Shown in pieces: positions 1 to 64,000 of a stretch of DNA of 64,000 nt. The translations under genes and the position numbers were made by a program. The stretch covers positions 8,581 through 72,580 of the forward strand of contig JABDAH010000002.1 in the NCBI GenBank assembly GCA_013289265.1, given 5' to 3'. Within the stretch, counting starts at the first letter, position 1, and every line of letters begins with the position of its first letter. This DNA comes from Alphaproteobacteria bacterium (GTDB lineage Bacteria > Pseudomonadota > Alphaproteobacteria > UBA9219). The notes below the pieces were generated by a model. That model was not told where the DNA came from. It ran no database searches and worked only from the letters and a program-made list of their open reading frames with translations.

Positions 1-2
1 AT

Positions 3-251
3 TTAGCTGACGAAATTTCTGCGGCTACAGTATATTCGAAAAAAAACAAGAAAAGGCCTGGAACAGACTCTGCGCATCTCGATTGGTTAATGCGGCAAAT
101 TGACGCTATCCTTTATCGCTATACCGAAGCGAATCTCAGCCGCCGCAAACCTCAACTAGATTATGCCATAGCTGTTTGTGCCGTCGCAGATCCTAAAATC
201 AAGAATGGAAGCATTGAAGCGGCCATTAAACGGCGCATCAAAATTCGCTAG
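3..251 (+). CDS. C-terminal fragment of a hypothetical protein entering from upstream of the window
   Basis: Frame 3 is open from the window edge to TAG at 249-251 (..LDWLMRQIDAILYRYTEANL..IKIR*). No motif recognised. The start lies outside the window. Confidence 0.3.
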   Translation, partial: LADEISAATVYSKKNKKRPGTDSAHLDWLMRQIDAILYRYTEANLSRRKPQLDYAIAVCAVADPKIKNGSIEAAIKRRIKIR

Positions 252-381
252 GAAACAAAAATAAAATCACTCTTGGATAATTGGGCCGAAATAAATCTGC
301 TAATTATCCGCAGTCATCGCGTGTCTCGATTAAAATTTTGTGGTGGTTTGCTTGTGTGCAACCCAAGCCATAGAGAGACAA

Positions 382-1668
382 ATGTCGCATTCACTCCATA
401 CAGCTAAAAAGGTGTACATGATGGGGGTTTCATCGCTGAAACCTAATCCATGCAACCCGCGCCTGCATTCCAAAAAGCAGATCAAACAAATCGCCAATAG
501 CATAAAGAGCTTTGGATTTAACGTCCCCGTCCTTGTTGATTGCACAGACCAACTAATTGCTGGGCATGGGCGTGTCGAAGCAGCAAAGCTTTTAGGAATG
601 ACAGAAATTCCGGTCATCCGCATCGAACACCTCACCGAAGCTCAGGCCAAGGCTTTTGCAATTGCCGACAATCGTTTGACTGAAAATTCTGTCTGGGACG
701 ACTGGTTGCTGGCACAACAACTTAAAGAGCTTTCGGAAATTAATCTTTCATTCACCCTTGATGCTACTGGCTTTACAATGGATGAGATCGATCTACGAAT
801 CGAAAGCCTGTCTGGGCCAATAGAAAAATGTGATCCTGCAGACCAAGTTACGGATATCGGCGGTCCTGCAGTTAGCCAATTCGGTGATCTATGGCAGATG
901 GGAGAGCACCGCCTGTTATGTGGTGATGCGACGAATGGGGCAGATGTGGGTCGCGTTATGAATAGCAAATGTTCAGCCATGGCATTTACCGATCCGCCCT
1001 ACAATGTTGACTATGGCAATAGCGACAAAAATAAGATGCGTAACGTTCATCGCCCGATCCTCAACGACAATATCGGAGATGATTTTGACACTTTCCTGCT
1101 ATCGGCTTGCACCAATATTCTTTCAGTAACAGATGGTGCCATTTACATCTGCATGTCATCGAGCGCACTCCATACCTTACAGGGGGCTTTTAGCAAAGCA
1201 GGCGGTCATTGGTCGACCTTTATAATCTGGGCAAAGAACACATTTACTCTCGGTCGTGCCGATTATCAGCGTCAATATGAGCCCATACTTTATGGCTGGC
1301 GCGAGGGGAATGACCGTTACTGGTGTGGTGATCGCAGTCAGGGAGATGTCTGGCTAATTGATAAGCCGGCAAAAAATGACCTCCACCCAACCATGAAGCC
1401 TATCGAACTTGTAATGCGCGCTCTGCGTAATAGCAGTGAGCGCGGCGACCTCGTGCTGGATAGCTTTATGGGTAGCGGCAGCACTTTAATTGCAGCTGAA
1501 CGTACAGGTCGTATTTGTTATGGCCTCGAGCTTGATCCTCTTTATGTCGACGTCGCCGTCCGCCGTTGGCAGGGGCACACAGGCGAAAAAGCAATCCATA
1601 CGGGCACCGGCAAATGTTTCGACGACATAGCTAAAGAAATGGAGGTACGCCATGCCGGAGAGCTGTGA
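382..1668 (+). CDS. ParB-like nuclease domain fused to a DNA methyltransferase (N6-adenine or N4-cytosine, PF01555-like)
   Basis: N-terminal ParB-like region (SLKPNPCNPRLHSKKQIKQIANSIKSFGFNVPVLVD..GHGRVEAAKLLG). Catalytic DPPY motif (FTDPPYNVDYG). C-terminal SAM-binding motif (DSFMGSGST). ATG at 382 is preferred over the GTG at 340 used by the track. Confidence 0.85.
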   Translation: MSHSLHTAKKVYMMGVSSLKPNPCNPRLHSKKQIKQIANSIKSFGFNVPVLVDCTDQLIAGHGRVEAAKLLGMTEIPVIRIEHLTEAQAKAFAIADNRLTENSVWDDWLLAQQLKELSEINLSFTLDATGFTMDEIDLRIESLSGPIEKCDPADQVTDIGGPAVSQFGDLWQMGEHRLLCGDATNGADVGRVMNSKCSAMAFTDPPYNVDYGNSDKNKMRNVHRPILNDNIGDDFDTFLLSACTNILSVTDGAIYICMSSSALHTLQGAFSKAGGHWSTFIIWAKNTFTLGRADYQRQYEPILYGWREGNDRYWCGDRSQGDVWLIDKPAKNDLHPTMKPIELVMRALRNSSERGDLVLDSFMGSGSTLIAAERTGRICYGLELDPLYVDVAVRRWQGHTGEKAIHTGTGKCFDDIAKEMEVRHAGEL

Positions 1669-2131
1669 GAAAAGCACATCATATACAGTTGGCTATCGCA
1701 AACCACCCAAAGCAACCCAATTTAAGTCAGGACAATCTGGCAATACCAAAGGACGACCCAAAGGATCCAAGAACTTTGCCGCCGTGATCAATAAGGAGCT
1801 CAATTCAAAAATTCCCATTACCGAGAATGGAAATCGCAAACAGATTACAAAACGCGAGGCTATTGCAAAGCAACTGGTCAATAAGGCCGCAGGAGGTGAT
1901 CCTAAAGCAATGCCGCTTCTTTTGAATGAAACACGTTTTCATGGAAGCTTTTCCGCCCCAGACTCAATGCAGCATGAAGCTATAAGCCCAGAAGATCAGT
2001 TGGTTATGAACAGCATCATGAAACGCTGGCAACAGATGGAAAGCGCGAAGCCTGCTCAAACCTCCCCCGCGCCAGAAGCGAGTGATCATAAAGAGATTGA
2101 GCCACCAGCGGTGAACAAGGAGCATCAATGA
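1652..2131 (+). CDS. DUF5681-type protein, probable terminase small subunit
   Basis: Signature GYRKPPKATQFKSGQSGNTKGRPKGSKN. It overlaps the upstream gene by 17 nt and overlaps the TerL start as ATGA, which is the position of TerS. Confidence 0.65.
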   Translation: MPESCEKSTSYTVGYRKPPKATQFKSGQSGNTKGRPKGSKNFAAVINKELNSKIPITENGNRKQITKREAIAKQLVNKAAGGDPKAMPLLLNETRFHGSFSAPDSMQHEAISPEDQLVMNSIMKRWQQMESAKPAQTSPAPEASDHKEIEPPAVNKEHQ

Positions 2132-3714
2132 CATTTATGTTATCAGAATATCAATATGTCCTAAAGAACGACTTTACTGGATTTGTTGAGAGAGCTTTCT
2201 ATGAATTAAATCCTCAAACTCAGTTACTAATCGGGGATTACATTGAAGTCATAACCAGTAAACTGGAAGCATGTCGCCGCGGTGAAATAAAACGCCTGAT
2301 CATCAACTTGCCACCGCGCTATCTGAAGTCACATTGCGCATCAATTGCTTTTGTTGCTTGGTTACTAGGACATGATCCAGGCAAACACATTATATGTGCG
2401 AGTTATGGACAGGACCTCGCCGATAAACTGGCCCGCGATTGTCGCACCGTCATTAATAGCGCGTGGTACATGAACTTATTTTCGACGCGGCTTGCACCAG
2501 ATCGGCGAGCTGTCAATGATTTCACAACCACAGCCCAAGGAACACGCATGGCCACTTCCGTGGGTGGCGTGCTAACGGGGCGCGGGGGTGATTACCTAAT
2601 CATTGATGACCCGCTTAAACCCGAGGAAGCCCTTTCCGAGACACGTCGCAAAGCCGTCAACGAGTGGTATGATAACACCCTCCTTAGCCGCCTTAATGAT
2701 AAAACCAAAGGCTGCATCATTATTATCATGCAGCGCCTCCATCAAGACGATCTCGTCGGTCACGTTCTAGAACAGGAGAACTGGGAGGTACTGTCATTTC
2801 CAGCCATTGCTGAAGACGACGAGACTCATGTCATTCAAAATTCCTTTGGTAAAAGGTATTTTAATCGTCCCAAAGGGACGGTCCTTCATCCAGAGAGGGA
2901 ATCCATAACAACGCTCATGAATATGCGGCGGACCATTGGGGAATATAACTTTACGAGCCAGTACCAACAAAATCCGTCACCACCCGGTGGAGCTATGGTG
3001 AAATCCGAATGGCTGAAGTATTACGTTCCTGGCGAAGAACCGCCAGAGTTTGAGCAAATCGTACAAAGTTGGGATACGGCGAATAAGTCCACAGAATTGA
3101 GCGACTTTAGCGTTTGCACGACATGGGGCATAAAAAATAATACGTTTTATCTGCTCCATGTATTTCGGAAGCGCCTGAATTATCCGGAACTTAAGTATAC
3201 GGTAAAAGAATTGGCCTCGCTCTATTCAGCCAGCACCGTTCTAATCGAAGACAAAGCTTCCGGTACTCAGCTTATTCAGGAATTAGTTTTAGAAAACATG
3301 CATAGCGTTAAAGGTTATGAACCGTCTGGTGGTGACAAAATCATGCGGCTGCATGCGCAAACAGCCACCATCGAAAATGGCTGTATGCTTTTACCCAAAG
3401 CAGCACCGTGGCTGGCAGACTATGTTCGGGAACTCACCAGCTTTCCTGGCGTTAAATATGACGATCAAGTCGACTCCACAGCACAGGCCCTAGCGTGGCT
3501 CAAAGTCCCCCAGCCCTATGCAGGAATATTTGGGTATTATAGAAATAGAATAGAGAAAACACATGGCAAGCCAGTTCGGAACATAAAGATCAAGGTCGCA
3601 TCCGATGTGAAGTATATTTACGTTCCGGGACGTCATCTTGTAGTAGGTGCTGATCAGACTGTTTTAGTATCATCCGATGAGCAAGAATATTTGCAAAAAC
3701 GAATGCGTGCCTAA
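2128..3714 (+). CDS. Phage terminase large subunit
   Basis: ATPase region (LIINLPPRYLKSH.., Walker-B-like DYLIIDDP, IIIMQRLHQDD). C-terminal nuclease region ending in YDDQVDSTAQALAW. 528 aa. Confidence 0.85.
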   Translation: MTFMLSEYQYVLKNDFTGFVERAFYELNPQTQLLIGDYIEVITSKLEACRRGEIKRLIINLPPRYLKSHCASIAFVAWLLGHDPGKHIICASYGQDLADKLARDCRTVINSAWYMNLFSTRLAPDRRAVNDFTTTAQGTRMATSVGGVLTGRGGDYLIIDDPLKPEEALSETRRKAVNEWYDNTLLSRLNDKTKGCIIIIMQRLHQDDLVGHVLEQENWEVLSFPAIAEDDETHVIQNSFGKRYFNRPKGTVLHPERESITTLMNMRRTIGEYNFTSQYQQNPSPPGGAMVKSEWLKYYVPGEEPPEFEQIVQSWDTANKSTELSDFSVCTTWGIKNNTFYLLHVFRKRLNYPELKYTVKELASLYSASTVLIEDKASGTQLIQELVLENMHSVKGYEPSGGDKIMRLHAQTATIENGCMLLPKAAPWLADYVRELTSFPGVKYDDQVDSTAQALAWLKVPQPYAGIFGYYRNRIEKTHGKPVRNIKIKVASDVKYIYVPGRHLVVGADQTVLVSSDEQEYLQKRMRA

Positions 3715-3823
3715 AGCGTTTCTTTATAGGTTAGGCCGCTGCATAGGTGAGCCTGCCATCATGCAATAAAGCGACGCCTATTTGTTCCAGAACGACAAGA
3801 TGACAGCAATATCTATCTATTTT

Positions 3824-4234
3824 TTATTCGACGGCTCGCACATCTTGCCGTGGCTGTGACAAGCTTTCGAGGTTATGCCCTGATCCGCTTGATCCTTGGG
3901 ATGCTGTATAGTTTTTCAAAATTCCATTTTGATCAAAATTTAGCATGACCATCGTGTGTTCGCTATCGGCCCCACCAACGAAAGCGCCCACAATGGGAAT
4001 AAAATTTTCAGGATGTGACTGCACACCAACATAGGAATACATCACCATGCGAGTACCATCAGGCAAAATGGTATCGCTTGTCGGATTACCAAAATTCCTG
4101 CGAGCTTCTGCATAGGTGGTTTTGCCCTTCTGGAGGGCTTCCACCTTGGATTGATCAATTTTGACACCAGATGACACACATGCTGCCAAGCTAATGTTTA
4201 TTACTAACGCTAGAATTTTTGCTATTTTGCGCAC
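3824..4234 (-). CDS. Small lipoprotein, possibly BamE/SmpA_OmlA-like
   Basis: GTG at 4234 lies 6 nt after AGGAG. Signal peptide with lipobox (VRKIAKILALVINISLAAC|VSSG). The longer track ORF (to 4498) would overlap the XRE gene and is rejected. Confidence 0.6.
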   Translation of the reverse strand: MRKIAKILALVINISLAACVSSGVKIDQSKVEALQKGKTTYAEARRNFGNPTSDTILPDGTRMVMYSYVGVQSHPENFIPIVGAFVGGADSEHTMVMLNFDQNGILKNYTASQGSSGSGHNLESLSQPRQDVRAVE

Positions 4235-4397
4235 GATCAACTCCTGAAAAAAATTACAAGGTGGCAGCCAGAGAAATAATCCGCCAGAAGCCACGTGACT
4301 TATAGGATGCATGAATCCATAGATGTCGAATAAACTCAAGCAAAATTGAGACTCATAGGCTGTAGACCAATAAGCAGCAAAATTATCTGCTGTGGCC

Positions 4398-4613
4398 ATG
4401 GATATTCGGCGACAAGTAGGGCTAAATGTGCAGAAACTGCGTGAAAAGCGCGGTTGGTCCCAGGAAGAGCTCGCCTTTGAAGCTGCCCTACACCGCACCT
4501 ACATTTCGGGCGTAGAACGAGGCGTTAGAAATCCAACAGTTGCGGTCCTTCAGAAAATTGCCACCGCTCTTGATGTACAACCGAGCCGCTTGCTCGATAT
4601 GATAAAAAGCTAG
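4398..4613 (+). CDS. XRE-family helix-turn-helix transcriptional regulator
   Basis: Typical HTH_3 sequence (LREKRGWSQEELAFEAALHRTYISGVERGVRNPTVAVLQKIATAL). ATG at 4398; an alternative GTG lies at 4392. Confidence 0.8.
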   Translation: MDIRRQVGLNVQKLREKRGWSQEELAFEAALHRTYISGVERGVRNPTVAVLQKIATALDVQPSRLLDMIKS

Positions 4614-4718
4614 CAAACAAAGCCACAAAATGATCCCGAATTGACTGGATACCATTCCTGAACTGAGCGCTGCTGTGGGTATTACCGTATATACGGCTGA
4701 TTTACACAGGGGCTTAGA

Positions 4719-5153
4719 ATGGATCTTGATGAGCGGATTGCCGAACTTCAGACATTACGGCGGGAGAAACTGCTGCAGGAATGGGAAAAATTATGGAAGC
4801 GCACACCACCCAAATATATCAGCCGCGTGCTCCTGATCCGCAGCATCGCCTATAAACTACAGGAACAAATATATGGTGGCCTATCACCCACCTGCCAAAA
4901 GGCATTGAATGCACTTATAAAATCTGCACAGAAAACCAGTAATAAGACGACCAAACCCAAAAACAATATAAAGTCCGGCACCCGACTGATCCGCGAATGG
5001 AAAGGCGAGCTGCATGAAGTGATAGTCATTGCTGATGGCTATACCCACAAAGGCAAGTTCTATAAAAGCCTGTCACAGATCGCACGCAATATCACGGGTT
5101 CGCGCTGGAACGGCCCGGCCTTTTTTGGCCTCCGCGCAGGTAAAAAACCATGA
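4719..5153 (+). CDS. DUF2924 domain protein (usual partner of large serine recombinases)
   Basis: C-terminal signature (LIREWKGELHEVIVIADGYTHKGKFYKSLSQIARNITGSRWNGPAFFGL). Its stop overlaps the recombinase start (ATGA at 5150-5153). Confidence 0.7.
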   Translation: MDLDERIAELQTLRREKLLQEWEKLWKRTPPKYISRVLLIRSIAYKLQEQIYGGLSPTCQKALNALIKSAQKTSNKTTKPKNNIKSGTRLIREWKGELHEVIVIADGYTHKGKFYKSLSQIARNITGSRWNGPAFFGLRAGKKP

Positions 5154-6787
5154 AAAATTATCTCAATTGCGTCATCTATACTCGCAAATCTTCCGAAGAA
5201 GGACTGGAGCAAGAATTTAACTCACTCGATGCTCAGCGCGAAGCTTGCGAGGCTTATATCGCCAGCCAGAAGCACGAAGGGTGGAAAGCCATAGCTACAA
5301 AATATGATGATGGTGGTTTCTCCGGCGGCAATATGGATCGCCCTGCCCTCCAACGCCTGCTTACCGATATAGAAGCTGAGAAAATAAACACTGTGGTTTG
5401 CTATAAGGTTGATCGCCTTAGCCGGTCGCTGGCTGACTTTGTGAAGATGGTTGAACGGTTTGATAAAAAGAGCGTTTCATTTGTCTCGGTCACGCAGCAA
5501 TTTAACACAACAACCTCGATGGGACGTCTTACTCTGAATGTATTGTTGTCATTCGCCCAATTTGAACGCGAAGTCACCAGCGAGCGCATACGCGACAAAA
5601 TCTCTGCATCCAAGAAAAAGGGTATGTGGATGGGCGGAGTAACGCCACTAGGCTATGATGTAATCGGCAAAAAACTGATCGTGAATAAGGAAGAAGCCAA
5701 GACCGCAAAGTTTCTATTTGAGACCTATCTCAGGCTTGGCAATGTCAGGTTACTCAAGGAGGAACTGGACCGGCTTAACATCCGCACCAAGACTCGTAGC
5801 AACCAGAAAGGCAAATATGCCGGAGGCGCTAAATTCTCACGCGGTGCGCTTTACAAGATACTGATTAGTCCCGTCTATAAGGGCATGGTCTCCCATAAGG
5901 GCAAGATTTATCCCGGCGAACATGAACCTGTCATCTCTCCTGTGCTTTGGCAACAGGTTCAGGACAAACTCCAAGTCAATATGAAAGGTCACAAATCCGG
6001 TCATGGCACGAAGAACCCATGCCTACTAACAGGGCTCATATATGACAGCACCGGCAATCGGTTCAGCCCAACGCGCGCCAAGAGAAATGGCAAGCATTAT
6101 CGCTATTATATCAGTCAAGCGCTCCTCCAATACCGATCCGACCAAAAACCACAGGTCGGGCGCATCCCAGCAGATGAGATTGAGAAACTTGTTCAAAATG
6201 AAATCATTGGGTTACTGACTGATAACATGAAAATTACAGAGGCTCTCGGTATTGATTCAACAGACATAAGAGCATCCGAAACAGCTTCAGAGAAAGCAAA
6301 ACAGCTTGGCAATAAGCTCAAAAAATCTACTGAGCAATATGGTGACTTGCTCCGGAGCTTATTGGTCCGGGTCACAGTTGCTGCAGACGAAATAACTATT
6401 TTGCTCAATCGTACTGCCGTGATCGCTTACACCTCTAGCGATCACGGGTTCTTTAACATTGGTACACATGATGACAATCCACATAACCCTATTACCCTAA
6501 CCCTAAATGCGCGCCTACTGCGATGTGGAGTAGAAAAACGAATTATCGTCCCTGATGATGGCCAAGCCAGTGCTGCAGCGAGCAGAGATGGCGAGTCACT
6601 TAAATCGGCCATAGCCAAAGGGCATCTATGGCGAGACCAGTTTTTTAATGGAAGATTCCCAACTCTTGAAGCAATAGCAAAAGATAATGGGTTGTCTGTG
6701 AGTTATATAAGTAAAATGATTGATCTATCGTTTCTGCCACCTCAAAGAGTCACTGAGATCTTGTTTGATTTTTCGGAATACATCTAG
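5150..6787 (+). CDS. Large serine recombinase (resolvase/invertase N-terminal domain plus recombinase domain)
   Basis: N-terminal catalytic-serine region (CVIYTRKSSEEGLEQEFNSLDAQREACEAYI), VVCYKVDRLSRSL, and a recombinase-domain region (GGVTPLGYD..). 545 aa. Confidence 0.9.
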   Translation: MKNYLNCVIYTRKSSEEGLEQEFNSLDAQREACEAYIASQKHEGWKAIATKYDDGGFSGGNMDRPALQRLLTDIEAEKINTVVCYKVDRLSRSLADFVKMVERFDKKSVSFVSVTQQFNTTTSMGRLTLNVLLSFAQFEREVTSERIRDKISASKKKGMWMGGVTPLGYDVIGKKLIVNKEEAKTAKFLFETYLRLGNVRLLKEELDRLNIRTKTRSNQKGKYAGGAKFSRGALYKILISPVYKGMVSHKGKIYPGEHEPVISPVLWQQVQDKLQVNMKGHKSGHGTKNPCLLTGLIYDSTGNRFSPTRAKRNGKHYRYYISQALLQYRSDQKPQVGRIPADEIEKLVQNEIIGLLTDNMKITEALGIDSTDIRASETASEKAKQLGNKLKKSTEQYGDLLRSLLVRVTVAADEITILLNRTAVIAYTSSDHGFFNIGTHDDNPHNPITLTLNARLLRCGVEKRIIVPDDGQASAAASRDGESLKSAIAKGHLWRDQFFNGRFPTLEAIAKDNGLSVSYISKMIDLSFLPPQRVTEILFDFSEYI

Positions 6788-6788
6788 A

Positions 6789-8030
6789 TCAGTCTTTGAA
6801 AGGATTGCCGCTGTCAACCGTCGGGCTTGGAAACTTCGCTGCAGGGTTTCTGATCATGGATACTAAGGCGCTAACGTTTGATATTTCCGGGCCGGGTTTT
6901 ATAAAGATCTCCGGCGAGGGCAAAACACTAAATGCAACCGCATTCACATGGGGGCGTCTTGGGGGTCCTTCAAACAGATTTTCCGCAATCTTCTGTGTGC
7001 CAACGCCGGGCATAGTATGGAGTTCTTTCAGGGCATCTTCAGGCATGTCAGCAATCTGAATTGCGACTAGTGATGGTCTTTGGTGGCTAAATTGCCTGCC
7101 AGCAGTTGCTGCTTTCTCAGAAATAAATTCTAGAACGGTATCAGGCGTCGTGCTTTCAAACACAGTGCAGATAATATTCCTCGATACTTTCTGCGCGTGC
7201 AACAGGACATGCTTGCCTAATCCTCCGACCTTTTGGCCGACAAATTTTTTAACATCTACTTCTTTAGTAATTTCTGGCGGCAATACGAATTCAGGCTTTA
7301 CCTCTAGTGTTAACTCGAAATCAGCGCGAGCAATAAACGGCTCACCATGCAAAGCTTTGGGAATAGCAGCATACAAGCTGCTTAATGCATCACCCGAAAG
7401 GTGGCTCAACCGATTTTTGATTTTGATGGTAAGAATGCGTGAGGAAAGATCATGAAGCCCTGTTACGATGGACCTGACATGCTCCCCTACGGTGCAAACG
7501 CCTTTTTGATCTATCAAACGTCCTGCATCCGCCGAGATCGTCTTACATTCGACCTCAAGCTCTTCTCCGTCCTTTGAAACAATAAATTCAAAATTGCCCT
7601 GGTTTTCCAGATCGACAAAGTTGACATCGCAGCCCTTACCAAGGAAATGTCCGGCGGCAGTCATTTCAAATTCCAATGGCCGCATACCGTAGGCTTGCCC
7701 GAATGTGCCATCTAAGGCTTCAGTCAATTTTTTCTTTCCGGCCGCTGATAACCCTTGATAAATGCGCACCAACGTAACGATGAAATTTATAGGCCCGCTA
7801 AACGTTGAGTGGAGTGGTATTGGCTGGCCCGGCACAAATTCACGCATTAATCGCACGAGAGCATATTCTAGCTTGAATGTGTTCCTGTAATACTCTGCCA
7901 ATAATGGGTGATCTTTTCCTGCCGCTTCGAACCCATTAACCTTGCGTTCGAGCCTGTCGGTCAAAAAGTATTTGAACCACACTATCGCCAAGGCAACTTC
8001 ACCGGCATCGACATTGCGTGAATATTTCAC
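6789..8030 (-). CDS. Hypothetical 413-aa protein with a possible PD-(D/E)xK nuclease motif
   Basis: GTG start lies 4 nt after the stop of the upstream gene, so the two form an operon. Motif pattern E120..D140..E161-x-K163 (GCDVNFVDLENQGNFEFIVSKDGEELEVECKT, nt ~7540-7615). No family recognised by eye. Confidence 0.45.
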   Translation of the reverse strand: MKYSRNVDAGEVALAIVWFKYFLTDRLERKVNGFEAAGKDHPLLAEYYRNTFKLEYALVRLMREFVPGQPIPLHSTFSGPINFIVTLVRIYQGLSAAGKKKLTEALDGTFGQAYGMRPLEFEMTAAGHFLGKGCDVNFVDLENQGNFEFIVSKDGEELEVECKTISADAGRLIDQKGVCTVGEHVRSIVTGLHDLSSRILTIKIKNRLSHLSGDALSSLYAAIPKALHGEPFIARADFELTLEVKPEFVLPPEITKEVDVKKFVGQKVGGLGKHVLLHAQKVSRNIICTVFESTTPDTVLEFISEKAATAGRQFSHQRPSLVAIQIADMPEDALKELHTMPGVGTQKIAENLFEGPPRRPHVNAVAFSVLPSPEIFIKPGPEISNVSALVSMIRNPAAKFPSPTVDSGNPFKD

Positions 8031-8034
8031 GATA

Positions 8035-8784
8035 TCACGGCTTTGCAGTACGAGCGTCGACGATACCTAGAAGGTGTGTGGCCAAGATGATTTGTTCCTT
8101 TGCCTCGCGCGGATCGGTTAAATTCACGGTACGATGAGAGTGTGGATTTTTATAGGAACCTATGGCACCGGCAAAAAGCTGCATCAATGCATCTTGCTCT
8201 GATACAGGCACTGATTTATCTGCCAACGGTCCGGAACTTGGCCGAAAAGCATCTCTCATTAAATTAACGCCAAGATCCGTATCTTTAAAGCCACCAGCCT
8301 TTCTCACTGCGATTTCTACCGCTTTAAAAGCAGCGAACACAGCTTCATCCAAATCATTGCCGACAAAGGCTTTCCAAACTTTGTCGGCGATGGATGGGTG
8401 AATCATGGATTTAGGAAAATCCGTCAATTCACGTAGTCGAGCAAAATCTTGCTGGCCCGCTGCTTCCTCACCAAGTTTAGTCAACATCTTCCAACCGTTC
8501 CGACCATTTATGTCTGCAGCTGGAACGATGTATTGGTGATGACTTAGCCATGCCCACACTTCGGCCAAATGCCTACTGATTTGATCCCTGTAATTCATCG
8601 GGTACGTTGACTTTACGGGTACGATAGGCTCATGCCCAAGCGCAACATTATTGACTGCATCTGGTATAAACATATTGTTTTGTATCATATTTTTCGCGAA
8701 CCGCAGCATGATGGGCGCGATGTCTGCTGGATCCGCCGTCAGAAAATCGTTGGCGTTAGGATAGAATGTAAGAAGCGTGTCCAT
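8035..8784 (-). CDS. TIGR02391 / Hypoth_Ymh-like protein with an unknown N-terminal domain
   Basis: The C-terminal half (DEAVFAAFKAVEIAVRKAGG..LMQLFAGAIGSYKNPHSHR..ILATHLLGIVD) matches my recollection of the TIGR02391/PF09509 family. 249 aa. Confidence 0.6.
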   Translation of the reverse strand: MDTLLTFYPNANDFLTADPADIAPIMLRFAKNMIQNNMFIPDAVNNVALGHEPIVPVKSTYPMNYRDQISRHLAEVWAWLSHHQYIVPAADINGRNGWKMLTKLGEEAAGQQDFARLRELTDFPKSMIHPSIADKVWKAFVGNDLDEAVFAAFKAVEIAVRKAGGFKDTDLGVNLMRDAFRPSSGPLADKSVPVSEQDALMQLFAGAIGSYKNPHSHRTVNLTDPREAKEQIILATHLLGIVDARTAKP

Positions 8785-8958
8785 TTTAGCCCTTTAATTG
8801 TATCAAGGGCCACTCTTCCAGCCCGATTAATCGACCATACCGTAGCAAAAAACACTTTATTTGTCAGGGGTAACATTGAGGGGCCGCAACCCAAGGGCGG
8901 CCTTCAAGTACAATTCTCTAGTTTAGTTTGTGGGAACATGGCCAACGCTTGCTGTTGT

Positions 8959-9191
8959 CCATTCTCTCCAGTCGAGTTTGGCAAATCCTTAGTCCTCAAA
9001 CTCAACTACGCTTTTGCAAACAGAGAATTTCGTCGTCATCAATGTTGATTTTGGGCACATGGAAATAATCGGAGAAAATGGTTTGGTGTGAATGTGCCTA
9101 AATCCCCCGCAATGAGGGCATAATGGCAGCCCATTCTCTGAAAGCCATTAAGTCCGAAGACTTAATGGCGGGGAGAATGAGATTCGAACTC
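8959..9191. repeat. Copy A of a 233-bp imperfect direct repeat (tRNA-Ser 3' fragment plus about 207 bp of tRNA-downstream flank)
   Basis: Collinear with 12809-13041 at a constant offset of 3850 bp. Long identical blocks include aaatcccccgcaatgagggcata, ttctccagtcgagtttgg and gagattcgaactc. Similarity stops abruptly at 9191/13041. Confidence 0.85.
9166..9191 (-). pseudogene. Displaced 3' fragment of a tRNA-Ser gene (att-like core)
   Basis: tggcggggagaatgagattcgaactc matches the 3' 26 nt of tRNA-Ser at 13016-13041 at 22 of 26 positions (T-loop, acceptor 3' strand, CCA). No 5' part of a tRNA follows. Confidence 0.75.
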
Positions 9192-9427
9192 TTAATAGTT
9201 TGACTTCACAACCCTTTGAAATGTTGTGTCAATTCTTGTCATTTTATTGCGAGAGAATAGGATAATTGATTGATAAATAACTATCATTTATCCGACAAAC
9301 TTTCTCGTGCGACGCCAACAACTGTACGATTCACCTCACACTACCAATTTTGGCCAGATCAAAGGGTTAATAATTGACGCATATTACCTCGGGGCAAGTT
9401 CACAGAACCGATAGCCATAATTTTTGT

Positions 9428-9655
9428 TTATTTTTGCCCTATTGTCATGAGTTGCCCCACCCCAGAGCTATTCTTTCTCTGGGGGCAATCTGGTTCCAGG
9501 TAGTTTTTGATGCCAACCGAGCCTGATTCATCAGTTCCCGGCTCCGACAGCCCTTTATCACCTCGGGTCCGTTTACGTTTCCTCGATTTTAACACCCGCG
9601 CCACAATCTCTTGTGCAGCTTTAACAGCGCGCATGAGTATCAGGGCATCGGACAC
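9428..9655 (-). CDS. Small basic hypothetical protein (75 aa)
   Basis: GTG start lies 5 nt after AGGAGG. Lys/Arg-rich centre (KSRKRKRTRGDKG). No family recognised. Confidence 0.4.
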   Translation of the reverse strand: MSDALILMRAVKAAQEIVARVLKSRKRKRTRGDKGLSEPGTDESGSVGIKNYLEPDCPQRKNSSGVGQLMTIGQK

Positions 9656-9965
9656 GAATTCCTCCTGAGTTGGTTATTACAGGAAAAAGACGAAAAATTG
9701 AGACCGGAAATACGAAACTTAAGAAATTAGGCTTAAAGAGCACGTTCTCTGCGAAGCTAACACTCCCCGAATTGATTATATAAGATAGTAAGGGTGTTTA
9801 GATTACGAAACTTGGCAAGAAATTAAGCTATTGATGCACACCTTAATTGATTATCGACAAAATCTTGCTTCATGTTTTTTATTGTTGCTTTAATTCTTCT
9901 CTGGAAAGAATCTAAATTTCTTTATTTTCCAAACGCCAATCCTGCGAAACAGGATAAAAGGCGCA

Positions 9966-11378
9966 TTAGGAGACCAAAGTTGAGATGGATGAGTTCGTCA
10001 TACAGTGCACGGCGCCAGCGGCAGAACTAAAAGATCCTTCGGGTAATCCGATATCTTCCGGCGCCACAACCTGCTTACCGATTTTGCCGAAGATGCTTCG
10101 AACCTCATTATTGGCAAATGGTGAAATGAGAACATTTCCGAAACGGGTAAGATTGAGTGGGTAAGCAAGTGCGGCTTCGCTGTCTTTAAGTGCGCTCACA
10201 TTTTGGGTGCCATAGACTCTTTTTATTATTTCAAGAGTTAATGTGGCGGTTGCCGAAGGATAGATTGCCACAGCTCCATCCACAACCGTCATCATCGTAT
10301 CGAGGTCATAAAATTGTATGCCGGTTGGTCGTTCTTCAATAATCTCGCCACCTTCTCGAACACGGACCTCTCCGACAACACTAATATTACCCGGGGCAAT
10401 CAATGGAACAGGTATGACTATTGTTTTAGGGGTTGGCCGAGGCATGGCGGCTTCGAGACTAGCTAATCTTAGCAAATCACGAGGCTCCGTAATAATACCA
10501 CCCACAAACAAAACATCTTTTGTTTCGTCATAGATCATATTGCCGCCACTAATACGACCATTTATTTCTTGAAAATCGTAACCATCTTGAGCCAATCGGT
10601 TTTTAAAATTTTTTCCTAAAGCAGCACCAACCTCTGCACTGTCTCTAAATGGATCTGTAGGAACATCAAAGCGCCCCATATAAATCGTATTGTCGATGAT
10701 CAGACCGCAATCGCGCGTAAATTTCAATTTTGCATAGGGAGTATGAATGCCATTGCTATTAGCTAAAGCGAGAACATCAGCATCCGGTTCGATGACCTTG
10801 ACTTCAGCGCCGAGATGCCCGAGCAAATTTTTCAGCGCGAGCCAACCCGTCGTTTCACGAATTTGTCGTTTCCATGATGCCGCCGGTTTTTCCTCTCCGG
10901 GAAATGCCCCGAAAAATGGGTTTTGAGTTCGGGCGATAAAAAAATTTTCAGGCAGTCCCATATAGAAAGTGGCCGACGCGTCTGACTGTCGGGGGACACG
11001 TGTAAAATCAGGTTTTTTTATCGATCTTTGCAATTCGATATTCAAAGCAGCAGCATAACCTTTGAACATGCCATCACGCGCTTCCGCTATACGGTCGGGA
11101 TATTTGCTTTGCATGATCTCCTCGAGAGCGGGAAGGATGACGGCTTGAACGTCCTTATGCAATGCGGTAGGCGAATGACTTAAAACGGTGTCGTGAACCT
11201 GAGATATGCAAAAGACTGCAATGTCCTCAACAATGTGACAGTCACGAAGCGCGATTTCTCGCATACGAGACGTGTAATTCACGAGCCGCGCTACAAAAGC
11301 TGTGGTGTCGAGAGAGAAGCTATTTCCATTTTCTTCAAACGGAAGAGCAAAATTGGGTAATAAGCTATCCGAGTTCAT
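9966..11378 (-). CDS. Hypothetical 470-aa protein, possibly a guanidino-group-modifying (pentein / arginine-deiminase-like) fold
   Basis: Long uninterrupted ORF. The C-terminal ..SSAAGAVHCMTNSS resembles the catalytic small-residue-H-C-M-T motif found close to the C-terminus of arginine deiminase-type enzymes. An internal GGNMIYDETKDVLFVGG resembles a GGD-type strand. Confidence 0.4.
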   Translation of the reverse strand: MNSDSLLPNFALPFEENGNSFSLDTTAFVARLVNYTSRMREIALRDCHIVEDIAVFCISQVHDTVLSHSPTALHKDVQAVILPALEEIMQSKYPDRIAEARDGMFKGYAAALNIELQRSIKKPDFTRVPRQSDASATFYMGLPENFFIARTQNPFFGAFPGEEKPAASWKRQIRETTGWLALKNLLGHLGAEVKVIEPDADVLALANSNGIHTPYAKLKFTRDCGLIIDNTIYMGRFDVPTDPFRDSAEVGAALGKNFKNRLAQDGYDFQEINGRISGGNMIYDETKDVLFVGGIITEPRDLLRLASLEAAMPRPTPKTIVIPVPLIAPGNISVVGEVRVREGGEIIEERPTGIQFYDLDTMMTVVDGAVAIYPSATATLTLEIIKRVYGTQNVSALKDSEAALAYPLNLTRFGNVLISPFANNEVRSIFGKIGKQVVAPEDIGLPEGSFSSAAGAVHCMTNSSISTLVS

Positions 11379-11649
11379 TGTAATATTTGTCTAATAATGT
11401 TTGTGATTAAATCAAATCCAGCCGCAGATTAGCATATTTTCTTGCAAGTAAATCAGAAAAATAGAAAAAACTGGTAACGAGACAGGAATCGAACCCGCGC
11501 CTCCTACATACCTGATTAGTCTGCCGTACAGCACAAATCAGCGTACTGAAGGTTGGGTTTGCAAATCCCCAAATCTTGAAGTCTGGAACAGTTATGGTCG
11601 GTCAAGCCTTATGAAACTGGGCAATGGATGATCAATGTTAAACTGGCAT

Positions 11650-12294
11650 TTATAATCCAGCTACTTTTATATATTGGCTAGCTCTTTCGGCGGCTCGCCA
11701 TTGAAGAAGACTGCCGCCGGGAGCGCTTTGTGCAACTTGCAGGGCTGAGCCCAAAGCAAATTGAGGAATACACCCATAAAATCTGTCCTCCAGTTTAGCC
11801 CAGAGAGTGACCGCACGTTCTTCTTCTGGACTGCCGGGCTTCAACGATACACTGACATAGGCCAGCATATTACGCATATTTGTTTCTTCCGAAGGCGAAT
11901 ATGTCGGCGGTAATTTTAAGAATGCTGCTTCAAATTTCAGCAGTATATGTTCAGAAATTTTCCACAGAGCTTCTTGGGCTTCAGGCACATGATCTGCATA
12001 TTTTTTTGCAGCCAGAATTACAAATGTTTCCCCAATTAGGGGGATGGAATCGTCCAAGAATTTTTCCACTAAATCGTTGACAACCTTTTTGCGGCAAACT
12101 TCTTCCGTCGCTTCAGGTTGGGCACTACGTGCGGCGGCCAGACGTTTTTCCCAATCTTCCCGGTAAGCAGGCGAAGGCGTTTCGACAAGAAAGGCAGGCG
12201 CCGCAACTGGTGCGGTGTCTTTAGAAGTAGCTTTTGAAGGCCTAAAGCGAGCGAAAAGGGTTTTGCCTCTACGAAATAAATTATTCATATTCAA
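11650..12294 (-). CDS. Hypothetical 214-aa protein
   Basis: ORF with ATG start, same strand as 9966-11378, no recognised motif. Confidence 0.5.
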   Translation of the reverse strand: MNMNNLFRRGKTLFARFRPSKATSKDTAPVAAPAFLVETPSPAYREDWEKRLAAARSAQPEATEEVCRKKVVNDLVEKFLDDSIPLIGETFVILAAKKYADHVPEAQEALWKISEHILLKFEAAFLKLPPTYSPSEETNMRNMLAYVSVSLKPGSPEEERAVTLWAKLEDRFYGCIPQFALGSALQVAQSAPGGSLLQWRAAERASQYIKVAGL

Positions 12295-12808
12295 TTTCTC
12301 TTATGAAAATTTGCACTGTAAATGATCCACCATCTAATACTCGAGTTTTGATATCTTGGCAAAACCTATCAATGCCCTAAAAATTAAGCATAGTTTTTGT
12401 GGGTATTACGTGGTTAACGAACATTCACTAAGAAACCTGAAACCACACCAATCCTCCTTCTTTAACAGCATACTGCATGCCTTTTACATTAGTTTCCTTT
12501 GTCAACAGTTGCGCGGCTTCTTGACGACAGCGAAAAGACTGTTGAACGAACTTATAGAAAAACACGCACAGGACTATTTGCGAAGGGCAGTTAGCACGCT
12601 GAGTTTTTCCCAAACTGTACCACCCAAGAGCATTCTATTACAGCTGTAACGGAATGTTCTTAAGCCTGTTCCGGTTTTTTAGCTACCTAGTTGAAAAAAA
12701 TGGTGGCGAAAAGGGCGGACTCTCGATCCCAACCTTGGTAAGATCATAACCTTAAGGATAATTCTCTGAGTTGAGTTTGAGAAATTTGTGACATAAATCG
12801 GCTGAGTG

Positions 12809-13041
12809 TCATTTTCTCCAGTCGAGTTTGGCGAGTCTCGGTCGTCAAACTCAACTGCTGAATTTGCATTCGGAGAATTTTGACGTCATCAACGCTAGTT
12901 TTGGATGGACAGGAACAATCAGAGAAAATGGCTTGATGTGAATGCTCCCAAATCCCCCGCAATGAGGGCATAGTGGCGGCACATTCTCTGAAAGCCTGAA
13001 AGGCTTCAGACTTAATGGCGGAGGAGATGAGATTCGAACTC
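12809..13041. repeat. Copy B of the 233-bp imperfect direct repeat (overlaps the 3' end of the intact tRNA-Ser)
   Basis: See copy A. It contains a hairpin (gaagcctttcaggcttc on the minus strand) just downstream of the tRNA. That hairpin is degraded in copy A. Confidence 0.85.
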
Positions 13042-13108
13042 ACGATACGGGTTTACCCCGTATAACGGTTTAGCAAACCGCCGCCTTCAGCCACTCGGCC
13101 ACCCCTCC
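13016..13108 (-). tRNA. tRNA-Ser (anticodon GCU), CCA encoded
   Basis: Reverse complement reads GGAGGGGTGGCCGAGTGGCTGAAGGCGGCGGTTTGCTAAACCGTTATACGGGGTAAACCCGTATCGTGAGTTCGAATCTCATCTCCTCCGCCA. It has a long variable arm, a GTTCGAATC T-loop and GCT in the anticodon loop. Confidence 0.95.
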
Positions 13109-13508
13109 AACCGATTGGAAATAAACACTTTAGGTGCCAGCCAATCAAGCGAAAAGTCTGCCCGATGTAGAAATGCTTCAAAACCCCTTTATTATCCCCT
13201 TTTCTGAGATTTTCTTTTAGGTGAAGCGGTGAACACTTGGTCCAATATCGCCTCCATATTTTCTAAAACAGAAAACAAGGCAAAAATAATCGCCATAAAA
13301 CAACTGAATGATCGACAGCGCCCAAACCAAACTAGGGTTTCAAAAAAGCAATTTTCTGTTACCCAAATTGGGTATGTACTTATCTATCTTATTGAAAAAT
13401 AACGATGTTTTTATTCGCAATCGATCAAAATATGTTATATTCCGAGTCCCTGAGCTTATCCGTAATTGATCGTGATTTTAGTAACTGTAATAACAACTGG
13501 AGGAAGTG

Positions 13509-13664
13509 ATGGTTGAATTTGATTCATTAGAAGATTGCCTGACCGAGCTTCCACCAGTTGTTGTTGACTTGATCGCATGGGGCAAGAAAAAGCAGGCGAG
13601 CATCCATGATGCGAGCACCAGCGCAATGCTCGATGAAATTTTGGACGAAGCCATCGGTGCCTAA
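13509..13664 (+). CDS. Possible small acidic protein (51 aa) upstream of the pilus-like operon
   Basis: GGAGGA lies 4 nt before ATG. Sequence MVEFDSLEDCLTELPPVVVDLIAWGKKKQASIHDASTSAMLDEILDEAIGA*. It is below the track's length cut-off. Confidence 0.3.
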   Translation: MVEFDSLEDCLTELPPVVVDLIAWGKKKQASIHDASTSAMLDEILDEAIGA

Positions 13665-13813
13665 GCAAAAACTCAACTCCGAATTAAAAACGACTTTGAC
13701 ATACATCTGTAATCTGTCTTAGAAGATCAGCGCCTGCTCCCCGCAGGTGCCTAACATATCCCCGCCCTGGGGATGCCTTCTCCTAAGCCTCTCCTTTCGA
13801 TTTCGATATCATC

Positions 13814-15646
13814 ATGAAGCGTCGTCGCTTCTTCACATTTTTGCCGATGCTTTTGGCAATGGTTTTACTGTCGTCTTGTGCCGATCTGAGCACGAGCGAG
13901 ATTGACCCTGCAGGGCATCTAAAACGCAACGACTATCTGGCGCTGCGCGACCGCGAAGATCAGGCGGAAGAAAATCAGCAACAAGCTCTGGTTCCACCTA
14001 TCCCAGATATGCCTTCGGAAATTGCGACGCCGCCCGCGCCGTTGCTCGGTAACGGTAAACGCGTCAGCGTGACGGTGACGGACAGTGTCCCCGTCCGTGA
14101 TGTGCTGATCGAATTAGCGCGCGAAGCCAAAGTAAATCTGGAACTCGACCCACGCGTGCAAGGCGGCATCATTTTTTCGGCCCACGACCAACCTTTTGAT
14201 CAGGTCCTGAAAAGAATCTGCGCGCTGGCGGGCCTGCGCTACAAAGTCGATGACAATTATATCCATATAGAAATGGACGAACCTTATCAAAAAACTTACC
14301 ACCTGGATTACCTCAGCCTGTCACGCAAAACCACGAACGAAACATCGATCGCCACCAATGTGTTCGATGTAGATGTCGCCGGCAATTCCAATGGTGGCAC
14401 AAATGGTGGAAGCAGCAGCGGCTCCAGCGCGACACAAAATAACTCGACATCCAAGATCACCGGCGCGTCGGATGCTGATTTTTGGGTCGAGGTCGAAAAA
14501 TCCATTACGCAAATCCTGAATTCAAATGCGCACAAAACCGACAAGGCAACAACCGCTGCTAATTTCAGCCTTGATAAACAGGCAGGCATGGTCACCGTTT
14601 ACGGCGATGAGCAACAACAAAAAGCTATCGACGCGTATTTCCATCAGCTTAAGCGAAAAGCCTATGCGCAGGTCCTGATCGATGCCCGCATCATCGAAGT
14701 CGAGCTGAACGATGAGTTTAAGAGTGGTATTAACTGGCGCACGCTTTTTAACGGCGCCCTGAATGCGGCAGCGCGTTTTGGCCCCGGTGCCATCGGCGCG
14801 CCTTTTGCAACGGCCACAACAGCGACAGACGGCGTCTTTACCGCCTCACTGAATGATAAGGACTTCGCCGGTATTCTTAATCTCGTGCGCACTTTCGGCA
14901 CAACACGCGTGTTGTCGTCGCCGAGGCTAACGGTTTTAAACAACCAAACCGCGGTACTGAAGGTAGCCACTAATCAAGTCTACTTCATTACGCAAGCGCA
15001 GTTCACAACTGTAACGAATGCCAGTGGTTCTGCAGTTACCACGACGCCAGTTTATACCAGCACACCACATACAGTGCCTGTAGGTTTGGTGATGACGGTA
15101 CAGCCAGCGATCGATGCCGATCATGACCGCGTCACGATGACACTCCGCCCCACTATTTCCCGCGTTGTCAGCCAAGTCAGCGATCCGTCGATTGGTTTGA
15201 ACGCAGCCACATCCGGCGTCGCCTCATCAGTGCAGTCACAAATTCCGGTGCTTGCAGTGCGCGAAATGGATTCTGTTATTCAACTACATTCGGGCGAAGT
15301 CGCCATCATGGGCGGCTTGATGCAGGATAGTTCGCAAAATACTGACTCCGGCGTACCGGGATTGGACACATTGCCGGGTATCGGCGCTTTAGCCAAATCG
15401 CGCGACAATAACGGCACGACGACCGAACTGGTGATTTTACTGCGCGCCACTATTGCGGATAGTCCTGCGCCGGATGCCGCGGACGGCGATTTATATCATC
15501 ACTTCAATAACGACCCGCGACCGATAGCCGTGCCGGTCAGCCTGCCAAAATTACCGCCTTTGTCCAAGCTTCCTCCAGACCCGTTGCAGGAGGCCGACGC
15601 GCCGCCCATCCCCGATACCGACACTTTTCCCAATCCACATAAATAA
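13814..15646 (+). CDS. Secretin (GspD/PilQ superfamily), lipoprotein type, MshL-like
   Basis: Signal peptide with lipobox (LLSSC|ADL). C-terminal secretin domain (TRVLSSPRLTVLNNQTAVLKV..IPVLAVREMDSVIQLHSGEVAIMGGL..PGLDTLPGIG..TELVILLRA). Pro-rich tail. Confidence 0.85.
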   Translation: MKRRRFFTFLPMLLAMVLLSSCADLSTSEIDPAGHLKRNDYLALRDREDQAEENQQQALVPPIPDMPSEIATPPAPLLGNGKRVSVTVTDSVPVRDVLIELAREAKVNLELDPRVQGGIIFSAHDQPFDQVLKRICALAGLRYKVDDNYIHIEMDEPYQKTYHLDYLSLSRKTTNETSIATNVFDVDVAGNSNGGTNGGSSSGSSATQNNSTSKITGASDADFWVEVEKSITQILNSNAHKTDKATTAANFSLDKQAGMVTVYGDEQQQKAIDAYFHQLKRKAYAQVLIDARIIEVELNDEFKSGINWRTLFNGALNAAARFGPGAIGAPFATATTATDGVFTASLNDKDFAGILNLVRTFGTTRVLSSPRLTVLNNQTAVLKVATNQVYFITQAQFTTVTNASGSAVTTTPVYTSTPHTVPVGLVMTVQPAIDADHDRVTMTLRPTISRVVSQVSDPSIGLNAATSGVASSVQSQIPVLAVREMDSVIQLHSGEVAIMGGLMQDSSQNTDSGVPGLDTLPGIGALAKSRDNNGTTTELVILLRATIADSPAPDAADGDLYHHFNNDPRPIAVPVSLPKLPPLSKLPPDPLQEADAPPIPDTDTFPNPHK

Positions 15647-15655
15647 GGAGATGTC

Positions 15656-16306
15656 ATGAGAAACTTACGTGCCAATCGCCAGGGCTTTACATTGGTAGAG
15701 TTGTCCATCGTCCTCGTTATTATCGGCCTGATTATAGGCGCGGTCCTGACGGGCCAGCAGATCATCCAGAATGCGCGTGTGACCAGCGCCCTGAATACCA
15801 TTCAAGCCTATGAAGCCCAGTTCCAGACTTATGTGCAGAATTACGGCGCGATGCCGGGCGATGATGCCAATGCGCAGAACCGCTTCCCTGGTACCACGAT
15901 CGATCATCACGGCGACGGCAGTGGGTCCCTGGACGGCGGCGGATTTGATTCAACCACGGCAACTGATGAAACAGTCTTTATCTGGACGCATCTACGAGCC
16001 GCGGGTTTAGTTAAAAACCAGATTTCGAATTCATCAACCGGGGTTCAACCGCCAAACCCTTTCAATGGCATCTACGGTTTTCAGACCGGCGCCTTCAAAG
16101 GCGCTTTCACCACTACCGTTTTGTGTATGGATAAAGTTCCGGCTTCTGCAGCCGAAGCCATCGACTCCCGTCTTGATGACGGCGCCAGCGATTCAGGCAG
16201 TGTCAGGGCAATGGCCTATACCGGCAATCCCGGTGTTGTGAATACCACTGCAGTTGCGAATAGTTACGGCGACGCACAAACATTCACGCTTTGCATCCGG
16301 ATGTAG
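15656..16306 (+). CDS. Type IV pilin / pseudopilin with prepilin-type N-terminal cleavage/methylation domain
   Basis: MRNLRANRQG|FTLVELSIVLVIIGLIIGAV has the G|F cleavage site and Glu at +5. Two Cys near the C-terminus could form a disulfide loop. Confidence 0.85.
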   Translation: MRNLRANRQGFTLVELSIVLVIIGLIIGAVLTGQQIIQNARVTSALNTIQAYEAQFQTYVQNYGAMPGDDANAQNRFPGTTIDHHGDGSGSLDGGGFDSTTATDETVFIWTHLRAAGLVKNQISNSSTGVQPPNPFNGIYGFQTGAFKGAFTTTVLCMDKVPASAAEAIDSRLDDGASDSGSVRAMAYTGNPGVVNTTAVANSYGDAQTFTLCIRM

Positions 16307-16313
16307 GAACCGC

Positions 16314-17192
16314 ATGCGCAAGCGCGGCTTCACTCTGGTGGAAATGGCGGTGGTGATTGTCATCATCAGTATACTGATCCTGACCATTTTCCCGGCAATG
16401 ACCGCGCTACGTAGCAGCAGTCAACGTCCCCTGACGCAGAGCAACCTGCAAGCCTTGATGCGTGCGACCGCAGCCTATGTTCAGGCTAATGGTTGCCTTC
16501 CCTGCCCGATGCCAGCGAACGCCACGGGTACAGGTTTCGGTCGCGTGCGTGGCGATGTGAATTCGGCGACGATACCTTGCTCCGAAAAAACATCCCCCTG
16601 CTCTGTCGCCGAAGGTCTGCCGCCTTACGCATCACTTGGGCTTCCAGCTTCGACCGCGCATGACGGCTGGGGGCATTGGATCAGCATGCGCGTCGATCCC
16701 GTTTTGACGGCTGACTTTGGCGTTGCGCCACCGACATTGCCCTGCACCGACGACGATCTGCAAACCGGCAAGGTTACACCCACTTGTGAAACAAAGGGAA
16801 TGAGCCAAAAAGGGCTATGTCAAAAAGGTTTAAACAAAGGGTTGAATAACGCCAACAGTATCATCGTACAAAGCCCCAGCGGCGATATCACACCGCCCAG
16901 CCAGCAGGCCGCCGTTATTTTTATCAGCTATGGCACAACAGGTTTCGGTTCTTTCTTCAATACGGTTCAGCCGAATTCCAACAATGGTTTTCGCTTACCG
17001 ATCCCCTCTACGGTTCCTGACTGCACAAATAAAACCGGCTTTTCCCGCTGTAACGCTGATGGTAATGCAACATATATCGACGCGCCTGCCGCAATGGATG
17101 GACCAGACCCTTATGACGACATGCTTGCCTATGCCGATCGTAATACGCTGGTCAGTATGTTCGGCAATGGCAGCTGCCAGACGGGGTGGTGA
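16314..17192 (+). CDS. Second prepilin-type protein, large and Cys-rich
   Basis: MRKRG|FTLVEMAVVIVIISILILTIF from the ATG at 16314; the track start at 16254 would overlap the first pilin. Ten Cys in the mature part. Confidence 0.8.
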   Translation: MRKRGFTLVEMAVVIVIISILILTIFPAMTALRSSSQRPLTQSNLQALMRATAAYVQANGCLPCPMPANATGTGFGRVRGDVNSATIPCSEKTSPCSVAEGLPPYASLGLPASTAHDGWGHWISMRVDPVLTADFGVAPPTLPCTDDDLQTGKVTPTCETKGMSQKGLCQKGLNKGLNNANSIIVQSPSGDITPPSQQAAVIFISYGTTGFGSFFNTVQPNSNNGFRLPIPSTVPDCTNKTGFSRCNADGNATYIDAPAAMDGPDPYDDMLAYADRNTLVSMFGNGSCQTGW

Positions 17193-18916
17193 TGGCACAA
17201 ATCCTCGCATTCCAGACAGGGGCTGACGGCGAGGAAATCACTTCCCGCGCCCCCAGCCGTATCGGCGAAAAACTTTTACAATCTGGCCTTATTACTCCCG
17301 ATCATTTGCAAATCGCGCTGCATGAACAGCGGCGCAGCGGCACAATGCTCGGTTCTATTCTGGTTCGGCTCGGTTTTTTAAAAGAAGAAAAACTCGCCAA
17401 CATTCTGGCCGAGCGCACCGGCTATAAAAATATCGATCTGAAAAAGGCGTTGATTGATCCTGACCTGATGGCGATGCTGCCCAAGGCAGTGGCAGAGCGG
17501 TGCCGCGCTGTACCTATTAGCCTCCTCTTCAATCAACTCGAAATTGCAATGGCCGATCCCTATGACGTCGTCGCGATGGATGAGTTGAGCCGCTATTTCC
17601 CACGTTCGGTCGATATAGTTCCCTGCGTCGCGCCTGCGAGCGATATCAGCGATATTATCCAGCATTACAGCGGTTTTACGACATCGCTGGACAGCATTTT
17701 ACAGGAACTGGAAACTGGGGAAGATAGTGCCGCAACGACCGAGAACTGGCAGCATCCCATTGTTCGACTGGTCAATACGATTTTGTTTGATGCCGTGAAG
17801 CGCGGCGCGTCGGATATTCATCTGGAGCCGGAAACAAATTTCATCCGTATGCGTTACCGTATCGACGGGGTATTGCAGCAGGTACGCTCGCTGCATCGTT
17901 CGCACTGGCCGGAGCTGTCGCACCGTCTGAAAATTATGGCAGGCATGAACATCGCCGATACACGCAGCCTGCAGGACGGTCGCTTTAATATGCAGGTAGG
18001 AGGTGCCGATATCGATTTCCGCATGGCTGTGATGCCGACGGCGCAAGGCGAGAATATCGTCATTCGCGTGCTTGATCACCGCAATGCTTTGCTGCCGTTG
18101 GAACAACTCGGCTTTCACGGCGAGGCGTTACAGGAACTGCTTAAAATTCTGGACCGGCCCGAAGGTATTGTCCTCGTTACCGGTCCTACAGGCTGCGGAA
18201 AAACCACGACGCTTTATTCGATGCTGAATAAAATCAGCACGCCAGAAGTCAATATCATGACCCTGGAAGACCCGATCGAATATCAGTTCAATTTGATCCG
18301 CCAGACTTCGGTACAGGAACAGCAGGGACTAGGTTTTGCCGAAGGGGTGCGCGGCATTTTGCGCCAAGACCCCAATATTATCTTCATCGGCGAAGTGCGC
18401 GATGGTGAGACAGCGCAGATGGCCTTGCGCGCCGCTATGACGGGACATCAGGTTTTTTCCACCCTGCATTGTAACGATGCGCTGGGTGCTTTACCGCGTC
18501 TCATTGATCTTGGCCTGCATCCACGCATGCTGTCCGGCAACATCACAGGCGTTATTGCACAGCGTTTAGTCCGCAAACTTTGTCCGCATTGCCACGTGAC
18601 GAGACTCGCAACGGTGGATGAATGCGCCATACTGCAGTGCGACGATGCGCAACCGCCAATAATCGCGGAAGCTGCAGGTTGCGCCCATTGCCATCATATC
18701 GGCTATCGCGGTCGCATCGCCATTTCGGAAATTTTGCGCCTGACACCTGAACTGGACGAACTCATTGCCATCGATGCGCCGCGTAGCGCCATGCAAAAGC
18801 AGATAGCCGCAACGGGTTTTCGCAACATGCGGCAGGACGGTGTTGCCAAGGTACTGGCACATACCATAAGCCTAGCCGAACTACGCCGCAGCGTTGATAT
18901 GACGAGGATGAACTGA
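17192..18916 (+). CDS. GspE/PilB-family assembly ATPase with an MshEN-type N-terminal domain
   Basis: Walker A (GPTGCGKTTT). Tetracysteine motif (CPHC..CAHC). Tandem RxGxxLLxxGLIxxxxLxxxLxxQ-type motifs near the N-terminus. The ATG overlaps the upstream stop (TGATG). Confidence 0.9.
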   Translation: MAQILAFQTGADGEEITSRAPSRIGEKLLQSGLITPDHLQIALHEQRRSGTMLGSILVRLGFLKEEKLANILAERTGYKNIDLKKALIDPDLMAMLPKAVAERCRAVPISLLFNQLEIAMADPYDVVAMDELSRYFPRSVDIVPCVAPASDISDIIQHYSGFTTSLDSILQELETGEDSAATTENWQHPIVRLVNTILFDAVKRGASDIHLEPETNFIRMRYRIDGVLQQVRSLHRSHWPELSHRLKIMAGMNIADTRSLQDGRFNMQVGGADIDFRMAVMPTAQGENIVIRVLDHRNALLPLEQLGFHGEALQELLKILDRPEGIVLVTGPTGCGKTTTLYSMLNKISTPEVNIMTLEDPIEYQFNLIRQTSVQEQQGLGFAEGVRGILRQDPNIIFIGEVRDGETAQMALRAAMTGHQVFSTLHCNDALGALPRLIDLGLHPRMLSGNITGVIAQRLVRKLCPHCHVTRLATVDECAILQCDDAQPPIIAEAAGCAHCHHIGYRGRIAISEILRLTPELDELIAIDAPRSAMQKQIAATGFRNMRQDGVAKVLAHTISLAELRRSVDMTRMN

Positions 18917-20121
18917 TGCCCGCTTATAGTTATCGCGCGGTTCATACATCGGGTATCATCGCGCGCGGTGACAGGCAGGCAGCGAACGAGTCTGAATTGG
19001 CACAGCATCTAACATTTTCTGGGCTGGAATTAATTGACGCCCGGATTAAAAAAGAAAATCGCACAGCCTTGCGATTACGGCGCCTGCCACCACGGAAATT
19101 GGCCGTTTTCTGCACCCAGATGGAAGATATGCTGAAAGCAGGCGTTTCTTTCACCGACGGCCTACGTGAAATTACGGTCAGTGAAGACAACCGTCTGCTG
19201 CGCGATACTCTCACCGATATTTTGCAGGACATCAATCACGGTACGCGCATTGCTAAAGCTTTCGCCACTTATGATCGCCTCTTCCCGCCCGTCTTTATCG
19301 CCATTTTACAATCTGGCGAGATCAGCGGCGATCTGCATGAAACTTTCGCGCAGCTCACCCGCTACGCCGAAAGCCGCGCCAAGACGACGGAACAACTGCA
19401 CCGCGCATTACGATACCCACTATTTCTAATGCTGGTCGCTTTTGGCGTTGTCAGTTTCATGATGGTAATGGTTGTGCCGAAAGTAACCAGTTTCCTCAAT
19501 ACTATCGATAGTCAATTGCCATTGATGACTCGCATATTAATCACAGCTTCCGATGTGTTTGCTGAATTATGGTGGCGGTTGCTGGTAGTCTTGCCCCTCT
19601 TCGGCCTGATTACCGCCTTCCTCTATAAAAATTCGGAAAGAACTGCGCAAACTATCGACAGCTTACTGCTGCGCCTGCCATTGCTTGGCAATATCATTCA
19701 CAAATTGGCGCTGGCGCGTTTCGCGCATAGCTTTGCCATTTTATTTCAAAGTGGCATCGGCATTGTTGCCAGCCTGCGCAGCGCCAAGGTCACGCTTAGC
19801 AACCACGCATTGGAAGCCATCATGGATGATGTCGTGCGGCAGGTGCAGGCCGGGCAATCCCTATCGCTTGCCATGACGGGTACGCTGCCAAGCTTTGCCA
19901 TCCGCATGATCCGTACCGGGGAGCGCAGCGGCAAAATGCATAAAAGCCTGAACGATATCGCTACCGCCTATGACCGCGAAGTAACGGATGTTACCCAACG
20001 CGTTATCGGCATGCTGGAACCTGCACTTACCATAATGATCGGCGGTATTCTGGCCTGGGTCGTGCTGGCGGTACTCGGCCCGATTTACAGCTCAATTGGC
20101 AAAATTACGGGGGGATATTAA
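18916..20121 (+). CDS. GspF/PilC-family inner-membrane platform protein
   Basis: 401 aa with duplicated T2SSF-type regions and three TM blocks. The start overlaps the upstream stop. Confidence 0.85.
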   Translation: MPAYSYRAVHTSGIIARGDRQAANESELAQHLTFSGLELIDARIKKENRTALRLRRLPPRKLAVFCTQMEDMLKAGVSFTDGLREITVSEDNRLLRDTLTDILQDINHGTRIAKAFATYDRLFPPVFIAILQSGEISGDLHETFAQLTRYAESRAKTTEQLHRALRYPLFLMLVAFGVVSFMMVMVVPKVTSFLNTIDSQLPLMTRILITASDVFAELWWRLLVVLPLFGLITAFLYKNSERTAQTIDSLLLRLPLLGNIIHKLALARFAHSFAILFQSGIGIVASLRSAKVTLSNHALEAIMDDVVRQVQAGQSLSLAMTGTLPSFAIRMIRTGERSGKMHKSLNDIATAYDREVTDVTQRVIGMLEPALTIMIGGILAWVVLAVLGPIYSSIGKITGGY

Positions 20122-21614
20122 TGGCCATCATCCCTTTGCAGAAATCAAAATTTATCCTGATGATTGGTGACGACGGAGTGCTGTGCGTTCCCTATGACGT
20201 GGCTGCCGTGAAAGAACCTATTTTCGCAGCACATACGGATGAGGCCGCCATTCACTCTGTGACTATCTTACTGGCAAAGCATCCCAAAATTCCGGTAATT
20301 TTGCTGGCGGATATGCTAGCGCAGGATTTCCGGCCTGAAACTCTTCCCCGCTTAAGTCTTCTGGACCGACCTAAACTTATTCAACGTCGCCTGAAGCAGG
20401 CTTTTCCACAAGCACGACTTACAGCCAGTTACACTCTTAAATCCAGCCGCACGAAAATTGTTATGGTCGGACTACAGGATGAAAGCCCCCTATTCGATTG
20501 GTTGGAAAGAGCAAAATCACATCTGCCACGTATCGGCTTATTGCCATTGGAAGTGGCCAACCTTGTAATGCGTCTGCTGCCGGATGCTAAAGATAGTTGG
20601 GCGATGCTGCTAAGCCAGCAACGCACCGGGGGCTTTCGTCAGATTGTGACGCATAAAGGCGAGCTAATTTTTACGCGTCTGACAGCGCCACTTTCAGACG
20701 GCGCAAGCGGGGATGAAATTGTTGCCGCGCTTCAACGCGATATTAAAGCCAGCCTTGGTTATCTCGGTCGCCTTGGCCTTAGCGACACTAACCAGCTGCG
20801 CATTTTCCTACTCCTGTCCGATGCTTTGCACGAGGCGGGGGGAAATCTCGGCTTGCCTGTGCATTCCGTTACTTGCGTATCGCCGCACAAGACCGCAAAG
20901 CATCTGCGCCTGCCTTTTATTCCCAATGCGACAGATCCTTATAGCGACCTGCTTTACGCAGGATATGTCGCGCGAAAACGACGACTGACATTGCCCTTGA
21001 TGTTGCCTGACATGAAAATTGTGCGGAATAACATGCTCATCAAACAAGGCGGCATGCGTGTAGCCACGGCGGCAATGCTACTGGCGCTCAGCCTCACAGG
21101 TTGGCATGCCGTTGGGCTGATTAAAACTTTTGCACAAACACAAGGGGAAGCGCTGCAACTGGTGCATTTGCAAAATCAATTGGCGCAGGCGCAACAAACT
21201 GCCGCACCTCTCACTGAACCTTTGGGCAGGCTACGGCAAGCTATCGAACGGCAACGGCTATTCTCGGAACAAACCGCTACTCCGTGGCAGATGCTTTCTG
21301 CACTCGGCAACAATCTTGGTACCGAGACGCGACTAACCAAGTTCGATTGGCAAAATGATAGTGATGATGCTTCGCACGAAGTTTTGCATGCGGAACTTAA
21401 GCTAAACGCTCCCTCAGAACCACAAGACCGCGAGCAAATAATCAATCAGTTCAGGCAAGTGGCACAAAATCTAAACCAGCTGATGCCCGATTATGTTGTG
21501 AGTGTGGAGCATTACCCCTTTCCCGCCACGCCGAGTGAAAGCGTCAGCAACAATACCGCAGATAGCAAAAATGCTGCCCCAGTAGCCGAAATTACAATCA
21601 GGAGAAAGCCATGA
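20121..21614 (+). CDS. Hypothetical bitopic membrane protein; GspL-like or fused PilM/PilN-like role inferred from architecture only
   Basis: About 300 aa cytoplasmic part, one TM (VATAAMLLALSLTGWHAVGLI), then a coiled-coil periplasmic part. Start and stop overlap the neighbouring genes. Confidence 0.4.
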   Translation: MAIIPLQKSKFILMIGDDGVLCVPYDVAAVKEPIFAAHTDEAAIHSVTILLAKHPKIPVILLADMLAQDFRPETLPRLSLLDRPKLIQRRLKQAFPQARLTASYTLKSSRTKIVMVGLQDESPLFDWLERAKSHLPRIGLLPLEVANLVMRLLPDAKDSWAMLLSQQRTGGFRQIVTHKGELIFTRLTAPLSDGASGDEIVAALQRDIKASLGYLGRLGLSDTNQLRIFLLLSDALHEAGGNLGLPVHSVTCVSPHKTAKHLRLPFIPNATDPYSDLLYAGYVARKRRLTLPLMLPDMKIVRNNMLIKQGGMRVATAAMLLALSLTGWHAVGLIKTFAQTQGEALQLVHLQNQLAQAQQTAAPLTEPLGRLRQAIERQRLFSEQTATPWQMLSALGNNLGTETRLTKFDWQNDSDDASHEVLHAELKLNAPSEPQDREQIINQFRQVAQNLNQLMPDYVVSVEHYPFPATPSESVSNNTADSKNAAPVAEITIRRKP

Positions 21615-22225
21615 CCAAACTGCAATGGCATTATTTCTGGCTGCACCGTTTTTGGATCATTCTGCTTGCGATTTCCATTACCCTGATAACGACCAGTTCG
21701 CCGCTGTTGCGCGTAGCAGAAGAAAAAACATCGGCAAATTTGGCGCACATCAAAACGCAACGCGTGCAAGCCGAGCAGACGCTCCGTCAACTACAGGATG
21801 ATGTCGCCGCTGCCCAGAAGCTTGGGACACAAATGACGCTGTCAGAGGCAGAGCAATTTCTCACCCCCGTTGATCGTTTACTTGCTGCCAATGAGCTAGA
21901 ACATGAAGCGGCAGTTTCACATATCCAGCATTTCGATTATACGCTGGCACCAGAACAGCGCATGAAAAAGAGCAGCACACTTGCCGAACCACAGGAGCTT
22001 TTTGTCAGTACCGTTACAATCAGCGGCGAAGCACCGAGCGATATCGATATCTACCGCTTCATTTCTCGCATGCCCCTCGCCTTACCAGGGAAGTTAAGGC
22101 TGCAACAATTGTCGCTTGACCGCATGAGTAAGGAAAGCGCTGTCAGTACGTATAACGTGCGCTTTAATGCGACGCTGGAGTGGCTGTCGAATGGCACAAC
22201 GCAAGATGTGGCAGGTGGGTTGTGA
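21611..22225 (+). CDS. Hypothetical N-terminally anchored protein; GspM/PilO-like role inferred from position only
   Basis: N-terminal TM (FWIILLAISITLITT), then a coiled coil. ATGA overlap with the upstream gene. Confidence 0.35.
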   Translation: MTKLQWHYFWLHRFWIILLAISITLITTSSPLLRVAEEKTSANLAHIKTQRVQAEQTLRQLQDDVAAAQKLGTQMTLSEAEQFLTPVDRLLAANELEHEAAVSHIQHFDYTLAPEQRMKKSSTLAEPQELFVSTVTISGEAPSDIDIYRFISRMPLALPGKLRLQQLSLDRMSKESAVSTYNVRFNATLEWLSNGTTQDVAGGL

Positions 22226-22269
22226 GCAACCCAGTTTGTAAAATCCTGCAAACATGTATGCGATGGAGT

Positions 22270-22376
22270 TCCCCTCCCCTCGCGGGGAGGGCTAGGGGTG
22301 GGGGCCATCCATTACTCCAAATGTTCGGATCGCGGAGCTCCCCCCTCCCTAGCCCTCCCCGCAAGGGGGAGGGAAT
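22270..22376. repeat. G/C-rich palindromic repeat element (two hairpins), same family as 33580-33708
   Basis: Hairpins ccctcccc-tcgc-ggggaggg and ccctcccc-gcaa-ggggaggg. The 36-mer ccccctccctagccctccccgcaagggggagggaat (22341-22376) differs at one position from 33673-33708. Confidence 0.85.
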
Positions 22377-22767
22377 CGCAGCAGCACTTATTGCAGTATT
22401 GTTGTGCACTTCCGTGCACGCCACAGAATCCGAAGCCCTACCCAAAACCTCACTGTTCTTTTCGGAAGATGAAACAAGGCAGATTGAGGTGTTGTCCGCC
22501 AAAATAAAGCCGCCCAAAAATGATGGGAGCGGCATACATTTGGGTGCTGTTATTTATTATGGCCCGGAAAATTGGACCCTATGGCTACAAGGAGCCAAGT
22601 GGACTCCAGCAACGGACCGCCCTGACTTGCATGTCGTCAGCGTCACACCGAGTAACGTACAGTTAAGTTGGCAGCGCAATGCCAAAGCACCGCTGCAAGA
22701 AATTACCCTGCACCCCTATCAAACCTACCATATTATGAGTGGGCGCGTGGTCGAAGGTCTGCGTTAG
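22321..22767 (+). CDS. Hypothetical secreted protein, last gene of the pilus-like operon (start uncertain: 22258 or 22321)
   Basis: From the ATG at 22321 the sequence MFGSRSSPLPSPPRKGEGIAAALIAVLLCTSVHA|TE is a plausible signal peptide. The start codon and n-region lie inside the repeat element. Confidence 0.5.
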   Translation: MFGSRSSPLPSPPRKGEGIAAALIAVLLCTSVHATESEALPKTSLFFSEDETRQIEVLSAKIKPPKNDGSGIHLGAVIYYGPENWTLWLQGAKWTPATDRPDLHVVSVTPSNVQLSWQRNAKAPLQEITLHPYQTYHIMSGRVVEGLR

Positions 22768-23942
22768 CGGTCGCTCGCTACAGACATTTCCAAATAAGCT
22801 AGCCTCTGGCGAATGGTGGGCAGCGAGATAGACAAATGCGTTGGATCATCCTCGTTCATGGCGGCGCGCAGCACTTGCCGGTAAAGCGTCGCGGCATCGG
22901 CACGATATCCGGCACGGTCGTACAGCACCGCCAGATCCAGACGATAGAGGATATTATCGGGCTGGATCTTGATGGCGTTATTCAGGTGATTATAAGCCTT
23001 CTCATAATAACCACGCCGTGCTTCCAGTTTTGCCAGCGCCGCTTGCGCCGCTGCATCATGCGGGTTGGCCGCAACCTTTTGTTCTAATTCGGTCATAGCG
23101 GCAGGCAAAAAAGATTGCCCTAATGCCGTCACCAGATTGGCACGCAGGGCGTTATTATCCGGGTCCAACTGCACCAAACGATGGCCGATTTCGACAGCTT
23201 GTTCCGCTTGCCCCGTATGCTGAAGCGCAAACATTTTGCCTTCTAACGCGGTATTATTATTTTTGTCGCGCTTGAGAACCTGGTCATACAGCGCCAAGGC
23301 GGCCTGATCATCACCAGCGACCAGCAACCTGTGCGCCTCGGCCAGAAGCTGTTCGGCAGTCAGGGCACGTTCGGCATGAAAGCGCACATTCTGAATGGAG
23401 GATTGAGCAGAAACCGATTCATGCTTCACCTCATGCAAAGCCGGTAAGTCACTGAGATCCTGGGCAACTACATTAATAGCCGGCGCACTTTCCGGCGCAG
23501 GGGCAATTGTATTTGGATCTTCGTTTGGGTTCTCCTGTGACAGGCTTTCTGCAGGCAGAACAATGTCATTATAGGTTTCGCCTTTTGGTGGCGGCAATTC
23601 CGATACGGGGGTCTCCATAGCCACCTTTTCCGGAAGTGGCAGCTTTTCCGCTACCTTCTGCAGTTTATCGTCATGTTCCAGTTTGACGATAATTTTTGCG
23701 GCAACGGGTTTTGTCTCGATCGTTTGCTCAACCGAGGCAGTCGTTAGGGATTTTTTATCCTTACTTTCCCATAAAGCGATTGCCGACATCGTCGCAATGG
23801 AGGTGAGCAAAATAATAACTGCTGAACGAAAGACAAATTGATGGTTTTGCGCCTGCGTAACAAATGTTACGGCGCGAGGCTTGCCCGGTTTGGGGCGAAA
23901 ATCGTTTGCTGCGCTTTGCAGCTTTTTTAGCAAGGCGGCCAT
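22764..23942 (-). CDS. TPR-repeat protein with an N-terminal membrane anchor (MshN-like by context)
   Basis: TM (VIILLTSIATMSAIALW), then an acidic linker. The C-terminal half is made of TPR-like repeats (ALALYDQVLKRDKNN..AVEIGHRLVQLDPDN..AYNHLNNAIKIQPDN..). Convergent with the operon, with a 4-nt overlap. Confidence 0.7.
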   Translation of the reverse strand: MAALLKKLQSAANDFRPKPGKPRAVTFVTQAQNHQFVFRSAVIILLTSIATMSAIALWESKDKKSLTTASVEQTIETKPVAAKIIVKLEHDDKLQKVAEKLPLPEKVAMETPVSELPPPKGETYNDIVLPAESLSQENPNEDPNTIAPAPESAPAINVVAQDLSDLPALHEVKHESVSAQSSIQNVRFHAERALTAEQLLAEAHRLLVAGDDQAALALYDQVLKRDKNNNTALEGKMFALQHTGQAEQAVEIGHRLVQLDPDNNALRANLVTALGQSFLPAAMTELEQKVAANPHDAAAQAALAKLEARRGYYEKAYNHLNNAIKIQPDNILYRLDLAVLYDRAGYRADAATLYRQVLRAAMNEDDPTHLSISLPTIRQRLAYLEMSVASDR

Positions 23943-24125
23943 GTTTAAGTTTAAAGTAAACTGGCAGGAAGGTGGGACAACACCCTTAACACACTATGGT
24001 ATTTTTAGGCAAGCTTGAGCCAATATCGATTTTTCTCTGTGTGGCTATAAAGTTGCGTCGAATCTGCGATTCAGCCACAATCGCCCCGCCCTTCTTTATA
24101 TACTTACCGTCCCTGAGGTTTTTCC

Positions 24126-24215
24126 ATGATTTTTGAACTCTATCTTGGTGGTGGCGTTGCCCTGGCGCTCGGCCTTTACCTTGCCTATGCCCTTCTTCAT
24201 CCAGAGAAATTTTGA
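24126..24215 (+). CDS. kdpF: K+-transporting ATPase subunit F
   Basis: 29-aa hydrophobic peptide MIFELYLGGGVALALGLYLAYALLHPEKF*, 7 nt upstream of kdpA. Confidence 0.8.
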   Translation: MIFELYLGGGVALALGLYLAYALLHPEKF

Positions 24216-24222
24216 GTAATCC

Positions 24223-25950
24223 ATGAATATCTATGCACTTTTGCAGTTTGTTGCCTTTGCCGCCGTTAGTGTTGGCCTGATGCTGCCACTTGGCATCTAT
24301 ATGGCCAAGGTTTTTAATGGCGAAGCCACATGGGCGGGTAAAGTTCTGGGACCTATCGAAGGACTGTCTTACCGCCTCTGCGGCGTTCGCGGAGCCGAAC
24401 AGCAAAACTGGGCGCAATATGCTGGCGCAGTCATTATCTTTAATGCGCTAGGCGGCGCGGTTTTGTTTTTGATTTTGATGCATCAGGATCAACTGCCATG
24501 GAACCCCCAAGGCCTGCCGGGCCTGCCTTATGATCTCGCTTTCAATATAGCGGTCAGTTTTGTCACCAACACAAACTGGCAATCTTACGGGGGCGAGACA
24601 ACGCTGAGTTATTTCAGCCAGATGCTAGGCCTCACAGTGCAAAACTTCATGGCCGCTGCGACGGGCTTTGCCGTTGCCGTCGCTATGGTGCGCGGCTTTA
24701 CCCATAAGGAAAATCCCGGCCTCGGCAATTTCTATGTCGATGTCACGCGCGCCATTTTTTATGTCCTGTTACCGCTCTCCTTGCTCTTTGCACTGTTCCT
24801 GATATGGCAGGGCGTGCCGGATAATCTGCAACCTTATGTGCAGGCGACCACACTGGAAGGCACACAGCAAACCATTGCCCAAGGCCCCGTTGCGAGCCAA
24901 ATCGCCATTAAGATGCTAGGCTCCAACGGCGGCGGTTATTTTAACGCCAACGCCGCACATCCCTATGAAAACCCAACGCCGCTGAGCAACTTTTTCCAAC
25001 TGATTAGCATTCTGCTACTCAGCATCGGTTTGATCGCCGCTTTTGGCAAAATGGTCGGTGACAGACGGCAGGCGTGGGCGCTTCTTGCGAGCATGACGAT
25101 CCTGTTCATGATCCTGCTGGGACTTTGTTATTTCTCCGAAGCCAATGGCAATCCGGCTTTTGGGCATCTGAATATAGATCAGATAATCAGCGACACGAAT
25201 TCCGGCGGCAATATGGAAGGCAAGGAAGTCCGTTTCGGTATCTTCAATTCGGCGCTATGGGCAACAACGACCTCCGCTACGTCCAATGGCTCCGTCAACG
25301 CTATGCATGACAGCTTTATGCCGCTTGGCGGTCTTGTGCCTCTCTTTAACATGCTAGTGGGCGAAGTCATTTATGGCGGCGTCGGCTGCGGGCTATACGG
25401 TATTTTGCTTTATGTCCTGATTACCGTCTTTATTGCCGGACTTATGGTTGGCCGCACGCCGGAATATCTTGGCAAGAAGATTGAAGCGCATGAGATCAAA
25501 CTCGCGGTCATTGCGCAGCTGCTCTACCCCATCTGCGTGCTTGGCTTTGGCGTTGTTTCCTTGCTGGTACCGCTGGGTGCAAGTTCCATGAGCGCAACCG
25601 GCCCGCACGGTCTGACGCAAACCATTTATGCCTACGCATCGGCCGCTGCCAACAACGGCTCTGCCTTTGCTGGCTTTAATGGCAATACCGTCTTTCAGAA
25701 TATCATGCTTGGAATCGTTATGCTGATCGGCCGCTACGGCGTGATTATTCCGGTACTGGCGATTGCAGGCTCGCTCGCCGCCAAGAAAATCACCCCGCCA
25801 TCAAGCGGTACTTTCCCAACGCATGGGCTGATGTTCGTAGTCTTACTGACTGCCGTCATCGTCATGTTTGGCGGTCTGACCTATTTTCCGGCTCTGGCGC
25901 TTGGCCCAGTGGCCGAGCACTTATCTCTTTTTCAAAGTGTCGCCCCATGA
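24223..25950 (+). CDS. kdpA: K+-transporting ATPase subunit A
   Basis: 575-aa polytopic protein with KdpA-typical segments ([22 protein letters not shown]). First large gene of the kdp operon. Confidence 0.95.
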
Positions 25951-27983
25951 GTAAAACCACCGAACATCGCCCCCTGTTTTCGCTTGCCTTGCTGCGTGAT
26001 GCGACTATCGGCGCCTTTATCAAGCTGAATCCGGAGAAGTTAATTCGCAATCCGGTGATGTTTACCGTCGGCGTGACCAGCGCGATGGCATCACTTATCA
26101 CCCTTTGCGAAGCTGCTACCGGCAAATCTTACAGCTTTAGCTTGCAGATTGCGCTGTGGCTGTGGTTCACCGTTTTGTTCGGCAACTTTGCCGAAGCCGT
26201 TGCCGAAGGACGCGGTAAAGCCCAAGCCGACAGTTTGCGCAAAACCAAGACTGATACGACGGCCAAGAAAGTTGACAGTATCGGCGCGAAAGATTTCACA
26301 CCTGTAGCAGCAACCACCCTGCGCCGCGGCGATTTAATTGTGGCGGAAGCAGGCGATATTATTCCCGGCGACGGCGACGTCGTTCACGGCATCGCCACCG
26401 TCGACGAATCCTCCATCACCGGTGAATCGGCACCCGTTATCCGTGAATCCGGCGGCGACCGTTCGGCTGTAACCGGCGGTACGCGTATTGTTTCCGACCG
26501 TATCATCGTTGAAATTCGCGCCAACCCCGGCGAGTCCTTCCTTGACCGTATGATCGGCCTTGTCGAAGGCGCCAAGCGTCAGAAAACGCCGAATGAAATC
26601 GCGCTAACTATCCTGCTGGTAGGGCTTACACTGATTTTCCTGATTGTATGTGTTACGCTGCAGGGACTAGCCGCCTATTCCGGCAAAATGGTTCCGGTGA
26701 TCTATCTGATCGCTTTGTTTATTACCTTAATTCCCACCACCATAGGTGGCTTGCTATCTGCTATTGGTATTGCGGGCATGGACCGTCTGGTGAATTTTAA
26801 TGTTATCGCCAAATCCGGGCGGGCGGTCGAAGCCGCTGGCGATATTGACGTTCTGCTGCTTGATAAAACCGGCACCATTACTCTCGGCAACCGTATGGCC
26901 AGTGAGTTCATTGCCGTCGGCGGTGCAACCGAAGAAAGCCTGGCCGAAGCGGCAATGGTATCGTCGCTAACTGATGATACGCCCGAAGGCAAATCTATCG
27001 TTCGCCTTGCTGAAGACCGCTTCAAATGGAACGGCGGCGCGCGCCATAAGCCTGATATGAATTTCGTCCCTTTCAGCGCCCACACGCGCATGAGCGGCGT
27101 TGATTTTGGCGAGACTTCCATCCGCAAGGGCGCACCGGATTCCATCCTTTATATGTGCGGCACCAGCGGCAGCGTCGAAATTACGCGCGCGATTGAACGC
27201 GTCGCCAAAACCGGCGGTACGCCTTTGCTGGTCGCACTCAATAAACGAATTTTGGGCGTCGTTCATCTAAAAGATATCATCAAGCCCGGCATCCATGAAC
27301 GTTTCATGACTTTGCGCCGCATGGGGATTCGTACCGTTATGATTACCGGCGATAATCCCTTAACCGCAGCCGCCATTGCCGCCGAAGCGGGTGTCGATGA
27401 TTTTCTCGCCGAAGCCTCCCCCGAAAAGAAACTCGCCCTCATTCGAAGCGAGCAAGCCAAAGGTAAACTGATCGCCATGTGCGGCGACGGATCTAACGAT
27501 GCTCCCGCTCTCGCACAGGCCGATGTGGGTGTAGCGATGAATACCGGTACGATGGCCGCGCGTGAAGCGGGCAACATGATCGATCTTGATTCCGATCCGA
27601 CCAAACTGATTGAAGTCGTCATGATCGGCAAACAGCTATTGATGAGCCGCGGAGCGCTCACGACATTCTCCATCGCCAACGATGTCGCCAAATATTTCGC
27701 CATCATCCCGGCTTTGTTTATCGGTATCTATCCGAGCATGAATGCGCTCAATGTCATGCATCTGCACAGTCCCAAGAGCGCGGTTCTTTCAGCGATTATT
27801 TTTAACGCCTTAATCCTGATTGCGCTGGTGCCGCTAGCCCTTAAAGGCGTGAAGTATCAACCGGCCTCCGCCAGCACCATTCTGCGCCGCAATCTGTTGA
27901 TTTACGGGTTTGGGGGCATCATTGTGCCCTTTATTGCCATCAAGCTGCTTGATATGCTCATCAGCCAAACCATGGGTATCTAG
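25947..27983 (+). CDS. kdpB: K+-transporting P-type ATPase subunit B
   Basis: P-type ATPase motifs DKTGTIT, MITGDN and [14 protein letters not shown] overlap with kdpA. Confidence 0.95.
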
Positions 27984-27984
27984 T

Positions 27985-28560
27985 ATGTTCCGTGAATTGC
28001 GATCCAGCGTTAGCCTGTTTATCCTGTTCTTTGTCCTGACGGGTCTTGGCTATCCGTTCCTGACATTGATCCTCGGCCAGCAACTGTTCCCCCATCAAGC
28101 TAATGGCAGTCTGATTGAGACTAATGGAAAAATCATCGGCTCCAGCCTGATTGGCCAAAACTTCGCAGGTGCGGGCTATTTTCATGGCCGACCATCGGCA
28201 GCAGGAAATGGTTATGATGCCGGGAATTCTTCCGGCAGTAATTTGGGCCCGACGAGCGCCAACCTTCAGCAAGCTATCGAGCAGCGAGTCAATGACTTGA
28301 AAAAAGACAACAGCGTGCCAATACCCGTTGACCTTGTTACAACATCGGCCAGTGGACTTGATCCGGACATATCGCCGGACGCGGCGCAGTTCCAGGTGAG
28401 CCGCGTTGCGGCAGCACGACAATTAACCCTCGATCAAATTCAGGACATCATCAAGCAATCCACCACATCCCGTAGCCTCGGCTTTCTGGGCGATAACCGC
28501 GTGAATGTTCTGGACCTCAACCTTGCGCTTGACCGGTTAGGCAAAACGCCAGTCCCATGA
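27985..28560 (+). CDS. kdpC: K+-transporting ATPase subunit C
   Basis: ATG at 27985 (MFRELRSSVSLFILFFVLTG..), N-terminal TM, ..TSASGLDPDISP.. motif. The longer track start overlaps kdpB. Confidence 0.9.
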   Translation: MFRELRSSVSLFILFFVLTGLGYPFLTLILGQQLFPHQANGSLIETNGKIIGSSLIGQNFAGAGYFHGRPSAAGNGYDAGNSSGSNLGPTSANLQQAIEQRVNDLKKDNSVPIPVDLVTTSASGLDPDISPDAAQFQVSRVAAARQLTLDQIQDIIKQSTTSRSLGFLGDNRVNVLDLNLALDRLGKTPVP

Positions 28561-31235
28561 ACGAAAACCACGACATTCGCCCCTCACCTGACGCGCTGCT
28601 GGAAGAAGCCCGGCGCGAACATCGCGGCAAGTTAAAAATCTTTATCGGCGCGGCACCGGGTGTCGGCAAAACTTATTCCATGCTGCGCGCTGCCCAAGCC
28701 CGCAAAAAAGAAGGCGTCGATGTCGTCGTCGGCATCGTTGAAACGCATCAGCGGTCTGAGACCGATGCCCTCAGCGAAGGGCTGGAATCCATTTCGCGCC
28801 AGACGATCAGCTACCGCGGCATTGATTTTCAGGAAATGGATATCGATGCCATTCTCCGCCGCAAGCCACGATTGGTTCTGGTGGATGAGCTGGCGCATTC
28901 CAACATCACCGGCGCGCGGCATCCCAAACGCTATCAGGATGTCATGGAATTGCTGGATGCCGGGATCGATGTCTATTCGACGCTGAATGTCCAGCATATC
29001 GAAAGCCTGAATGATATCGTCGCCCGCATCACCGGCGTCACGGTCCGCGAAACCATACCTGACAATATCGTGCAGACCGCAGATTCTATCGAACTGATCG
29101 ATCTGACGCCCGAAGAATTGCTGCAGCGCCTGAAGGAAGGGAAAGTCTACATTCCCGAGCAGGCTCGCCTTGCGATGAACCGTTTTTTCACGCCGGGCAA
29201 TTTAACCGCCCTGCGTGAACTGGCTCTGCGCCAGGCGGCAGAGCGCGTTGACGAGCAAATGGCCAGTTATATGCGCAGTCACGCCATCACCGGGCCGTGG
29301 CCAACCAGTGACCGCGTTATGGTTTGTATCGCAGGAGACGGACAGGCAAGCGCGTTGGTGCGTACAGCCAAACGCAGCGCCGAACGGCGTCAGCAATCCT
29401 CATGGCTGACACTTTATATCGAAACACACCATCACGCCGCCTTACCAGAAGCCGTGCGGCGCGATATTGCGCAGGCCCTGCATCTGTCCGAAAGTCTGGG
29501 CGGCGAAACAATTACCGTCGCCAGCGAAGATATCCCCGGCGAGATTTTACGTATTGCCCGCGAACGCAATGTCAGCGTCATCATCATCGGCAAATCGCAG
29601 CGCTCGACCTGGTCGAAATTATCGCGACCTTCGGTTGCATCCAGTGTTCTGGATATGGGGGGCGGTTTCGATATTCTGGTTATGAATGCAGGCGAAACCA
29701 AGCGCCGCCCAACGACAAATGGCGATATTCAAACGCCCGGCACATGGTTTACGCGCATCCAGTGGCCCGCCTATGTTCAGGCGACAATGGTCGTTATTTT
29801 CGCCAGCGCAATCGCGTGGGGCGTTGCCCGCATTGCTGATCTGCCAACATTGTCGATGATATACCTGATCGGCATTTTGCTGATATCGGTTGATCGCGGT
29901 TTTAGAGTTTCAGCCTATGCCAGCATTCTCAGCTTTCTTGCGTTCGATTTTCTTTTTACCGAGCCGCGTTATTCCCTCATCATTCAGCGTCATGAAGATT
30001 TCTTGACGCTAACTTTTTTCCTTGTCGTCGCGGTGGCGATCAGCCTGATCGGCGACCGGTTGCAACGGCAAATTCACGTTACACAACGCAATGCCGAGCG
30101 TACGCAGGCGCTGTACGATTTCAACAAAGCCATTGCCGCCGTCGCCGCGCTGGATGAAATTGTGCAAACGGTAGTGAGGCATATGGCCTCCAGCCTCAAA
30201 GCGCGCGTCGTTTTGCTGCTACCCCAGGGCGAAAGGCTGGAAGTCGGTGCCGCCTGCCCGCCAGAAACGCGCCTCGATACCGCATCAAACGCAGCAATGG
30301 ATTGGGCTTGGCGTCACGGCAGGCCCGCAGGTTTTGGTTCAGACACTCTGCCCGGCGCGCCTTATTACGGCTTGCCACTACGCAGCGGTAATGAAACCGT
30401 CGGCGTTCTGGCCGTACGCCCGAATGAAGGCAACAACCTCTCGCCCGATCAACTGCATTTCCTGACCAGCATGGCCAGTCAGTCGGCGATTGCGATTGAG
30501 CGTACCAAGCTTGTCACCGATATTGCGCAGTCAAGACTACAGACTGAAACCGAACGCCTGCGCGCCAGCTTGCTGTCATCCATCAGCCACGATTTGCGAA
30601 CACCGCTGGTTGCCATTCTTGGCGCGACAACCAGCTTACGTGATTACTGGGATAAGTTCGACGATAAATCGCGGCGCGATCTTTTCTCAACCATCGAAGA
30701 TGAAGCCGACCGGCTCAATCGCTTCGTCCAGAATTTGCTGGATATGACACAACTGGTTTCTGGCGGTCTCGCGCCAAAACGCCAGCCTATAGATGTTCAA
30801 GATCTTATTGGCAGTGCTCTAACAAAATTGCGTAAACAGCTTGGCGAACGCCCACTGCGACTCAGCATTCCAGATGACCTGTTATCGATTGATGGGGATT
30901 TATCGATTTTAGAACGTGTATTCGTTAACGTTATCGACAATGCCTGCAAATACGCGCCGAATGACCAGCCCATAAGTATTAACGCTCGCCGCGAAGCCAA
31001 TTACATAAGGTTAACGATTACGGATCGCGGTCCCGGCATCCCGGAAGAAGAATATGAGCGCGTTTTTGACATGTTTTACCGTGTTAAAGTGGGTTCCACC
31101 CCCAGCAGCGGCGCAGGACTAGGGCTCGCCATTTGCCGTGGCTTTATCGAAGCCCATGGCGGCCGCATCGCAGCGCAGCCCGGCCCCGACGGCGTTGGCA
31201 CCCAAATCGTCATACGGTTGCCGGTAGTCAAATAG
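28557..31235 (+). CDS. kdpD: Sensor histidine kinase KdpD
   Basis: N-terminal KdpD domain (KIFIGAAPGVGKTYSML), Usp-like region, four TM segments, H-box (SISHDLRTPL) and ATPase G-box. 892 aa. Confidence 0.95.
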   Translation: MNENHDIRPSPDALLEEARREHRGKLKIFIGAAPGVGKTYSMLRAAQARKKEGVDVVVGIVETHQRSETDALSEGLESISRQTISYRGIDFQEMDIDAILRRKPRLVLVDELAHSNITGARHPKRYQDVMELLDAGIDVYSTLNVQHIESLNDIVARITGVTVRETIPDNIVQTADSIELIDLTPEELLQRLKEGKVYIPEQARLAMNRFFTPGNLTALRELALRQAAERVDEQMASYMRSHAITGPWPTSDRVMVCIAGDGQASALVRTAKRSAERRQQSSWLTLYIETHHHAALPEAVRRDIAQALHLSESLGGETITVASEDIPGEILRIARERNVSVIIIGKSQRSTWSKLSRPSVASSVLDMGGGFDILVMNAGETKRRPTTNGDIQTPGTWFTRIQWPAYVQATMVVIFASAIAWGVARIADLPTLSMIYLIGILLISVDRGFRVSAYASILSFLAFDFLFTEPRYSLIIQRHEDFLTLTFFLVVAVAISLIGDRLQRQIHVTQRNAERTQALYDFNKAIAAVAALDEIVQTVVRHMASSLKARVVLLLPQGERLEVGAACPPETRLDTASNAAMDWAWRHGRPAGFGSDTLPGAPYYGLPLRSGNETVGVLAVRPNEGNNLSPDQLHFLTSMASQSAIAIERTKLVTDIAQSRLQTETERLRASLLSSISHDLRTPLVAILGATTSLRDYWDKFDDKSRRDLFSTIEDEADRLNRFVQNLLDMTQLVSGGLAPKRQPIDVQDLIGSALTKLRKQLGERPLRLSIPDDLLSIDGDLSILERVFVNVIDNACKYAPNDQPISINARREANYIRLTITDRGPGIPEEEYERVFDMFYRVKVGSTPSSGAGLGLAICRGFIEAHGGRIAAQPGPDGVGTQIVIRLPVVK

Positions 31236-31259
31236 GCTGTTTTGTGCTAGCTTTACCAT

Positions 31260-32003
31260 ATGCCGTCGCTGCCAACATTCCCGGAGCTTCGCATCCTGAT
31301 TGTGGATGATGAGCCGCATGTGCGCAAATTCCTGCGGCTGACGCTGCAGGCCGAAAATTTTAATGTGCTGGAAGCGGCAACGGCCGAAGAAGCCATCATT
31401 CTGGTTCACTCCGCCAATCCTGATTTGATGATCCTTGATCTGGGTTTGCCTGACATTGACGGACGGCAAGTAATCCATGACGTGCGCATGAAAAGTGATA
31501 TGCCGATTATCGTCTTGTCGGGCCGCACTGAAGACAGCGAAAAAATTGCGGCCCTCGAACAGGGCGCCGATGATTACCTCACCAAACCTTTTGCCATGCG
31601 TGACCTTGTCGCCCGCGTCCGCGCCGCCCTGCGGCAAAAATCTTTCCGCGAAGAATGGGATAATATCGATAGCGTCGAAACCGGCTCCCTGCATATCGCT
31701 TTGCATACGCCGGATGTTCGCCGTGATCATAACACCGTCGCGCTGGATGCTGAAGAATATGCGCTGCTGCGTTTACTGGCGCTGCATGGCGGCCGTGTTG
31801 TGACTAATGGCCATATCGAGCGCACCTTGTGGGGCAAGGAAGGCGAAATTGAGCAACATCAAAATTTACAAAAACGCGTCAGCACCCTGCGCCGGAAGCT
31901 AGAAGCTGAGCCTTCATTCCCGCGCTATATTGTGACGGAGCCCGCCGTCGGTTACCGGCTGGAAATGCTGCCACCGCACCCGGCTGAGCGTCCGCGACAA
32001 TAG
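31260..32003 (+). CDS. kdpE: Response regulator KdpE (OmpR family)
   Basis: Receiver domain (ILIVDDEP..LMILDLGLPDIDG..) and winged-helix C-terminus (..YIVTEPAVGYRL). Confidence 0.9.
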   Translation: MPSLPTFPELRILIVDDEPHVRKFLRLTLQAENFNVLEAATAEEAIILVHSANPDLMILDLGLPDIDGRQVIHDVRMKSDMPIIVLSGRTEDSEKIAALEQGADDYLTKPFAMRDLVARVRAALRQKSFREEWDNIDSVETGSLHIALHTPDVRRDHNTVALDAEEYALLRLLALHGGRVVTNGHIERTLWGKEGEIEQHQNLQKRVSTLRRKLEAEPSFPRYIVTEPAVGYRLEMLPPHPAERPRQ

Positions 32004-32100
32004 AAAACAAAGTGCTTTTTCATATAGCTACAGGTAAAGTTGACTATTACTAGGGCCGTAGTTAGCATCGGTTCGATTTTTGTTGTAAAGGAAAATTACG

Positions 32101-32589
32101 ATGCAAGATGTTGATACTCTTTTACAGCTAGGCCAAAAAAGACAAGAATACATATCGCAACTATTCCAGAAGTTCGGCGATTGGATTAAAAAAAGACAGG
32201 TTGCCGTCGCCTGGCAGGATCTACCTCCCCTCCTGACAGCTGTTAGAAAAATAACAGGTAAGAAACCAAGAGTATCAAACGACGAAGATTTCTTTTTTCC
32301 TGTTTCTATCCACACTGGCTTGACTATCAATGAGCCTGACTGGGACCGCAAAGATCCATTTAAAATACGATCAAGATACTGGCATAACGACTTTACATAT
32401 CTCCAGGAAACTTCGGAGCTGGTTATAAAAGCACGCGGTCATACAATGGTTTTACAGGCCGGTCATGAACTCGGAGATAAAGGAATTATTGGCTCAGATT
32501 GCTACCTCAAGGATAGAATTGTTGCCAGAGGACGAAGGAATATTGTCCGCTATTTAGAACGGCTCTCTACCGAAAACAAACTTGGCTAA
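32101..32589 (+). CDS. Hypothetical protein (162 aa), AT-rich orphan
   Basis: ATG-initiated ORF. No recognised motif. Lower GC by eye than its neighbours. Confidence 0.5.
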   Translation: MQDVDTLLQLGQKRQEYISQLFQKFGDWIKKRQVAVAWQDLPPLLTAVRKITGKKPRVSNDEDFFFPVSIHTGLTINEPDWDRKDPFKIRSRYWHNDFTYLQETSELVIKARGHTMVLQAGHELGDKGIIGSDCYLKDRIVARGRRNIVRYLERLSTENKLG

Positions 32590-32593
32590 CCCG

Positions 32594-33205
32594 TCACCGA
32601 ATGCGCGAAGTGGCGAAGTGGCTGAGTGACTTAAACAGGAACAGGCAACCTGTGCCGATGGCATAGGCGATCAGGATAAAAATTCCGTCGCGCTCCAGCA
32701 TACCAATCGCCAGAAACGCCAAACCTACGGACGGCGGCACGTTAAAAAGTGGAATCGGCAACACCACCATCACTGCCATGATCAGCGCGACCAGTCCATG
32801 CATACGGGTAAGCGCCGGATGCGTCAAAAACAAAAAGCGCGGCTTGATATAGCGCTCAATTTTCTCAACACCGTACAAGGCGCGGTCTAGCCCCTGCATC
32901 AATGGCCCGCGCTGAATGGTCAGGCGACGGATAAAGGCTGGAAATATCGGCGCATGAAAACCCAACACCATCTGCGCCGCCAAAATCACCATCGGCAGAC
33001 CAAAAAGGATGGAGATAAATGGCACCATGAATATGACGATGTTCAGCAACGCCAGCATCAGCAGCAGAAAAGCAAACCCCCTTACCCCAAACAAATGCAG
33101 GATGGAGCCGATACTGACGCTCTCTTCCTTCGCAGCCTTGTCCATCAGCATCCGCATGATATCGGATATGCGTTGTGGATTTTGGGAAACGGGCAAGAAT
33201 GACAT
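32594..33205 (-). CDS. exoD: ExoD-family membrane protein (exopolysaccharide synthesis ExoD)
   Basis: About 200 aa. Architecture and sequence are typical of PF06055 (..VSIGSILHLFGVRGFAFLLLMLALLN..GLPMVILAAQMVLG..LAIGMLERDGIF..). Confidence 0.7.
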   Translation of the reverse strand: MSFLPVSQNPQRISDIMRMLMDKAAKEESVSIGSILHLFGVRGFAFLLLMLALLNIVIFMVPFISILFGLPMVILAAQMVLGFHAPIFPAFIRRLTIQRGPLMQGLDRALYGVEKIERYIKPRFLFLTHPALTRMHGLVALIMAVMVVLPIPLFNVPPSVGLAFLAIGMLERDGIFILIAYAIGTGCLFLFKSLSHFATSRIR

Positions 33206-33217
33206 TACAAAACCAGA

Positions 33218-34072
33218 TTAAAGGAAAGAAGCTGTGAGCAGATAATTAACCGCCAGATCATTTTTACTGAGCTCGAAATCGCCCGTCAGCGGATTAAGCA
33301 CTAATCCTGTCAGATCGTGCGTTTGCAGGCCTTCGTCACTTAGGCGCTGCACCAGCTCCGACGGGCGGATGAATTTTTGCCATTGATGCGTACCACGCGG
33401 CACCCAGCGCAGGATATATTCTGCCGCTACTATGCCGAGCAGAAAACTTTTTGGCGTACGGTTCAACGTCGACATGATCAGCAAGCCATTAGGTTTCAGA
33501 ATTTTTCTGATGCCGGACAGAAAAGAATCCATATCCGCGACATGCTCCGCCACTTCCAGCGCCGTGATCATGTCGTATTTCCTCTCCCCTTGAGGGAGAG
33601 GAAGCAAAAACTTGGATTTAGCTTTAGCTAAATCCTTAGTTTTTGCAGGTGAGGGGTTCGCTCGCCGACCGCCCCCCTCCCTAACCCTCCCCGCAAGGGG
33701 GAGGGAATTAGCGCGCGCCAAATCTTCCACGCTCGCTATCAAGTAATTTATTGAAAGATGCGAAAGCTTCGCATGCTTTTGCGCAACGGCGATTGTTTTA
33801 ACCGAGGCATCAATACCAGTAACAGCCGCCCCTAACCGTGCCATGGGTTCTGCCATCAATCCGCCGCCGCAACCGACATCCAGCACCGACAGGCCTTTCA
33901 GAGACTGGCGGGAAGCCGGATTGCGGCCAAAATGCGCGCAAGCGCGGTCCCGCACATATTCGACCCGCACAGGATTAAGCCTGTGCAAAGGCCGGAACTT
34001 GCCCTCGGGATTCCACCAGTCCTCGGCATGGGCCGAAAATTGGGCAATTTCAGCGGTAGAAATGGAAGACAT
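33218..34072 (-). CDS. ubiG: Ubiquinone biosynthesis O-methyltransferase UbiG, carrying an in-frame ~43-codon repeat-derived insertion
   Basis: AEDWWNPEGKFRPLHRLNPVR, SAM motif (VLDVGCGGGLMAEPMARLG), ..YDMITALEVAEHV.., ..EYILRWVPRGTHQWQKFIRPSEL... The insertion NSLPLAGRVREGGGRRANPSPAKTKDLAKAKSKFLLPLPQGER lies between VEDLARA and KYDMI. Confidence 0.95.
   Translation of the reverse strand: MSSISTAEIAQFSAHAEDWWNPEGKFRPLHRLNPVRVEYVRDRACAHFGRNPASRQSLKGLSVLDVGCGGGLMAEPMARLGAAVTGIDASVKTIAVAQKHAKLSHLSINYLIASVEDLARANSLPLAGRVREGGGRRANPSPAKTKDLAKAKSKFLLPLPQGERKYDMITALEVAEHVADMDSFLSGIRKILKPNGLLIMSTLNRTPKSFLLGIVAAEYILRWVPRGTHQWQKFIRPSELVQRLSDEGLQTHDLTGLVLNPLTGDFELSKNDLAVNYLLTASFL
33580..33708. repeat. 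G/C-rich palindromic repeat element inside ubiG (three nested palindromes)
   Basis: cctctccc-cttga-gggagagg (33581-33601), ggatttagct-tt-agctaaatcc (33614-33635), and ccccctccctaaccctccccgcaagggggagggaat (33673-33708). Confidence 0.85.
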
Positions 34073-34073
34073 G

Positions 34074-34236
34074 GGGGCCAGAGGTTGGGGGCTAGGGTTT
34101 AGGGGCTGGAGTCTAGGATTAAGGTGATAACTTTAGCAAACTATATTCCGAGATAAACTCAATTCCAAAAGGCATTTCTTTCATTGTAAACTTTGCTATA
34201 ACCCCTAGTCCCTAAACCCTAGCCCTAACCCCTAGT
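34074..34236. repeat. Inverted repeat (about 25-30-nt arms, about 100-bp spacer) filling the divergent ubiG/lysC intergenic region
   Basis: Left arm ggttgggggctagggtttaggggct (~34083-34108) matches the reverse complement of ccctaaaccctagccctaacccc (~34207-34233). The arms are degenerate CCCTA(A/G)-type hexa/heptamer runs. Confidence 0.7.
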
Positions 34237-34240
34237 TCCT

Positions 34241-35473
34241 ATGTCCCTTCTTGTCCTTAAATTCGGCGGCACATCCGTAGGTGATGTCGAGCGCATTAAA
34301 AACGCCGCCGCCAAAGTCGAAGCCGAAGTTCGCCGTGGCCACAAAGTCGCCGTCGTGGTTTCCGCCATGGCAGGCGTTACCGATCAGCTGATCGGCTATT
34401 GCCGTTCGGTCTCCCCTCATCACAGCCCGCGCGAGCATGACGCCGTTGTTTCCACTGGCGAGCAAATCACGGCAGGCCTGATGGCCATGGCGCTGCAGCA
34501 GCGCGGCCTGAACGCGCGGTCATGGCAAGGCTGGCAGGTACCGTTGATGACGGACTCTACTCACAGCAAAGCCCGCATCATGGATGTGAAAGCGGAGTCG
34601 CTACTGAAACGTATTCAGGACGGTGAAGTCGGTGTTATGGCAGGTTTTCAAGGCATAGCAGGTGACGGCAGCGTCACCACACTGGGTCGCGGCGGGTCCG
34701 ACACATCGGCCGTTGCCCTTGCTGTTGCGCTTAAAGCCGACCGCTGCGATATCTACACCGATGTCGACGGCGTCTACACCACCGACCCGCGCATCGACAG
34801 CAAGGCCAGCAAGATCCCGCATATCTCGTACGAAGAAATGCTGGAAATGGCATCGCGCGGCGCCAAGGTTTTGCAGACGCGTTCGGTTGAGATGGCCATG
34901 CGCTATCATATGCCGGTTCAGGTTTTATCCACTTTTGCCAACGCCGTCGGCAGCGATCTGCCCGGCACGCTCGTTACCGATGGAGATGATACAATGGAAG
35001 AAAATATGGTTACCGGCATCGCCTACACCCGCGATCAAGCCAAGGTCACACTGGTCAAAGTGGCAGACAGGCCCGGCGTCGCAGCCGCCGTGTTCGGCCC
35101 CCTTGCCCGCGCTGGCGTCAATATCGATATGATCGTGCAAACGGCAGGCGATAATAATACCACCGACATCACCTTTACGATCAGCAAGAATGATCTGGAC
35201 CGCGCCAAGCAGGTTCTGGAGACTGAACGCGCCAATATTCACTACGACCATATCTCGGCAAGCAGCGGCGTGGTGAAAATCTCGCTTATCGGTGGTGGTA
35301 TGCGCAGCCATGCAGGTGTGGCGGCGACGATGTTCGAAACGCTGGCCGACAAGAAGATCAACATTCATGCGATCGAGACTTCAGAAATCGTTCTCGGTGT
35401 GTTAATCGCTGAAGAATATACCGAACTCGCCCTCCGCGCTTTGCATACGGCTTATGGATTGGACGCGAAGTAA
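34241..35473 (+). CDS. lysC: Aspartate kinase
   Basis: LVLKFGGTSVGDVERI.., VVVSAMAGVTDQL, GRGGSDTSAVALA, and two C-terminal ACT regions. 410 aa. Confidence 0.95.
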   Translation: MSLLVLKFGGTSVGDVERIKNAAAKVEAEVRRGHKVAVVVSAMAGVTDQLIGYCRSVSPHHSPREHDAVVSTGEQITAGLMAMALQQRGLNARSWQGWQVPLMTDSTHSKARIMDVKAESLLKRIQDGEVGVMAGFQGIAGDGSVTTLGRGGSDTSAVALAVALKADRCDIYTDVDGVYTTDPRIDSKASKIPHISYEEMLEMASRGAKVLQTRSVEMAMRYHMPVQVLSTFANAVGSDLPGTLVTDGDDTMEENMVTGIAYTRDQAKVTLVKVADRPGVAAAVFGPLARAGVNIDMIVQTAGDNNTTDITFTISKNDLDRAKQVLETERANIHYDHISASSGVVKISLIGGGMRSHAGVAATMFETLADKKINIHAIETSEIVLGVLIAEEYTELALRALHTAYGLDAK

Positions 35474-35476
35474 TTG

Positions 35477-36451
35477 ATGCCAACGCCACTACGCATTGGT
35501 GTTATCGGTACCGGTGGTATAGCAGAGCACTCTCTTGTTCCTGCGCTTAAAACTCTGCCACAAGCGCAGTTATGGAGTGTCCTTAGTCGCGATAAAAATC
35601 GCGCTACGGCATTTGCAAAACAACATGCGGCGGCAGCACCTCAACCAGCGCACGATAATCTGGATGAATTCTTGACCGATCCGCAGCTACAGGCCGTCAT
35701 TATCGCCAGTCCTGACAAATTGCACGCCGAGCAGGTCATTGCCTGTGCCAAAGCGGGCAAACATGTGCTGGTCGAAAAGCCTTTCGTGACAAACATAGAG
35801 GAAGGCAAATGTGCTATTGAGGCCTGCCGTACCAACGGCGTCAAACTTAGTGTTGCCCTGCATATGCGCTGGCATAGTGGGATGCGCAAATTGCATCAAC
35901 TAGTAACGCAGGAAAAAATTCTCGGCCCCATTCGCCATATCCGAGCGCAATGGACATGGCGCGCTGATGATGCTTCAGATTGGCGTGCAGGAGACGAGCT
36001 GGGCCGCTGGTGGCCACTGGCGGGAACGGGACCGCATTGCCTCGACACCATTCGCTGGTTCGCGGATTTCAGAAATAATCCTGTTGTTGATCGCAGCGCG
36101 CTCCTGAGCCGTGAAGTCTGGAAAGGCCCGCATGAAGAAACGGGTATTATTCTGTTGAAATTTGCCAACGGCATTACTGCAGAAGCGATCAGTTCAGTAT
36201 TATTTGCGGCTCCTTCCCGATTTGAGATTTACGGCGCTGATAATTATGCCATCTGTGAAGGCACAATGGCCCGTAGTGGCAGGGGAACTATTTCTATCGG
36301 GGGGAAACCTCTGTTATTTGACCCGGTCAATCCTTATGCCGGTGAAATCGCCAATTTTATCGAGGCTATTCAGCTAGGCCGCAACCCTGAAGTCACGGGC
36401 GAAGACGGGCTTCAAGTGGTTGAAGATTTACTTTACGCAGTCAATTCTTGA
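35477..36451 (+). CDS. Gfo/Idh/MocA-family NAD(P)-dependent oxidoreductase
   Basis: N-terminal Rossmann motif (RIGVIGTGGIAEH..) and KHVLVEKP motif. ATG at 35477; the track uses a TTG at 35474. Confidence 0.8.
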   Translation: MPTPLRIGVIGTGGIAEHSLVPALKTLPQAQLWSVLSRDKNRATAFAKQHAAAAPQPAHDNLDEFLTDPQLQAVIIASPDKLHAEQVIACAKAGKHVLVEKPFVTNIEEGKCAIEACRTNGVKLSVALHMRWHSGMRKLHQLVTQEKILGPIRHIRAQWTWRADDASDWRAGDELGRWWPLAGTGPHCLDTIRWFADFRNNPVVDRSALLSREVWKGPHEETGIILLKFANGITAEAISSVLFAAPSRFEIYGADNYAICEGTMARSGRGTISIGGKPLLFDPVNPYAGEIANFIEAIQLGRNPEVTGEDGLQVVEDLLYAVNS

Positions 36452-36583
36452 CGCAATTATTACTTATAGAAAGCATTTACAATCTAACCAATTGAATTTT
36501 AAGCACAAAATATAGCTTTGTTTAAAGGCAAGACGTTGTAAAATTACTTCATTCAAATAAGCTGTTTTACAAGGAAATATAAA

Positions 36584-37648
36584 GTGGCAATTGAAATTAT
36601 AAAAATTGGCGGCTCCGTATGGGGCGAGCGTAAGAACGGCGGAACGCCAGACAGCGTAGAACTAATTGCATCAAAAATTAAGAGAATTGATCCAAATAAA
36701 AAAGTTGTTCTTGTTGTCTCTGCATTCAAGGGAGTCACGGATAATCTTATCAAAGAAGCAACTTCAACATTGTTGACGGGATGTGATCCAGTCACCGCAC
36801 GCCATGCGCGATCTGCGTATATCGCTCAAGGTGAAACAGAAGCAGCGAACCTTATAGCCTTAGCTTTAGGCACTCGCTCGTTCCAAGGCATACAAGTACC
36901 TTTCTGTACCGATGATACAGATCATCCACATATTGACCTCGAAGCCAGTGGCGAAGGATTATTAGGCTGGTTACGCAACAATAAAACAGCAGTAGTTGCT
37001 GGGTTTCAAGGCGTAAACAGAGACACCCAAATTATTACGACATTTGCCCGGGGCGGTACTGATCTCAGCGCTATTGCCACCGCCATCATCCTCAAAGACA
37101 GATTCGCCGAAGCAGGCGAAGAAGTTGTGTGCCGGATTATCCGAGACAATGGCGGCGTCCGCACGGCTGATCCAAAATTAGTTGAAGATGCGCAAATACA
37201 TTCGACACTCTCATATGACGAATTATACGCTATTTCTGTTGCTGGCGGCGGACAACAGCTGATGCAAACCGAAGCGATGGCTCTGGCAAAAGCGCATAAC
37301 GTCGTTTTGTCCGTCGGACGCTTCGATGATGAGGATCAAAAAGAGACTCGCGTAACAAGTGGGCAAGCAAAGGGTAAAGGCATTATTGCCGTCGCCTGCA
37401 ACAGCACGGGCGATGCTCGAAACTTTGTAGATATTTCGGTTGTCGGCTGGCATTTAAACGAAGCGACAAAAGGTTCAATGCGCCAAACACTTCAACAAGC
37501 CGGAGTAGAATTCACAAAAATTGGGACGGATGAAATTGAAGGTGTGGACCCCGCCATTAGCGCCATCAGCGCATCTGTACCCAATACCCCCGAGACAGTC
37601 CAAACAGCAGTCAGAGCTTTGCACGAAGGCTTTAGACTGGCTGCGTAA
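36584..37648 (+). CDS. Amino-acid-kinase-family protein, aspartokinase-like paralogue
   Basis: IIKIGGSVWG, VVSAFKGVTDNL, ARGGTDLSAIATA. 354 aa, shorter than lysC. GTG start follows AGGA. The 5' part is AT-rich. Confidence 0.65.
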   Translation: MAIEIIKIGGSVWGERKNGGTPDSVELIASKIKRIDPNKKVVLVVSAFKGVTDNLIKEATSTLLTGCDPVTARHARSAYIAQGETEAANLIALALGTRSFQGIQVPFCTDDTDHPHIDLEASGEGLLGWLRNNKTAVVAGFQGVNRDTQIITTFARGGTDLSAIATAIILKDRFAEAGEEVVCRIIRDNGGVRTADPKLVEDAQIHSTLSYDELYAISVAGGGQQLMQTEAMALAKAHNVVLSVGRFDDEDQKETRVTSGQAKGKGIIAVACNSTGDARNFVDISVVGWHLNEATKGSMRQTLQQAGVEFTKIGTDEIEGVDPAISAISASVPNTPETVQTAVRALHEGFRLAA

Positions 37649-37714
37649 TATTTGGATGGTTTTGCGTTCAACTAACACCTTGAATGCTTTCTGTTTCAAT
37701 GGCACATCTTTTCC

Positions 37715-38734
37715 ATGATCAAACCCACCCCCTCCCTCCAATCCCTGTGGCAACGCGGTTGTGATTTTCTAGGCTCTCCCCTCGCCATTATGGGCGGTGC
37801 GATGACATGGGTGTCGGAGCGCAATCTGGTCGCCGCGATTTCCAATGGCGGCGGCTTCGGCACGATTGCCTGCGGGGCGATGACGCCCGATATTTTGCGG
37901 AAAGAAATTCAAGGCACCAAAACCCTGACGCAAAAACCATTTGGCGTGAACCTTATTACCATGCATCCGCAACTGGATGCGTTGATTGATGTCTGCCTTG
38001 AGGAAAAAGTGGGACACATCGTTCTGGCGGGCGGCCTGCCGCCTGCGCCCGCGGTCAAGAAAGTCAAAGACAGCGGCGCGAAACTGATGTGCTTTACCCC
38101 CACCGCAGCGCTCGGCAAAAAACTGGTGCGCATGGGCGCAGATGCCCTCATCATCGAAGGCATGGAAGCAGGTGGTCATATCGGCCCCGTCAGCACATCC
38201 GTACTGGCGCAGGAAATCCTGCCGGAAATTCGCGATGTGCCCGTATTTGTCGCTGGCGGTATTGGTCGCGGTGAAGCGATTGTCTCCTATCTTGAAATGG
38301 GGGCAAGCGGCGTTCAGCTCGGTACGCGTTTTGTTTGCGCCACCGAATGCGTCGCGCATCCGAAATTCAAGCAGGCTTTCATGCGGGCATCTGCGCGTGA
38401 CGCCATGCCTTCAGTGCAGCTTGACCCCCGCTTTCCGGTTATCCCCGTCCGCGCCATTGCCAATGAAGGTGGCAAGAAATTCATGGAAAAACAGCGCGAA
38501 GTCATCACGCGTTTTGATGCCGGTGAATTCACCAAGGAACAGGCGCAGCTGGAGATCGAACATTTCTGGGCGGGCGCCCTGCGTCGCGCCGTGGTCGAAG
38601 GCGATGTTGAGACTGGTTCCGTTATGGCCGGGCAGAGCGTCGGCATGGTCAAGCTGGAACAACCCACCTCCGAAATTCTGGCCGAGCTGGTCCAGCAGGC
38701 GGAGAATGCGCTGTCGCAACGTTCAAAAGGCTAG
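37715..38734 (+). CDS. Nitronate monooxygenase / FabK-like FMN-dependent oxidoreductase
   Basis: ISNGGGFGTIACG and IIEGMEAGGHIG motifs, TIM-barrel NMO family length (339 aa). Confidence 0.8.
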   Translation: MIKPTPSLQSLWQRGCDFLGSPLAIMGGAMTWVSERNLVAAISNGGGFGTIACGAMTPDILRKEIQGTKTLTQKPFGVNLITMHPQLDALIDVCLEEKVGHIVLAGGLPPAPAVKKVKDSGAKLMCFTPTAALGKKLVRMGADALIIEGMEAGGHIGPVSTSVLAQEILPEIRDVPVFVAGGIGRGEAIVSYLEMGASGVQLGTRFVCATECVAHPKFKQAFMRASARDAMPSVQLDPRFPVIPVRAIANEGGKKFMEKQREVITRFDAGEFTKEQAQLEIEHFWAGALRRAVVEGDVETGSVMAGQSVGMVKLEQPTSEILAELVQQAENALSQRSKG

Positions 38735-38795
38735 TGGTCGGGGATTAGTGGTCAGAGAATTAAGTTTTAATCTCTAATCACTAACCTCCGACCAC
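38734..38795. repeat. Long imperfect palindrome (25-nt arms, 12-nt loop) immediately after the stop codon; possible terminator
   Basis: gtggtcggggattagtggtcagaga (38734-38758) matches the reverse complement of tctctaatcactaacctccgaccac (38771-38795). Only a short T-run follows. Confidence 0.6.
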
Positions 38796-38844
38796 TTTCC
38801 AGGCCCTCATTGCTTTTAACCCCAAAATTTCCTAGGGTTCCGGC

Positions 38845-39987
38845 ATGACAACGAACCGACGCCCCACCTCTTCACGCAACCGCGCCGAGCCCCGCAAGGC
38901 CGAAGAACCTACATCCATCACCGTGCCCTTGCCCGGCGCCGCACCCATTATGGATGAGCCCAAAATTGCCCTGGAGCGCATTGGCGCCGTCCTGCGACGC
39001 ATGCGCGAACAGCGCGGCGACGACTTGAATTACATCGCCGAATATCTCTGCATCCGTCCTAATTTTTTGGTCGCGCTGGAAAACAGCCATTACGACAAAT
39101 TGCCTGCCGATGCTTATGTCATCGGCTTCTTGCGTTCCTACGCCAATTATCTGGGTCTTGATGGCAAAGAGGCTATCGACCGCTACCGCAATGAAATGGC
39201 GGGACGTCGCCGCAAGCCATCCCTGGTTTTGCCGACACCTATTACCGAAGGCCGCACGCCTTCAGCCATTATCATGATTGGTGCCGCTATTGCCGCTATC
39301 CTGATTTATGCTTTGTGGTACGGGTTGTCTTCGGGTGACCGCACTGTTGTTTCAACGCCACCAGCTTTGCCTTCAACGACTGTTCCCGAAAGCAACAATA
39401 CGCTGGCGCCAACGGCGCAACCTGTCGCAAGTGTTGAGCAACCAGCCGCACCTGTAGCAACAAATCCGGAACCGGTTACACCAGCTTCCTCTGTGCCATC
39501 TTCAATGCTTTCAACAAACGCCGTTGCACTGGCGCCGCCGCCATCAGATTCCGGCATCATGCTGTCCGGCAAAGCGCCTGCGATGGGTATGGCGCCCGCT
39601 GCATCATCGACGCCAGCAGTTGCGCCTGCCAAATCAGACGCGCCTAAAGCGGATCAGCAGCCAGTCCCCACCGCACCAACAGGCCAGGTCTTCGGCAACA
39701 CCGTTAAAGACTCGCACGTTACGATCCGCGCCTTGCAATCAAGTTGGGTACTGGTAACCGACAGCCGCGGCCAGACAGTTTTTGATCACGTCATGAAAGC
39801 AGGCGATACCTACAAGGTGCCAAGCACACCGGGTCTTAGCCTGACTACCGGTAATGGCAGCGGCATTATGTTAAGCCTCGACGGGTCGGATTTGCCGAAA
39901 CTGGCAACGGGTGCGTCACATGTTATGCGTAATGTCCCGCTGGATAGCGAGCATTTGCGGAATCTCCCTACGCTATCAGACGAATAA
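38845..39987 (+). CDS. RodZ-like cytoskeleton protein (HTH, TM, Pro/Ala-rich linker, DUF4115)
   Basis: HTH region (IGAVLRRMREQRGDDLNYIAEYLCIRPNFLVALE..YVIGFLRSYANYLGLD), TM, low-complexity linker, and C-terminal VTIRALQSSWVLVTDSRGQTVFDHVMKAGDTYKVP. Confidence 0.8.
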   Translation: MTTNRRPTSSRNRAEPRKAEEPTSITVPLPGAAPIMDEPKIALERIGAVLRRMREQRGDDLNYIAEYLCIRPNFLVALENSHYDKLPADAYVIGFLRSYANYLGLDGKEAIDRYRNEMAGRRRKPSLVLPTPITEGRTPSAIIMIGAAIAAILIYALWYGLSSGDRTVVSTPPALPSTTVPESNNTLAPTAQPVASVEQPAAPVATNPEPVTPASSVPSSMLSTNAVALAPPPSDSGIMLSGKAPAMGMAPAASSTPAVAPAKSDAPKADQQPVPTAPTGQVFGNTVKDSHVTIRALQSSWVLVTDSRGQTVFDHVMKAGDTYKVPSTPGLSLTTGNGSGIMLSLDGSDLPKLATGASHVMRNVPLDSEHLRNLPTLSDE

Positions 39988-40109
39988 AGCCTTTTTTATC
40001 AGTGCGTTATGCACCATACCGAGAGGTCTTGGCGTAGGCAGCAGAATGCGGCTATAAAACATCCATAAACCTATGAGGCTGCTTAGAAAGCGCCGCGGAG
40101 AATTTGTTA

Positions 40110-41255
40110 ATGAGTCACGATTCAGCCCAAGCTTACCGTCCCTGGCGCACGATTGAACGCCGCAAATGCCGCCAGATTAAAGTAGGCAATGTTCTGGTTG
40201 GTGGCGACGCACCGATTGCGGTGCAGTCCATGACCAATACGCTGACATCAGACGCCAAAGCGACAATTGAGCAAATTCGCGGCCTGGAAGAGGCGGGTGC
40301 CGATATCGTCCGTGTTTCCTGCCCGGACGAAGAATCAACAGCGGCCTTAAAAGAAATCGTACAGGCGGTTAAAGTGCCGATCGTCGCCGACATCCATTTC
40401 CATTACAAACGTGGCATCGAAGCGGCCAAAGCTGGCGCCGCGTGTCTGCGCATTAATCCCGGCAATATCGGATCGCCTGAGCGTGTGCGCGAAGTTGTGC
40501 AGGCCGCTAAAGATCACGGTTGCGCCATGCGTATCGGCGTCAATGCCGGATCGCTGGAACAGGAACTTTTGGAAAAATACGGCGAGCCCTGCCCCGATGC
40601 AATGGTCGAAAGCGCGCTTGGTCATGCCAAAATTCTTGAAGATCATGATTTCTTCAATTTCAAAATCAGCGTCAAAGCATCGGATGTTTTTCTGTCCGTA
40701 GCCGCCTATCAGGCTCTCGCCACAGCATGCGATTATCCTTTGCATATCGGCATTACTGAGGCCGGCGGTTTGCGCTCCGGCACGATTAAAAGCTCCATTG
40801 GCCTCGGCATGCTTATGTGGTCCGGTATCGGCGATACCGTTCGCGTATCGCTGTCGGCGGAACCGGTTGAAGAAATCAAGGTCGGCTACGAAATGCTGAA
40901 GTCCCTCGGCCTACGCCGTCGCGGTGTGACTATTATTTCATGCCCTTCATGCGCACGTCAGAACTTCAACGTCATCAAGACTGTCGAGGTTCTGGAAGAA
41001 CGTCTGGCACACATCACCACCCCGCTTTCCGTTTCCGTGATCGGCTGTGTCGTCAATGGTCCCGGCGAAGCGATGATGACCGATATCGGTTTTGCTGGCG
41101 GCGGCAAGGATACGCACCAGGTTTATATCAAGGGCCAGACCGATCATCGCCTGAAAAACGAAGATATCGTTTCGCATCTGGTTGGCCTTGTTGAAAAACG
41201 CGCCGCTGAAATCGAAGCCGAAAAAGCCCAAGAAATGGGCCAGGCTGCAGAATAA
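40110..41255 (+). CDS. ispG: 4-hydroxy-3-methylbut-2-en-1-yl diphosphate synthase
   Basis: [22 protein letters not shown].., [27 protein letters not shown] at 40110 lies 9 nt after GGAG. Confidence 0.95.
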
Positions 41256-41264
41256 GCTTTATAA

Positions 41265-42332
41265 ATGTCCCTTACCGAAACACTCGCTCGCGTTCTGGCG
41301 CGCCATGATGAATTGCGCGACGCATTGTCGCAACCCGGCCATGCAGCTGAACAATTTACCAAGCTATCCAAGGAATATTCAGACCTCACCCCTGTCGCGG
41401 ATGCCATTACTGAGTTAACGCAGGCGCAACGTGAACTTGGTGACGCGCAAAGCATGCTGGCCGATCCGGAAATGAAGGATGAGGCTAAACGCGAGATAGA
41501 GAAGCTGCAGCAAAAAATTCCCGCGCTTGAAAAGCAGGTGCAACGCATGTTGCTGCCAAAGGACGTAGCGGACGAACGCAACGCCATTCTGGAAATACGC
41601 GCCGGCACCGGCGGCGATGAAGCTGGCCTCTTTGCGGCGCTGTTGTTCGATATGTACCGTAAATATGCTGTCATTCGCGGCTGGCGGTTCGAGGTGATTG
41701 AAGTCTCGGAGAACGACCTCGGCGGCCTTCGTGAAGGAACCGCCAGCATCAGCGGCAAAGGCGTTTTCGCGCGGCTGAAATACGAATCCGGTGTCCACCG
41801 CGTACAACGCGTGCCGCAGACTGAAGCCTCGGGCCGTGTTCATACCTCGACGGCGACGGTGGCAGTTCTGCCTGAGATGGAAGAAGTTGATATCAAAATC
41901 GATGATAAAGACCTGCGCATCGATGTGTATCGCGCGAGTGGTGCCGGTGGCCAGCATGTCAATAAAACCGAAAGCGCAGTGCGTATCACGCATATTCCGA
42001 CGAACACTGTCGTTGCTATGCAGGATGAGCGCTCGCAACATAAAAATAAAGCCAAGGCGATGAAGATTTTGCGCGCCAAAATCTACGAGCAACAAAGCAA
42101 TGCGATATCTGCCGCCCACGCCGCTGAGCGTAAAAGCCAGGTTGGCACCGGCGACCGATCGGAACGCATCAGGACATATAACTTCCCGCAGGGCCGCGTC
42201 AGCGATCACCGCATTGAAATGACGCTTTATAATATCGACGATGTCATTAACGGAACTGAGCTTGATAAATTTATCGATGAACTCATAACGCGGCACGAGG
42301 CTGAAAAACTTGCCGAACTCATCCAGCAATAA
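41265..42332 (+). CDS. prfA: Peptide chain release factor 1
   Basis: Methylation motif in [19 protein letters not shown], and the PQT variant of the RF1-type PxT tripeptide in [17 protein letters not shown]. Confidence 0.97.
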
Positions 42333-43191
42333 TCCTGTTATTCCTATCCGGTTGGCGGATTTTATTACAAACGCCATCGACCGGCTTATGCTTGCCAATA
42401 TTGAAACGCCCGACCTTGATGCGCGTATCCTTATTGCCTACGGCCTCCGCCTCGACCGGGCGCAATTACTAAGCCACCGCGACCAGATCCTGACCGAACA
42501 GCAATTAAGGCTATTATCCGTCCTGATTGAATGCCGTGCTAGGCGCGAGCCTATCGCGCGTATTATGCGTCAACGCGAATTCTGGAGCCTTTCTTTTAAT
42601 CTTAATGAAGCGACACTGGAACCGCGCCCCGACAGCGAAACATTAATTGAAGTCGCACTGAAACAAATTCAGGATCGCCGCAACCTTTTGCATATCCTCG
42701 ATATCGGAACCGGCACCGGTTGCCTGCTACTTTCCCTCCTCCATGAACTACCTCATGCGACTGGGCTGGGCGTTGATATCGCAGAACGCGCTATTGAACA
42801 GGCGCAAGAAAACGCGCAGATTCTCAAACTGCTTCCCCGCGCCACTTTTAAAACCAACAACTGGGTGGTGGGCATCCAGGATAGTTTCGATATTATTATT
42901 TCCAACCCTCCCTACATCGCGCATGACGTGATTCCGACATTGCAACCTGAAGTGCGCGATTATGATCCGACTTTGGCCCTCAATGGCGGCAAGGACGGGC
43001 TGAATGCCTACCGGCATACTATTCCCCACTTACCCAAACTACTGAAGCCTCAGGGCTTTGTGATTATGGAAATCGGCTACGATCAGGCTAGAGCCGTAAC
43101 GGCCCTGTTCAAAATCTCCGGCTTTAAGAAAATATCGGCACATAAAGATTTGGGCGGAAATGACCGCTGCTTACTGGCGTCGATTGATTAA
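42310..43191 (+). CDS. prmC: Release-factor glutamine methyltransferase PrmC/HemK (start uncertain: TTG at 42310 or 42352)
   Basis: [14 protein letters not shown] motif and IISNPPY catalytic motif. Located immediately after prfA. Confidence 0.9.
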
Positions 43192-43218
43192 CAGCGCCCT
43201 ATCATCTAGTTTCAAAGC

Positions 43219-43872
43219 ATGACTGCTCTCACCCAAAACTTCCCTCGTATCGGTCGCCCGGACCAGCAAGATATATTATCGATCATTAAACAGATGAATT
43301 TGGCTGGTACTTTTGTCGAAATCGGTACCTTTGGCGGCCATTTCGCATTTGACATGATGGCGGCCTGCAATCCACAAAAACTTTACTGCGTCGATCCTTA
43401 CGCTACCTATGACAATTTCAAAGACGCCCTGAATTCAGAACCTCTGGAAGACGTTTACAACGAAGCTAAACAAAGGCTTTTACCCTTTGGTGATAAAGTT
43501 GAGTTCCTGCGAATGTATTCCGAAGAAGCAGCTTCGCGCTTTGCCGACGAATCTCTCGACTTTGTTTATATCGACGGCAATCACCGTTATGCCTATGCTT
43601 TGAAAGATTTTGAATGCTGGTTTCCGAAACTACGCAATGGCGGATTGCTGTGTGGTGATGACGCAACTGACGGCGAAGATGACAGCCAGCGCAATGAAGA
43701 AGGCGATGTTGTCCGTGTCTGGACAAGAAACGCGGCGGGCGAACCCCAAAGCTGGGGCCATTATGGTGTCTTGAAAGCTGCAAGAGAATTTACCCAAAAG
43801 CGTGGGCTGCAGCTTTATCAGGTCGGAACACAATGCGTTATTTTTAAAGGCCGCGATCTTGTGATTGCTTGA
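43219..43872 (+). CDS. Class I SAM-dependent methyltransferase (Methyltransf_24/CmcI-like)
   Basis: FVEIGTFGGHFAF and LDFVYIDGNHRYAYALKDFECWFPKLRNGGLLCGDD. Confidence 0.6.
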   Translation: MTALTQNFPRIGRPDQQDILSIIKQMNLAGTFVEIGTFGGHFAFDMMAACNPQKLYCVDPYATYDNFKDALNSEPLEDVYNEAKQRLLPFGDKVEFLRMYSEEAASRFADESLDFVYIDGNHRYAYALKDFECWFPKLRNGGLLCGDDATDGEDDSQRNEEGDVVRVWTRNAAGEPQSWGHYGVLKAAREFTQKRGLQLYQVGTQCVIFKGRDLVIA

Positions 43873-45540
43873 CTACATCCCCTGATAGTTAGGGCCACCA
43901 CCACCTTCGGGCACGCACCAGTCGATATTCTGCGTTGGGTCCTTGATGTCACAGCTTTTGCAGTGAACGCAGTTCTGCGCATTGATCACCAGCTTGGGAT
44001 TTTTGCCTGCGGCATCGCGCATGATTTCGTAAACACCCGCCGGGCAATAACGGCCTTCCGGGAAATCGTACAGTGTCAGATTGATATCGATTGCTACGGC
44101 CGGATCACGCAGTTTTAAATGCGGCGGCTGGTCTTCTTCATGATTGGTGTTTGAGAGAAACACCGATGACAGCCGGTCGAAACTGATAATGCCGTCCGGT
44201 TTCGGGTAGTCGATCTTAACGCAATCCTTGGCCATATGCGTTTGCAGATGATCGGCATGGTTGGCGAAAGTCCACGGCGCTTTGCCGCGCAGTAAAACTG
44301 TATCAATCGCACTGTAAATCATGCCACCAATCAAACCGGCACGGAAAGAAGGCCGGACATTGCGCACTTTGTAAAGTTCATCCCACAGCCATGATGCTTC
44401 CAATCGGCTGCGGTAATCTGTTGCTTCCGGCGTAGTATTATTTTTTGTCAGATGATCAAATAATGCTTCCGCCGCGACCATCCCCGACTTCATCGCTGTA
44501 TGATTACCCTTGATCTTGGGCACATTGAGGAAACCGGCAGCGTCGCCGACCAATAACCCTCCCGGGAATGTCAGACGTGGAATGGACTGAAAACCGCCCT
44601 CGCTAAGCGCACGCGCGCCGTAAGAAATGCGCTTGCCGCCTTCCAGCAAATTGCGGATCAGCGGATGCTGCTTGAAACGCTGGAATTCCTCGAACGGTGA
44701 CAGATAGGGATTCTGGTAATCAAGAGCAACGACAAAACCGATCGACACCAGATTGTTTTCCCAGTGATAAAGCCATGAGCCACCATATGTCATTTGGTCC
44801 ATTGGCCAGCCGATTGTATGCAGGGTCAGGCCAGTTTTATGCTTGCCCGGATCGATTTCCCAGATTTCCTTGATACCCAAGGCATAAGTCTGCGGATCAA
44901 CGCCGTCGCGCAATTTAAAACGCTCGAACAGCATTTTTGTTAGCGAGCCACGGCACCCTTCGGCAAATACTGTTTGCTTGGCTTTTAACTCAACACCGCG
45001 CGTAAAACGTTCCGTCGGTTCGCCGTTCTTGCCGATACCGACATCGCCGGTAGCAACGCCAGTAATCTTGCCGGTTTCGTCGGAGAGAAGTTCTGCAGCG
45101 GCAAAGCCGGGATAAATTTCAACGCCGAGGCTTTCAGCCTGTGTTGCCAGCCATTTAGCAAAATAGCCGAGGCTGATAATGTAGTTACCATGATTATTCA
45201 TCGGCGGTGGGGTCGGTAACCGCCACGCCCGCGTCGATGTTAAGAACATAAAGCGGTCTTCGGTCACTGGCACCTTGAGCGGCGCATCCATTTCCTTCCA
45301 ATTAGGAAACAGCTCGTTCAGGGCGCGAGGCTCCAGCACGGCACCCGACATCAAATGTGCCCCGACTTCGGAGCCTTTATCGATCACGCAGACTGAGATT
45401 TCCTGATTTTTCTCCTGCGCCAATTGTTTCAGGCGAATGGCGCAGCTAAGGCCGGATGGTCCGGCGCCCACGATCAAAACGTCATATTCCATGACGTCAC
45501 GTGGTGCAGAAACAGGCAAAATTTTGATTGAATCGGACAT
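43873..45540 (-). CDS. Electron-transfer flavoprotein:ubiquinone oxidoreductase
   Basis: FAD motif ([13 protein letters not shown]), 4Fe-4S region ([12 protein letters not shown]) and the typical C-terminal ..GGGPNYQGM. Confidence 0.95.
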
Positions 45541-45606
45541 AAGCTATTCCCCTTCGGTATATAGCTTTGTACCGCTAAGGCCGCCTATGCTGCAAGTTTA
45601 GCTTCT

Positions 45607-45942
45607 TTATTCGGCGATAAGGATGCCTTTGGCCGTATCCGAATGATATTCGCCAATAAAAGGATATTTACCTGCATCCAGCGCGTGCAACCGCACAATG
45701 CCCTTACGCCCGCCAGGAATAACTTTCTCAATATGCATCGATGACGAATCAAATTCCTCGGCCATCGGGTCTTTATTTTCGATATCGAGGATTACGGGCT
45801 TACCGGCAGGTACGTGGATTTCATCAGGTGTGTAGCGGTGATCCTGAATGGTAAGCGCTATATGCGCGGGCTCGTCCGCACGTGCCTGCGCAGAAATCAA
45901 AGCCAGTAGAGCTAAAGCAATCAGCATTCTGGCGTTTAACAT
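45607..45942 (-). CDS. Periplasmic cupredoxin-fold protein (Cupredoxin_1 / EfeO-N / FtrB-like)
   Basis: The ATG at 45942 follows AGGAGG. Signal peptide (MLNARMLIALALLALISAQARA). ..IALTIQDHRYTPDEIHVPAGKPVILDIENKD..GKYPFIGEYH... Confidence 0.7.
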   Translation of the reverse strand: MLNARMLIALALLALISAQARADEPAHIALTIQDHRYTPDEIHVPAGKPVILDIENKDPMAEEFDSSSMHIEKVIPGGRKGIVRLHALDAGKYPFIGEYHSDTAKGILIAE

Positions 45943-45952
45943 CACCCCTCCT

Positions 45953-47158
45953 TTAGAAAGCCAGCGTATAGGAAAGCGAGGGACCAAAACCCCAGCTACC
46001 GACATTGGCTATATTGGTATGGTTGATACCGCCACCGATTTCAAGATGTTCTGCCAGTTCATATGTCAATGTAAGGTTTTCCTGATGATCAGTATCCTGC
46101 GAAGCACCTTCGCTTTGGCGCAAGCCTCCTGCAAGATTTAACCCCCAACGACCTTCGGAAAAAGCGAGGCCACCAACGACATAATGCCGTTCCAGATTAT
46201 CTATGTTCTGGAAATTATCGAAATGAGTGTATTCCAGAAAAGGTGTCACACCAATACGCGATGTCAATGGAATACCGTCACCGCCGGGGTTGTAAGATGC
46301 CCCAACCGATTCGCCTGTTTCTGTTTTTCCAGCAGGATCGTCCGTCGCTTCACGCGTGAGAGATGCTTGGTAAGTCAGCCCCTGCTCCGTCTTGCCGCCG
46401 CGCAAGGCTGCTGTGAAGCTATCCAGACCACCCGTATTTGAAGGACCAAAAGCGCCGCGCGTATATTTACGCAAACGGTCAGCATTCGGGTCATCAAGCG
46501 CCGGTTGCGATATCAACGATGTGGAGAGAAAACTGGTATCGAGATAATAACCTTCAAACGAAAGCCTGACGTTCTTTATGACGCCGACATCTGGCAGGCG
46601 GTATTGGGCACCAACGCCGATACGTTCATCCTGTTCATAATCGGTACCAAAATTATAAAAGATACCGGGCGTTTGCTCGTAAGCCGAGCCAAAATTCGGA
46701 TGGATTTTACCACCGTAAACGGCGACATTTTCAACTGGGCGCACCGTTGCATACATCTGGCGTAAAGTCAGGCCTTCGCTGCGAAAGAAGGTATTACGGT
46801 CAGGGTAGTAATCATTCATATTATCATTGCGATTACGCTCCAGCTTCATATCGCTGTTGAGCGATAGCCAGCTGGAATAATTGCCGTAAAGCGACAGGTC
46901 GGTATCGTTATAAGCATTGCCTTTGGCCGAAGCATTCGATGGTTTGTTCATTTCGGCCTGAAAATGGGTATTCACTTCACCGCCATAGTTAAAACGGCTT
47001 TCCCCCTCCCCATCATTTTCCAGTGTCGCGGCATCGGCACTCGGGGTATTGGCAGCGCGCGATGACGCGCCTGAGGCATCAGATTCTTCCGCAAACAACG
47101 GGCGACAAACAACGAGTGTGAGCAAGCTGACACTCAACAACAGAACGGATTTTTTCAT
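45953..47158 (-). CDS. Outer-membrane beta-barrel (porin-like) protein
   Basis: Signal peptide (MKKSVLLLSVSLLTLVVCRPLFA). Alternating beta-strand pattern. C-terminal ..SYTLAF ends in an aromatic residue, the typical OMP signature. Confidence 0.7.
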   Translation of the reverse strand: MKKSVLLLSVSLLTLVVCRPLFAEESDASGASSRAANTPSADAATLENDGEGESRFNYGGEVNTHFQAEMNKPSNASAKGNAYNDTDLSLYGNYSSWLSLNSDMKLERNRNDNMNDYYPDRNTFFRSEGLTLRQMYATVRPVENVAVYGGKIHPNFGSAYEQTPGIFYNFGTDYEQDERIGVGAQYRLPDVGVIKNVRLSFEGYYLDTSFLSTSLISQPALDDPNADRLRKYTRGAFGPSNTGGLDSFTAALRGGKTEQGLTYQASLTREATDDPAGKTETGESVGASYNPGGDGIPLTSRIGVTPFLEYTHFDNFQNIDNLERHYVVGGLAFSEGRWGLNLAGGLRQSEGASQDTDHQENLTLTYELAEHLEIGGGINHTNIANVGSWGFGPSLSYTLAF

Positions 47159-47188
47159 GACAGGATTCCACTAAAAGATGAGAAAAGA

Positions 47189-47983
47189 TTATTTCTTGGC
47201 AATATCGACAGCTTCGCTGGCGACAGCACGGTACTGGCTAACCGTGCCGCGCGGCACCGGTCCCGGTATGAGCGGTTCGACAATATACTGGGCCTTCGCA
47301 AGTACCGTTTTGAACCGGGTCAACAGACTTTGATCGGCGGCATCCTTATGCGTTTCCATAAGATGGCTGAGTTCCTGTGCGACATAGCTCAGGTAACCAC
47401 GGCTGTCGTGGTATTCCACAATTGTTTCCACACGGCCATGTTCCAGCGCTTCTCCATATTCACCGGATGCTGCGTCGATTGTATCGGCACACACCCTGAT
47501 CATTTCCGGCACTGAATTACGCACTTGTTCCGGTACCGTCTGACGTGCCTGATGGACGGCAGCGATTGTTGATTGATAGAGCGTTTCAGTATCGGGACTA
47601 TCCGGTGCGGCGGATACGGCGGCTTCCAGCTTGATCAGCTTGTCGTCAAACGCCGGCGCTTTTTTCTTTTCCAGATAATCCGAAAGATCTGCATAGAGTT
47701 CACGCACAGGATGACCAAAATGCGGGAGAGCCAATGCGGGCTTATTGGCTTTCAAAAGATCGTGACCGATGATCAAATGCCCTTCCAGCATGCCAAGGCG
47801 GAACAGAAAATCAGTGTCATCAGCGGCGACGCCGTATGAAGACTCAGCCGCAGTATAAATAAACACCGGCGAAGCCGTTTTTAAAGATGTGGCATCACCT
47901 AATGACACTGGAGAAGCGCCAGCACACACCGCATAAAAACAAATTCCAATAAGAGCTAACGAGGCAACGAGGGATAAGCGCAT
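47189..47983 (-). CDS. Hypothetical periplasmic protein (His-rich helices)
   Basis: Signal peptide (MRLSLVASLALIGICFYAVCAGA). ..GHLIIGHDLL..LPHFGHPVREL... No family recognised. Confidence 0.55.
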   Translation of the reverse strand: MRLSLVASLALIGICFYAVCAGASPVSLGDATSLKTASPVFIYTAAESSYGVAADDTDFLFRLGMLEGHLIIGHDLLKANKPALALPHFGHPVRELYADLSDYLEKKKAPAFDDKLIKLEAAVSAAPDSPDTETLYQSTIAAVHQARQTVPEQVRNSVPEMIRVCADTIDAASGEYGEALEHGRVETIVEYHDSRGYLSYVAQELSHLMETHKDAADQSLLTRFKTVLAKAQYIVEPLIPGPVPRGTVSQYRAVASEAVDIAKK

Positions 47984-47999
47984 GACAATCTCCAGAGTT

Positions 48000-48037
48000 A
48001 GGAATGATTCTCATTATTAATTGAGAATAGTTCTCAA
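48000..48037. promoter_or_regulatory. Candidate iron-responsive operators: a Fur-box-like 19-mer followed by a 7-3-7 perfect palindrome resembling the Irr ICE motif
   Basis: 48000-48018 (aggaatgattctcattatt) matches GATAATGATAATCATTATC at 13 of 19 positions. 48021-48037 is TTGAGAA-TAG-TTCTCAA. Both lie 17-54 nt upstream of the minus-strand gene start at 47983. Confidence 0.45.
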
Positions 48038-48111
48038 TTGCATTATTGAGATTGGTGTGTCAAGTCATAAAGTAGGACTTTGATAAAAAACAAATCTACC
48101 CGGATATAGCG

Positions 48112-48651
48112 ATGATTGATGTCTACAACACAGGCTTTGGCCTTCATTTGCCGACTGAGCTGCTGGTTAAACTAGCGACGAGCGATCTGCGCATCTATGT
48201 CTACGGTATGCGGGTTTTGTACGGCACGATGCGGTTTCTGCATTTGCTCGGCATGGCAATTTTTCTGGGTATGATCATGCTGATTGAAGTTAAGCGACTT
48301 GGCATGTTCCGGGAAGCCTCGCTACAGTCCGCACGGTTGCCGATGATCGCCCTACTCAACTCGTCCTTTGCGGTGACGATCATCACTGGCATCGGTCTTT
48401 TCCTATATGACCCGATTGGCACCGGGTTGCACACGATGTTTTTGCCGAAGCTGATCTTGGTCACGCTGGGTCTGTTCCATGCGCGCTGGATACAACGCAC
48501 ATCTGCCGTTAAGGATAAAAAGATGCTGAAGCAGGCATCGGCAGCCGTGGCGATGGTGATCTGGATTTTAGTAATAGGCTGTTCGACGTGGAACCATGTT
48601 GAGCGCCCACTGAACCCGGCAGATGTCCACCGCATTGATCCACGCGGTTAG
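48112..48651 (+). CDS. Hypothetical integral membrane protein (about 4 TM)
   Basis: Hydrophobic segments (LLGMAIFLGMIMLI, FAVTIITGIGLFLY, LILVTLGLF, AVAMVIWILVIGC). Divergent from the cupredoxin cluster. Confidence 0.55.
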   Translation: MIDVYNTGFGLHLPTELLVKLATSDLRIYVYGMRVLYGTMRFLHLLGMAIFLGMIMLIEVKRLGMFREASLQSARLPMIALLNSSFAVTIITGIGLFLYDPIGTGLHTMFLPKLILVTLGLFHARWIQRTSAVKDKKMLKQASAAVAMVIWILVIGCSTWNHVERPLNPADVHRIDPRG

Positions 48652-48730
48652 TCCGCGATCGTTTCAAACAAACTGTTTACAGTTTTGCTTGAAACGTGAA
48701 TCGCTGGACCAAATGTTGGCGCAGAAACAA

Positions 48731-48754
48731 ATCAGGCCCCGTAAGGGGCCCGAT
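48731..48754. terminator. GC-rich hairpin between convergent genes
   Basis: atcaggcccc-gtaa-ggggcccgat. The flanking T/A runs are weak. Confidence 0.45.
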
Positions 48755-48778
48755 TAATTCATGAAACTGTGGAAGCGG

Positions 48779-49198
48779 TTAACCTGACGGACCAGTCGTT
48801 ACATTGACGCCGTAACGGTGCTTCAATATCTCGACATTTTCGCGTGTCAGATTATGCATGAGGCGCGAGATTTCTTTCGCGACTTTCAGTATCTGAGTGA
48901 CGATTGCAAAACCCTGGTTCTGTAGATTAGCCCAACTGACCTGAACATGTGCCGAAGCGCGCGCAGGAAGTTCGCTGAAAAATTCTGCTACCTGAGCCAT
49001 GACTTCGTTGGCATCAAAATGCTGCCACGAGCCCATGACTTCTTTGAGCTTGTTTGGGGGAAGACGAATACCACCGCCAGCCGTACCACCTGATTTACCA
49101 GACTTGCCGGATTTGCCTTCACCGGATTTATCAATAGCTGTGGTCTCTTCGACTGAACCTGTCGGAATTTCATCGTTATCATCAATAGCGTCGATCAT
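48779..49198 (-). CDS. Hypothetical protein with an acidic N-terminus and a GKS repeat
   Basis: 139-aa ORF containing ..GEGKSGKSGKSGG.. (9-bp tandem repeat). No family recognised. Confidence 0.45.
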   Translation of the reverse strand: MIDAIDDNDEIPTGSVEETTAIDKSGEGKSGKSGKSGGTAGGGIRLPPNKLKEVMGSWQHFDANEVMAQVAEFFSELPARASAHVQVSWANLQNQGFAIVTQILKVAKEISRLMHNLTRENVEILKHRYGVNVTTGPSG

Positions 49199-49220
49199 TT
49201 AATAGGCGCTCCTTTATGAC

Positions 49221-49508
49221 TTAACTAATGGTCTTACCGTCTTTTAATCTTAAGAAACTGGTGTCATATCCTTCGACAGGCTTCTTGTTCTCCATCCTTA
49301 TTATAAGGATCTTATTTATTTTCAGCAAGTAGTTATCCATTTCGTCGGTTGCTTCCCAGTCTATAGGAAAGGTACCCCCGGTGTCAAAAATGATCTCAAG
49401 TTGTTTCTTATCAATATGATAGCCCACCCAAAGAGGAGTCGCCTCAAAGGGTTCATCATGTACAAGGCACATTTTGCCACGAGCGTTAACGACTAGACCG
49501 ATATTCAC
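49221..49508 (-). CDS. Hypothetical protein (95 aa)
   Basis: ORF only. No motif recognised. Confidence 0.4.
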   Translation of the reverse strand: MNIGLVVNARGKMCLVHDEPFEATPLWVGYHIDKKQLEIIFDTGGTFPIDWEATDEMDNYLLKINKILIIRMENKKPVEGYDTSFLRLKDGKTIS

Positions 49509-49643
49509 GTTCGTACAGGCTCCCGATTCGGTTCGCTCAGCTTATTCCGGTATTGGCACGCGGCGAAATAGACATGGTTTCTGTTGCAATGCAATGGTGA
49601 TTGTTGCGCATAGTTGGTTAATAAGGCGTTAGTTTCCTTAGGG

Positions 49644-50225
49644 TTAACGGCGCGCTTTAAGAGCTGCCGTTAACGTACCGTCATCCAGGTAGTCCAGCTC
49701 GCCACCTACCGGCAACCCATGCGCGAGTTTGGACAGAGATACACCCGTTTCTTCCAGTTTTTCGGCTACGTAATGAGCGGTAGTCTGACCTTCGACTGTG
49801 GCATTGAGCGCCAGAATGACTTCTTTTACCTCTCCCCCTCTTAACCGGTCCAACAGCTGGTCGATACGGAGGTCGGCAGGGCGTATGCCTTCCAAAGCTG
49901 ACAGAGTGCCACCCAGCACATGATAGAGGCCGCGAAAAGCATGACTGCGTTCCAGCGCCCAAAGATCAGCCACATCCTCGACAACGCAAATGAGGCTGCG
50001 ATCGCGGCGCTGGTCACTGCAAACTTCACAGGGGTCGCTGCCGCCCAGATTGCCGCAGATGTTGCATGTCTTCACATTCATGGCAGCATTTTGCAGCGCC
50101 TCTACTAACGGCAACATCAGACCTTCGCGGCGCTTTAGCAGGTGTAAAACCATGCGCCGCGCCGAACGCGGGCCTAGCCCCGGCAACTTGCCAAGGATAT
50201 TCATCAGTTGATCGAGAGGAGACAT
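49644..50225 (-). CDS. recR: Recombination protein RecR
   Basis: HhH N-terminus (LPGLGPRSARRM), C4 zinc finger (CNICGNL..CEVC) and Toprim region (ICVVEDVADLWALE). Confidence 0.95.
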   Translation of the reverse strand: MSPLDQLMNILGKLPGLGPRSARRMVLHLLKRREGLMLPLVEALQNAAMNVKTCNICGNLGGSDPCEVCSDQRRDRSLICVVEDVADLWALERSHAFRGLYHVLGGTLSALEGIRPADLRIDQLLDRLRGGEVKEVILALNATVEGQTTAHYVAEKLEETGVSLSKLAHGLPVGGELDYLDDGTLTAALKARR

Positions 50226-50239
50226 TGCAACAACTCTAC

Positions 50240-50593
50240 TTAATAAGGGAGCAAAAGCTGAAAGACGTACCTATCATCAAAAACTTGTTTAAAATAACAG
50301 ATGCAACAAAACATCGGCATCAATAAGACAACTAAAGTTATTATATACTTTTGTTTCTTATAAAATTTATTAGCAGCACATACAAGAACTAGGGGGACAG
50401 TGTTCACTGCGAAAGCCAATAAATTTGAAGAAAGAATATTGATGCCAACATTGGCATGTACTAATAGCCCAAACATACAAAACTGCAACACAACGCTAGC
50501 AGCACCCATAACAATAACGCATATAATTGCTAACTTTGAGATCTGCCGAAGAACTGTAGATTGCATAGACAGTTCGTCCATAATATTTTCCAC
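50240..50593 (-). CDS. Hypothetical small membrane protein, AT-rich insert between ybaB and recR
   Basis: 117 aa with 3-4 hydrophobic segments. Markedly AT-rich compared with its flanks. Confidence 0.4.
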   Translation of the reverse strand: MENIMDELSMQSTVLRQISKLAIICVIVMGAASVVLQFCMFGLLVHANVGINILSSNLLAFAVNTVPLVLVCAANKFYKKQKYIITLVVLLMPMFCCICYFKQVFDDRYVFQLLLPY

Positions 50594-50599
50594 TTGATA

Positions 50600-50920
50600 C
50601 TAAAACGGCAGTTTAACGCCCGGCGGAAGTTTGATGCCGCCCATCATTTTTTCGGTTTCACCGGCGACATGCGCCTCGACTTTCGCCTTGGCATCGGCGC
50701 AAGCGGCAACAATCAGATCTTCCAGCATTTCGAGATCAGCAGGATCGACGATTTTCGGATCCAGCTTAATCTTCTTCAGCTCGCCCTTGCCGTTCATCGT
50801 GGCGACAACCATGCCGCCGCCGGACTGGCCGGTGACTTCAATTGAGCCAAGCTGTTCCTGCATGGCGGCCATTTTGCCCTGCATTTCCTGAACCTGCTTC
50901 ATCATCGCGCCAATATTCAT
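50600..50920 (-). CDS. ybaB: Nucleoid-associated protein YbaB/EbfC
   Basis: MMKQVQEMQGKMAAMQEQL..VEVTGQSGGGMV..LKKIKLDPKIVDP..LEDLI... 106 aa. Confidence 0.93.
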   Translation of the reverse strand: MNIGAMMKQVQEMQGKMAAMQEQLGSIEVTGQSGGGMVVATMNGKGELKKIKLDPKIVDPADLEMLEDLIVAACADAKAKVEAHVAGETEKMMGGIKLPPGVKLPF

Positions 50921-50923
50921 TGT

Positions 50924-52744
50924 TTAGTCCTCAGTAGGGTTGATAGTTACGTCATCCATTAGCACGGCATCATCGCTCGCCGCAGGCACAGGTGTCATAA
51001 CCTTTTGCCGCAGCGCTGTCATCTTCGCGCCGGGGAAGGTCAGCATCACCGCTTGTGTCAGCGGATGCGCCAAAGCCTGATCCTGCCGTTTTTGTTCAGC
51101 TGCACGGTCTTGCTCCGCCAATGTTTGCTCACCGGGTTTATCGGTAATAGATACGACCCAACGCTGCCCTGTCCACTGCGTCAGGCATTGGCCTAGACGA
51201 TAAGCTAAGTTCTGCGGCGCATTAACCCCTACACGAATTTCCAGAATCCCAGCTTCGCAGCGCACGACATTGACGTTACTGTAAAGCTGGCCGTGCAATG
51301 CACCTTCGCGATTAGCTGAAAACAGCGCGACCAATTCTTTATAGTTTGTCGGCGACGGCTGGGCGGCAATATCGGTTTGGGGAATGGCTTGCTGCGCTAC
51401 GGCGGAGCTGAGTATAGCAGTTGCGCCACCCTGCGCAATTTTCGCACGCGTACCACCGCCGCCCGGTGCCGGCATTGCTGGCGTCGCCGCAGTTGCCGCC
51501 GCGCCCTCCTTCAACTGTTTGATCAGATCAGCTGGCAACGGCAATTCAGCTGCATAAGCAAGGCGGATCAGCACCATTTCAGCAGCCTGTGCCGGATGCG
51601 GCGCGTTCTGCACTTCACTGATACCCTTTAGCAAAATCTGCCAAACGCGAGATAGTGCCGCGACCTTTATATCCGATAAATCCGTCAGCAATTGCCGGTC
51701 ATATTCAGGCAGGCTCTGGTCCTTGGCGAAATCAGGGACCACCTGCCCGCGCGTTAACATATGCACGAGGTCGCACATATCCTGCAGTACCTGCAATGGG
51801 TCAGAACCCGCCTGCTGCATCGTCGCGAAAGTTTCCAGCGCCGCCGGCATATCGCCGCGCAGCAGATTACGGCACAGACCAATAATATGGGCACGGTCGG
51901 CAAGCCCCAGCATGTCTTTCACATCTATAGCCGTTACGGCGCCATTACCACGCGCAATCGCCTGATCGAGTAAACTCAGGCCGTCACGCACGGAACCATC
52001 GGCGGCATGCGCAATAAGCTTAATCGCTTCAGGTTCGGCTTCGACCTTTTCCCAACCCGCCACATCGATAAAATGCTTGGTCAGCATATCGCTGTCGATA
52101 CGGCGCAGATCAAAACGCTGACAACGGGATAGAACAGTGACTGGGACCTTACGGATTTCAGTGGTCGCAAAGATAAATTTGGTGTGCGGTGGCGGTTCTT
52201 CCAATGTTTTCAGCAACGCATTGAATGCGTTTTTGGAGAGCATGTGAACTTCGTCGAGGATATATATTTTATAACGCGCCGATACAGGGCCGTAGCGCAC
52301 GCCGTCGATAATATCGCGGATGTCATCGACGCCGGTACGCGATGCAGCATCCATTTCCAGCACATCGACATGGCGGTCTTCGGTTATGGTGCGGCAGGCA
52401 TCGCAAACACCGCAAGGCTTGATGGTGGGGCCGCCTTTGCCGTCTGCCCCGGTGCAATTCAGGGCGCGGGCAATGATACGCGCCGTCGTGGTTTTGCCGA
52501 TACCGCGCACACCCGTCAGCATCCATGCATGCGGCAAACGCCCTGCTTCGATGGCATTGGTCAGCGTGCGAACCATCGCTTCCTGACCGATAAGTTGCTC
52601 GAATGTCGTTGGGCGATATTTGCGCGCCAGCACACGGTAACCGGGAGGCGCAGCACTTGTCATGGGCATGTCTGCCCATAAACCAGTCTGGCCTTCGTGG
52701 TTATTTGTATCGGGCGTATCCGCGCTGGCAAAAAGTTCGCTCAA
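50924..52744 (-). CDS. dnaX: DNA polymerase III subunits gamma/tau
   Basis: YRVLARKYRPTTFEQLIGQE, Walker A (GVRGIGKTTTARI), zinc module (C..CGVCDAC), and KIYILDEVHMLS. Confidence 0.95.
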   Translation of the reverse strand: MSELFASADTPDTNNHEGQTGLWADMPMTSAAPPGYRVLARKYRPTTFEQLIGQEAMVRTLTNAIEAGRLPHAWMLTGVRGIGKTTTARIIARALNCTGADGKGGPTIKPCGVCDACRTITEDRHVDVLEMDAASRTGVDDIRDIIDGVRYGPVSARYKIYILDEVHMLSKNAFNALLKTLEEPPPHTKFIFATTEIRKVPVTVLSRCQRFDLRRIDSDMLTKHFIDVAGWEKVEAEPEAIKLIAHAADGSVRDGLSLLDQAIARGNGAVTAIDVKDMLGLADRAHIIGLCRNLLRGDMPAALETFATMQQAGSDPLQVLQDMCDLVHMLTRGQVVPDFAKDQSLPEYDRQLLTDLSDIKVAALSRVWQILLKGISEVQNAPHPAQAAEMVLIRLAYAAELPLPADLIKQLKEGAAATAATPAMPAPGGGGTRAKIAQGGATAILSSAVAQQAIPQTDIAAQPSPTNYKELVALFSANREGALHGQLYSNVNVVRCEAGILEIRVGVNAPQNLAYRLGQCLTQWTGQRWVVSITDKPGEQTLAEQDRAAEQKRQDQALAHPLTQAVMLTFPGAKMTALRQKVMTPVPAASDDAVLMDDVTINPTED

Positions 52745-52770
52745 ATGAATTCCTGATATCTGGCAGATTA

Positions 52771-52869
52771 GGTGGGAGATTGAACGACGACCCGAACCCG
52801 AAAGTGTTACGGTTGCTTCCTTCCGGACCTGGCCGGGTTGGCACGGGGTCCGTCCACCGCCAACCTCCC
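52771..52869 (-). ncRNA. ffs: Signal recognition particle RNA (4.5S, small bacterial type)
   Basis: The reverse complement contains the conserved domain-IV sequence CCAGGTCCGGAAGGAAGCAACC. The 5' GGGAGGTTG pairs with the 3' CAATCTCCC. It sits upstream of dnaX as in many bacteria. Ends are approximate, +/-5 nt. Confidence 0.85.
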
Positions 52870-52937
52870 GCAGCTGTTATAGCAAAATTGCCCTGAAAAC
52901 CCAGCCAAAAAACGGGCAGTTTCCTTGGAGAAACGGG

Positions 52938-53789
52938 TTAATTCTGACCGATGAGCACCGTCATCTTTGCGACTCGCGCCATAAACTTAACGTCATGGAC
53001 ACGGATGATATCAGCGCCGCGCAAAACCGACGCGGCCACGCAAGCGGCGGTTCCTTCCAGCCGGTCATCCACAGTCAGTTCCAGGGCGCGGCCGATAAAA
53101 GATTTGCGCGAGGGTCCAACCAGGACAGGGTAGCCGAGCACTTTTAATTTCCCGACATGATTGATGAGTGCCAGATTTTGTTCCAGCGTTTTGCCAAAAC
53201 CAATGCCGGGATCGAGGATAATTTTATCTTTGGCAATGCCTGCCTGTAGCGCCGCACCCACCGCCGCCAGCAGATCCTGATTAACAGTCTGAACGATGTC
53301 GCCCGTAACACCCGTTTGATATTCACCGCCAATTGTCGCATCGCGCATAATGGCATGTGCCTTGCTGGCATTATGCATCAGGACAATATGCGCCTTATAT
53401 CTAGCGACAATCGTCGCCATTTCTGTATCCCCTGCCAGGGCTGAGACATCATTGACGATACTGGCGCCTGCCTGCAATGCCGCTTCTGCAACCTTTGCCT
53501 TCACTGTGTCGATGGACATTGCCGCGTCGCAGCCTGCTTTCTTCAGCGCTTCGATCACTGACGCAGTGCGACGGATTTCTTCATCGACAGAAATTGTTTC
53601 CGCACCGGGACGCGAGCTCTCGCCACCGATATCCAGAATGGTGGCGCCGTCAACGATCATCTGCTGGCCCTGCGCCACCGCTGCTGCGACATAATCCCTA
53701 TGCGATATCAACCCATCGCCGGAAAACGAATCCGGCGTGACATTGATAATACCCATAATCAAAGGCTGGCGATGGTTAGATAGCTGCAT
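52938..53789 (-). CDS. folP: Dihydropteroate synthase
   Basis: IMGIINVTPDSFSGDG, ILDIGGESSRPGA and ILDPGIGFGK motifs. Confidence 0.95.
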   Translation of the reverse strand: MQLSNHRQPLIMGIINVTPDSFSGDGLISHRDYVAAAVAQGQQMIVDGATILDIGGESSRPGAETISVDEEIRRTASVIEALKKAGCDAAMSIDTVKAKVAEAALQAGASIVNDVSALAGDTEMATIVARYKAHIVLMHNASKAHAIMRDATIGGEYQTGVTGDIVQTVNQDLLAAVGAALQAGIAKDKIILDPGIGFGKTLEQNLALINHVGKLKVLGYPVLVGPSRKSFIGRALELTVDDRLEGTAACVAASVLRGADIIRVHDVKFMARVAKMTVLIGQN

Positions 53790-54284
53790 TTACAAATTCC
53801 CCAGACAAACAGGCGCCGTGCTCGCAACTAAACCCAGCATATCAGTTACAGTCTGTCCGCTCTGCGGATGTTTCCAATCTGGCGCGATATCCGCAAGCGG
53901 CTTTAGAACAAATTCACGCTCCGCCATACGTGAATGCGGCAGGATCAGTTCCGGCAACACAAAAACCTGGTCATCATAAAAAAGAATATCGATATCCAGC
54001 AGGCGCGGCCCGTAGCGGAATGTCGGCGCACGCCCCAATTCTGTTTCCAACCGCTTCAGCTCTCGCAACAAGGGCAGCGGCTCCAGCCTTGTTTCCGCCA
54101 GCACGGCCATATTCAAGAAAGGCGGTTGATCGGTCACATAGGCGGCGGCCGTTTCATAAACCAGTGACTGCTTAACGGTAACAATGTCAGGCGCAAAACC
54201 AGCGATGGCCGCCCTCAAAACCGCCTGCCGGTCGCCTAGGTTAGAGCCCAAAGCAAGGGCGATAGAATGGGTTTGGCTGCTCAT
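53790..54284 (-). CDS. folK: 2-amino-4-hydroxy-6-hydroxymethyldihydropteridine pyrophosphokinase
   Basis: ALALGSNLGDR, GPRLLDIDILFYD, LILPHSRMAEREFVLKPLADI. It abuts folP. Confidence 0.92.
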   Translation of the reverse strand: MSSQTHSIALALGSNLGDRQAVLRAAIAGFAPDIVTVKQSLVYETAAAYVTDQPPFLNMAVLAETRLEPLPLLRELKRLETELGRAPTFRYGPRLLDIDILFYDDQVFVLPELILPHSRMAEREFVLKPLADIAPDWKHPQSGQTVTDMLGLVASTAPVCLGNL

Positions 54285-54435
54285 ATTCCAGCGCTTATAA
54301 GGAATTCGGGCCCTCCTGCACAGGGCTTATATAAAGCCTTTGCCTTTCCCCGGCTTTTTAGCTAGTTTGCCCGCCTTTCCCACCGTTGATAAAACTCTGG
54401 TGGGCAAATCCGCAGAACTGAATTCTGCATACGTC

Positions 54436-54512
54436 GCGCCCGTAGCTCAACTGGATAGAGCATCTGACTACGAATCAGAAGGCTGGAAGTTCGAATCTTT
54501 CCGGGCGCGCCA
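54436..54512 (+). tRNA. tRNA-Arg (anticodon ACG), CCA encoded
   Basis: GCGCCCGTAGCTCAACTGGATAGAGCATCTGACTACGAATCAGAAGGCTGGAAGTTCGAATCTTTCCGGGCGCGCCA. Cloverleaf with the CTACGAA anticodon loop. Confidence 0.95.
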
Positions 54513-54588
54513 CTTTTCAATGACTTAAGTTGCACGTAAAAATCCGCCGATTTGCAGAAATGTACCGTTATGTTCTATAGAACATAAC

Positions 54589-55821
54589 ATGAACATTGAA
54601 AACGGCATTTTCTCGGAAGCCACGGGTTTGCGCTGGCTATTTGTCGATATGAACGGCTACTTCGCTTCATGCGAACAGCAGGATAATCCGGCACTGCGCG
54701 GCAAACCCGTTATCGTGGCCCCCGTCATGACGGATTCGACATCTGCGATTGCGGCGAGCTACGAAGCAAAAGCCTTCGGCATTAAAACCGGAACCAAAAT
54801 ATGGGAAGCCAAGAAACTCTGCCCCGACATTAAGATCGTTCCTGCGCGTCATAAACTCTACACTGAGTATCATCACAAATTTGTGGCCGCCATAGAAGCC
54901 TGCATTCCTATCGAAGCAGTGAGATCAATCGATGAAGTTGCTTGCCGGCTGGATAAAGTTCAATGCCAGCCGGAGAAAGCAAGGGCCCTTGCACTCGCCA
55001 TCAAACAATCCATTCGTGATCATGCTGGCGAGTTTCTGAAATGCTCCATCGGCATTGCCAGCAGCAGTTTGCTGGCGAAGCTGGCATCCGATATGCAAAA
55101 GCCCGACGGCCTCGTTGTTTTGGAACCCGCTGACTTGCCACAAGCTATCTTGCATCTGAAACCTCAAGCCATTTCCGGTATCGGATATAATATGGTGGAG
55201 CGCCTCCGCAGAAATGGCATCCATACCATGGCCGATTTATGGGCGATTGATGCACAACGCCTGCGGCGTATCTGGAATGGCATTGGGGGCTTACGTTTTC
55301 ATACGGAGCTACACGGCGTTGATCTGCAGAGACCGGAGAGTTCGCGTCACAGTATCAGTCATCAGCATGTCCTGGCACCGAAGGAGCGTAACAAGGAAAC
55401 CTGTGCTCTCATCATGCGCCAACATGTTGTGCGCCTCGGCCAAAGGTTGCGCGATGAAGGTTTCTACGCAAGCCGCATGTATATTCAAGTGAAGTGGGCC
55501 AATCATCAAGGCTACTACGTTGATGAAGCCAGCTTTAAACAAACGCAGGATACCAGTTATTTGCTACCTATTCTTACCAATCTCTGGCGCAAGATTCCAA
55601 ACCTACAGCCTTTGCGTATCGGCGTTGTGATGGCGGGCCTGACATCTCAAACCAATCACCAGCCCGACTTATTCGATCAACCCAAACCCGCCAGCCTGAC
55701 CAAAGCGATTGACGCGCTGAACGGAAAGTTCGGGCGCGGCACTATTCATTACGGCGCGTCCCTGCCCGCCATGACCAGCAAGATCGCGTTTAACCGCATT
55801 CCGGGATTGAAGGAGTTTTAG
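54589..55821 (+). CDS. Y-family DNA polymerase, UmuC-like
   Basis: LFVDMNGYFASCEQ (compare UmuC DVNAFYASCE), GKPVIV, and the SIDEVACRLD catalytic DE pair. 410 aa. Confidence 0.8.
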   Translation: MNIENGIFSEATGLRWLFVDMNGYFASCEQQDNPALRGKPVIVAPVMTDSTSAIAASYEAKAFGIKTGTKIWEAKKLCPDIKIVPARHKLYTEYHHKFVAAIEACIPIEAVRSIDEVACRLDKVQCQPEKARALALAIKQSIRDHAGEFLKCSIGIASSSLLAKLASDMQKPDGLVVLEPADLPQAILHLKPQAISGIGYNMVERLRRNGIHTMADLWAIDAQRLRRIWNGIGGLRFHTELHGVDLQRPESSRHSISHQHVLAPKERNKETCALIMRQHVVRLGQRLRDEGFYASRMYIQVKWANHQGYYVDEASFKQTQDTSYLLPILTNLWRKIPNLQPLRIGVVMAGLTSQTNHQPDLFDQPKPASLTKAIDALNGKFGRGTIHYGASLPAMTSKIAFNRIPGLKEF

Positions 55822-57014
55822 TGCTGGGCTCTGTGTTGCTGGCCAACGATCAGGATAAGCAATCCGATAAAAGCCGTGGCCGCCATCACCGTAAAGATCG
55901 GCAGGCTGCTTTTCGAGTTAAAAAGGCCAACGCCGGTCGAGGCGAATGCCCCTACCCCCATTTGTATAAAACCAAGCAAGGCTGAGGCGCTGCCGATATT
56001 TTTGCTGAACGGCGCCAGCGCAATAGCGGCAGCATTGGGGTATGCGATGCCGCAGCAGGCGAGATAACACAAAGTCAGCCCGACGATTTCTTCAAGATTA
56101 TACCAGCCGCTTAGGACACTTATCAGCATAGTCAGAATGACAATGTTCTGACACATCAGCGCAGTCTTCAACACCTTGCGATCCTCATGCCGTCGCGACA
56201 ACAAGACATTGACCTGACTGCCCCCGATAAAGCCGCAGGCCAACATGGCAAATATCAAACTATAAATGCGCTGGTTGAGATGGAACGTATCGATAAAAAT
56301 AATCGGCGATCCGGCGACGTAAACAAACAAACCGGCGAAAGCGAAAGCGCCCGCAAAAGCGTAGGTAGCGAAATGCCTGCAGGTGATAATCTCGAAAAAG
56401 CCAGCCAGAATACGCGCTGGTTTTAACGAAATAGTCGGGTCGGGCTTGTGGCCTTCCGGCAAGAAGAACCCAACAGCCCCCATGACAATGATGGCAAAAC
56501 CGGCGAGGAAAACAAAAATCCATTGCCAGCCGACGGAGGCAACAATGAAGCTGCCAATGCTTGGCGCAAACAGCGGCGATACGCTAAGAACGAGAAACAA
56601 AAGCGAAAGAATTTTTGCGCTTTCTTTCACGGGAAAGAAATCGCGCACCATCGAAAGGGCCGCAACTTGCGCGACGCATCCACCGAGCGCCTGCAAAATA
56701 CGGAAAGCGATAAAGCATTCGGCATTTTTTGAAAGCATGCAGCCGACAGACGCAACGATAAAGAAACAAAGCCCGGCATAAAGCGGTTTCTTGCGGCCAA
56801 AACGGTCAAGCATCGGGCCATAAAAAAGCTGTCCAATGGCGAGGCCGATAAAATAACCGGAGACCGAGAGCGATATTTTGGCCGACGTCGTCCCCAGTTC
56901 GCGCGCGATATCCGGAAAGGCCGGTAAATACATATCAATCGAAAACGGACTGACAGTGCTGAGGGCACCCAGAATAAGAATAATAAAGAAATTTTCGCGG
57001 CGGCTACGAGTCAT
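55818..57014 (-). CDS. MFS transporter, Bcr/CflA-type drug-resistance family
   Basis: 12 TM segments and MFS motif A (GPMLDRFGRKKPL). 398 aa. Confidence 0.8.
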   Translation of the reverse strand: MTRSRRENFFIILILGALSTVSPFSIDMYLPAFPDIARELGTTSAKISLSVSGYFIGLAIGQLFYGPMLDRFGRKKPLYAGLCFFIVASVGCMLSKNAECFIAFRILQALGGCVAQVAALSMVRDFFPVKESAKILSLLFLVLSVSPLFAPSIGSFIVASVGWQWIFVFLAGFAIIVMGAVGFFLPEGHKPDPTISLKPARILAGFFEIITCRHFATYAFAGAFAFAGLFVYVAGSPIIFIDTFHLNQRIYSLIFAMLACGFIGGSQVNVLLSRRHEDRKVLKTALMCQNIVILTMLISVLSGWYNLEEIVGLTLCYLACCGIAYPNAAAIALAPFSKNIGSASALLGFIQMGVGAFASTGVGLFNSKSSLPIFTVMAATAFIGLLILIVGQQHRAQH

Positions 57015-57049
57015 GCAACGGTTTTAGACAAAGCCTAGCCCTAATGCAA

Positions 57050-57460
57050 TCACTCCCAATTCTGAAGCACCCATTCTAATTGGTCGCTGCGTTCTGCATT
57101 AAGGACGGCAACGCATGCGAGACGCATGTCCTCAGCACCGTTGCCACTTGCAGCCACAGCAGCATAAAACGCGCACTTCTTTTTGCGGTAGATCTGGAAG
57201 GCTTGTTTATCTTCTTTAAAAGCTTTTTTTAGTTTTGCGATATATTCCGGATCTTCTTCTCGTCGAGAAAGACGCATAAGAAAATCCGCTTCGATCCCCA
57301 GAAGGGTTACGTCATTATCGGCAGCAGCCTGCGCAACACAATCGCTCATTTCCGGATGCGCATGATTTTGCCAACATGTTTTGATTAAGCTGTCGATATC
57401 GCCCGCATGAACAGGTCGGGCCAACGACAGCAAGAGCAACGCGATTAAATATTTTGGCAT
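57050..57460 (-). CDS. Periplasmic DUF1311/LprI-like protein
   Basis: Signal peptide from M at 57460 (MPKYLIALLLLSLARPVHA). Conserved Cys pattern (..MSDCVAQA....YRKKKCAF..LACV..). Confidence 0.5.
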   Translation of the reverse strand: MPKYLIALLLLSLARPVHAGDIDSLIKTCWQNHAHPEMSDCVAQAAADNDVTLLGIEADFLMRLSRREEDPEYIAKLKKAFKEDKQAFQIYRKKKCAFYAAVAASGNGAEDMRLACVAVLNAERSDQLEWVLQNWE

Positions 57461-57529
57461 TTTTAATTCTTTTCCTAACGGCATTTGCCGATTTGCTTTC
57501 CGGTATATAATCGCTAACATATTTGAGGC

Positions 57530-58429
57530 ATGGAAAAAATTAAAAACGCAATTGAAAGCAATCCCGGCAGGTCGATGATCGTGACCAGCATTATTGGGCT
57601 GGCATTTCCTTACGGCCCGCTGATTCCCGATTACCTGATTGTCATCAGTTTATCGATTATGATTTTTCTATCCTGCTTTAAAATCGATAAGCCAATTCAT
57701 ACTACTTTATCGTCGAAGTTATTGATTTTCTGGGTGATGCGCTTTATTGCATTGCCAATTGCATTATGGGCGGTGTGCAAACAGTTTGCGCCCGATTATG
57801 CACTCGGCATTCTCCTGCTCGGCCTGTGTCCTGCAGGCGCATCTTCAGCCGGTCTTACGGGCCTCTATAACGGCAACGTCACGCTTGCGCTTCTCATCAC
57901 CATCATAAGCAATATCGCCAGCGTCTTGCTTATTCCTCTTGTCATCGGAACACTTCACCACACAGTTATTGATATGCCTATTCTAGGTTTACTGAAAACC
58001 TTATCGATCTGCATTTTGTTACCTGGCGCGCTTTATTTATTGCTGCGTCGCCGAGCAGCACTCATACGATACAGTCGCAATTATGGTCGCCTGACGATGG
58101 TTGTTCTCCTCAGCTTGATTACCTTTCTGGTGATAACCAAAAAGCGCGATTACTTTCTGACACACCCTCAGGATATTCTGGTGCCGTTGTTGATTGGCTT
58201 CGTCTTATATGCCGTTGCAATAATTTACGGTTTTAGCCTAAGAGGAAAAAATGCGGACCGAATTGCTTACAGTGTATGCTCGACTTTTAATAATACGGCT
58301 CTGGGCATAGGCTTGGCTCTGCTTTATTTTGACGAAAAGACCATTATCCTCATGATCGCAACCGAAATTACGTGGGCTCTCTTGCCGGCGATAATGCAAC
58401 CGCTTCTTAGGCGGCTACCGTCGGATTAA
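57530..58429 (+). CDS. Bile acid:Na+ symporter (BASS/SBF) family transporter
   Basis: About 9 TM segments. ..LLLGLCPAGASSAGLTGLYNGNVTLAL.. resembles the SBF signature. Confidence 0.6.
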   Translation: MEKIKNAIESNPGRSMIVTSIIGLAFPYGPLIPDYLIVISLSIMIFLSCFKIDKPIHTTLSSKLLIFWVMRFIALPIALWAVCKQFAPDYALGILLLGLCPAGASSAGLTGLYNGNVTLALLITIISNIASVLLIPLVIGTLHHTVIDMPILGLLKTLSICILLPGALYLLLRRRAALIRYSRNYGRLTMVVLLSLITFLVITKKRDYFLTHPQDILVPLLIGFVLYAVAIIYGFSLRGKNADRIAYSVCSTFNNTALGIGLALLYFDEKTIILMIATEITWALLPAIMQPLLRRLPSD

Positions 58430-59190
58430 TCCTCATCCGGCGCTTCGAGTGTAGCAGGCCGGTCTGGCATCAGCATACTCATCAGTTTCTTGGCCTCATT
58501 CCCTTTGGGATTTAGCGCGAGTAAAGCGCGCTCGTCATTCTCATGCGCCATGATGATGGGGATAACATTGGCGATGCTGCTTTGGTCCGTTAGCTGCAGG
58601 AATACGCCGTCCGTCTCCGTTGCCAGCTTTTCATAGGCGGCCCTGCTCGCTTCATCCTTGCCGGTATGAAAGCAGTGAATACGCACGCCTTGCTGCTTTA
58701 GCTCTTCCGCTTTCTTCAGTGCTTCTTCGATATTCTCATCAAAGCGGTGGCCGACGATGACCAGCGTGTCTACCAACTCGCCGTGACTGTCGGCAAAGGC
58801 ATCAGCAAAACGGGTTTTGCTTTGTTCACATTCCCATTTGCGCGCTTCCGCTGCAGCCTTGAAAGGCTTTTTATTCCATTTGGAGCGATGAATACAGCCA
58901 TCCAAAAAAGCCGTGATGCGCAGTTCCAAATTCTCCGGTTTCGTCGCGCTACCAAAGACTTCTTTTTGAATATCATCGACAGCATCGGACACCGTTGCCA
59001 CGCGCGATGGATCGCCTGTTACCATAATCTCAACGCGGCGACGCGCCGCCTGGGGCTTCCATCCACCGTTAGCGCGGAGAATACCATCTTCGCCTAACTG
59101 GGGGCCCGCGCGAACGGCTTCTTCGGATAATTTCAACCCGCGCAGAAAATCACCCAAGCGTCCGGAGAGGTTTTTCAAAATCGCGCTCAT
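58426..59190 (-). CDS. Hypothetical soluble protein (254 aa), coupled to 59187-60101
   Basis: ATGA overlap with the upstream gene. A Rossmann-like stretch (LVIVGHRFDENIEEALKKAEELKQQGVRIHCFHTG). No family recognised. Confidence 0.5.
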   Translation of the reverse strand: MSAILKNLSGRLGDFLRGLKLSEEAVRAGPQLGEDGILRANGGWKPQAARRRVEIMVTGDPSRVATVSDAVDDIQKEVFGSATKPENLELRITAFLDGCIHRSKWNKKPFKAAAEARKWECEQSKTRFADAFADSHGELVDTLVIVGHRFDENIEEALKKAEELKQQGVRIHCFHTGKDEASRAAYEKLATETDGVFLQLTDQSSIANVIPIIMAHENDERALLALNPKGNEAKKLMSMLMPDRPATLEAPDED

Positions 59191-60101
59191 CTCATATCCC
59201 TCAGCCTAGTATAAAGATCACAAGCGCCGAAAGTAGCAACAGGAATGGCATGAAAAATATCCGGCATTTCCGGCGGTTTGGCGCTATCGCGTTCATCTTC
59301 GCGCACCGTCATATTCTTCGCATAATATTTATTACAGGTAATTTCCAAAGGCTCTGCCCTGCCATCGACAGAGATTTTAAGGGTATCGGTAATACCAATA
59401 ACGGTTGCGATGCGCGTCAGATGCGACAGCGGGTAATCAATATAAAGGGGCTTCGGCCCCAATTCGTGGTCGCGGTTCATATTTTCGACCAATTCCAACT
59501 CGCGGCGCTTCACGCCCGGCATATCACGGTCGATCACAACTGAAATAGCCACAACAGCCGCGAGGGCAATGACTGAGCCGATAAGAATCCGGCGGTGATA
59601 TCCGGCCAGAATGCCGCGCACAGCATGGTAGGCCCCCACCAGAAAAACCAGAACGCTGGCGCCAAAGGCACTGGAGAAGCCCCATTGATACAAAATCAAA
59701 ATCGCCACGAGCGGCGCGATGTAAATCAGCGAATGAAGGGAAGCCCTGCCCGCCTGAATGATCTGCCCCTTCACGCGGTATGAGAGATGCATGGCGCGAT
59801 ATTTCGCGTTTTCCTGCATCACCTGTCTCAACTGCTTGCCCAGCTTGCTGTTCACATCCTGCAAAGCGGCTGCATCACGCGCGGCCTTCAAAATCGCATC
59901 AAAGCTGACGCCGATTTCACGGGTCAATCGCCGCGCACGTTCAAAAGCGGTTTGCGCTTCGGCATCGTCGCTGGAACTCATGCGGTTGAAGGCAGCGCCA
60001 AGTTCGCGCTGTTTGCGCGCATGAATATCTTCGTCATGATCGATGCGGCTTCCCGCTGGGATCAATGCGCCGAATTTTCGGTTTTGTTCTAAATCATCCA
60101 T
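59187..60101 (-). CDS. Hypothetical membrane protein (304 aa; coiled N-terminus, about 3 TM, C-terminal soluble domain)
   Basis: TM blocks (LIYIAPLVAILILY, ASVLVFLVGAY, IGSVIALAAVVAISVVI). No family recognised. Confidence 0.5.
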   Translation of the reverse strand: MDDLEQNRKFGALIPAGSRIDHDEDIHARKQRELGAAFNRMSSSDDAEAQTAFERARRLTREIGVSFDAILKAARDAAALQDVNSKLGKQLRQVMQENAKYRAMHLSYRVKGQIIQAGRASLHSLIYIAPLVAILILYQWGFSSAFGASVLVFLVGAYHAVRGILAGYHRRILIGSVIALAAVVAISVVIDRDMPGVKRRELELVENMNRDHELGPKPLYIDYPLSHLTRIATVIGITDTLKISVDGRAEPLEITCNKYYAKNMTVREDERDSAKPPEMPDIFHAIPVATFGACDLYTRLRDMR

Positions 60102-60265
60102 AATTCACTGCCTGCACAATAGCGGCCAACAAGTACCATACCGCGCTTTGCTACTCCAACTCTTCAGCCGAGCCAAGCAAAAGACAGCATTAATCCCAAA
60201 TAATAGCTATTTAATGCAATTATTTACCATGGAAAATTTATTAAGCTGTTTCCTAACGTTACTGG

Positions 60266-60997
60266 ATGCCTGAAGGTCCATCCATAGTTATTTTAAAAGA
60301 GCTGGCCGCCCCTTTTACAGGCAAAACAGTGTTAACCGTCGGCGGCAATTCCAAACAGGAAATAAGCCGCGCGCTTGACCAAAAAGTTATAGCTTTCAAA
60401 AGCTGGGGCAAGCATTTTCTTATCTGCTTCAAAAGCTTTACCATCAAAATACATTTTCTGCTTTTCGGCTCTTACCGCATCAACGAAGAACGGGAGATGG
60501 AACCGCGCCTCAGTTTAAAATTTAAAAATGGCACGATGAATTTTTATGCCTGCTCTGTTAAGATTCTGGAAGGCGATCTGGATAAGATTTACGATTGGGC
60601 AACGGACGTAATGTCTGATAGCTGGGATGCGAAGGCGGCAAAAAAGAAACTGCAACAGCACCCCAAAATGCTCGTGTGCGATGCGTTGCTCGATCAAAAT
60701 ATTTTTGCTGGATCAGGCAATATTATAAAAAACGAAGTCCTGTTCCGCCTCAAAATTCACCCAAAATCCAAAGTTGGCGCTTTACCGGTTCGAAAACTAA
60801 ACGAACTTATCAAGGAAGTCCGAATTTATAGTTTTGATTTTCTGAAGTGGAAAAAGGCCTTTGTTTTAAGGAAACACTGGTTAGCCCATACCAAGAAAAC
60901 CTGTCCCCGGTGCAAAGTCCCATTGATAAAGGAATATATGGGCACGCATCATCGGCGCACCTTCTTTTGCCAAAAATGCCAGATTTGCTATAAATAA
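60266..60997 (+). CDS. Fpg/Nei-family DNA glycosylase (endonuclease VIII-like)
   Basis: N-terminal MPEGPS (catalytic Pro2/Glu3), H2TH region (GSGNIIKNEVLFRLKIHP), C-terminal zinc finger (CPRC..CQKC). Confidence 0.85.
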   Translation: MPEGPSIVILKELAAPFTGKTVLTVGGNSKQEISRALDQKVIAFKSWGKHFLICFKSFTIKIHFLLFGSYRINEEREMEPRLSLKFKNGTMNFYACSVKILEGDLDKIYDWATDVMSDSWDAKAAKKKLQQHPKMLVCDALLDQNIFAGSGNIIKNEVLFRLKIHPKSKVGALPVRKLNELIKEVRIYSFDFLKWKKAFVLRKHWLAHTKKTCPRCKVPLIKEYMGTHHRRTFFCQKCQICYK

Positions 60998-61020
60998 AGC
61001 CGATTTCGCATTATGAGGAA

Positions 61021-61106
61021 TGGTGGACAGAGAAGGATTCGAACCTTCGTACTCGTGAGAGGGCAGATTTACAGTCTGCTGCCATTAACCGCTCGGCCAT
61101 CTGTCC
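61021..61106 (-). tRNA. tRNA-Tyr (anticodon GUA), CCA encoded
   Basis: Reverse complement reads GGACAGATGGCCGAGCGGTTAATGGCAGCAGACTGTAAATCTGCCCTCTCACGAGTACGAAGGTTCGAATCCTTCTCTGTCCACCA. Long variable arm. Confidence 0.95.
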
Positions 61107-61222
61107 TATATATAGGAAAGGGGTGAAGTAACGGAATTTGCTTGCGCTTGTCAATGCCGCAAGTATTAGTGGGCCCCGGAAAATCATTGAAAATCGACTT
61201 TTGCCCTGAAAGACATTAAATT

Positions 61223-62446
61223 ATGAAACAATCACATCAACCGCGCCGCAGCGGATCCTCAGGAAAAAGTGGCTTTGGGGGCAAGAAACGCTTTTATACC
61301 GACAAGTCCAAACCCAAGGGCAAAGGCCAATATCCGGATGCGCGCCCGCCTGCCGTCCATATGGATACGCCGCCAGGGACATACACAGCGTCGGATCGGG
61401 ATAAAAAACGCAATAATGGTAAAAGAGGCTTTGGTGGTTTTAACAAAGGCAAGCCCCGCAGCGATGGTCCTTTTTCCAATACGAAGTTAAGAGAGCGGGA
61501 AGAAACGCCACCCTCGCGCAATAAATCCAAATCCAAGCCGCACAAGTCAGGTTTCGCTAAACCCGGCTTCGTTAAACCGGCACATGGCAAGCCTGCTTTT
61601 ACTAAACCGGCCTTTACCAAACCTGCTTTTGCTAAAGCTGCACCGCGCAAAGTTTTTGCCACAACGCCTGCAGCCTCTGCAGGTAAAGATAAGCCAGAAC
61701 GGGATACCGTTCTGATCTGGGGCTTACACGCTGTTCGCGCCGCCTGGCTGAATCCCAAGCGCCGGTGCTTCCGCCTGTGGCTGACAGAATCCGGCAAGAC
61801 CAGCCTTGAACCCAGCATGGGCGAGGCGAAGGAGCAATTGCTTAAACGCCCTGATGCCAAAATCGTTGACCGTCACGAACTCGACCGCCTGACGCCGCCC
61901 GGCAGCGTACATCAGGGTATTTTGCTGGAAGTAGCCCCCCTGCCCGAGCCGCCTCTGCACGAAATTATCGGCGGTGATAATCCGCCGGATATTATCGTCA
62001 TGCTGGATCAGGTTACAGACCCGCATAATGTCGGCGCGATCTTACGCTCTGCAGCTGCCTTTGGCGCTGGCGCTGTGATTATGACGGAGCGCAATGCGCC
62101 GATCATGACAGGTGTGCAAGCGAAATCAGCCTCCGGCGCTACGGAACATGTCGCCCATATTCATGTCGTCAATCTGGCGCGCTCGCTGGACGAGTTGCAA
62201 AAAGCCGGTTACTGGTGTGTGGGCCTCGCCGAAGAAGGTGAGAAACAACTGAGCGAACTGGATCTATCCGGTCGCACTGTTATCGTTCTCGGCAATGAAG
62301 GCGAAGGACTGCGGCAGTTAACACGCAAGAAATGCGATGAGCTGGCACGACTTCCGACCGGCGGCCCTATCGGCAGTCTGAACGTTTCGAACGCTGCAGC
62401 AGTAGCGCTTTATGAAATCCGCCGGCAGAAGAAATCGTTTGGCTAA
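61223..62446 (+). CDS. rlmB: 23S rRNA (guanosine-2'-O)-methyltransferase RlmB-like SpoU/TrmH enzyme with a ~150-aa basic repeat-containing N-terminal extension
   Basis: C-terminal SpoU domain (LDQVTDPHNVGAILRSAAAFG..LGNEGEGLR..SLNVSNAAAVALYE). The N-terminus is K/R/G/P-rich with KP(A/G)F(T/V/A) pentapeptide repeats. Confidence 0.85.
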   Translation: MKQSHQPRRSGSSGKSGFGGKKRFYTDKSKPKGKGQYPDARPPAVHMDTPPGTYTASDRDKKRNNGKRGFGGFNKGKPRSDGPFSNTKLREREETPPSRNKSKSKPHKSGFAKPGFVKPAHGKPAFTKPAFTKPAFAKAAPRKVFATTPAASAGKDKPERDTVLIWGLHAVRAAWLNPKRRCFRLWLTESGKTSLEPSMGEAKEQLLKRPDAKIVDRHELDRLTPPGSVHQGILLEVAPLPEPPLHEIIGGDNPPDIIVMLDQVTDPHNVGAILRSAAAFGAGAVIMTERNAPIMTGVQAKSASGATEHVAHIHVVNLARSLDELQKAGYWCVGLAEEGEKQLSELDLSGRTVIVLGNEGEGLRQLTRKKCDELARLPTGGPIGSLNVSNAAAVALYEIRRQKKSFG

Positions 62447-62488
62447 CTAACGTTGCCTAACCACTCAGATTCGGATCACAATAAAAAA

Positions 62489-62516
62489 GGCGCTAACCGT
62501 AGTTAGCGCCTTTTCT
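62489..62516. terminator. Bidirectional rho-independent terminator
   Basis: AAAAAA-GGCGCTAAC-cgta-GTTAGCGCC-TTTTCT, located between convergent genes. Confidence 0.8.
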
Positions 62517-62529
62517 AAATTGTAATTAC

Positions 62530-62850
62530 TTACTGCTGTTCGTCATGATTCATAATATTGCGATCCACATCTTTTTCGGTTTTCTTCTCAGAAATCGCTG
62601 AACGGTTAGCGCCGATCTTTACGCTATCAAGCGCCTGCTCTGTCGTGTCGCCGTTAGCTTTGGCGCGGGCTTTCTTGGCGCGATTGACAGCGAGGTTAGT
62701 CTCGTCATGACCGATGGCAACATTATCTTTGTGAATAGCTGCTGCATCTGACTGCACATCGCTGCTCTTGCTATCCATATAGCTTTGCGCAAAGGATGGC
62801 GCCGTAAGGCAGAACAAAAGACCTAAAGCAAAAAGGACCGCTTTTTTCAT
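62530..62850 (-). CDS. Small secreted hypothetical protein (106 aa)
   Basis: Signal peptide from the ATG at 62850 (MKKAVLFALGLLFCLTAPSFA|QS). The longer track ORF is rejected. Confidence 0.55.
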   Translation of the reverse strand: MKKAVLFALGLLFCLTAPSFAQSYMDSKSSDVQSDAAAIHKDNVAIGHDETNLAVNRAKKARAKANGDTTEQALDSVKIGANRSAISEKKTEKDVDRNIMNHDEQQ

Positions 62851-62981
62851 GAAACTCTCCCAATGATTGATACAAGGTTCAGCCTGACCAGACTGAATAG
62901 CAAACAACCTATGGTGCCCCCCCATGAGAGGAAATGTGCTTTGCCTTCTAAAAATGTAAAGAAAGCATAAGGGATATCGAC

Positions 62982-64000
62982 TTATGGCTTTGCTGCAGGA
63001 AGCGACGCCTGCCCCTTGGCTTGGGCAATCAATGCCCCGCAATCACTGTCTTTACCGACACCCGTTTCTATAAAGGGTATGATGGCGGCGATAGGCGTTA
63101 GGAAAACGCTGAGAATGGCGGCACCTGCAGCACGTCCTGTCGTTTCTTTCAGATCGACGGAAACAGAAGGATGTTTTAAGACGCCCGTCACAATAATTGG
63201 TGCATGTGCCGTGATCGTCGGACTTTTCGGCTCCGCTTCAATTTTGACGTCTATACTTTCATCCTTAAGATTCACATGCGCTGTACCGGCAATATTTGAA
63301 ATTGTCGTATCAAAAACGAAAACCTTGGATTCCAGCAGGCCATTGGTAACGCCAAAATCGGCAACGGCACAACGAATAGCTGTGGCCTTATCGTTGCCCA
63401 ACAAAATGGGCGCGGCCTTGCCGATATCCAGACCGGCAGCATCAACCAGCAACTGGCTGATTGTACCACCTGACATTACAAAGCCGACATGCCCATCACT
63501 GGCCCCCAAAACCTCAGCAACAGATTTACCATCACCCACCAAATGAAAATTGCCGCCGATAAGTCCGGCAGATAAAGGCTCAAACTGCGTACCGGCAAAG
63601 AATTGCTTCAATTTCATATGGGTTATGGAAAGGTCCGTTTCAGCATGGGGAATATTCTTAGTTCCGTCCAACACCAGCGATCCACCAATTTTACCGCTGG
63701 CAATGCCGAATTCCAGAGGATCAATGCGCAAGACGCCATCTCTCAGGTTAAACCTGACATTCATGTTGTCCATCGGCACGCCGGGGGCCAGAATCTTTTC
63801 TGCCTTCAGCGTTACATCCATATCCGTGGCGCGGAGACGTGAAAGATCAAGCGGCATATCCGGCAAAAGCCTGGGGCTGGCCTTTTCTTTTTGTGCTTTG
63901 GCGATTTGCGTGGCCGAGGTTTTTTCTCCCGGACGCGGCGCAGGAGTTGCGCCCGTGAAACCGGCCAGATCTTTCATATCCAGCAATTTGGATGTGAGCG
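62982..64000 (-). CDS. AsmA-family outer-membrane biogenesis protein, C-terminal part (continues beyond the window)
   Basis: The ORF is open to the window end. The repetitive beta-rich sequence (..LRIDPLEFGIASGKIGGSLVLDG..VADFGVTNGLLESKVFVFDT..) is typical of the AsmA C-terminal region. Confidence 0.6.
   Translation of the reverse strand, partial: LTSKLLDMKDLAGFTGATPAPRPGEKTSATQIAKAQKEKASPRLLPDMPLDLSRLRATDMDVTLKAEKILAPGVPMDNMNVRFNLRDGVLRIDPLEFGIASGKIGGSLVLDGTKNIPHAETDLSITHMKLKQFFAGTQFEPLSAGLIGGNFHLVGDGKSVAEVLGASDGHVGFVMSGGTISQLLVDAAGLDIGKAAPILLGNDKATAIRCAVADFGVTNGLLESKVFVFDTTISNIAGTAHVNLKDESIDVKIEAEPKSPTITAHAPIIVTGVLKHPSVSVDLKETTGRAAGAAILSVFLTPIAAIIPFIETGVGKDSDCGALIAQAKGQASLPAAKP

Follow-up and report, generated by a model that had tools for sequence, protein, structure and literature searches.

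Our results support a model whereby two adjacent minus-strand genes in the 64,000-nucleotide stretch of DNA analysed here (the window) form a co-transcribed stack of two self-sufficient predicted nuclease effectors that is carried as defence cargo, a reading that we hold with about even confidence. In our model, the two genes make up a 'moron'-type accessory operon, carried at that end of an integrated, phage-like serine-recombinase element which lies nearest to att. The upstream gene would encode a stand-alone Ymh protein of the HEPN superfamily, a predicted metal-independent RNase with an N-terminal domain that probably controls its activation, while the downstream gene would encode a member of a family of ~420-aa proteins, a predicted Mg2+-dependent DNase with E122, D140, D/E148, E161, and K163 as its putative catalytic set. 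Each family would normally occur solo on mobile elements; in the clade to which the window belongs, the two genes would have come together as a single unit with coupled translation, which subsequently moved between different mobile elements. We suggest that the most likely role of this unit is a layered defence against phages and mobile elements that would benefit both the host and the element, with direct attack on invading DNA as the first layer and an RNA-cleaving back-up of the abortive-infection type as the second. Both enzymatic activities, the role in defence, and any cross-talk between the two proteins are what we infer.

The gene structure is directly visible in the DNA (Table 1). On the minus strand, the junction between the two genes reads ccgTGAtatcGTGaaa, in which the TGA stop codon of the Ymh gene (8035-8037) and the GTG start codon of the gene for the 413-aa protein (8028-8030) are separated by 4 nt, precisely as an earlier note on this DNA had reported, a distance that would allow translational coupling. 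At two related loci, the homologous junctions consist of an ATGA overlap (L001) and of TGAcgtcATG (L009). In comparison with their homologues at these two loci, both ORFs have a saturated pS of 0.76-0.81 together with a low pN of 0.10-0.19, and we therefore conclude that both are real genes that, by this measure, are under strong purifying selection. The convergence of the pair on a serine recombinase gene was likewise verified, with a single base between the end of the recombinase gene (6787) and the stop codon of the 413-aa gene (from 6789 on the plus strand). A terminator between these two genes is impossible, and a terminator scan found no terminator-like site at the convergent ends. A promoter scan found no consensus promoter in the intergenic region upstream of the Ymh gene (8785-8959), where the promoter of the pair would be expected; around the pair, the minus strand has a sole sigma-70-like match, located ~280 nt upstream at 9092-9065. 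Neither the promoter nor the terminator scan gave more matches than expected from shuffled sequence.

Table 1 Features of the gene pair and of the surrounding element, in window coordinates.
Feature	Position	Strand	Evidence
DUF2924 gene of the integration module, overlapping the recombinase start	4719..5153	+	PF11149 E 4.9e-47
Large serine recombinase gene of the integrated element	5150..6787	+	PF00239 E 5e-40, PF07508 E 5.9e-11
Convergent ends: recombinase stop 6785-6787 (+), 413-aa stop 6789-6791 (-)	6785..6791		ORF list and sequence
413-aa protein gene, unnamed family, GTG start	6789..8030	-	ORF list
Predicted nuclease core of the 413-aa protein, residues 117-204	7419..7682	-	Conservation, AF2, Mrr_cat consensus match
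Junction: Ymh TGA stop, 4 nt (tatc), GTG start of the 413-aa gene	8028..8037	-	Sequence
Ymh-type HEPN protein gene, 249 aa	8035..8784	-	ORF list and PF09509/TIGR02391 matches
HEPN (Ymh) domain, residues 128-239	8068..8403	-	Pfam and NCBIfam envelopes
Variant of the HEPN active-site motif, K212-N-P-H-S-H217-R218	8131..8151	-	Homologue comparison
Upstream intergenic region, expected place of a promoter for the pair	8785..8959	-	Promoter scan
att-like repeat, copy of the tRNA-Ser 3' end and flank	8960..9191	-	Repeat families D1-D3 and pairwise alignment
tRNA-Ser(GCT) (13016-13108) and partner repeat copy (12810-13041)	12810..13108	-	ARAGORN, repeat search, alignment

The pair had been placed between the recombinase gene and an att-like repeat of tRNA-Ser, and this repeat is real. 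It comprises ~230 nt, of which ~29 nt are the 3' end of tRNA-Ser and ~205 nt the downstream flank, and is found upstream of the Ymh gene, 176 nt from the start codon. It matches its partner copy with 79-94% identity in the repeat search and 81% column identity in the pairwise alignment. The recombinase resembles the CcrB- and XisF-type models of NCBIfam at scores under their equivalog cut-offs, and the layout in which it follows a DUF2924 gene is also present at two related loci (L028 and L029). The GC content is 41-48% over the first 1-13 kb of the window versus 50-58% for most of the remainder, in which a few 1-kb bins dip lower, and the low values over 1-13 kb are as expected of acquired DNA. 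A phage-like module with a ParB-methylase (340-1668) lies 5 kb from the pair; a terminase and a methylase are all that the Pfam search recovered to the left of the element, which may for this reason be a remnant. The view of the pair as a genuine, closely coupled cargo of an integrated element, sited at its recombinase/att end, is upheld. The 413-aa gene was absent from all 50,697 phage genomes searched, and the label of prophage cargo is therefore taken from this one element.

The 249-aa protein is, judged by its sequence, a clear member of the Ymh family, with matches to PF09509 (E 1.5e-23, 83.4 bits versus a cut-off of 25, residues 128-239) and TIGR02391 (E 5.4e-16, 58.8 bits versus a cut-off of 39.45) that exceed both curated cut-offs and confirm the likeness first seen in its C-terminal half. 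The accompanying description of PF09509 as a family without known function is outdated: PF09509/Ymh was placed in the HEPN superfamily in 2013, in a study that names solo forms of Ymh as well as ties to restriction–modification (R-M) operons (Anantharaman et al. 2013, PMC3710099). Because of this membership of the HEPN class, Ymh is to be regarded as a predicted RNase rather than as a function-less family. Our literature search for TIGR02391 found no papers. The protein has 2437 homologues, mostly full-length. Residues 1-127 form an N-terminal domain ahead of the HEPN domain, and no Pfam model, the AbiJ-NTD families included, matches this domain. Within the HEPN domain, the constant columns include R161, N213-P214-H215, and H217-R218. 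The active-site motif of the window protein retains the His of the canonical Rx4-6H motif and has Lys instead of its Arg. This Lys is present in 117 of the 120 top homologues, in all 75 motif-bearing ORFs from metagenome loci, and in 3 plasmid copies; the Arg is retained at this position in more distant Ymh proteins, and the Lys variant is conserved from Proteobacteria to Streptomyces. The substitution makes the predicted RNase activity of the HEPN domain less certain. The earlier note had cast the Ymh protein as a sensor or regulator; its membership of a family of predicted RNases makes a second effector more likely.

The 413-aa protein itself has no match in Pfam (E up to 0.1), NCBIfam, or PADLOC. 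It belongs to an unnamed family of ~970 clusters at 50% identity (970 representatives), copies of which are now annotated only as 'hypothetical protein'; a further word-based search with the family alignment yielded no additional members. In the full-length AF2 model (pLDDT 76.9, pTM 0.72), an all-helical N-terminus of ~115 aa precedes a central core, which is followed by an alpha/beta domain of ~180 aa with conserved residues of its own (S293, D297, Q313, and P319). The core is modelled as a helix (residues 117-131), three strands (135-141, 146-153, and 156-166), a helix (175-190), and a strand (198-204) with pLDDT values of 61-89, i.e. with the alpha-beta-beta-beta-alpha-beta pattern that the PD-(D/E)xK fold demands. 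In this layout, E122 is on the first helix, D135, D140, and E142 on the first strand, and E148 on the next, and the following strand carries E159-x-E161-C162-K163 and is followed by S166, D168, G170, and R171. Ten of these positions (E122, D140, D148, E159, E161, C162, K163, D168, G170, and R171) are invariant or at least 90% conserved among 109 relatives with 20-28% identity, giving the family signature E...D...D/E...ExECK. The nuclease core had originally been proposed as E120..D140..E161-x-K163. Three of these residues stand: D140, E161, and K163 do not vary within the close clade and reach at least 90% conservation across the 109 distant relatives. E120 is not conserved, and the invariant Glu of the helix is E122. 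Position 148 is Glu in the window protein and Asp in at least 90% of the relatives, and this acidic residue on the second strand is, from the alignment, the more canonical 'D' of PD-(D/E)xK.

Profile comparisons gave mixed results, with family-level matches at threshold level. The consensus of the family core (alignment A3) matches Mrr_cat (PF04471) over profile positions 5-64 with 25.2 bits versus a cut-off of 21 (E 1.9e-5), and 4 of the 109 family members match Mrr_cat directly (best E 3e-4). Relatives also have scattered weak PADLOC matches to the Mrr-like nuclease ZorD and to REase_II. In hhalign, the family aligned with the single Mrr_cat protein of L009 over the ...ECK strand only and without significance (probability 0.4%), and the profile of the 109 relatives gave only spurious DARPin matches among PDB sequences. 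A Foldseek search with the full-length AF2 model gave no significant match (best E 0.2 in PDB and 0.06 in BFVD), and PD-(D/E)xK names appeared only among its non-significant matches; AF2 modelling restricted to the core (residues 100-240, five sequences) gave an unusable model with a pLDDT of 48. Thus, the PD-(D/E)xK assignment of the earlier note is supported by the motif, the predicted secondary structure, and the consensus match to Mrr_cat and lacks confirmation by Foldseek, as a consequence of which the nuclease fold is likely, not proven. We suggest that the core is likely to be restriction-endonuclease-like and of the Mrr type, to which it bears a likeness in the Glu on the helix, the Asp residues on the strand, and the ExK strand. 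It differs from Mrr-type (Type IV) enzymes in that the core is central between flanking domains and in that the Pfam search found no Mrr_N winged-helix domain.

These observations also bear on an alternative in which at least one of the proteins is a scaffold devoid of catalysis or a decaying remnant and in which the pair has no nuclease-based function. The exchange of Lys for Arg in the HEPN motif, the lack of a structural match for the 413-aa model, and the possible remnant state of the element would agree with this idea. However, purifying selection acts strongly on both genes, the putative catalytic residues of the 413-aa protein are invariant in a family that has diverged to ~20% identity, and the Lys-variant motif is conserved across distant phyla, and we consider this alternative very unlikely indeed.

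The pairing of the two genes is limited to a narrow close clade. Within this clade, the coupled junction, with either a 4-nt gap or a 4-nt overlap, is kept on three mobile-element backbones, i.e. one with a serine recombinase (the window and L028/L029), one with a tyrosine integrase (L001-4), and one with a Mrr_cat gene and a tyrosine integrase (L009/L010). The identities of the two genes to those in the window agree in rank, with 81% and 85% at L009 and 70% and 80% at L001. Outside the clade, the genes are normally solo. The family HMM detected the partner gene at 1 (L032) of 80 sampled metagenome loci with the 249-aa Ymh gene and no diverged 413-like partner beside the solo Ymh genes of L022-L027. 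A scan with a 12-sequence alignment yielded 11 genome loci for the wider 413-aa family, none of which has a Ymh gene. The partner is also missing from the plasmid and contig copies of relatives that were individually examined, and the 72 neighbours considered for the wider 413-aa family include no recurring HEPN family. A few close relatives of the 413-aa protein have other neighbours: at L005, a distant R-type Ymh gene lies beside the relative and is divergently transcribed; at L112, a HEPN protein of another lineage (DUF4209) is the partner; and at L006-8, an unrelated 219-aa protein takes the place of Ymh as the coupled partner. That this 219-aa protein might share the N-terminal domain of Ymh, as suggested by a common 'FYP..DLL' string, was rejected by hhalign (probability 1.5%). 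The pairing recurs on other mobile elements and is confined to the close clade, with both families mostly solo.

This distribution allows us to weigh an obligate two-component system, in which Ymh senses or regulates and activates the 413-aa nuclease as the sole effector and neither protein works alone. In agreement with such a system, the 4-nt coupling is preserved on all three backbones, HEPN-type proteins of three lineages adjoin close 413-aa relatives, and some HEPN-like domains elsewhere are non-catalytic, which the Lys in place of Arg might parallel here. However, the strongly conserved K-N-P-x-S-H-R motif resembles a maintained active site, the genes at L005 are divergent and the relative at L006-8 is coupled to an unrelated protein, and both families are overwhelmingly solo. 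Because both genes normally occur solo, we regard an obligate system as unlikely. At the other extreme, the pair might be a chance neighbourhood in a hitch-hiking block of cargo, in which the two genes share no function and the 413-aa protein serves the DNA metabolism of the element in recombination, replication, or packaging. The independence of the two families, their heterogeneous neighbours, and the position of the 413-aa gene against a recombinase gene here and next to integrases and transposases elsewhere would fit this possibility, which we nevertheless judge to be distinctly improbable: the junction has survived synonymous saturation and three recombinase types, HEPN partners recur in independent lineages, and the 413-aa family is tied to no single recombinase, terminase, or replication gene.

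The favoured reading, a stack of two effectors carried for defence, draws on the genomic settings of both families. As solo genes, both are found on mobile elements or in defence islands. Ymh genes elsewhere neighbour resolvases, HNH proteins, Type I R-M genes, a SLFN helicase, SLOG proteins, and RelA/SpoT proteins. Relatives of the 413-aa gene adjoin the PADLOC candidates PDC-S39 (DUF4209 HEPN), PDC-S31 (DUF2971), and PDC-M68A/Shedu-like nuclease, although many copies in the wider family lie among housekeeping genes. From this context, a role of the pair as anti-phage cargo appears plausible. The earlier view that the pair belongs to no named defence family is in agreement with PADLOC, in which it matches no named system. 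At L112, PDC-S39 (DUF7380-DUF4209 HEPN) and PDC-S31 (DUF2971, ADP-ribosyltransferase-like, cf. Aristaios) lie in one same-strand string with a 417-aa relative, and PDC-S31 is also present in the L005 island; both candidates are absent from the window, and the 413-aa family is in no PADLOC model. DUF2971 is a domain of the validated Abi system Aristaios (PMC11381338).

Comparison with known systems places the two proteins near, and outside, several of these. In line with the published description of its family, the 249-aa Ymh protein belongs to the solo forms, bears an N-terminal domain of its own, is found on mobile elements, and in some cases lies beside restriction-type genes; it differs in that its subfamily has K-N-P-x-S-H-R rather than Rx4-6H. 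Vassallo and colleagues reportedly described PD-lambda-3 in 2022 as a system that acts by abortive infection and includes a PD-(D/E)xK protein. Its few genes include nuclease components and confer an Abi phenotype (PMC13190303, PMC10952713), and Ymh has a faint match to its component PD-Lambda-3_B in the HEPN region only (E 0.007, 13.6 bits). Neither the 413-aa protein nor any of the 109 relatives matched a PD-lambda-3 component in PADLOC, and membership of the pair in PD-lambda-3, for which there is this single 13.6-bit match, was rejected.

HEPN RNases have been tied to restriction as a second line of defence in PrrC/EcoprrI, in RloC, and in paraMORC-Ymh fusions in R-M operons (PMC3710099). 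The window resembles these systems in that a predicted HEPN gene lies directly beside a gene for a predicted restriction-endonuclease-like DNase; among relatives, a genuine Mrr_cat gene is added upstream at L009, and a solo Ymh gene abuts a Type I R-M system. In contrast to PrrC and RloC, the HEPN protein in the window has no fused ABC or GHKL ATPase domain, the pair has no adjacent methyltransferase or specificity subunit, and genes of the window type are usually solo. A PrrC-like relation, in which one of the two proteins stands guard over the other, is a suggestion that we make doubtfully and consider unlikely.

The same HEPN assignment raises the possibility of a toxin–antitoxin-like addiction module that stabilises the element, in which the HEPN protein would most probably be the toxin, its partner would neutralise it, and defence would be secondary. 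HEPN proteins are often toxins, as in HEPN-MNT and RnlA, and both the small size of this coupled pair at an element end beside recombinases and the toxin–antitoxin genes close to family members on plasmids would be consistent with addiction. However, searches of Pfam, NCBIfam, and PADLOC recognised no MNT or other antitoxin domain, and specifically no nucleotidyltransferase domain of the HEPN-MNT (type VII) kind in the partner or the neighbours (Pfam, NCBIfam). Moreover, a protein with a conserved nuclease-like core would be an odd antitoxin, and the solo copies of both genes at hundreds of loci argue that neither is a partner-dependent toxin left unchecked. We find an addiction module quite improbable.

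Returning to the two-effector stack, we note that nuclease cargo beside integrases is common, and the finding is no surprise in kind. A more far-reaching reading, which we put forward tentatively and think rather unlikely, is that the ~420-aa family is a new stand-alone nuclease of wide distribution that serves in defence and has two domains flanking a divergent Mrr-like core, and that in the branch to which the window belongs it has been captured repeatedly by at least three HEPN lineages (the K-type Ymh, the R-type Ymh, and the DUF4209 type accompanied by the DUF2971 ADP-ribosyltransferase). The outcome would be a modular 'DNase plus RNase back-up' that is absent from defence catalogues, and the K-N-P-x-S-H-R Ymh, its Arg having been relocated, would represent an active variant of HEPN.

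If the favoured model is correct, a family of ~970 clusters without a model in Pfam, NCBIfam, or PADLOC would gain a function as a Mrr-like nuclease of mobile elements, and the large Lys-variant subfamily of Ymh would become a testable single-gene HEPN candidate for defence or abortive infection. The clade-restricted operon would then represent two autonomous effectors welded into one transferable unit, making it tempting to speculate that pairs of this kind may bear on how defence islands are assembled and on the long-standing proposal of HEPN RNases as a back-up to DNA-targeting immunity.

We infer that the 249-aa Ymh protein and the 413-aa protein are two nucleases that would form a two-layer defence cassette on an integrated element, in which an attack on DNA would be backed up by an abortive response at the RNA level. 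In this model, the 413-aa protein is a predicted Mg2+-dependent DNase whose flanking domains would recognise the target or the trigger, the Ymh protein is a predicted RNase that would be gated by its own N-terminal domain, and each protein would be able to act alone.

On the minus strand, the two genes meet at ccgTGAtatcGTGaaa, where 4 nt separate the stop of the 249-aa gene from the GTG start of the 413-aa gene, a start supported by the alignment of the 413-aa protein with its homologues from residue 1. The 413-aa gene is convergent with the serine recombinase gene, with 1 base in between; a DUF2924 gene lies ahead of the recombinase, and left of this module are the ParB-N6/N4 methylase, a DUF5681 gene, a large terminase and an HTH gene. 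The first copy of a direct repeat of ~230 nt (8960-9191 and 12810-13041) consists of the last ~29 nt of the tRNA-Ser and ~205 nt of its downstream flank (~81% identity by alignment). Because this copy carries the tRNA 3' end, the pair has the integration module on one side and an att-like tRNA fragment on the other, exactly as the earlier note placed it. GC content is 41-48% in the 1-13 kb block, against 50-58% in most of the window outside it. The phage-like element continues past the left end of the window, and an identical arrangement is present in two other samples (loci L028 and L029).

Features of the locus and of related loci (coordinates in the window unless a locus is named)
Feature	Coordinates	Strand	Remarks
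ParB_N-N6/N4 DNA methyltransferase fusion	340-1668	+	left edge of element; followed by DUF5681 gene and large terminase
Large serine recombinase	5150-6787	+	PF00239, PF07508
413-aa ORF	6789-8030	-	ORF list
C-terminal alpha/beta domain	6789-7330		residues ~235-413 of 413-aa protein
249-aa ORF	8035-8784	-	ORF list
Variant HEPN motif	8131-8151		Ymh residues 212-218
470-aa protein gene	9966-11378	-	within block 9192-12809
214-aa protein gene	11650-12294	-	within block 9192-12809
tRNA-Ser(GCT)	13016-13108		3' end overlapped by second repeat copy (12810-13041)
413-aa homologue + 219-aa gene	L006:6394-8291; L007:7336-9239; L008:2-1893

Three further features of the element were observed. The att-like repeat is unusually long, with ~205 nt of flank copied beyond the tRNA fragment at ~80% identity, suggesting that a diverged copy of the 3' region of the tRNA arrived with the incoming element, which would differ from a short att duplication of the simple kind. 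Between the two repeat copies (9192-12809), another small low-GC block looks like a case of tandem islands at one tRNA; its 470-aa product has no Pfam match and a C-terminus weakly similar to dimethylargininase and arginine dihydrolase (E 2.5e-5 in NCBIfam, well short of the cut-off), and its 214-aa product has no matches. The ParB_N-N6/N4 fusion, the sole methyltransferase near the nuclease pair, is typical of phage-encoded orphan methylases.

The 413-aa protein belongs to a large unnamed family. It matched nothing in Pfam, NCBIfam or PADLOC and no PDB sequence. Its single PHROG match was marginal and to an uncharacterised entry, and a word-based search gave six homologues only (39-91% identity). 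An exhaustive profile search returned 970 cluster representatives with E of 1e-3 or lower, 144 of them with E of 1e-30 or lower, mostly of 400-440 aa and matched over most of their length. Plasmid copies from Cupriavidus, Paraburkholderia, Pseudomonas aeruginosa and Komagataeibacter are all labelled 'hypothetical protein'. Across 109 members with 19-28% identity to the window protein, three residues never vary (E122, G170 and Q313), conservation reaches at least 90% at E55, F83, D140, D148, E159, E161, C162, K163, D168, R171, L208, S293, D297 and P319, and the core reads PLAFEM..A.HLM..GFDV.F.DLE..GGFDFLA..DG.E.EVECK..S.D.GRKIH; the motif glutamate, previously taken as E120, is therefore corrected to E122. 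Position 148 on the second strand (D in the family, E in the window protein) is probably the canonical aspartate.

In the AF2 model (pLDDT 76.9, pTM 0.72), the conserved residues fall on successive elements of residues 117-204 (one helix, three strands, a second helix and a last strand), an arrangement that, as modelled, is a restriction-endonuclease-like pattern. Pfam Mrr_cat is matched by 4 of the 109 members (best E 3e-4), and the family consensus exceeds the gathering cut-off of 21 both in full (21.9 bits) and as the core (25.2 bits), over profile positions 5-64. The PD-(D/E)xK core proposed in the earlier note thus finds support in the conserved residues, the AF2 pattern and the consensus score, but not in the other comparisons: Foldseek with the model against PDB and BFVD gave nothing significant, hhalign of the family against one Mrr_cat protein stayed below significance, and a profile search of PDB with the family returned DARPins only. 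By its own sequence and by structure, the protein is not placed among Mrr-type nucleases. Overall, we consider an Mrr-like core quite probable; the protein would work in the manner of an Mrr-type nuclease, but with a different architecture. Its C-terminal alpha/beta domain, which matched no known family and may serve in target recognition or in regulation, has its own conserved S293, D297, Q313 and P319, to which the close clade adds an RPHVN motif.

In the 249-aa protein, residues 128-239 score above the curated cut-offs of both PF09509 (E 1.5e-23) and TIGR02391 (E 5.4e-16). The view that this family has no known function is outdated: Anantharaman et al. in 2013 assigned Ymh to the HEPN superfamily of predicted RNases, catalogued it as solo proteins, as fusions to paraMORC, AbiJ-NTD1 and AbiTii, and in R-M operons, and proposed a PrrC/RloC-like role for some members (PMC3710099). 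A full-text literature search found no mention of TIGR02391. PADLOC gave faint matches only, to PD-Lambda-3_B (E 0.007) and Aga_HEPN (E 0.012), which we read as the common HEPN signal. The whole architecture is common (2437 homologues), the best 120 having 48-60% identity beyond the close clade and, mostly, near-full-length coverage. The HEPN family to which the Ymh gene belongs is known but uncharacterised, and throughout its subfamily the motif is a variant, Y-K-N-P-x-S-H-R, in which Lys occupies the Arg position of the canonical Rx4-6H. Lys is present in 117 of the 120 top homologues and in all 75 motif-bearing ORFs of the metagenome loci. Plasmid-borne copies of Methylococcus, Skermanella and Streptomyces have it too, whereas Ymh proteins at a greater distance retain Arg (two in L005, one in L120). 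Conservation this strong does not fit decay of the K-type motif, but the predicted RNase activity is less certain given the substitution. From Proteobacteria to Streptomyces, the K-type subfamily (also L119, L121 and L122) has an invariant Arg directly after the His.

The pairing is kept within the close clade and lost outside it. In L001-4, the genes overlap by 4 nt (ATGA) beside a tyrosine integrase (identity 70% for the 413-aa protein, 80% for Ymh); in L009, L010 and L032, an Mrr_cat gene, Ymh, a 4-nt gap and the 413-like gene adjoin a different tyrosine integrase (81% and 85%); in L005, the neighbour is a distant, divergently transcribed R-type Ymh with the same architecture (50% and 33%). 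Between versions pS is saturated (0.76-0.85), while the three tightly coupled versions have a pN of 0.10-0.19; both genes are therefore under selection, and the coupled unit is old and has changed backbones. That the proteins are dead is accordingly very improbable, and chance adjacency of Ymh to an element-housekeeping nuclease is improbable too.

Outside the clade, 39-40% relatives of the 413-aa protein are coupled to an unrelated 219-aa protein (L006-8) or have no upstream partner (L113), and the next are solo (L114). No Ymh gene lies within 6 kb at any of 11 genome loci of the family (Alpha- and Gammaproteobacteria, Bacteroidota), where neighbours are mixed (ClpB, integrase, peptidase, carboxyltransferase, AAA_13 ATPase, transposases, housekeeping genes). 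Conversely, Ymh-249 genes at 52-60% identity are solo, and a 413-family gene occurs in 1 of 80 Ymh metagenome loci, one already known. Tight coupling in the clade and separate occurrence elsewhere both bear on an obligate sensor–effector pair and on a toxin–antitoxin or addiction module; we regard these two as equally unlikely, though slightly more likely than chance adjacency. In L006-8, the 39%-identical homologue is coupled translationally (1-nt overlap) to the 219-aa protein, which has no Pfam or PADLOC match; the element is mobilisable (relaxase, MobC/NikA, AlpA) and encodes an HNH_5 protein upstream of this locus. Ymh neighbourhoods mix mobile-element and defence-type genes (resolvases, HNH, Type I R-M, SLFN-like helicase, SLOG, RelA/SpoT, nucleoside deoxyribosyltransferase, transposases). 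Ymh-249 genes often adjoin site-specific recombinases (L119:6-1705; L024:5703-6747; L122:3989-5438), suggesting a preference for the integration-module end of mobile elements; on a Methylococcus plasmid, one shares a 4-nt overlap with a tyrosine recombinase gene.

Close 413-aa relatives lie among defence-type genes and beside HEPN proteins of three lineages, which points to a possible defence role through guilt by association. At L112:2196-6254, three same-strand genes, which may be a defence candidate, encode a DUF7380 + DUF4209/EMARD_N protein (PADLOC candidate PDC-S39, E 1.6e-54), a DUF2971 protein (weak PDC-S31 match) and, last, a 417-aa family member. DUF4209 is classed as another HEPN family (PMC3710099), DUF2971 is an ADP-ribosyltransferase-like domain (PMC12522546), and DUF2971 is the sole component of Aristaios, a validated lactococcal Abi system (PMC11381338). 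The L005:7142-13009 island, on an integrative element with Prim-Pol/AAA_25, carries the 414-aa homologue with its divergently oriented R-type Ymh, a 366-aa PDC-M68A/Shedu-like nuclease (E 4.7e-23), an NYN protein, a second Ymh (214-aa) and then a DUF2971 protein matching PDC-S31 (E 4.5e-45).

The pair is not a member of PD-lambda-3, HEPN-MNT or PrrC/RloC, and a PrrC-like guard relationship between its proteins, which adjacency alone suggests, is doubtful. As nuclease cargo on a mobile element, the pair would be of a known kind; its main value lies in a nuclease-like family that is sizeable and unannotated, and in a two-gene cassette that is clean and open to testing.

Follow-up and report, generated by a model that had tools for sequence, protein, structure and literature searches.

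The locus studied here raises the question of which type IV filament system it encodes and how it came to lie where it does. It sits in a 64-kb stretch of alphaproteobacterial DNA, the window of this analysis, and a sequence-only reading had described it as a compact, translationally coupled and MSHA-like cluster with three unassignable components, possibly acquired by horizontal transfer. We consider it likely that the cluster encodes core machinery for assembling type IV pili, belongs to the T4aP/MSH lineage and has been inherited vertically within its clade.

Gene layout and recognisable components

ORF calls place eight genes on the plus strand between 13814 and 22767, followed by one convergent TPR gene on the minus strand (Table 1); nine same-strand genes had been counted, the ninth being the TPR gene. 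All nine ORFs are intact. The four start/stop overlaps reported earlier can all be read in the sequence: TGATG at 17190-17194 (pilin 2/ATPase) and at 18914-18918 (ATPase/platform), TAATG at 20119-20123 (platform/497-aa gene) and ATGA at 21611-21614 (497-aa/204-aa genes). Coupling by overlap does not reach the 148-aa gene, which is set off from the 204-aa gene by a 95-nt gap containing a strong palindromic insert.

Table 1. Features of the locus, in window coordinates
Feature	Position	Strand	Properties
Lipoprotein secretin, MshL-like	13814..15646	+	610 aa; lipobox LLSSC
Prepilin 1, candidate major pilin	15656..16306	+	216 aa; leader MRNLRANRQG/FTLVE; two C-terminal Cys
Prepilin 2, candidate minor/tip pilin	16314..17192	+	292 aa; leader MRKRG/FTLVE; Cys-rich
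Extension ATPase, MshE/PilB-type	17192..18916	+	574 aa; N-terminal tandem c-di-GMP-binding motif
Inner-membrane platform, PilC/GspF/MshG family	18916..20121	+	401 aa
Bitopic alignment protein, PilM-PilN fusion-like	20121..21614	+	497 aa; AlphaFold2, Foldseek
PilO/MshJ/GspM-like bitopic protein	21611..22225	+	204 aa; AlphaFold2, Foldseek
GC-rich palindromic insert between 204-aa and 148-aa genes	22268..22375		pair of inverted arms, each ~38 nt
Secreted protein, conserved C-terminal domain of about 80 aa	22321..22767	+	148 aa; signal-peptide-like N-terminus
Bitopic TPR protein, MshN-like architecture	22764..23942	-	392 aa; convergent

Pfam and NCBIfam searches agree with the names given to the five familiar genes. 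The secretin, whose lipobox is present in the translation, matches Secretin (4.8e-31) and Secretin_N_2, the ATPase matches T2SSE (4.5e-122) and MshEN, and the platform matches T2SSF (8.5e-49). Both prepilins match N_methyl (N_methyl/TIGR02532 for prepilin 1), and their PDB matches are confined to the N-terminal helix, for prepilin 1 the helix of PilE and other type IVa pilins. The start of prepilin 2 at 16314 is also that of the public gene call (292 aa). The ATPase carries a tandem c-di-GMP motif as defined in PMC5013675: model NF053729 gives 64.7 bits (cut-off 38), and the layout is 24-5-24 (two 24-residue motifs with a 5-residue spacer), with motif II deviating by Met for Arg at its start and Arg for Gln at its end. 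Judged by this motif, the ATPase is probably under c-di-GMP control.

Proteins without family matches

The 497-, 204- and 148-aa proteins have no family match in Pfam or NCBIfam, whereas genuine MshI2, MshJ and MshK give weak PilN, PilO and T2SSC/T2SSB matches in the same model searches, in keeping with the description of the locus as compact and diverged. Comparison of the three with Aeromonas and Legionella MshI, MshJ and MshK gave hhalign probabilities of 2-10%.

Predicted structures place two of them. In its AlphaFold2 model (pLDDT 88.6, from 47 homologues), the 497-aa protein is a cytoplasmic PilM/GspL-like actin-fold domain followed by a long helix with a membrane span and a coiled coil, and its periplasmic alpha/beta domain can be read as ferredoxin/PilN-like. 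The best Foldseek matches in the PDB are PilM (5eou, E 4.8e-10), 3jc8_M and 2ych, and the next are the PulL/GspL/EpsL cytoplasmic domains 5tkw, 4pht and 1yf5; the only sequence link is a weak one to Aeromonas MshI1 (32% over 87 aa, E 0.002, in a 15-sequence database). The 204-aa model (pLDDT 77) combines an N-terminal membrane helix and a coiled coil with an alpha/beta domain, read by us as ferredoxin-like, and it best matches P. aeruginosa PilO (2rjz, E 3.9e-4, probability 1.0), then 3jc8_O and 5uvr. Comparison of AlphaFold models thus leads to PilM and then GspL for the 497-aa protein and to PilO for the 204-aa protein, so by fold the former can be placed as a PilM-PilN fusion of MshI/GspL architecture and the latter as PilO/MshJ-like, while the 148-aa protein, the third called unassignable, keeps that status by sequence. 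The related statement that no PilM/N/O/P is recognisable holds for sequence models but not for structure prediction, which gives PilM/N-like and PilO-like folds.

The 148-aa protein has no match in Pfam, NCBIfam or PDB sequences, also when 48-62 family members are scanned. Its family comprises 692 representatives at 50% clustering, and in about 50 related loci such a gene comes after the PilO-like one. Natural fusions combine the domain with a 497-type cytoplasmic domain and a membrane helix in P0102 and P0172, where it is tethered through that helix and a Pro-rich linker, and with a 204-type protein in P0201. Because the domain is fused naturally to both partner proteins, a connector role is suggested, with the 148-aa protein serving as a PilP/MshK/GspC-HR-like link to the secretin.

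The palindromic insert ahead of this gene folds as RNA at -86 kcal/mol (z = -6.6), and its loop holds the one ATG at which the 148-aa gene can start (22321); a hairpin around the start codon could impair expression. By ORF coordinates, the 204- and 148-type ORFs abut or overlap in several relatives. A single-arm copy of the palindrome occurs at 33670-33705.

The convergent TPR protein closes the locus and is membrane-anchored, as had been described, with a helix at about residues 36-58 and Pfam matches to TPR_14, TPR_19, TPR_2 and related models over residues 200-370. It is 28% identical to Aeromonas MshN over 120 aa (E 4e-4), and a convergent TPR gene neighbours at least eight window-type loci. 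In L021, L026 and L029, three related loci, the TPR gene has an MshM homologue as its neighbour; MshM was not found in the 64-kb window.

Missing genes, relatives and genomic context

The earlier observation that the window holds no prepilin peptidase, PilT or GspH-K-type set is correct. Searches with phmmer using clade PilD, PilT and PilU queries found none of these proteins in the 64 kb, an HMM built from 14 PilD sequences found no peptidase among all stop-to-stop ORFs, and a six-frame motif scan gave exactly two G/FTLVE prepilin sites. The window has no minor-pilin set. In V. cholerae, the PilT gene serving MSHA lies outside the msh cluster. The peptidase is absent from all MSH loci, and T4aP systems are typically spread over several loci (PMC6668835). 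Micavibrio-type relatives encode a prepilin peptidase, PilT and PilU within the homologous locus, two of their proteins passing the PilT/PilU cut-off (480 and 421 bits vs 319). Because the same core adjoins these genes there, the peptidase and any PilT are probably encoded elsewhere in the present genome.

Our scan yielded 58 related loci, each of them in a MAG, and about 13 of them have the gene order of the window with exactly two pilin genes; the two pilin genes are kept in this order in all window-type loci. The 497-type protein is only 35-65% identical among these ~13 genomes, and recurrence of the same reduced order at such identity points to long-term purifying selection. This argues against a decaying or non-functional remnant of a fuller Micavibrio-type locus that has lost the peptidase, PilT/PilU, an ABC module and MshM, as do the intact state of 9/9 ORFs and the preservation of four tight start/stop overlaps. 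Such decay would accord with the failure to find peptidase, PilT/PilU and MshM in the window, and with a palindromic insert that breaks the 204-/148-aa coupling and encloses the 148-aa start codon, but we judge it very improbable.

The position of the locus beside a tRNA-Ser integration site had suggested horizontal acquisition. The adjacency is real, with the tRNA-Ser 706 nt upstream of the secretin gene, and phage and recombinase genes lie nearby, as they would for an island inserted at the tRNA. However, the tRNA-Ser is encoded on the minus strand, which turns its 3' (integration) side away from the locus, and both the att-like repeat (9130-9192 vs 12980-13042) and all mobile genes are on the far side. 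The GC content of the locus (51-54%) matches that of the remaining window, whereas the element upstream of the tRNA-Ser has 44-47%. Furthermore, def-fmt-truA lies upstream of the cluster in nine close relatives, and the tRNA-Ser neighbour is absent from all 17 related loci scanned for tRNAs. We give almost no credence to an island and do not retain the proposal of horizontal acquisition. The cluster appears to have been kept by vertical descent in a clade of uncultured alphaproteobacteria, Micavibrio among them.

Pilus or secretion system

The best NCBIfam model for the secretin is MshL (TIGR02519; 231 bits, just under the cut-off of 250), ahead of GspD (131 vs 351) and PilQ (88 vs 284), and genuine Aeromonas MshL ranks the same three alike (279/169/138). 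Over its full length the secretin is 24-25% identical to Aeromonas and Legionella MshL (E 1e-36 to 1e-37). The ATPase is 38% identical to MshE, and its identity is in the same 35-40% range for GspE-type as for PilB-type proteins; the PilB and GspE models score about equally (489 bits on GspE), below threshold, as with genuine MshE. Its PDB matches to PilF and PilB run full length and those to GspE are C-terminal only, from about residue 165, a ranking identical to that of Aeromonas MshE. For the platform, GspF is the best model (297 bits, under its cut-off) ahead of PilC, with 141 bits to Myxococcus PilC in the PDB and 25% identity to Aeromonas MshG (E 2e-45). Since genuine MshE and MshG score likewise on GspE and GspF, those scores do not discriminate MSH from T2SS, and the rankings together (MshL, then GspD, then PilQ; PilB about equal to GspE; GspF ahead of PilC) match those of genuine Aeromonas and Legionella MSH proteins. 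The MSHA-like character proposed earlier for this type IV filament machine is thus upheld.

The same genes could instead encode a T2SS-like system in which a short two-pilin pseudopilus pushes folded exoproteins through the secretin. The GspL role would then fall to the 497-aa protein and the GspM role to the 204-aa protein, and the 148-aa protein would be a GspC reduced to its HR domain. GspL has an actin-like cytoplasmic domain, a membrane helix and a periplasmic ferredoxin-like domain, the architecture of the fused 497-aa protein, and GspL/PulL/EpsL domains are among its significant Foldseek matches. The tether of the 148-type domain in P0102 and P0172 likewise has the GspC layout of membrane helix plus Pro-rich linker. 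The GspF and GspE scores, the short, pseudopilin-like leaders with Phe+1 and the failure to find PilT in the window all fit, and the Micavibrio ARL-13 genome has been reported to encode a 'functional type II secretion system' without GspC, G, H and K (PMC3189940), which may or may not refer to this locus. Against this, genuine MshE and MshG give those same scores, the ATPase resembles MshEN/PilB along the whole of its N-terminus and has no GspE N1 domain, the secretin is nearest MshL and not GspD-like, the window has no GspH-K set and no PDZ-bearing GspC, and related loci encode PilT and PilU, which typify retractile pili. Mature pilin 1 (206 aa, with a C-terminal Cys pair) is also unlike GspG. 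A secretion system therefore seems unlikely to us.

Among pili, MSHA (mannose-sensitive haemagglutinin; mshHIJKLMNEGF plus mshBACDOPQ in Vibrio and Aeromonas) is one of the closest known systems, sharing a lipoprotein secretin, a MshEN-motif ATPase, a MshG-like platform, a bitopic TPR protein of MshN shape and a locus free of peptidase. Protein sizes pair one-to-one between Aeromonas and the window (in aa: I1+I2 291+197 vs 497; J 215 vs 204; K 121 vs 148; L 581 vs 610; N ~380-394 vs 392; E 570 vs 574; G 406 vs 401). Unlike MSHA, the window has no MshM, MshF or MshH, has two pilins rather than five with no MshO, MshP or MshQ, and follows the order L-pilins-E-G-I-J-K with N convergent; its I/J/K equivalents have no homology detectable by hhalign and its secretin falls under the MshL cut-off. 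Denise et al. 2019 found MSH solely in Gamma- and Epsilonproteobacteria and Chrysiogenetes (PMC6668835), whereas the host here is alphaproteobacterial.

T4aP (PilMNOPQ with PilB, PilC, PilT and PilD in P. aeruginosa and M. xanthus) resembles the locus in the structural matches to PilM and PilO, the full-length similarity of the ATPase to PilB and PilF, the PilC-like platform and the PilD, PilT and PilU genes of related loci. It differs in that PilM and PilN are fused in the 497-aa protein, the secretin scores poorly on PilQ, no PilP is recognisable and a FimU-PilVWXE/PilY1 set is missing from the window. Type IVb pili (BFP, TCP, R64 thin pilus) also have a lipoprotein secretin, and BfpB is among its best PDB sequence matches (42.6 bits), but type IVb leaders are long, whereas the window has short ones with Phe+1 and Glu5; the match of the ATPase to BfpD is only partial (125 bits), and the PilN-type IVb model gives the secretin 89 bits vs a cut-off of 288. 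Counting against the pilus reading that we favour are the lack of peptidase, PilT, MshM and a minor-pilin set in the window and the secretin score of 231 vs 250.

In the type IV pilus that we favour, the motor would be an MshE/PilB-type hexamer, an ATPase whose N-terminal tandem motif probably places it under c-di-GMP control. It would drive the PilC/MshG-type platform, which would extract the two processed pilins from the inner membrane and polymerise them. Of these two, the 216-aa pilin would probably be the major subunit, whereas the Cys-rich 292-aa pilin probably starts the filament or sits at its tip. An inner-membrane alignment ring would be formed by the 204-aa PilO-like protein and the 497-aa PilM-PilN fusion, whose actin-like cytoplasmic domain would dock the motor. 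The 148-aa periplasmic protein would couple this ring to the MshL-like lipoprotein secretin, and the bitopic TPR protein may help to assemble or anchor the secretin, a role proposed for MshN. Genes elsewhere in the genome would supply the prepilin peptidase and any retraction ATPase of PilT type. The idea of a minimal or divergent filament machine holds for a compact and diverged type IV locus and is overstated for the system, peptidase-free MSH loci being normal; with PilD, PilT and PilU inside sister-lineage loci, 'minimal machine' fits the locus and not necessarily the system that it serves.

Gene content and neighbourhood of the locus

According to the ORF listing and the public gene call for identical DNA, eight genes are co-directional and one, the TPR gene, is convergent, so the nine same-strand genes of the sequence-only reading are one too many. 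The four start/stop overlaps it described are present (TGATG, TGATG, TAATG and ATGA), and Pfam and NCBIfam bear out its recognisable genes: the secretin, both prepilin N-methylation motifs, an ATPase with T2SSE and MshEN domains, and a T2SSF platform protein. A six-frame motif scan found exactly two prepilin cleavage sites in the 64-kb window, both G|FTLVE. Upstream of the secretin lies a 51-aa ORF without a Pfam match, which the public assembly of this DNA annotates as a gene too. Counts of promoter and terminator consensus sequences across 13.1-24.3 kb were no higher than the shuffled expectation. Directly downstream of the TPR gene is the kdpFABC-kdpDE potassium-transport operon, and the TPR-kdpA adjacency also occurs in one relative (L004).

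Coordinates of features in the window and in related loci (L-numbers); P0102 and P0201 are individual fusion proteins
Feature	Position	Strand	Product or remark
Direct repeat, first copy	9130-9192		~62 nt
Insert ORF	9966-11378		470 aa, no Pfam match
Insert ORF	11650-12294		214 aa, no Pfam match
Direct repeat, second copy	12980-13042		~62 nt
tRNA-Ser	13016-13108	-	
Upstream ORF	13509-13664	+	51 aa
Secretin	13814-15646	+	610 aa, lipobox LLSSC
Prepilin 1	15656-16306	+	216 aa
Prepilin 2	16314-17192	+	292 aa
ATPase	17192-18916	+	574 aa
Platform	18916-20121	+	401 aa
497-aa protein	20121-21614	+	
204-aa protein	21611-22225	+	
Palindrome	22268-22375		between 204- and 148-aa genes
148-aa protein	22321-22767	+	
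TPR gene	22764-23942	-	convergent
kdpFABC-kdpDE	24223-32003		
Single-arm palindrome copy	33670-33705		
MshM homologue	L021 12519-13409	-	adjoins TPR gene
MshM homologue	L029 8325-9191	-	adjoins TPR gene
MshM homologue	L026 9145-9909	-	adjoins TPR gene
ABC ATPase	L038 12900-13622		
Membrane proteins (two)	L038 19710-20471, 20472-21200		
P0102	L064 1277-2620		follows platform gene
P0201	L063 1545-2690		follows 515-aa gene

The position beside a tRNA-Ser gene had been taken to suggest horizontal acquisition, but strand, GC content and synteny all contradict a tRNA island, and we dropped this explanation as very improbable. The tRNA gene lies on the minus strand and therefore points its 3′ end at the upstream element. 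A ~62-nt direct repeat that spans this 3′ end and the bases downstream of it brackets a 3.8-kb insert, and the two copies look like an att site pair. GC content is 51-54% in the locus, as in the rest of the window, against 44-47% in the upstream 13 kb, which encodes a ParB-methylase, a terminase and a serine recombinase. Finally, def-fmt-truA precedes the secretin gene in nine close relatives, and none of the 17 related loci scanned for tRNAs contains a tRNA-Ser. The first 9 kb of the window (1-9000) form a mobile or prophage-like segment of low GC (44-47%) whose genes encode a ParB-N and DNA methylase fusion, a terminase large subunit, the serine recombinase and a Hypoth_Ymh protein.

Motor, platform and secretin among type IV filament classes

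The locus is a recognisable but sequence-diverged member of the T4aP/MSH lineage and not a new class of machine. We used the MSH loci of Aeromonas caviae (L061, an unannotated chromosome filed among plasmids) and Legionella adelaidensis (L062) as yardsticks. The window secretin, which has a lipobox, matches the MshL model TIGR02519 best, by 100 bits, yet stays below its cut-off, and is 24-25% identical to MshL over its full length (BLASTP). The ATPase is 38% identical to both Aeromonas and Legionella MshE (BLASTP) and ranks models and PDB entries in the same order as genuine MshE; for the window ATPase and Aeromonas MshE alike, the PDB sequence ranking runs from Thermus PilF through PilB proteins, matched over their full length, to GspE, matched in the C-terminal part only. 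The platform is 25% identical to Aeromonas MshG over its full length (E 2e-45), which denotes family-level homology only. The match between the TPR region of the TPR protein and MshN is weak (BLASTP), and a motif comparison of its N-terminus with MshN gave no convincing common motif. Pairwise identity from tblastn searches of plasmids with the secretin and the ATPase was of no use for classing the latter, because the ATPase is 35-40% identical to many GspE-type as well as PilB-type proteins, variously annotated as GspE/PulE-family and T2SS/T4P-family.

Model scores in bits; every ATPase and platform score lies below the cut-off of the respective model
Protein	MshL (cut-off 250)	GspD	PilQ	PilB	GspE	GspF	Best PilC-type
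Window secretin	231	131	88				
Aeromonas MshL	279	169	138				
Window ATPase				484	489		
Aeromonas MshE				526	524		
Legionella MshE				542	559		
Window platform						297	219
Aeromonas MshG						330	307

Two 24-residue motifs separated by a 5-residue spacer (RIGEKLLQSGLITPDHLQIALHEQ - RRSGT - MLGSILVRLGFLKEEKLANILAER) are found at the N-terminus of the ATPase, and the same 24-5-24 layout defines the MshEN c-di-GMP site (PMC5013675). The protein passes the NCBIfam c-di-GMP domain model NF053729 (64.7 bits, cut-off 38), and motif II differs from the strict consensus in its first residue and its last.

Judged by the TXSScan/TFF-SF definition of MSH (Denise et al. 2019), the locus has an MshE-type ATPase with MshEN, an MshG-family platform and no prepilin peptidase. 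The absence of a peptidase and of PilT from the window, noted before any database search, held up: phmmer with PilD, PilT and PilU of the clade matched the extension ATPase only, and an HMM of 14 PilD sequences gave only noise against every stop-to-stop ORF in the window. Every MSH locus is without a prepilin peptidase, which is presumably borrowed from another system (Denise et al. 2019, PMC6668835), so its absence here is ordinary. The published model makes MshE, MshL, MshG and MshM mandatory (Denise et al. 2019, PMC6668835), and phmmer with Aeromonas MshM and its Legionella homologue found no MshM in the window. The MshA major pilin, the minor pilins MshB, C, D and O, and MshP and Q do not have a corresponding set in the window, which holds two prepilin genes only; these match MshA and MshB weakly (E 5e-5 or worse), and the PDB matches of both are confined to the N-terminal helix. 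Protein sizes correspond one-to-one with Aeromonas MshI1+I2, J, K, L, N, E and G, but MshF and MshH are also missing from the window, the gene order differs, and the I, J and K equivalents have no detectable sequence homology to the genuine proteins. At the level of fold, I and J do have equivalents in the window. Genuine MshI2, MshJ and MshK match PilN, PilO and T2SSC/T2SSB Pfam models, whereas their window counterparts do not.

Compared with T4aP, the secretin falls short of the PilQ model (TIGR02515, cut-off 284 bits); PilM-like and PilO-like folds are found in the locus, but PilM and PilN are fused, and what speaks for a PilP is gene position and the natural fusions of the 148-type domain. 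A T4bP reading was dropped on leader type and ATPase: a long leader, a non-Phe +1 residue and a BfpD/TcpT-type ATPase are expected, whereas the two leaders are 10 and 5 residues long with Phe+1, and the match of the window ATPase to BfpD is partial only. The main rival to a pilus is a T2SS-like secretion role, to which the GspL-like architecture of the 497-aa protein and the GspE and GspF model scores lend some weight; genuine MSH proteins, however, score likewise on those models, the secretin fails the GspD cut-off of 351 bits, the window has no PDZ domain and no GspH-K, and the N-terminus of the ATPase is MshEN/PilB-like rather than GspE N1. We consider this role unlikely. The ARL-13 genome paper lists for a Micavibrio a 'type II secretion system' without GspC, G, H and K, together with dispersed pil genes (PMC3189940).

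The three proteins without family models

The 497-, 204- and 148-aa proteins have no Pfam or NCBIfam match, and to that extent their earlier description as unassignable stands; the AlphaFold comparison proposed with it gave PilM/GspL-like and PilO-like folds for the first two, which are thus assignable by structure. The 497-aa protein has ~50 detectable homologues in a collection of 5.8 billion proteins, all unnamed or 'hypothetical' and without a Pfam domain. Its AlphaFold2 model, built from 47 homologues (pLDDT 88.6), shows an alpha/beta region (1-290), a long helix with a membrane span (296-361) and, after shorter helices, an alpha/beta domain that we read as ferredoxin-like (403-495). Foldseek against the PDB ranked PilM first (5eou, E 4.8e-10; 3jc8_M, 2ych), then the cytoplasmic domains of PulL, GspL and EpsL (5tkw, 4pht, 1yf5) and then FtsA. 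The predicted structure and this order identify the protein as a probable PilM-PilN fusion, an architecture that GspL and single-chain MshI also have; by BLASTP, its match to MshI1 is marginal, over 87 residues. In the 204-aa protein (12 homologues, model pLDDT 77) we read a membrane helix at the N-terminus, a coiled coil and a ferredoxin-like domain. Among PDB entries it matches Pseudomonas aeruginosa PilO best (2rjz, E 3.9e-4, probability 1.0), and the PilO of the Myxococcus machine model and a PilO core structure are also among its top matches. Jackhmmer searches from the three proteins never arrived at genuine MSH proteins. Aligning the three family profiles to MshI, J and K with hhalign gave probabilities of 2-10% (2% for the 148-aa protein against MshK), values that are uninformative because the references were thin, two-sequence Aeromonas/Legionella profiles.

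The family of the 148-aa protein is far larger than a word-indexed search, with three matches, had indicated: an exhaustive representative search gave 692 representatives at 50% clustering. Scanning 48 or 62 members singly gave no Pfam, NCBIfam or PDB-sequence match for the protein and no recurring Pfam family, and the family profile had only chance matches among PDB sequences. The conserved core is a C-terminal domain of ~80 residues, preceded by a signal peptide. In the fusion proteins P0102 and P0172, the cytoplasmic domain and membrane helix of a 497-type protein are followed by a Pro-rich linker and a 148-type domain, and PilN-like and PilO-like domains are lacking; P0201 joins a 204-type protein to a 148-type domain. 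These variants could be further-reduced machines or assembly artefacts. They would put the 148-type domain in the same periplasmic subcomplex as the 497- and 204-type proteins. GspC has a comparable layout, with a membrane helix, a linker and then a domain, and together the fusions and this likeness suggest a PilP/MshK/GspC-HR-like role for the 148-aa protein as the secretin link.

The 148-aa gene is separated from the 204-aa gene by a palindrome with GC-rich inverted arms (~38 nt each), which forms a predicted hairpin of -86 kcal/mol (z = -6.6). The start codon of the 148-aa protein sits in the hairpin loop, and one arm is partly translated as its N-terminal region. Because the 204- and 148-type ORFs abut or overlap in several relatives, the palindrome looks like a REP- or MITE-like insertion. 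A single-arm copy is present elsewhere in the window.

Relatives and the reading of the system

Searching one genome per species with the 497-aa family yielded 58 loci, all in MAGs, labelled Alphaproteobacteria, Rhodospirillaceae, Micavibrio, 'Bdellovibrionales' or 'Pseudobdellovibrionaceae', the last two being taxa under which NCBI taxonomy still files Micavibrio. The exact gene order of the window is found in ~13 loci, each with exactly two pilin genes, and at least eight of these loci have a convergent TPR gene. In a second arrangement, in Micavibrio and allies, the ATPase, platform, 497-type, 204-type and 148-type genes are followed by an ABC ATPase, the TPR gene, a prepilin peptidase (matching A24_N_bact and Peptidase_A24), two PilT/PilU-family ATPases (480 and 421 bits, cut-off 319), the secretin, two membrane proteins of unknown family and a pilin. 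A third arrangement retains the ABC ATPase and the two membrane proteins, which are missing from window-type loci. In L038, L036 and ~30 other loci, the ABC-transporter ATPase lies directly 3′ of the 148-type gene and the two conserved membrane proteins directly 3′ of the secretin; these three may resemble PilGHI, the ABC module encoded in the Myxococcus pil cluster. In two MAGs that come from a single study (L014 488-3750, L015 2384-5610), an otherwise window-type locus has no platform gene between its ATPase and 497-type genes.

In three related loci the TPR gene has a clear MshM homologue as its neighbour (E 1e-48 to 1e-66 with Aeromonas MshM as the reference), which strengthens the MSH affinity of the clade. 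PilT and PilD are encoded inside the homologous loci of 14 relatives, and across the clade MSH-like core proteins are combined with T4aP-style retraction motors, the window's lineage having a pared-down locus. Of the proposal that this is a minimal or divergent machine, the diverged sequence and pared-down locus were thus upheld, but not minimality as a system. That the locus is a decaying remnant is quite improbable, as its ORFs are intact and it is conserved across deep divergence.

The explanation that we think probable is a c-di-GMP-responsive pilus machine, with some functions supplied in trans. An MshE/PilB-type motor responsive to c-di-GMP would polymerise both pilins on a PilC/MshG platform; the PilM-N fusion and the PilO-like protein would form a ring, which the 148-aa protein would couple to the MshL-like lipoprotein secretin; the TPR protein would assist; and peptidase and retraction functions would come in trans.

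More tentatively, and rather doubtfully when all its parts are taken together, the type IV filament superfamily may have a distinct branch, as yet unclassified, in Micavibrio-related alphaproteobacteria. Such a branch would have an MSH-like motor, platform and secretin and its own alignment proteins that sequence models do not match, namely PilM-N in fused form, a PilO-like protein and a new secretin-linker domain that is absent from Pfam and has ~700 cluster representatives; still more reduced variants would fuse the cytoplasmic PilM-like domain straight to the linker domain. The window's lineage may work with two pilins, without the canonical minor-pilin initiation set or a dedicated retraction motor, and the structure could be an attachment pilus of epibiotic predators.

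No paper that describes this pilus system in Micavibrio or in its uncultured relatives turned up in full-text literature searches. Current family models miss three of the system's components, and loci of this kind may therefore be labelled 'generic' or incomplete by automated classifiers. The 148-aa domain represents an uncatalogued family of considerable size and may be a new module that couples to the secretin. With a two-pilin layout kept across many genomes, and with its natural fusions, the clade offers a compact test system that could show which parts of the alignment complex and of the minor-pilin set are really needed.
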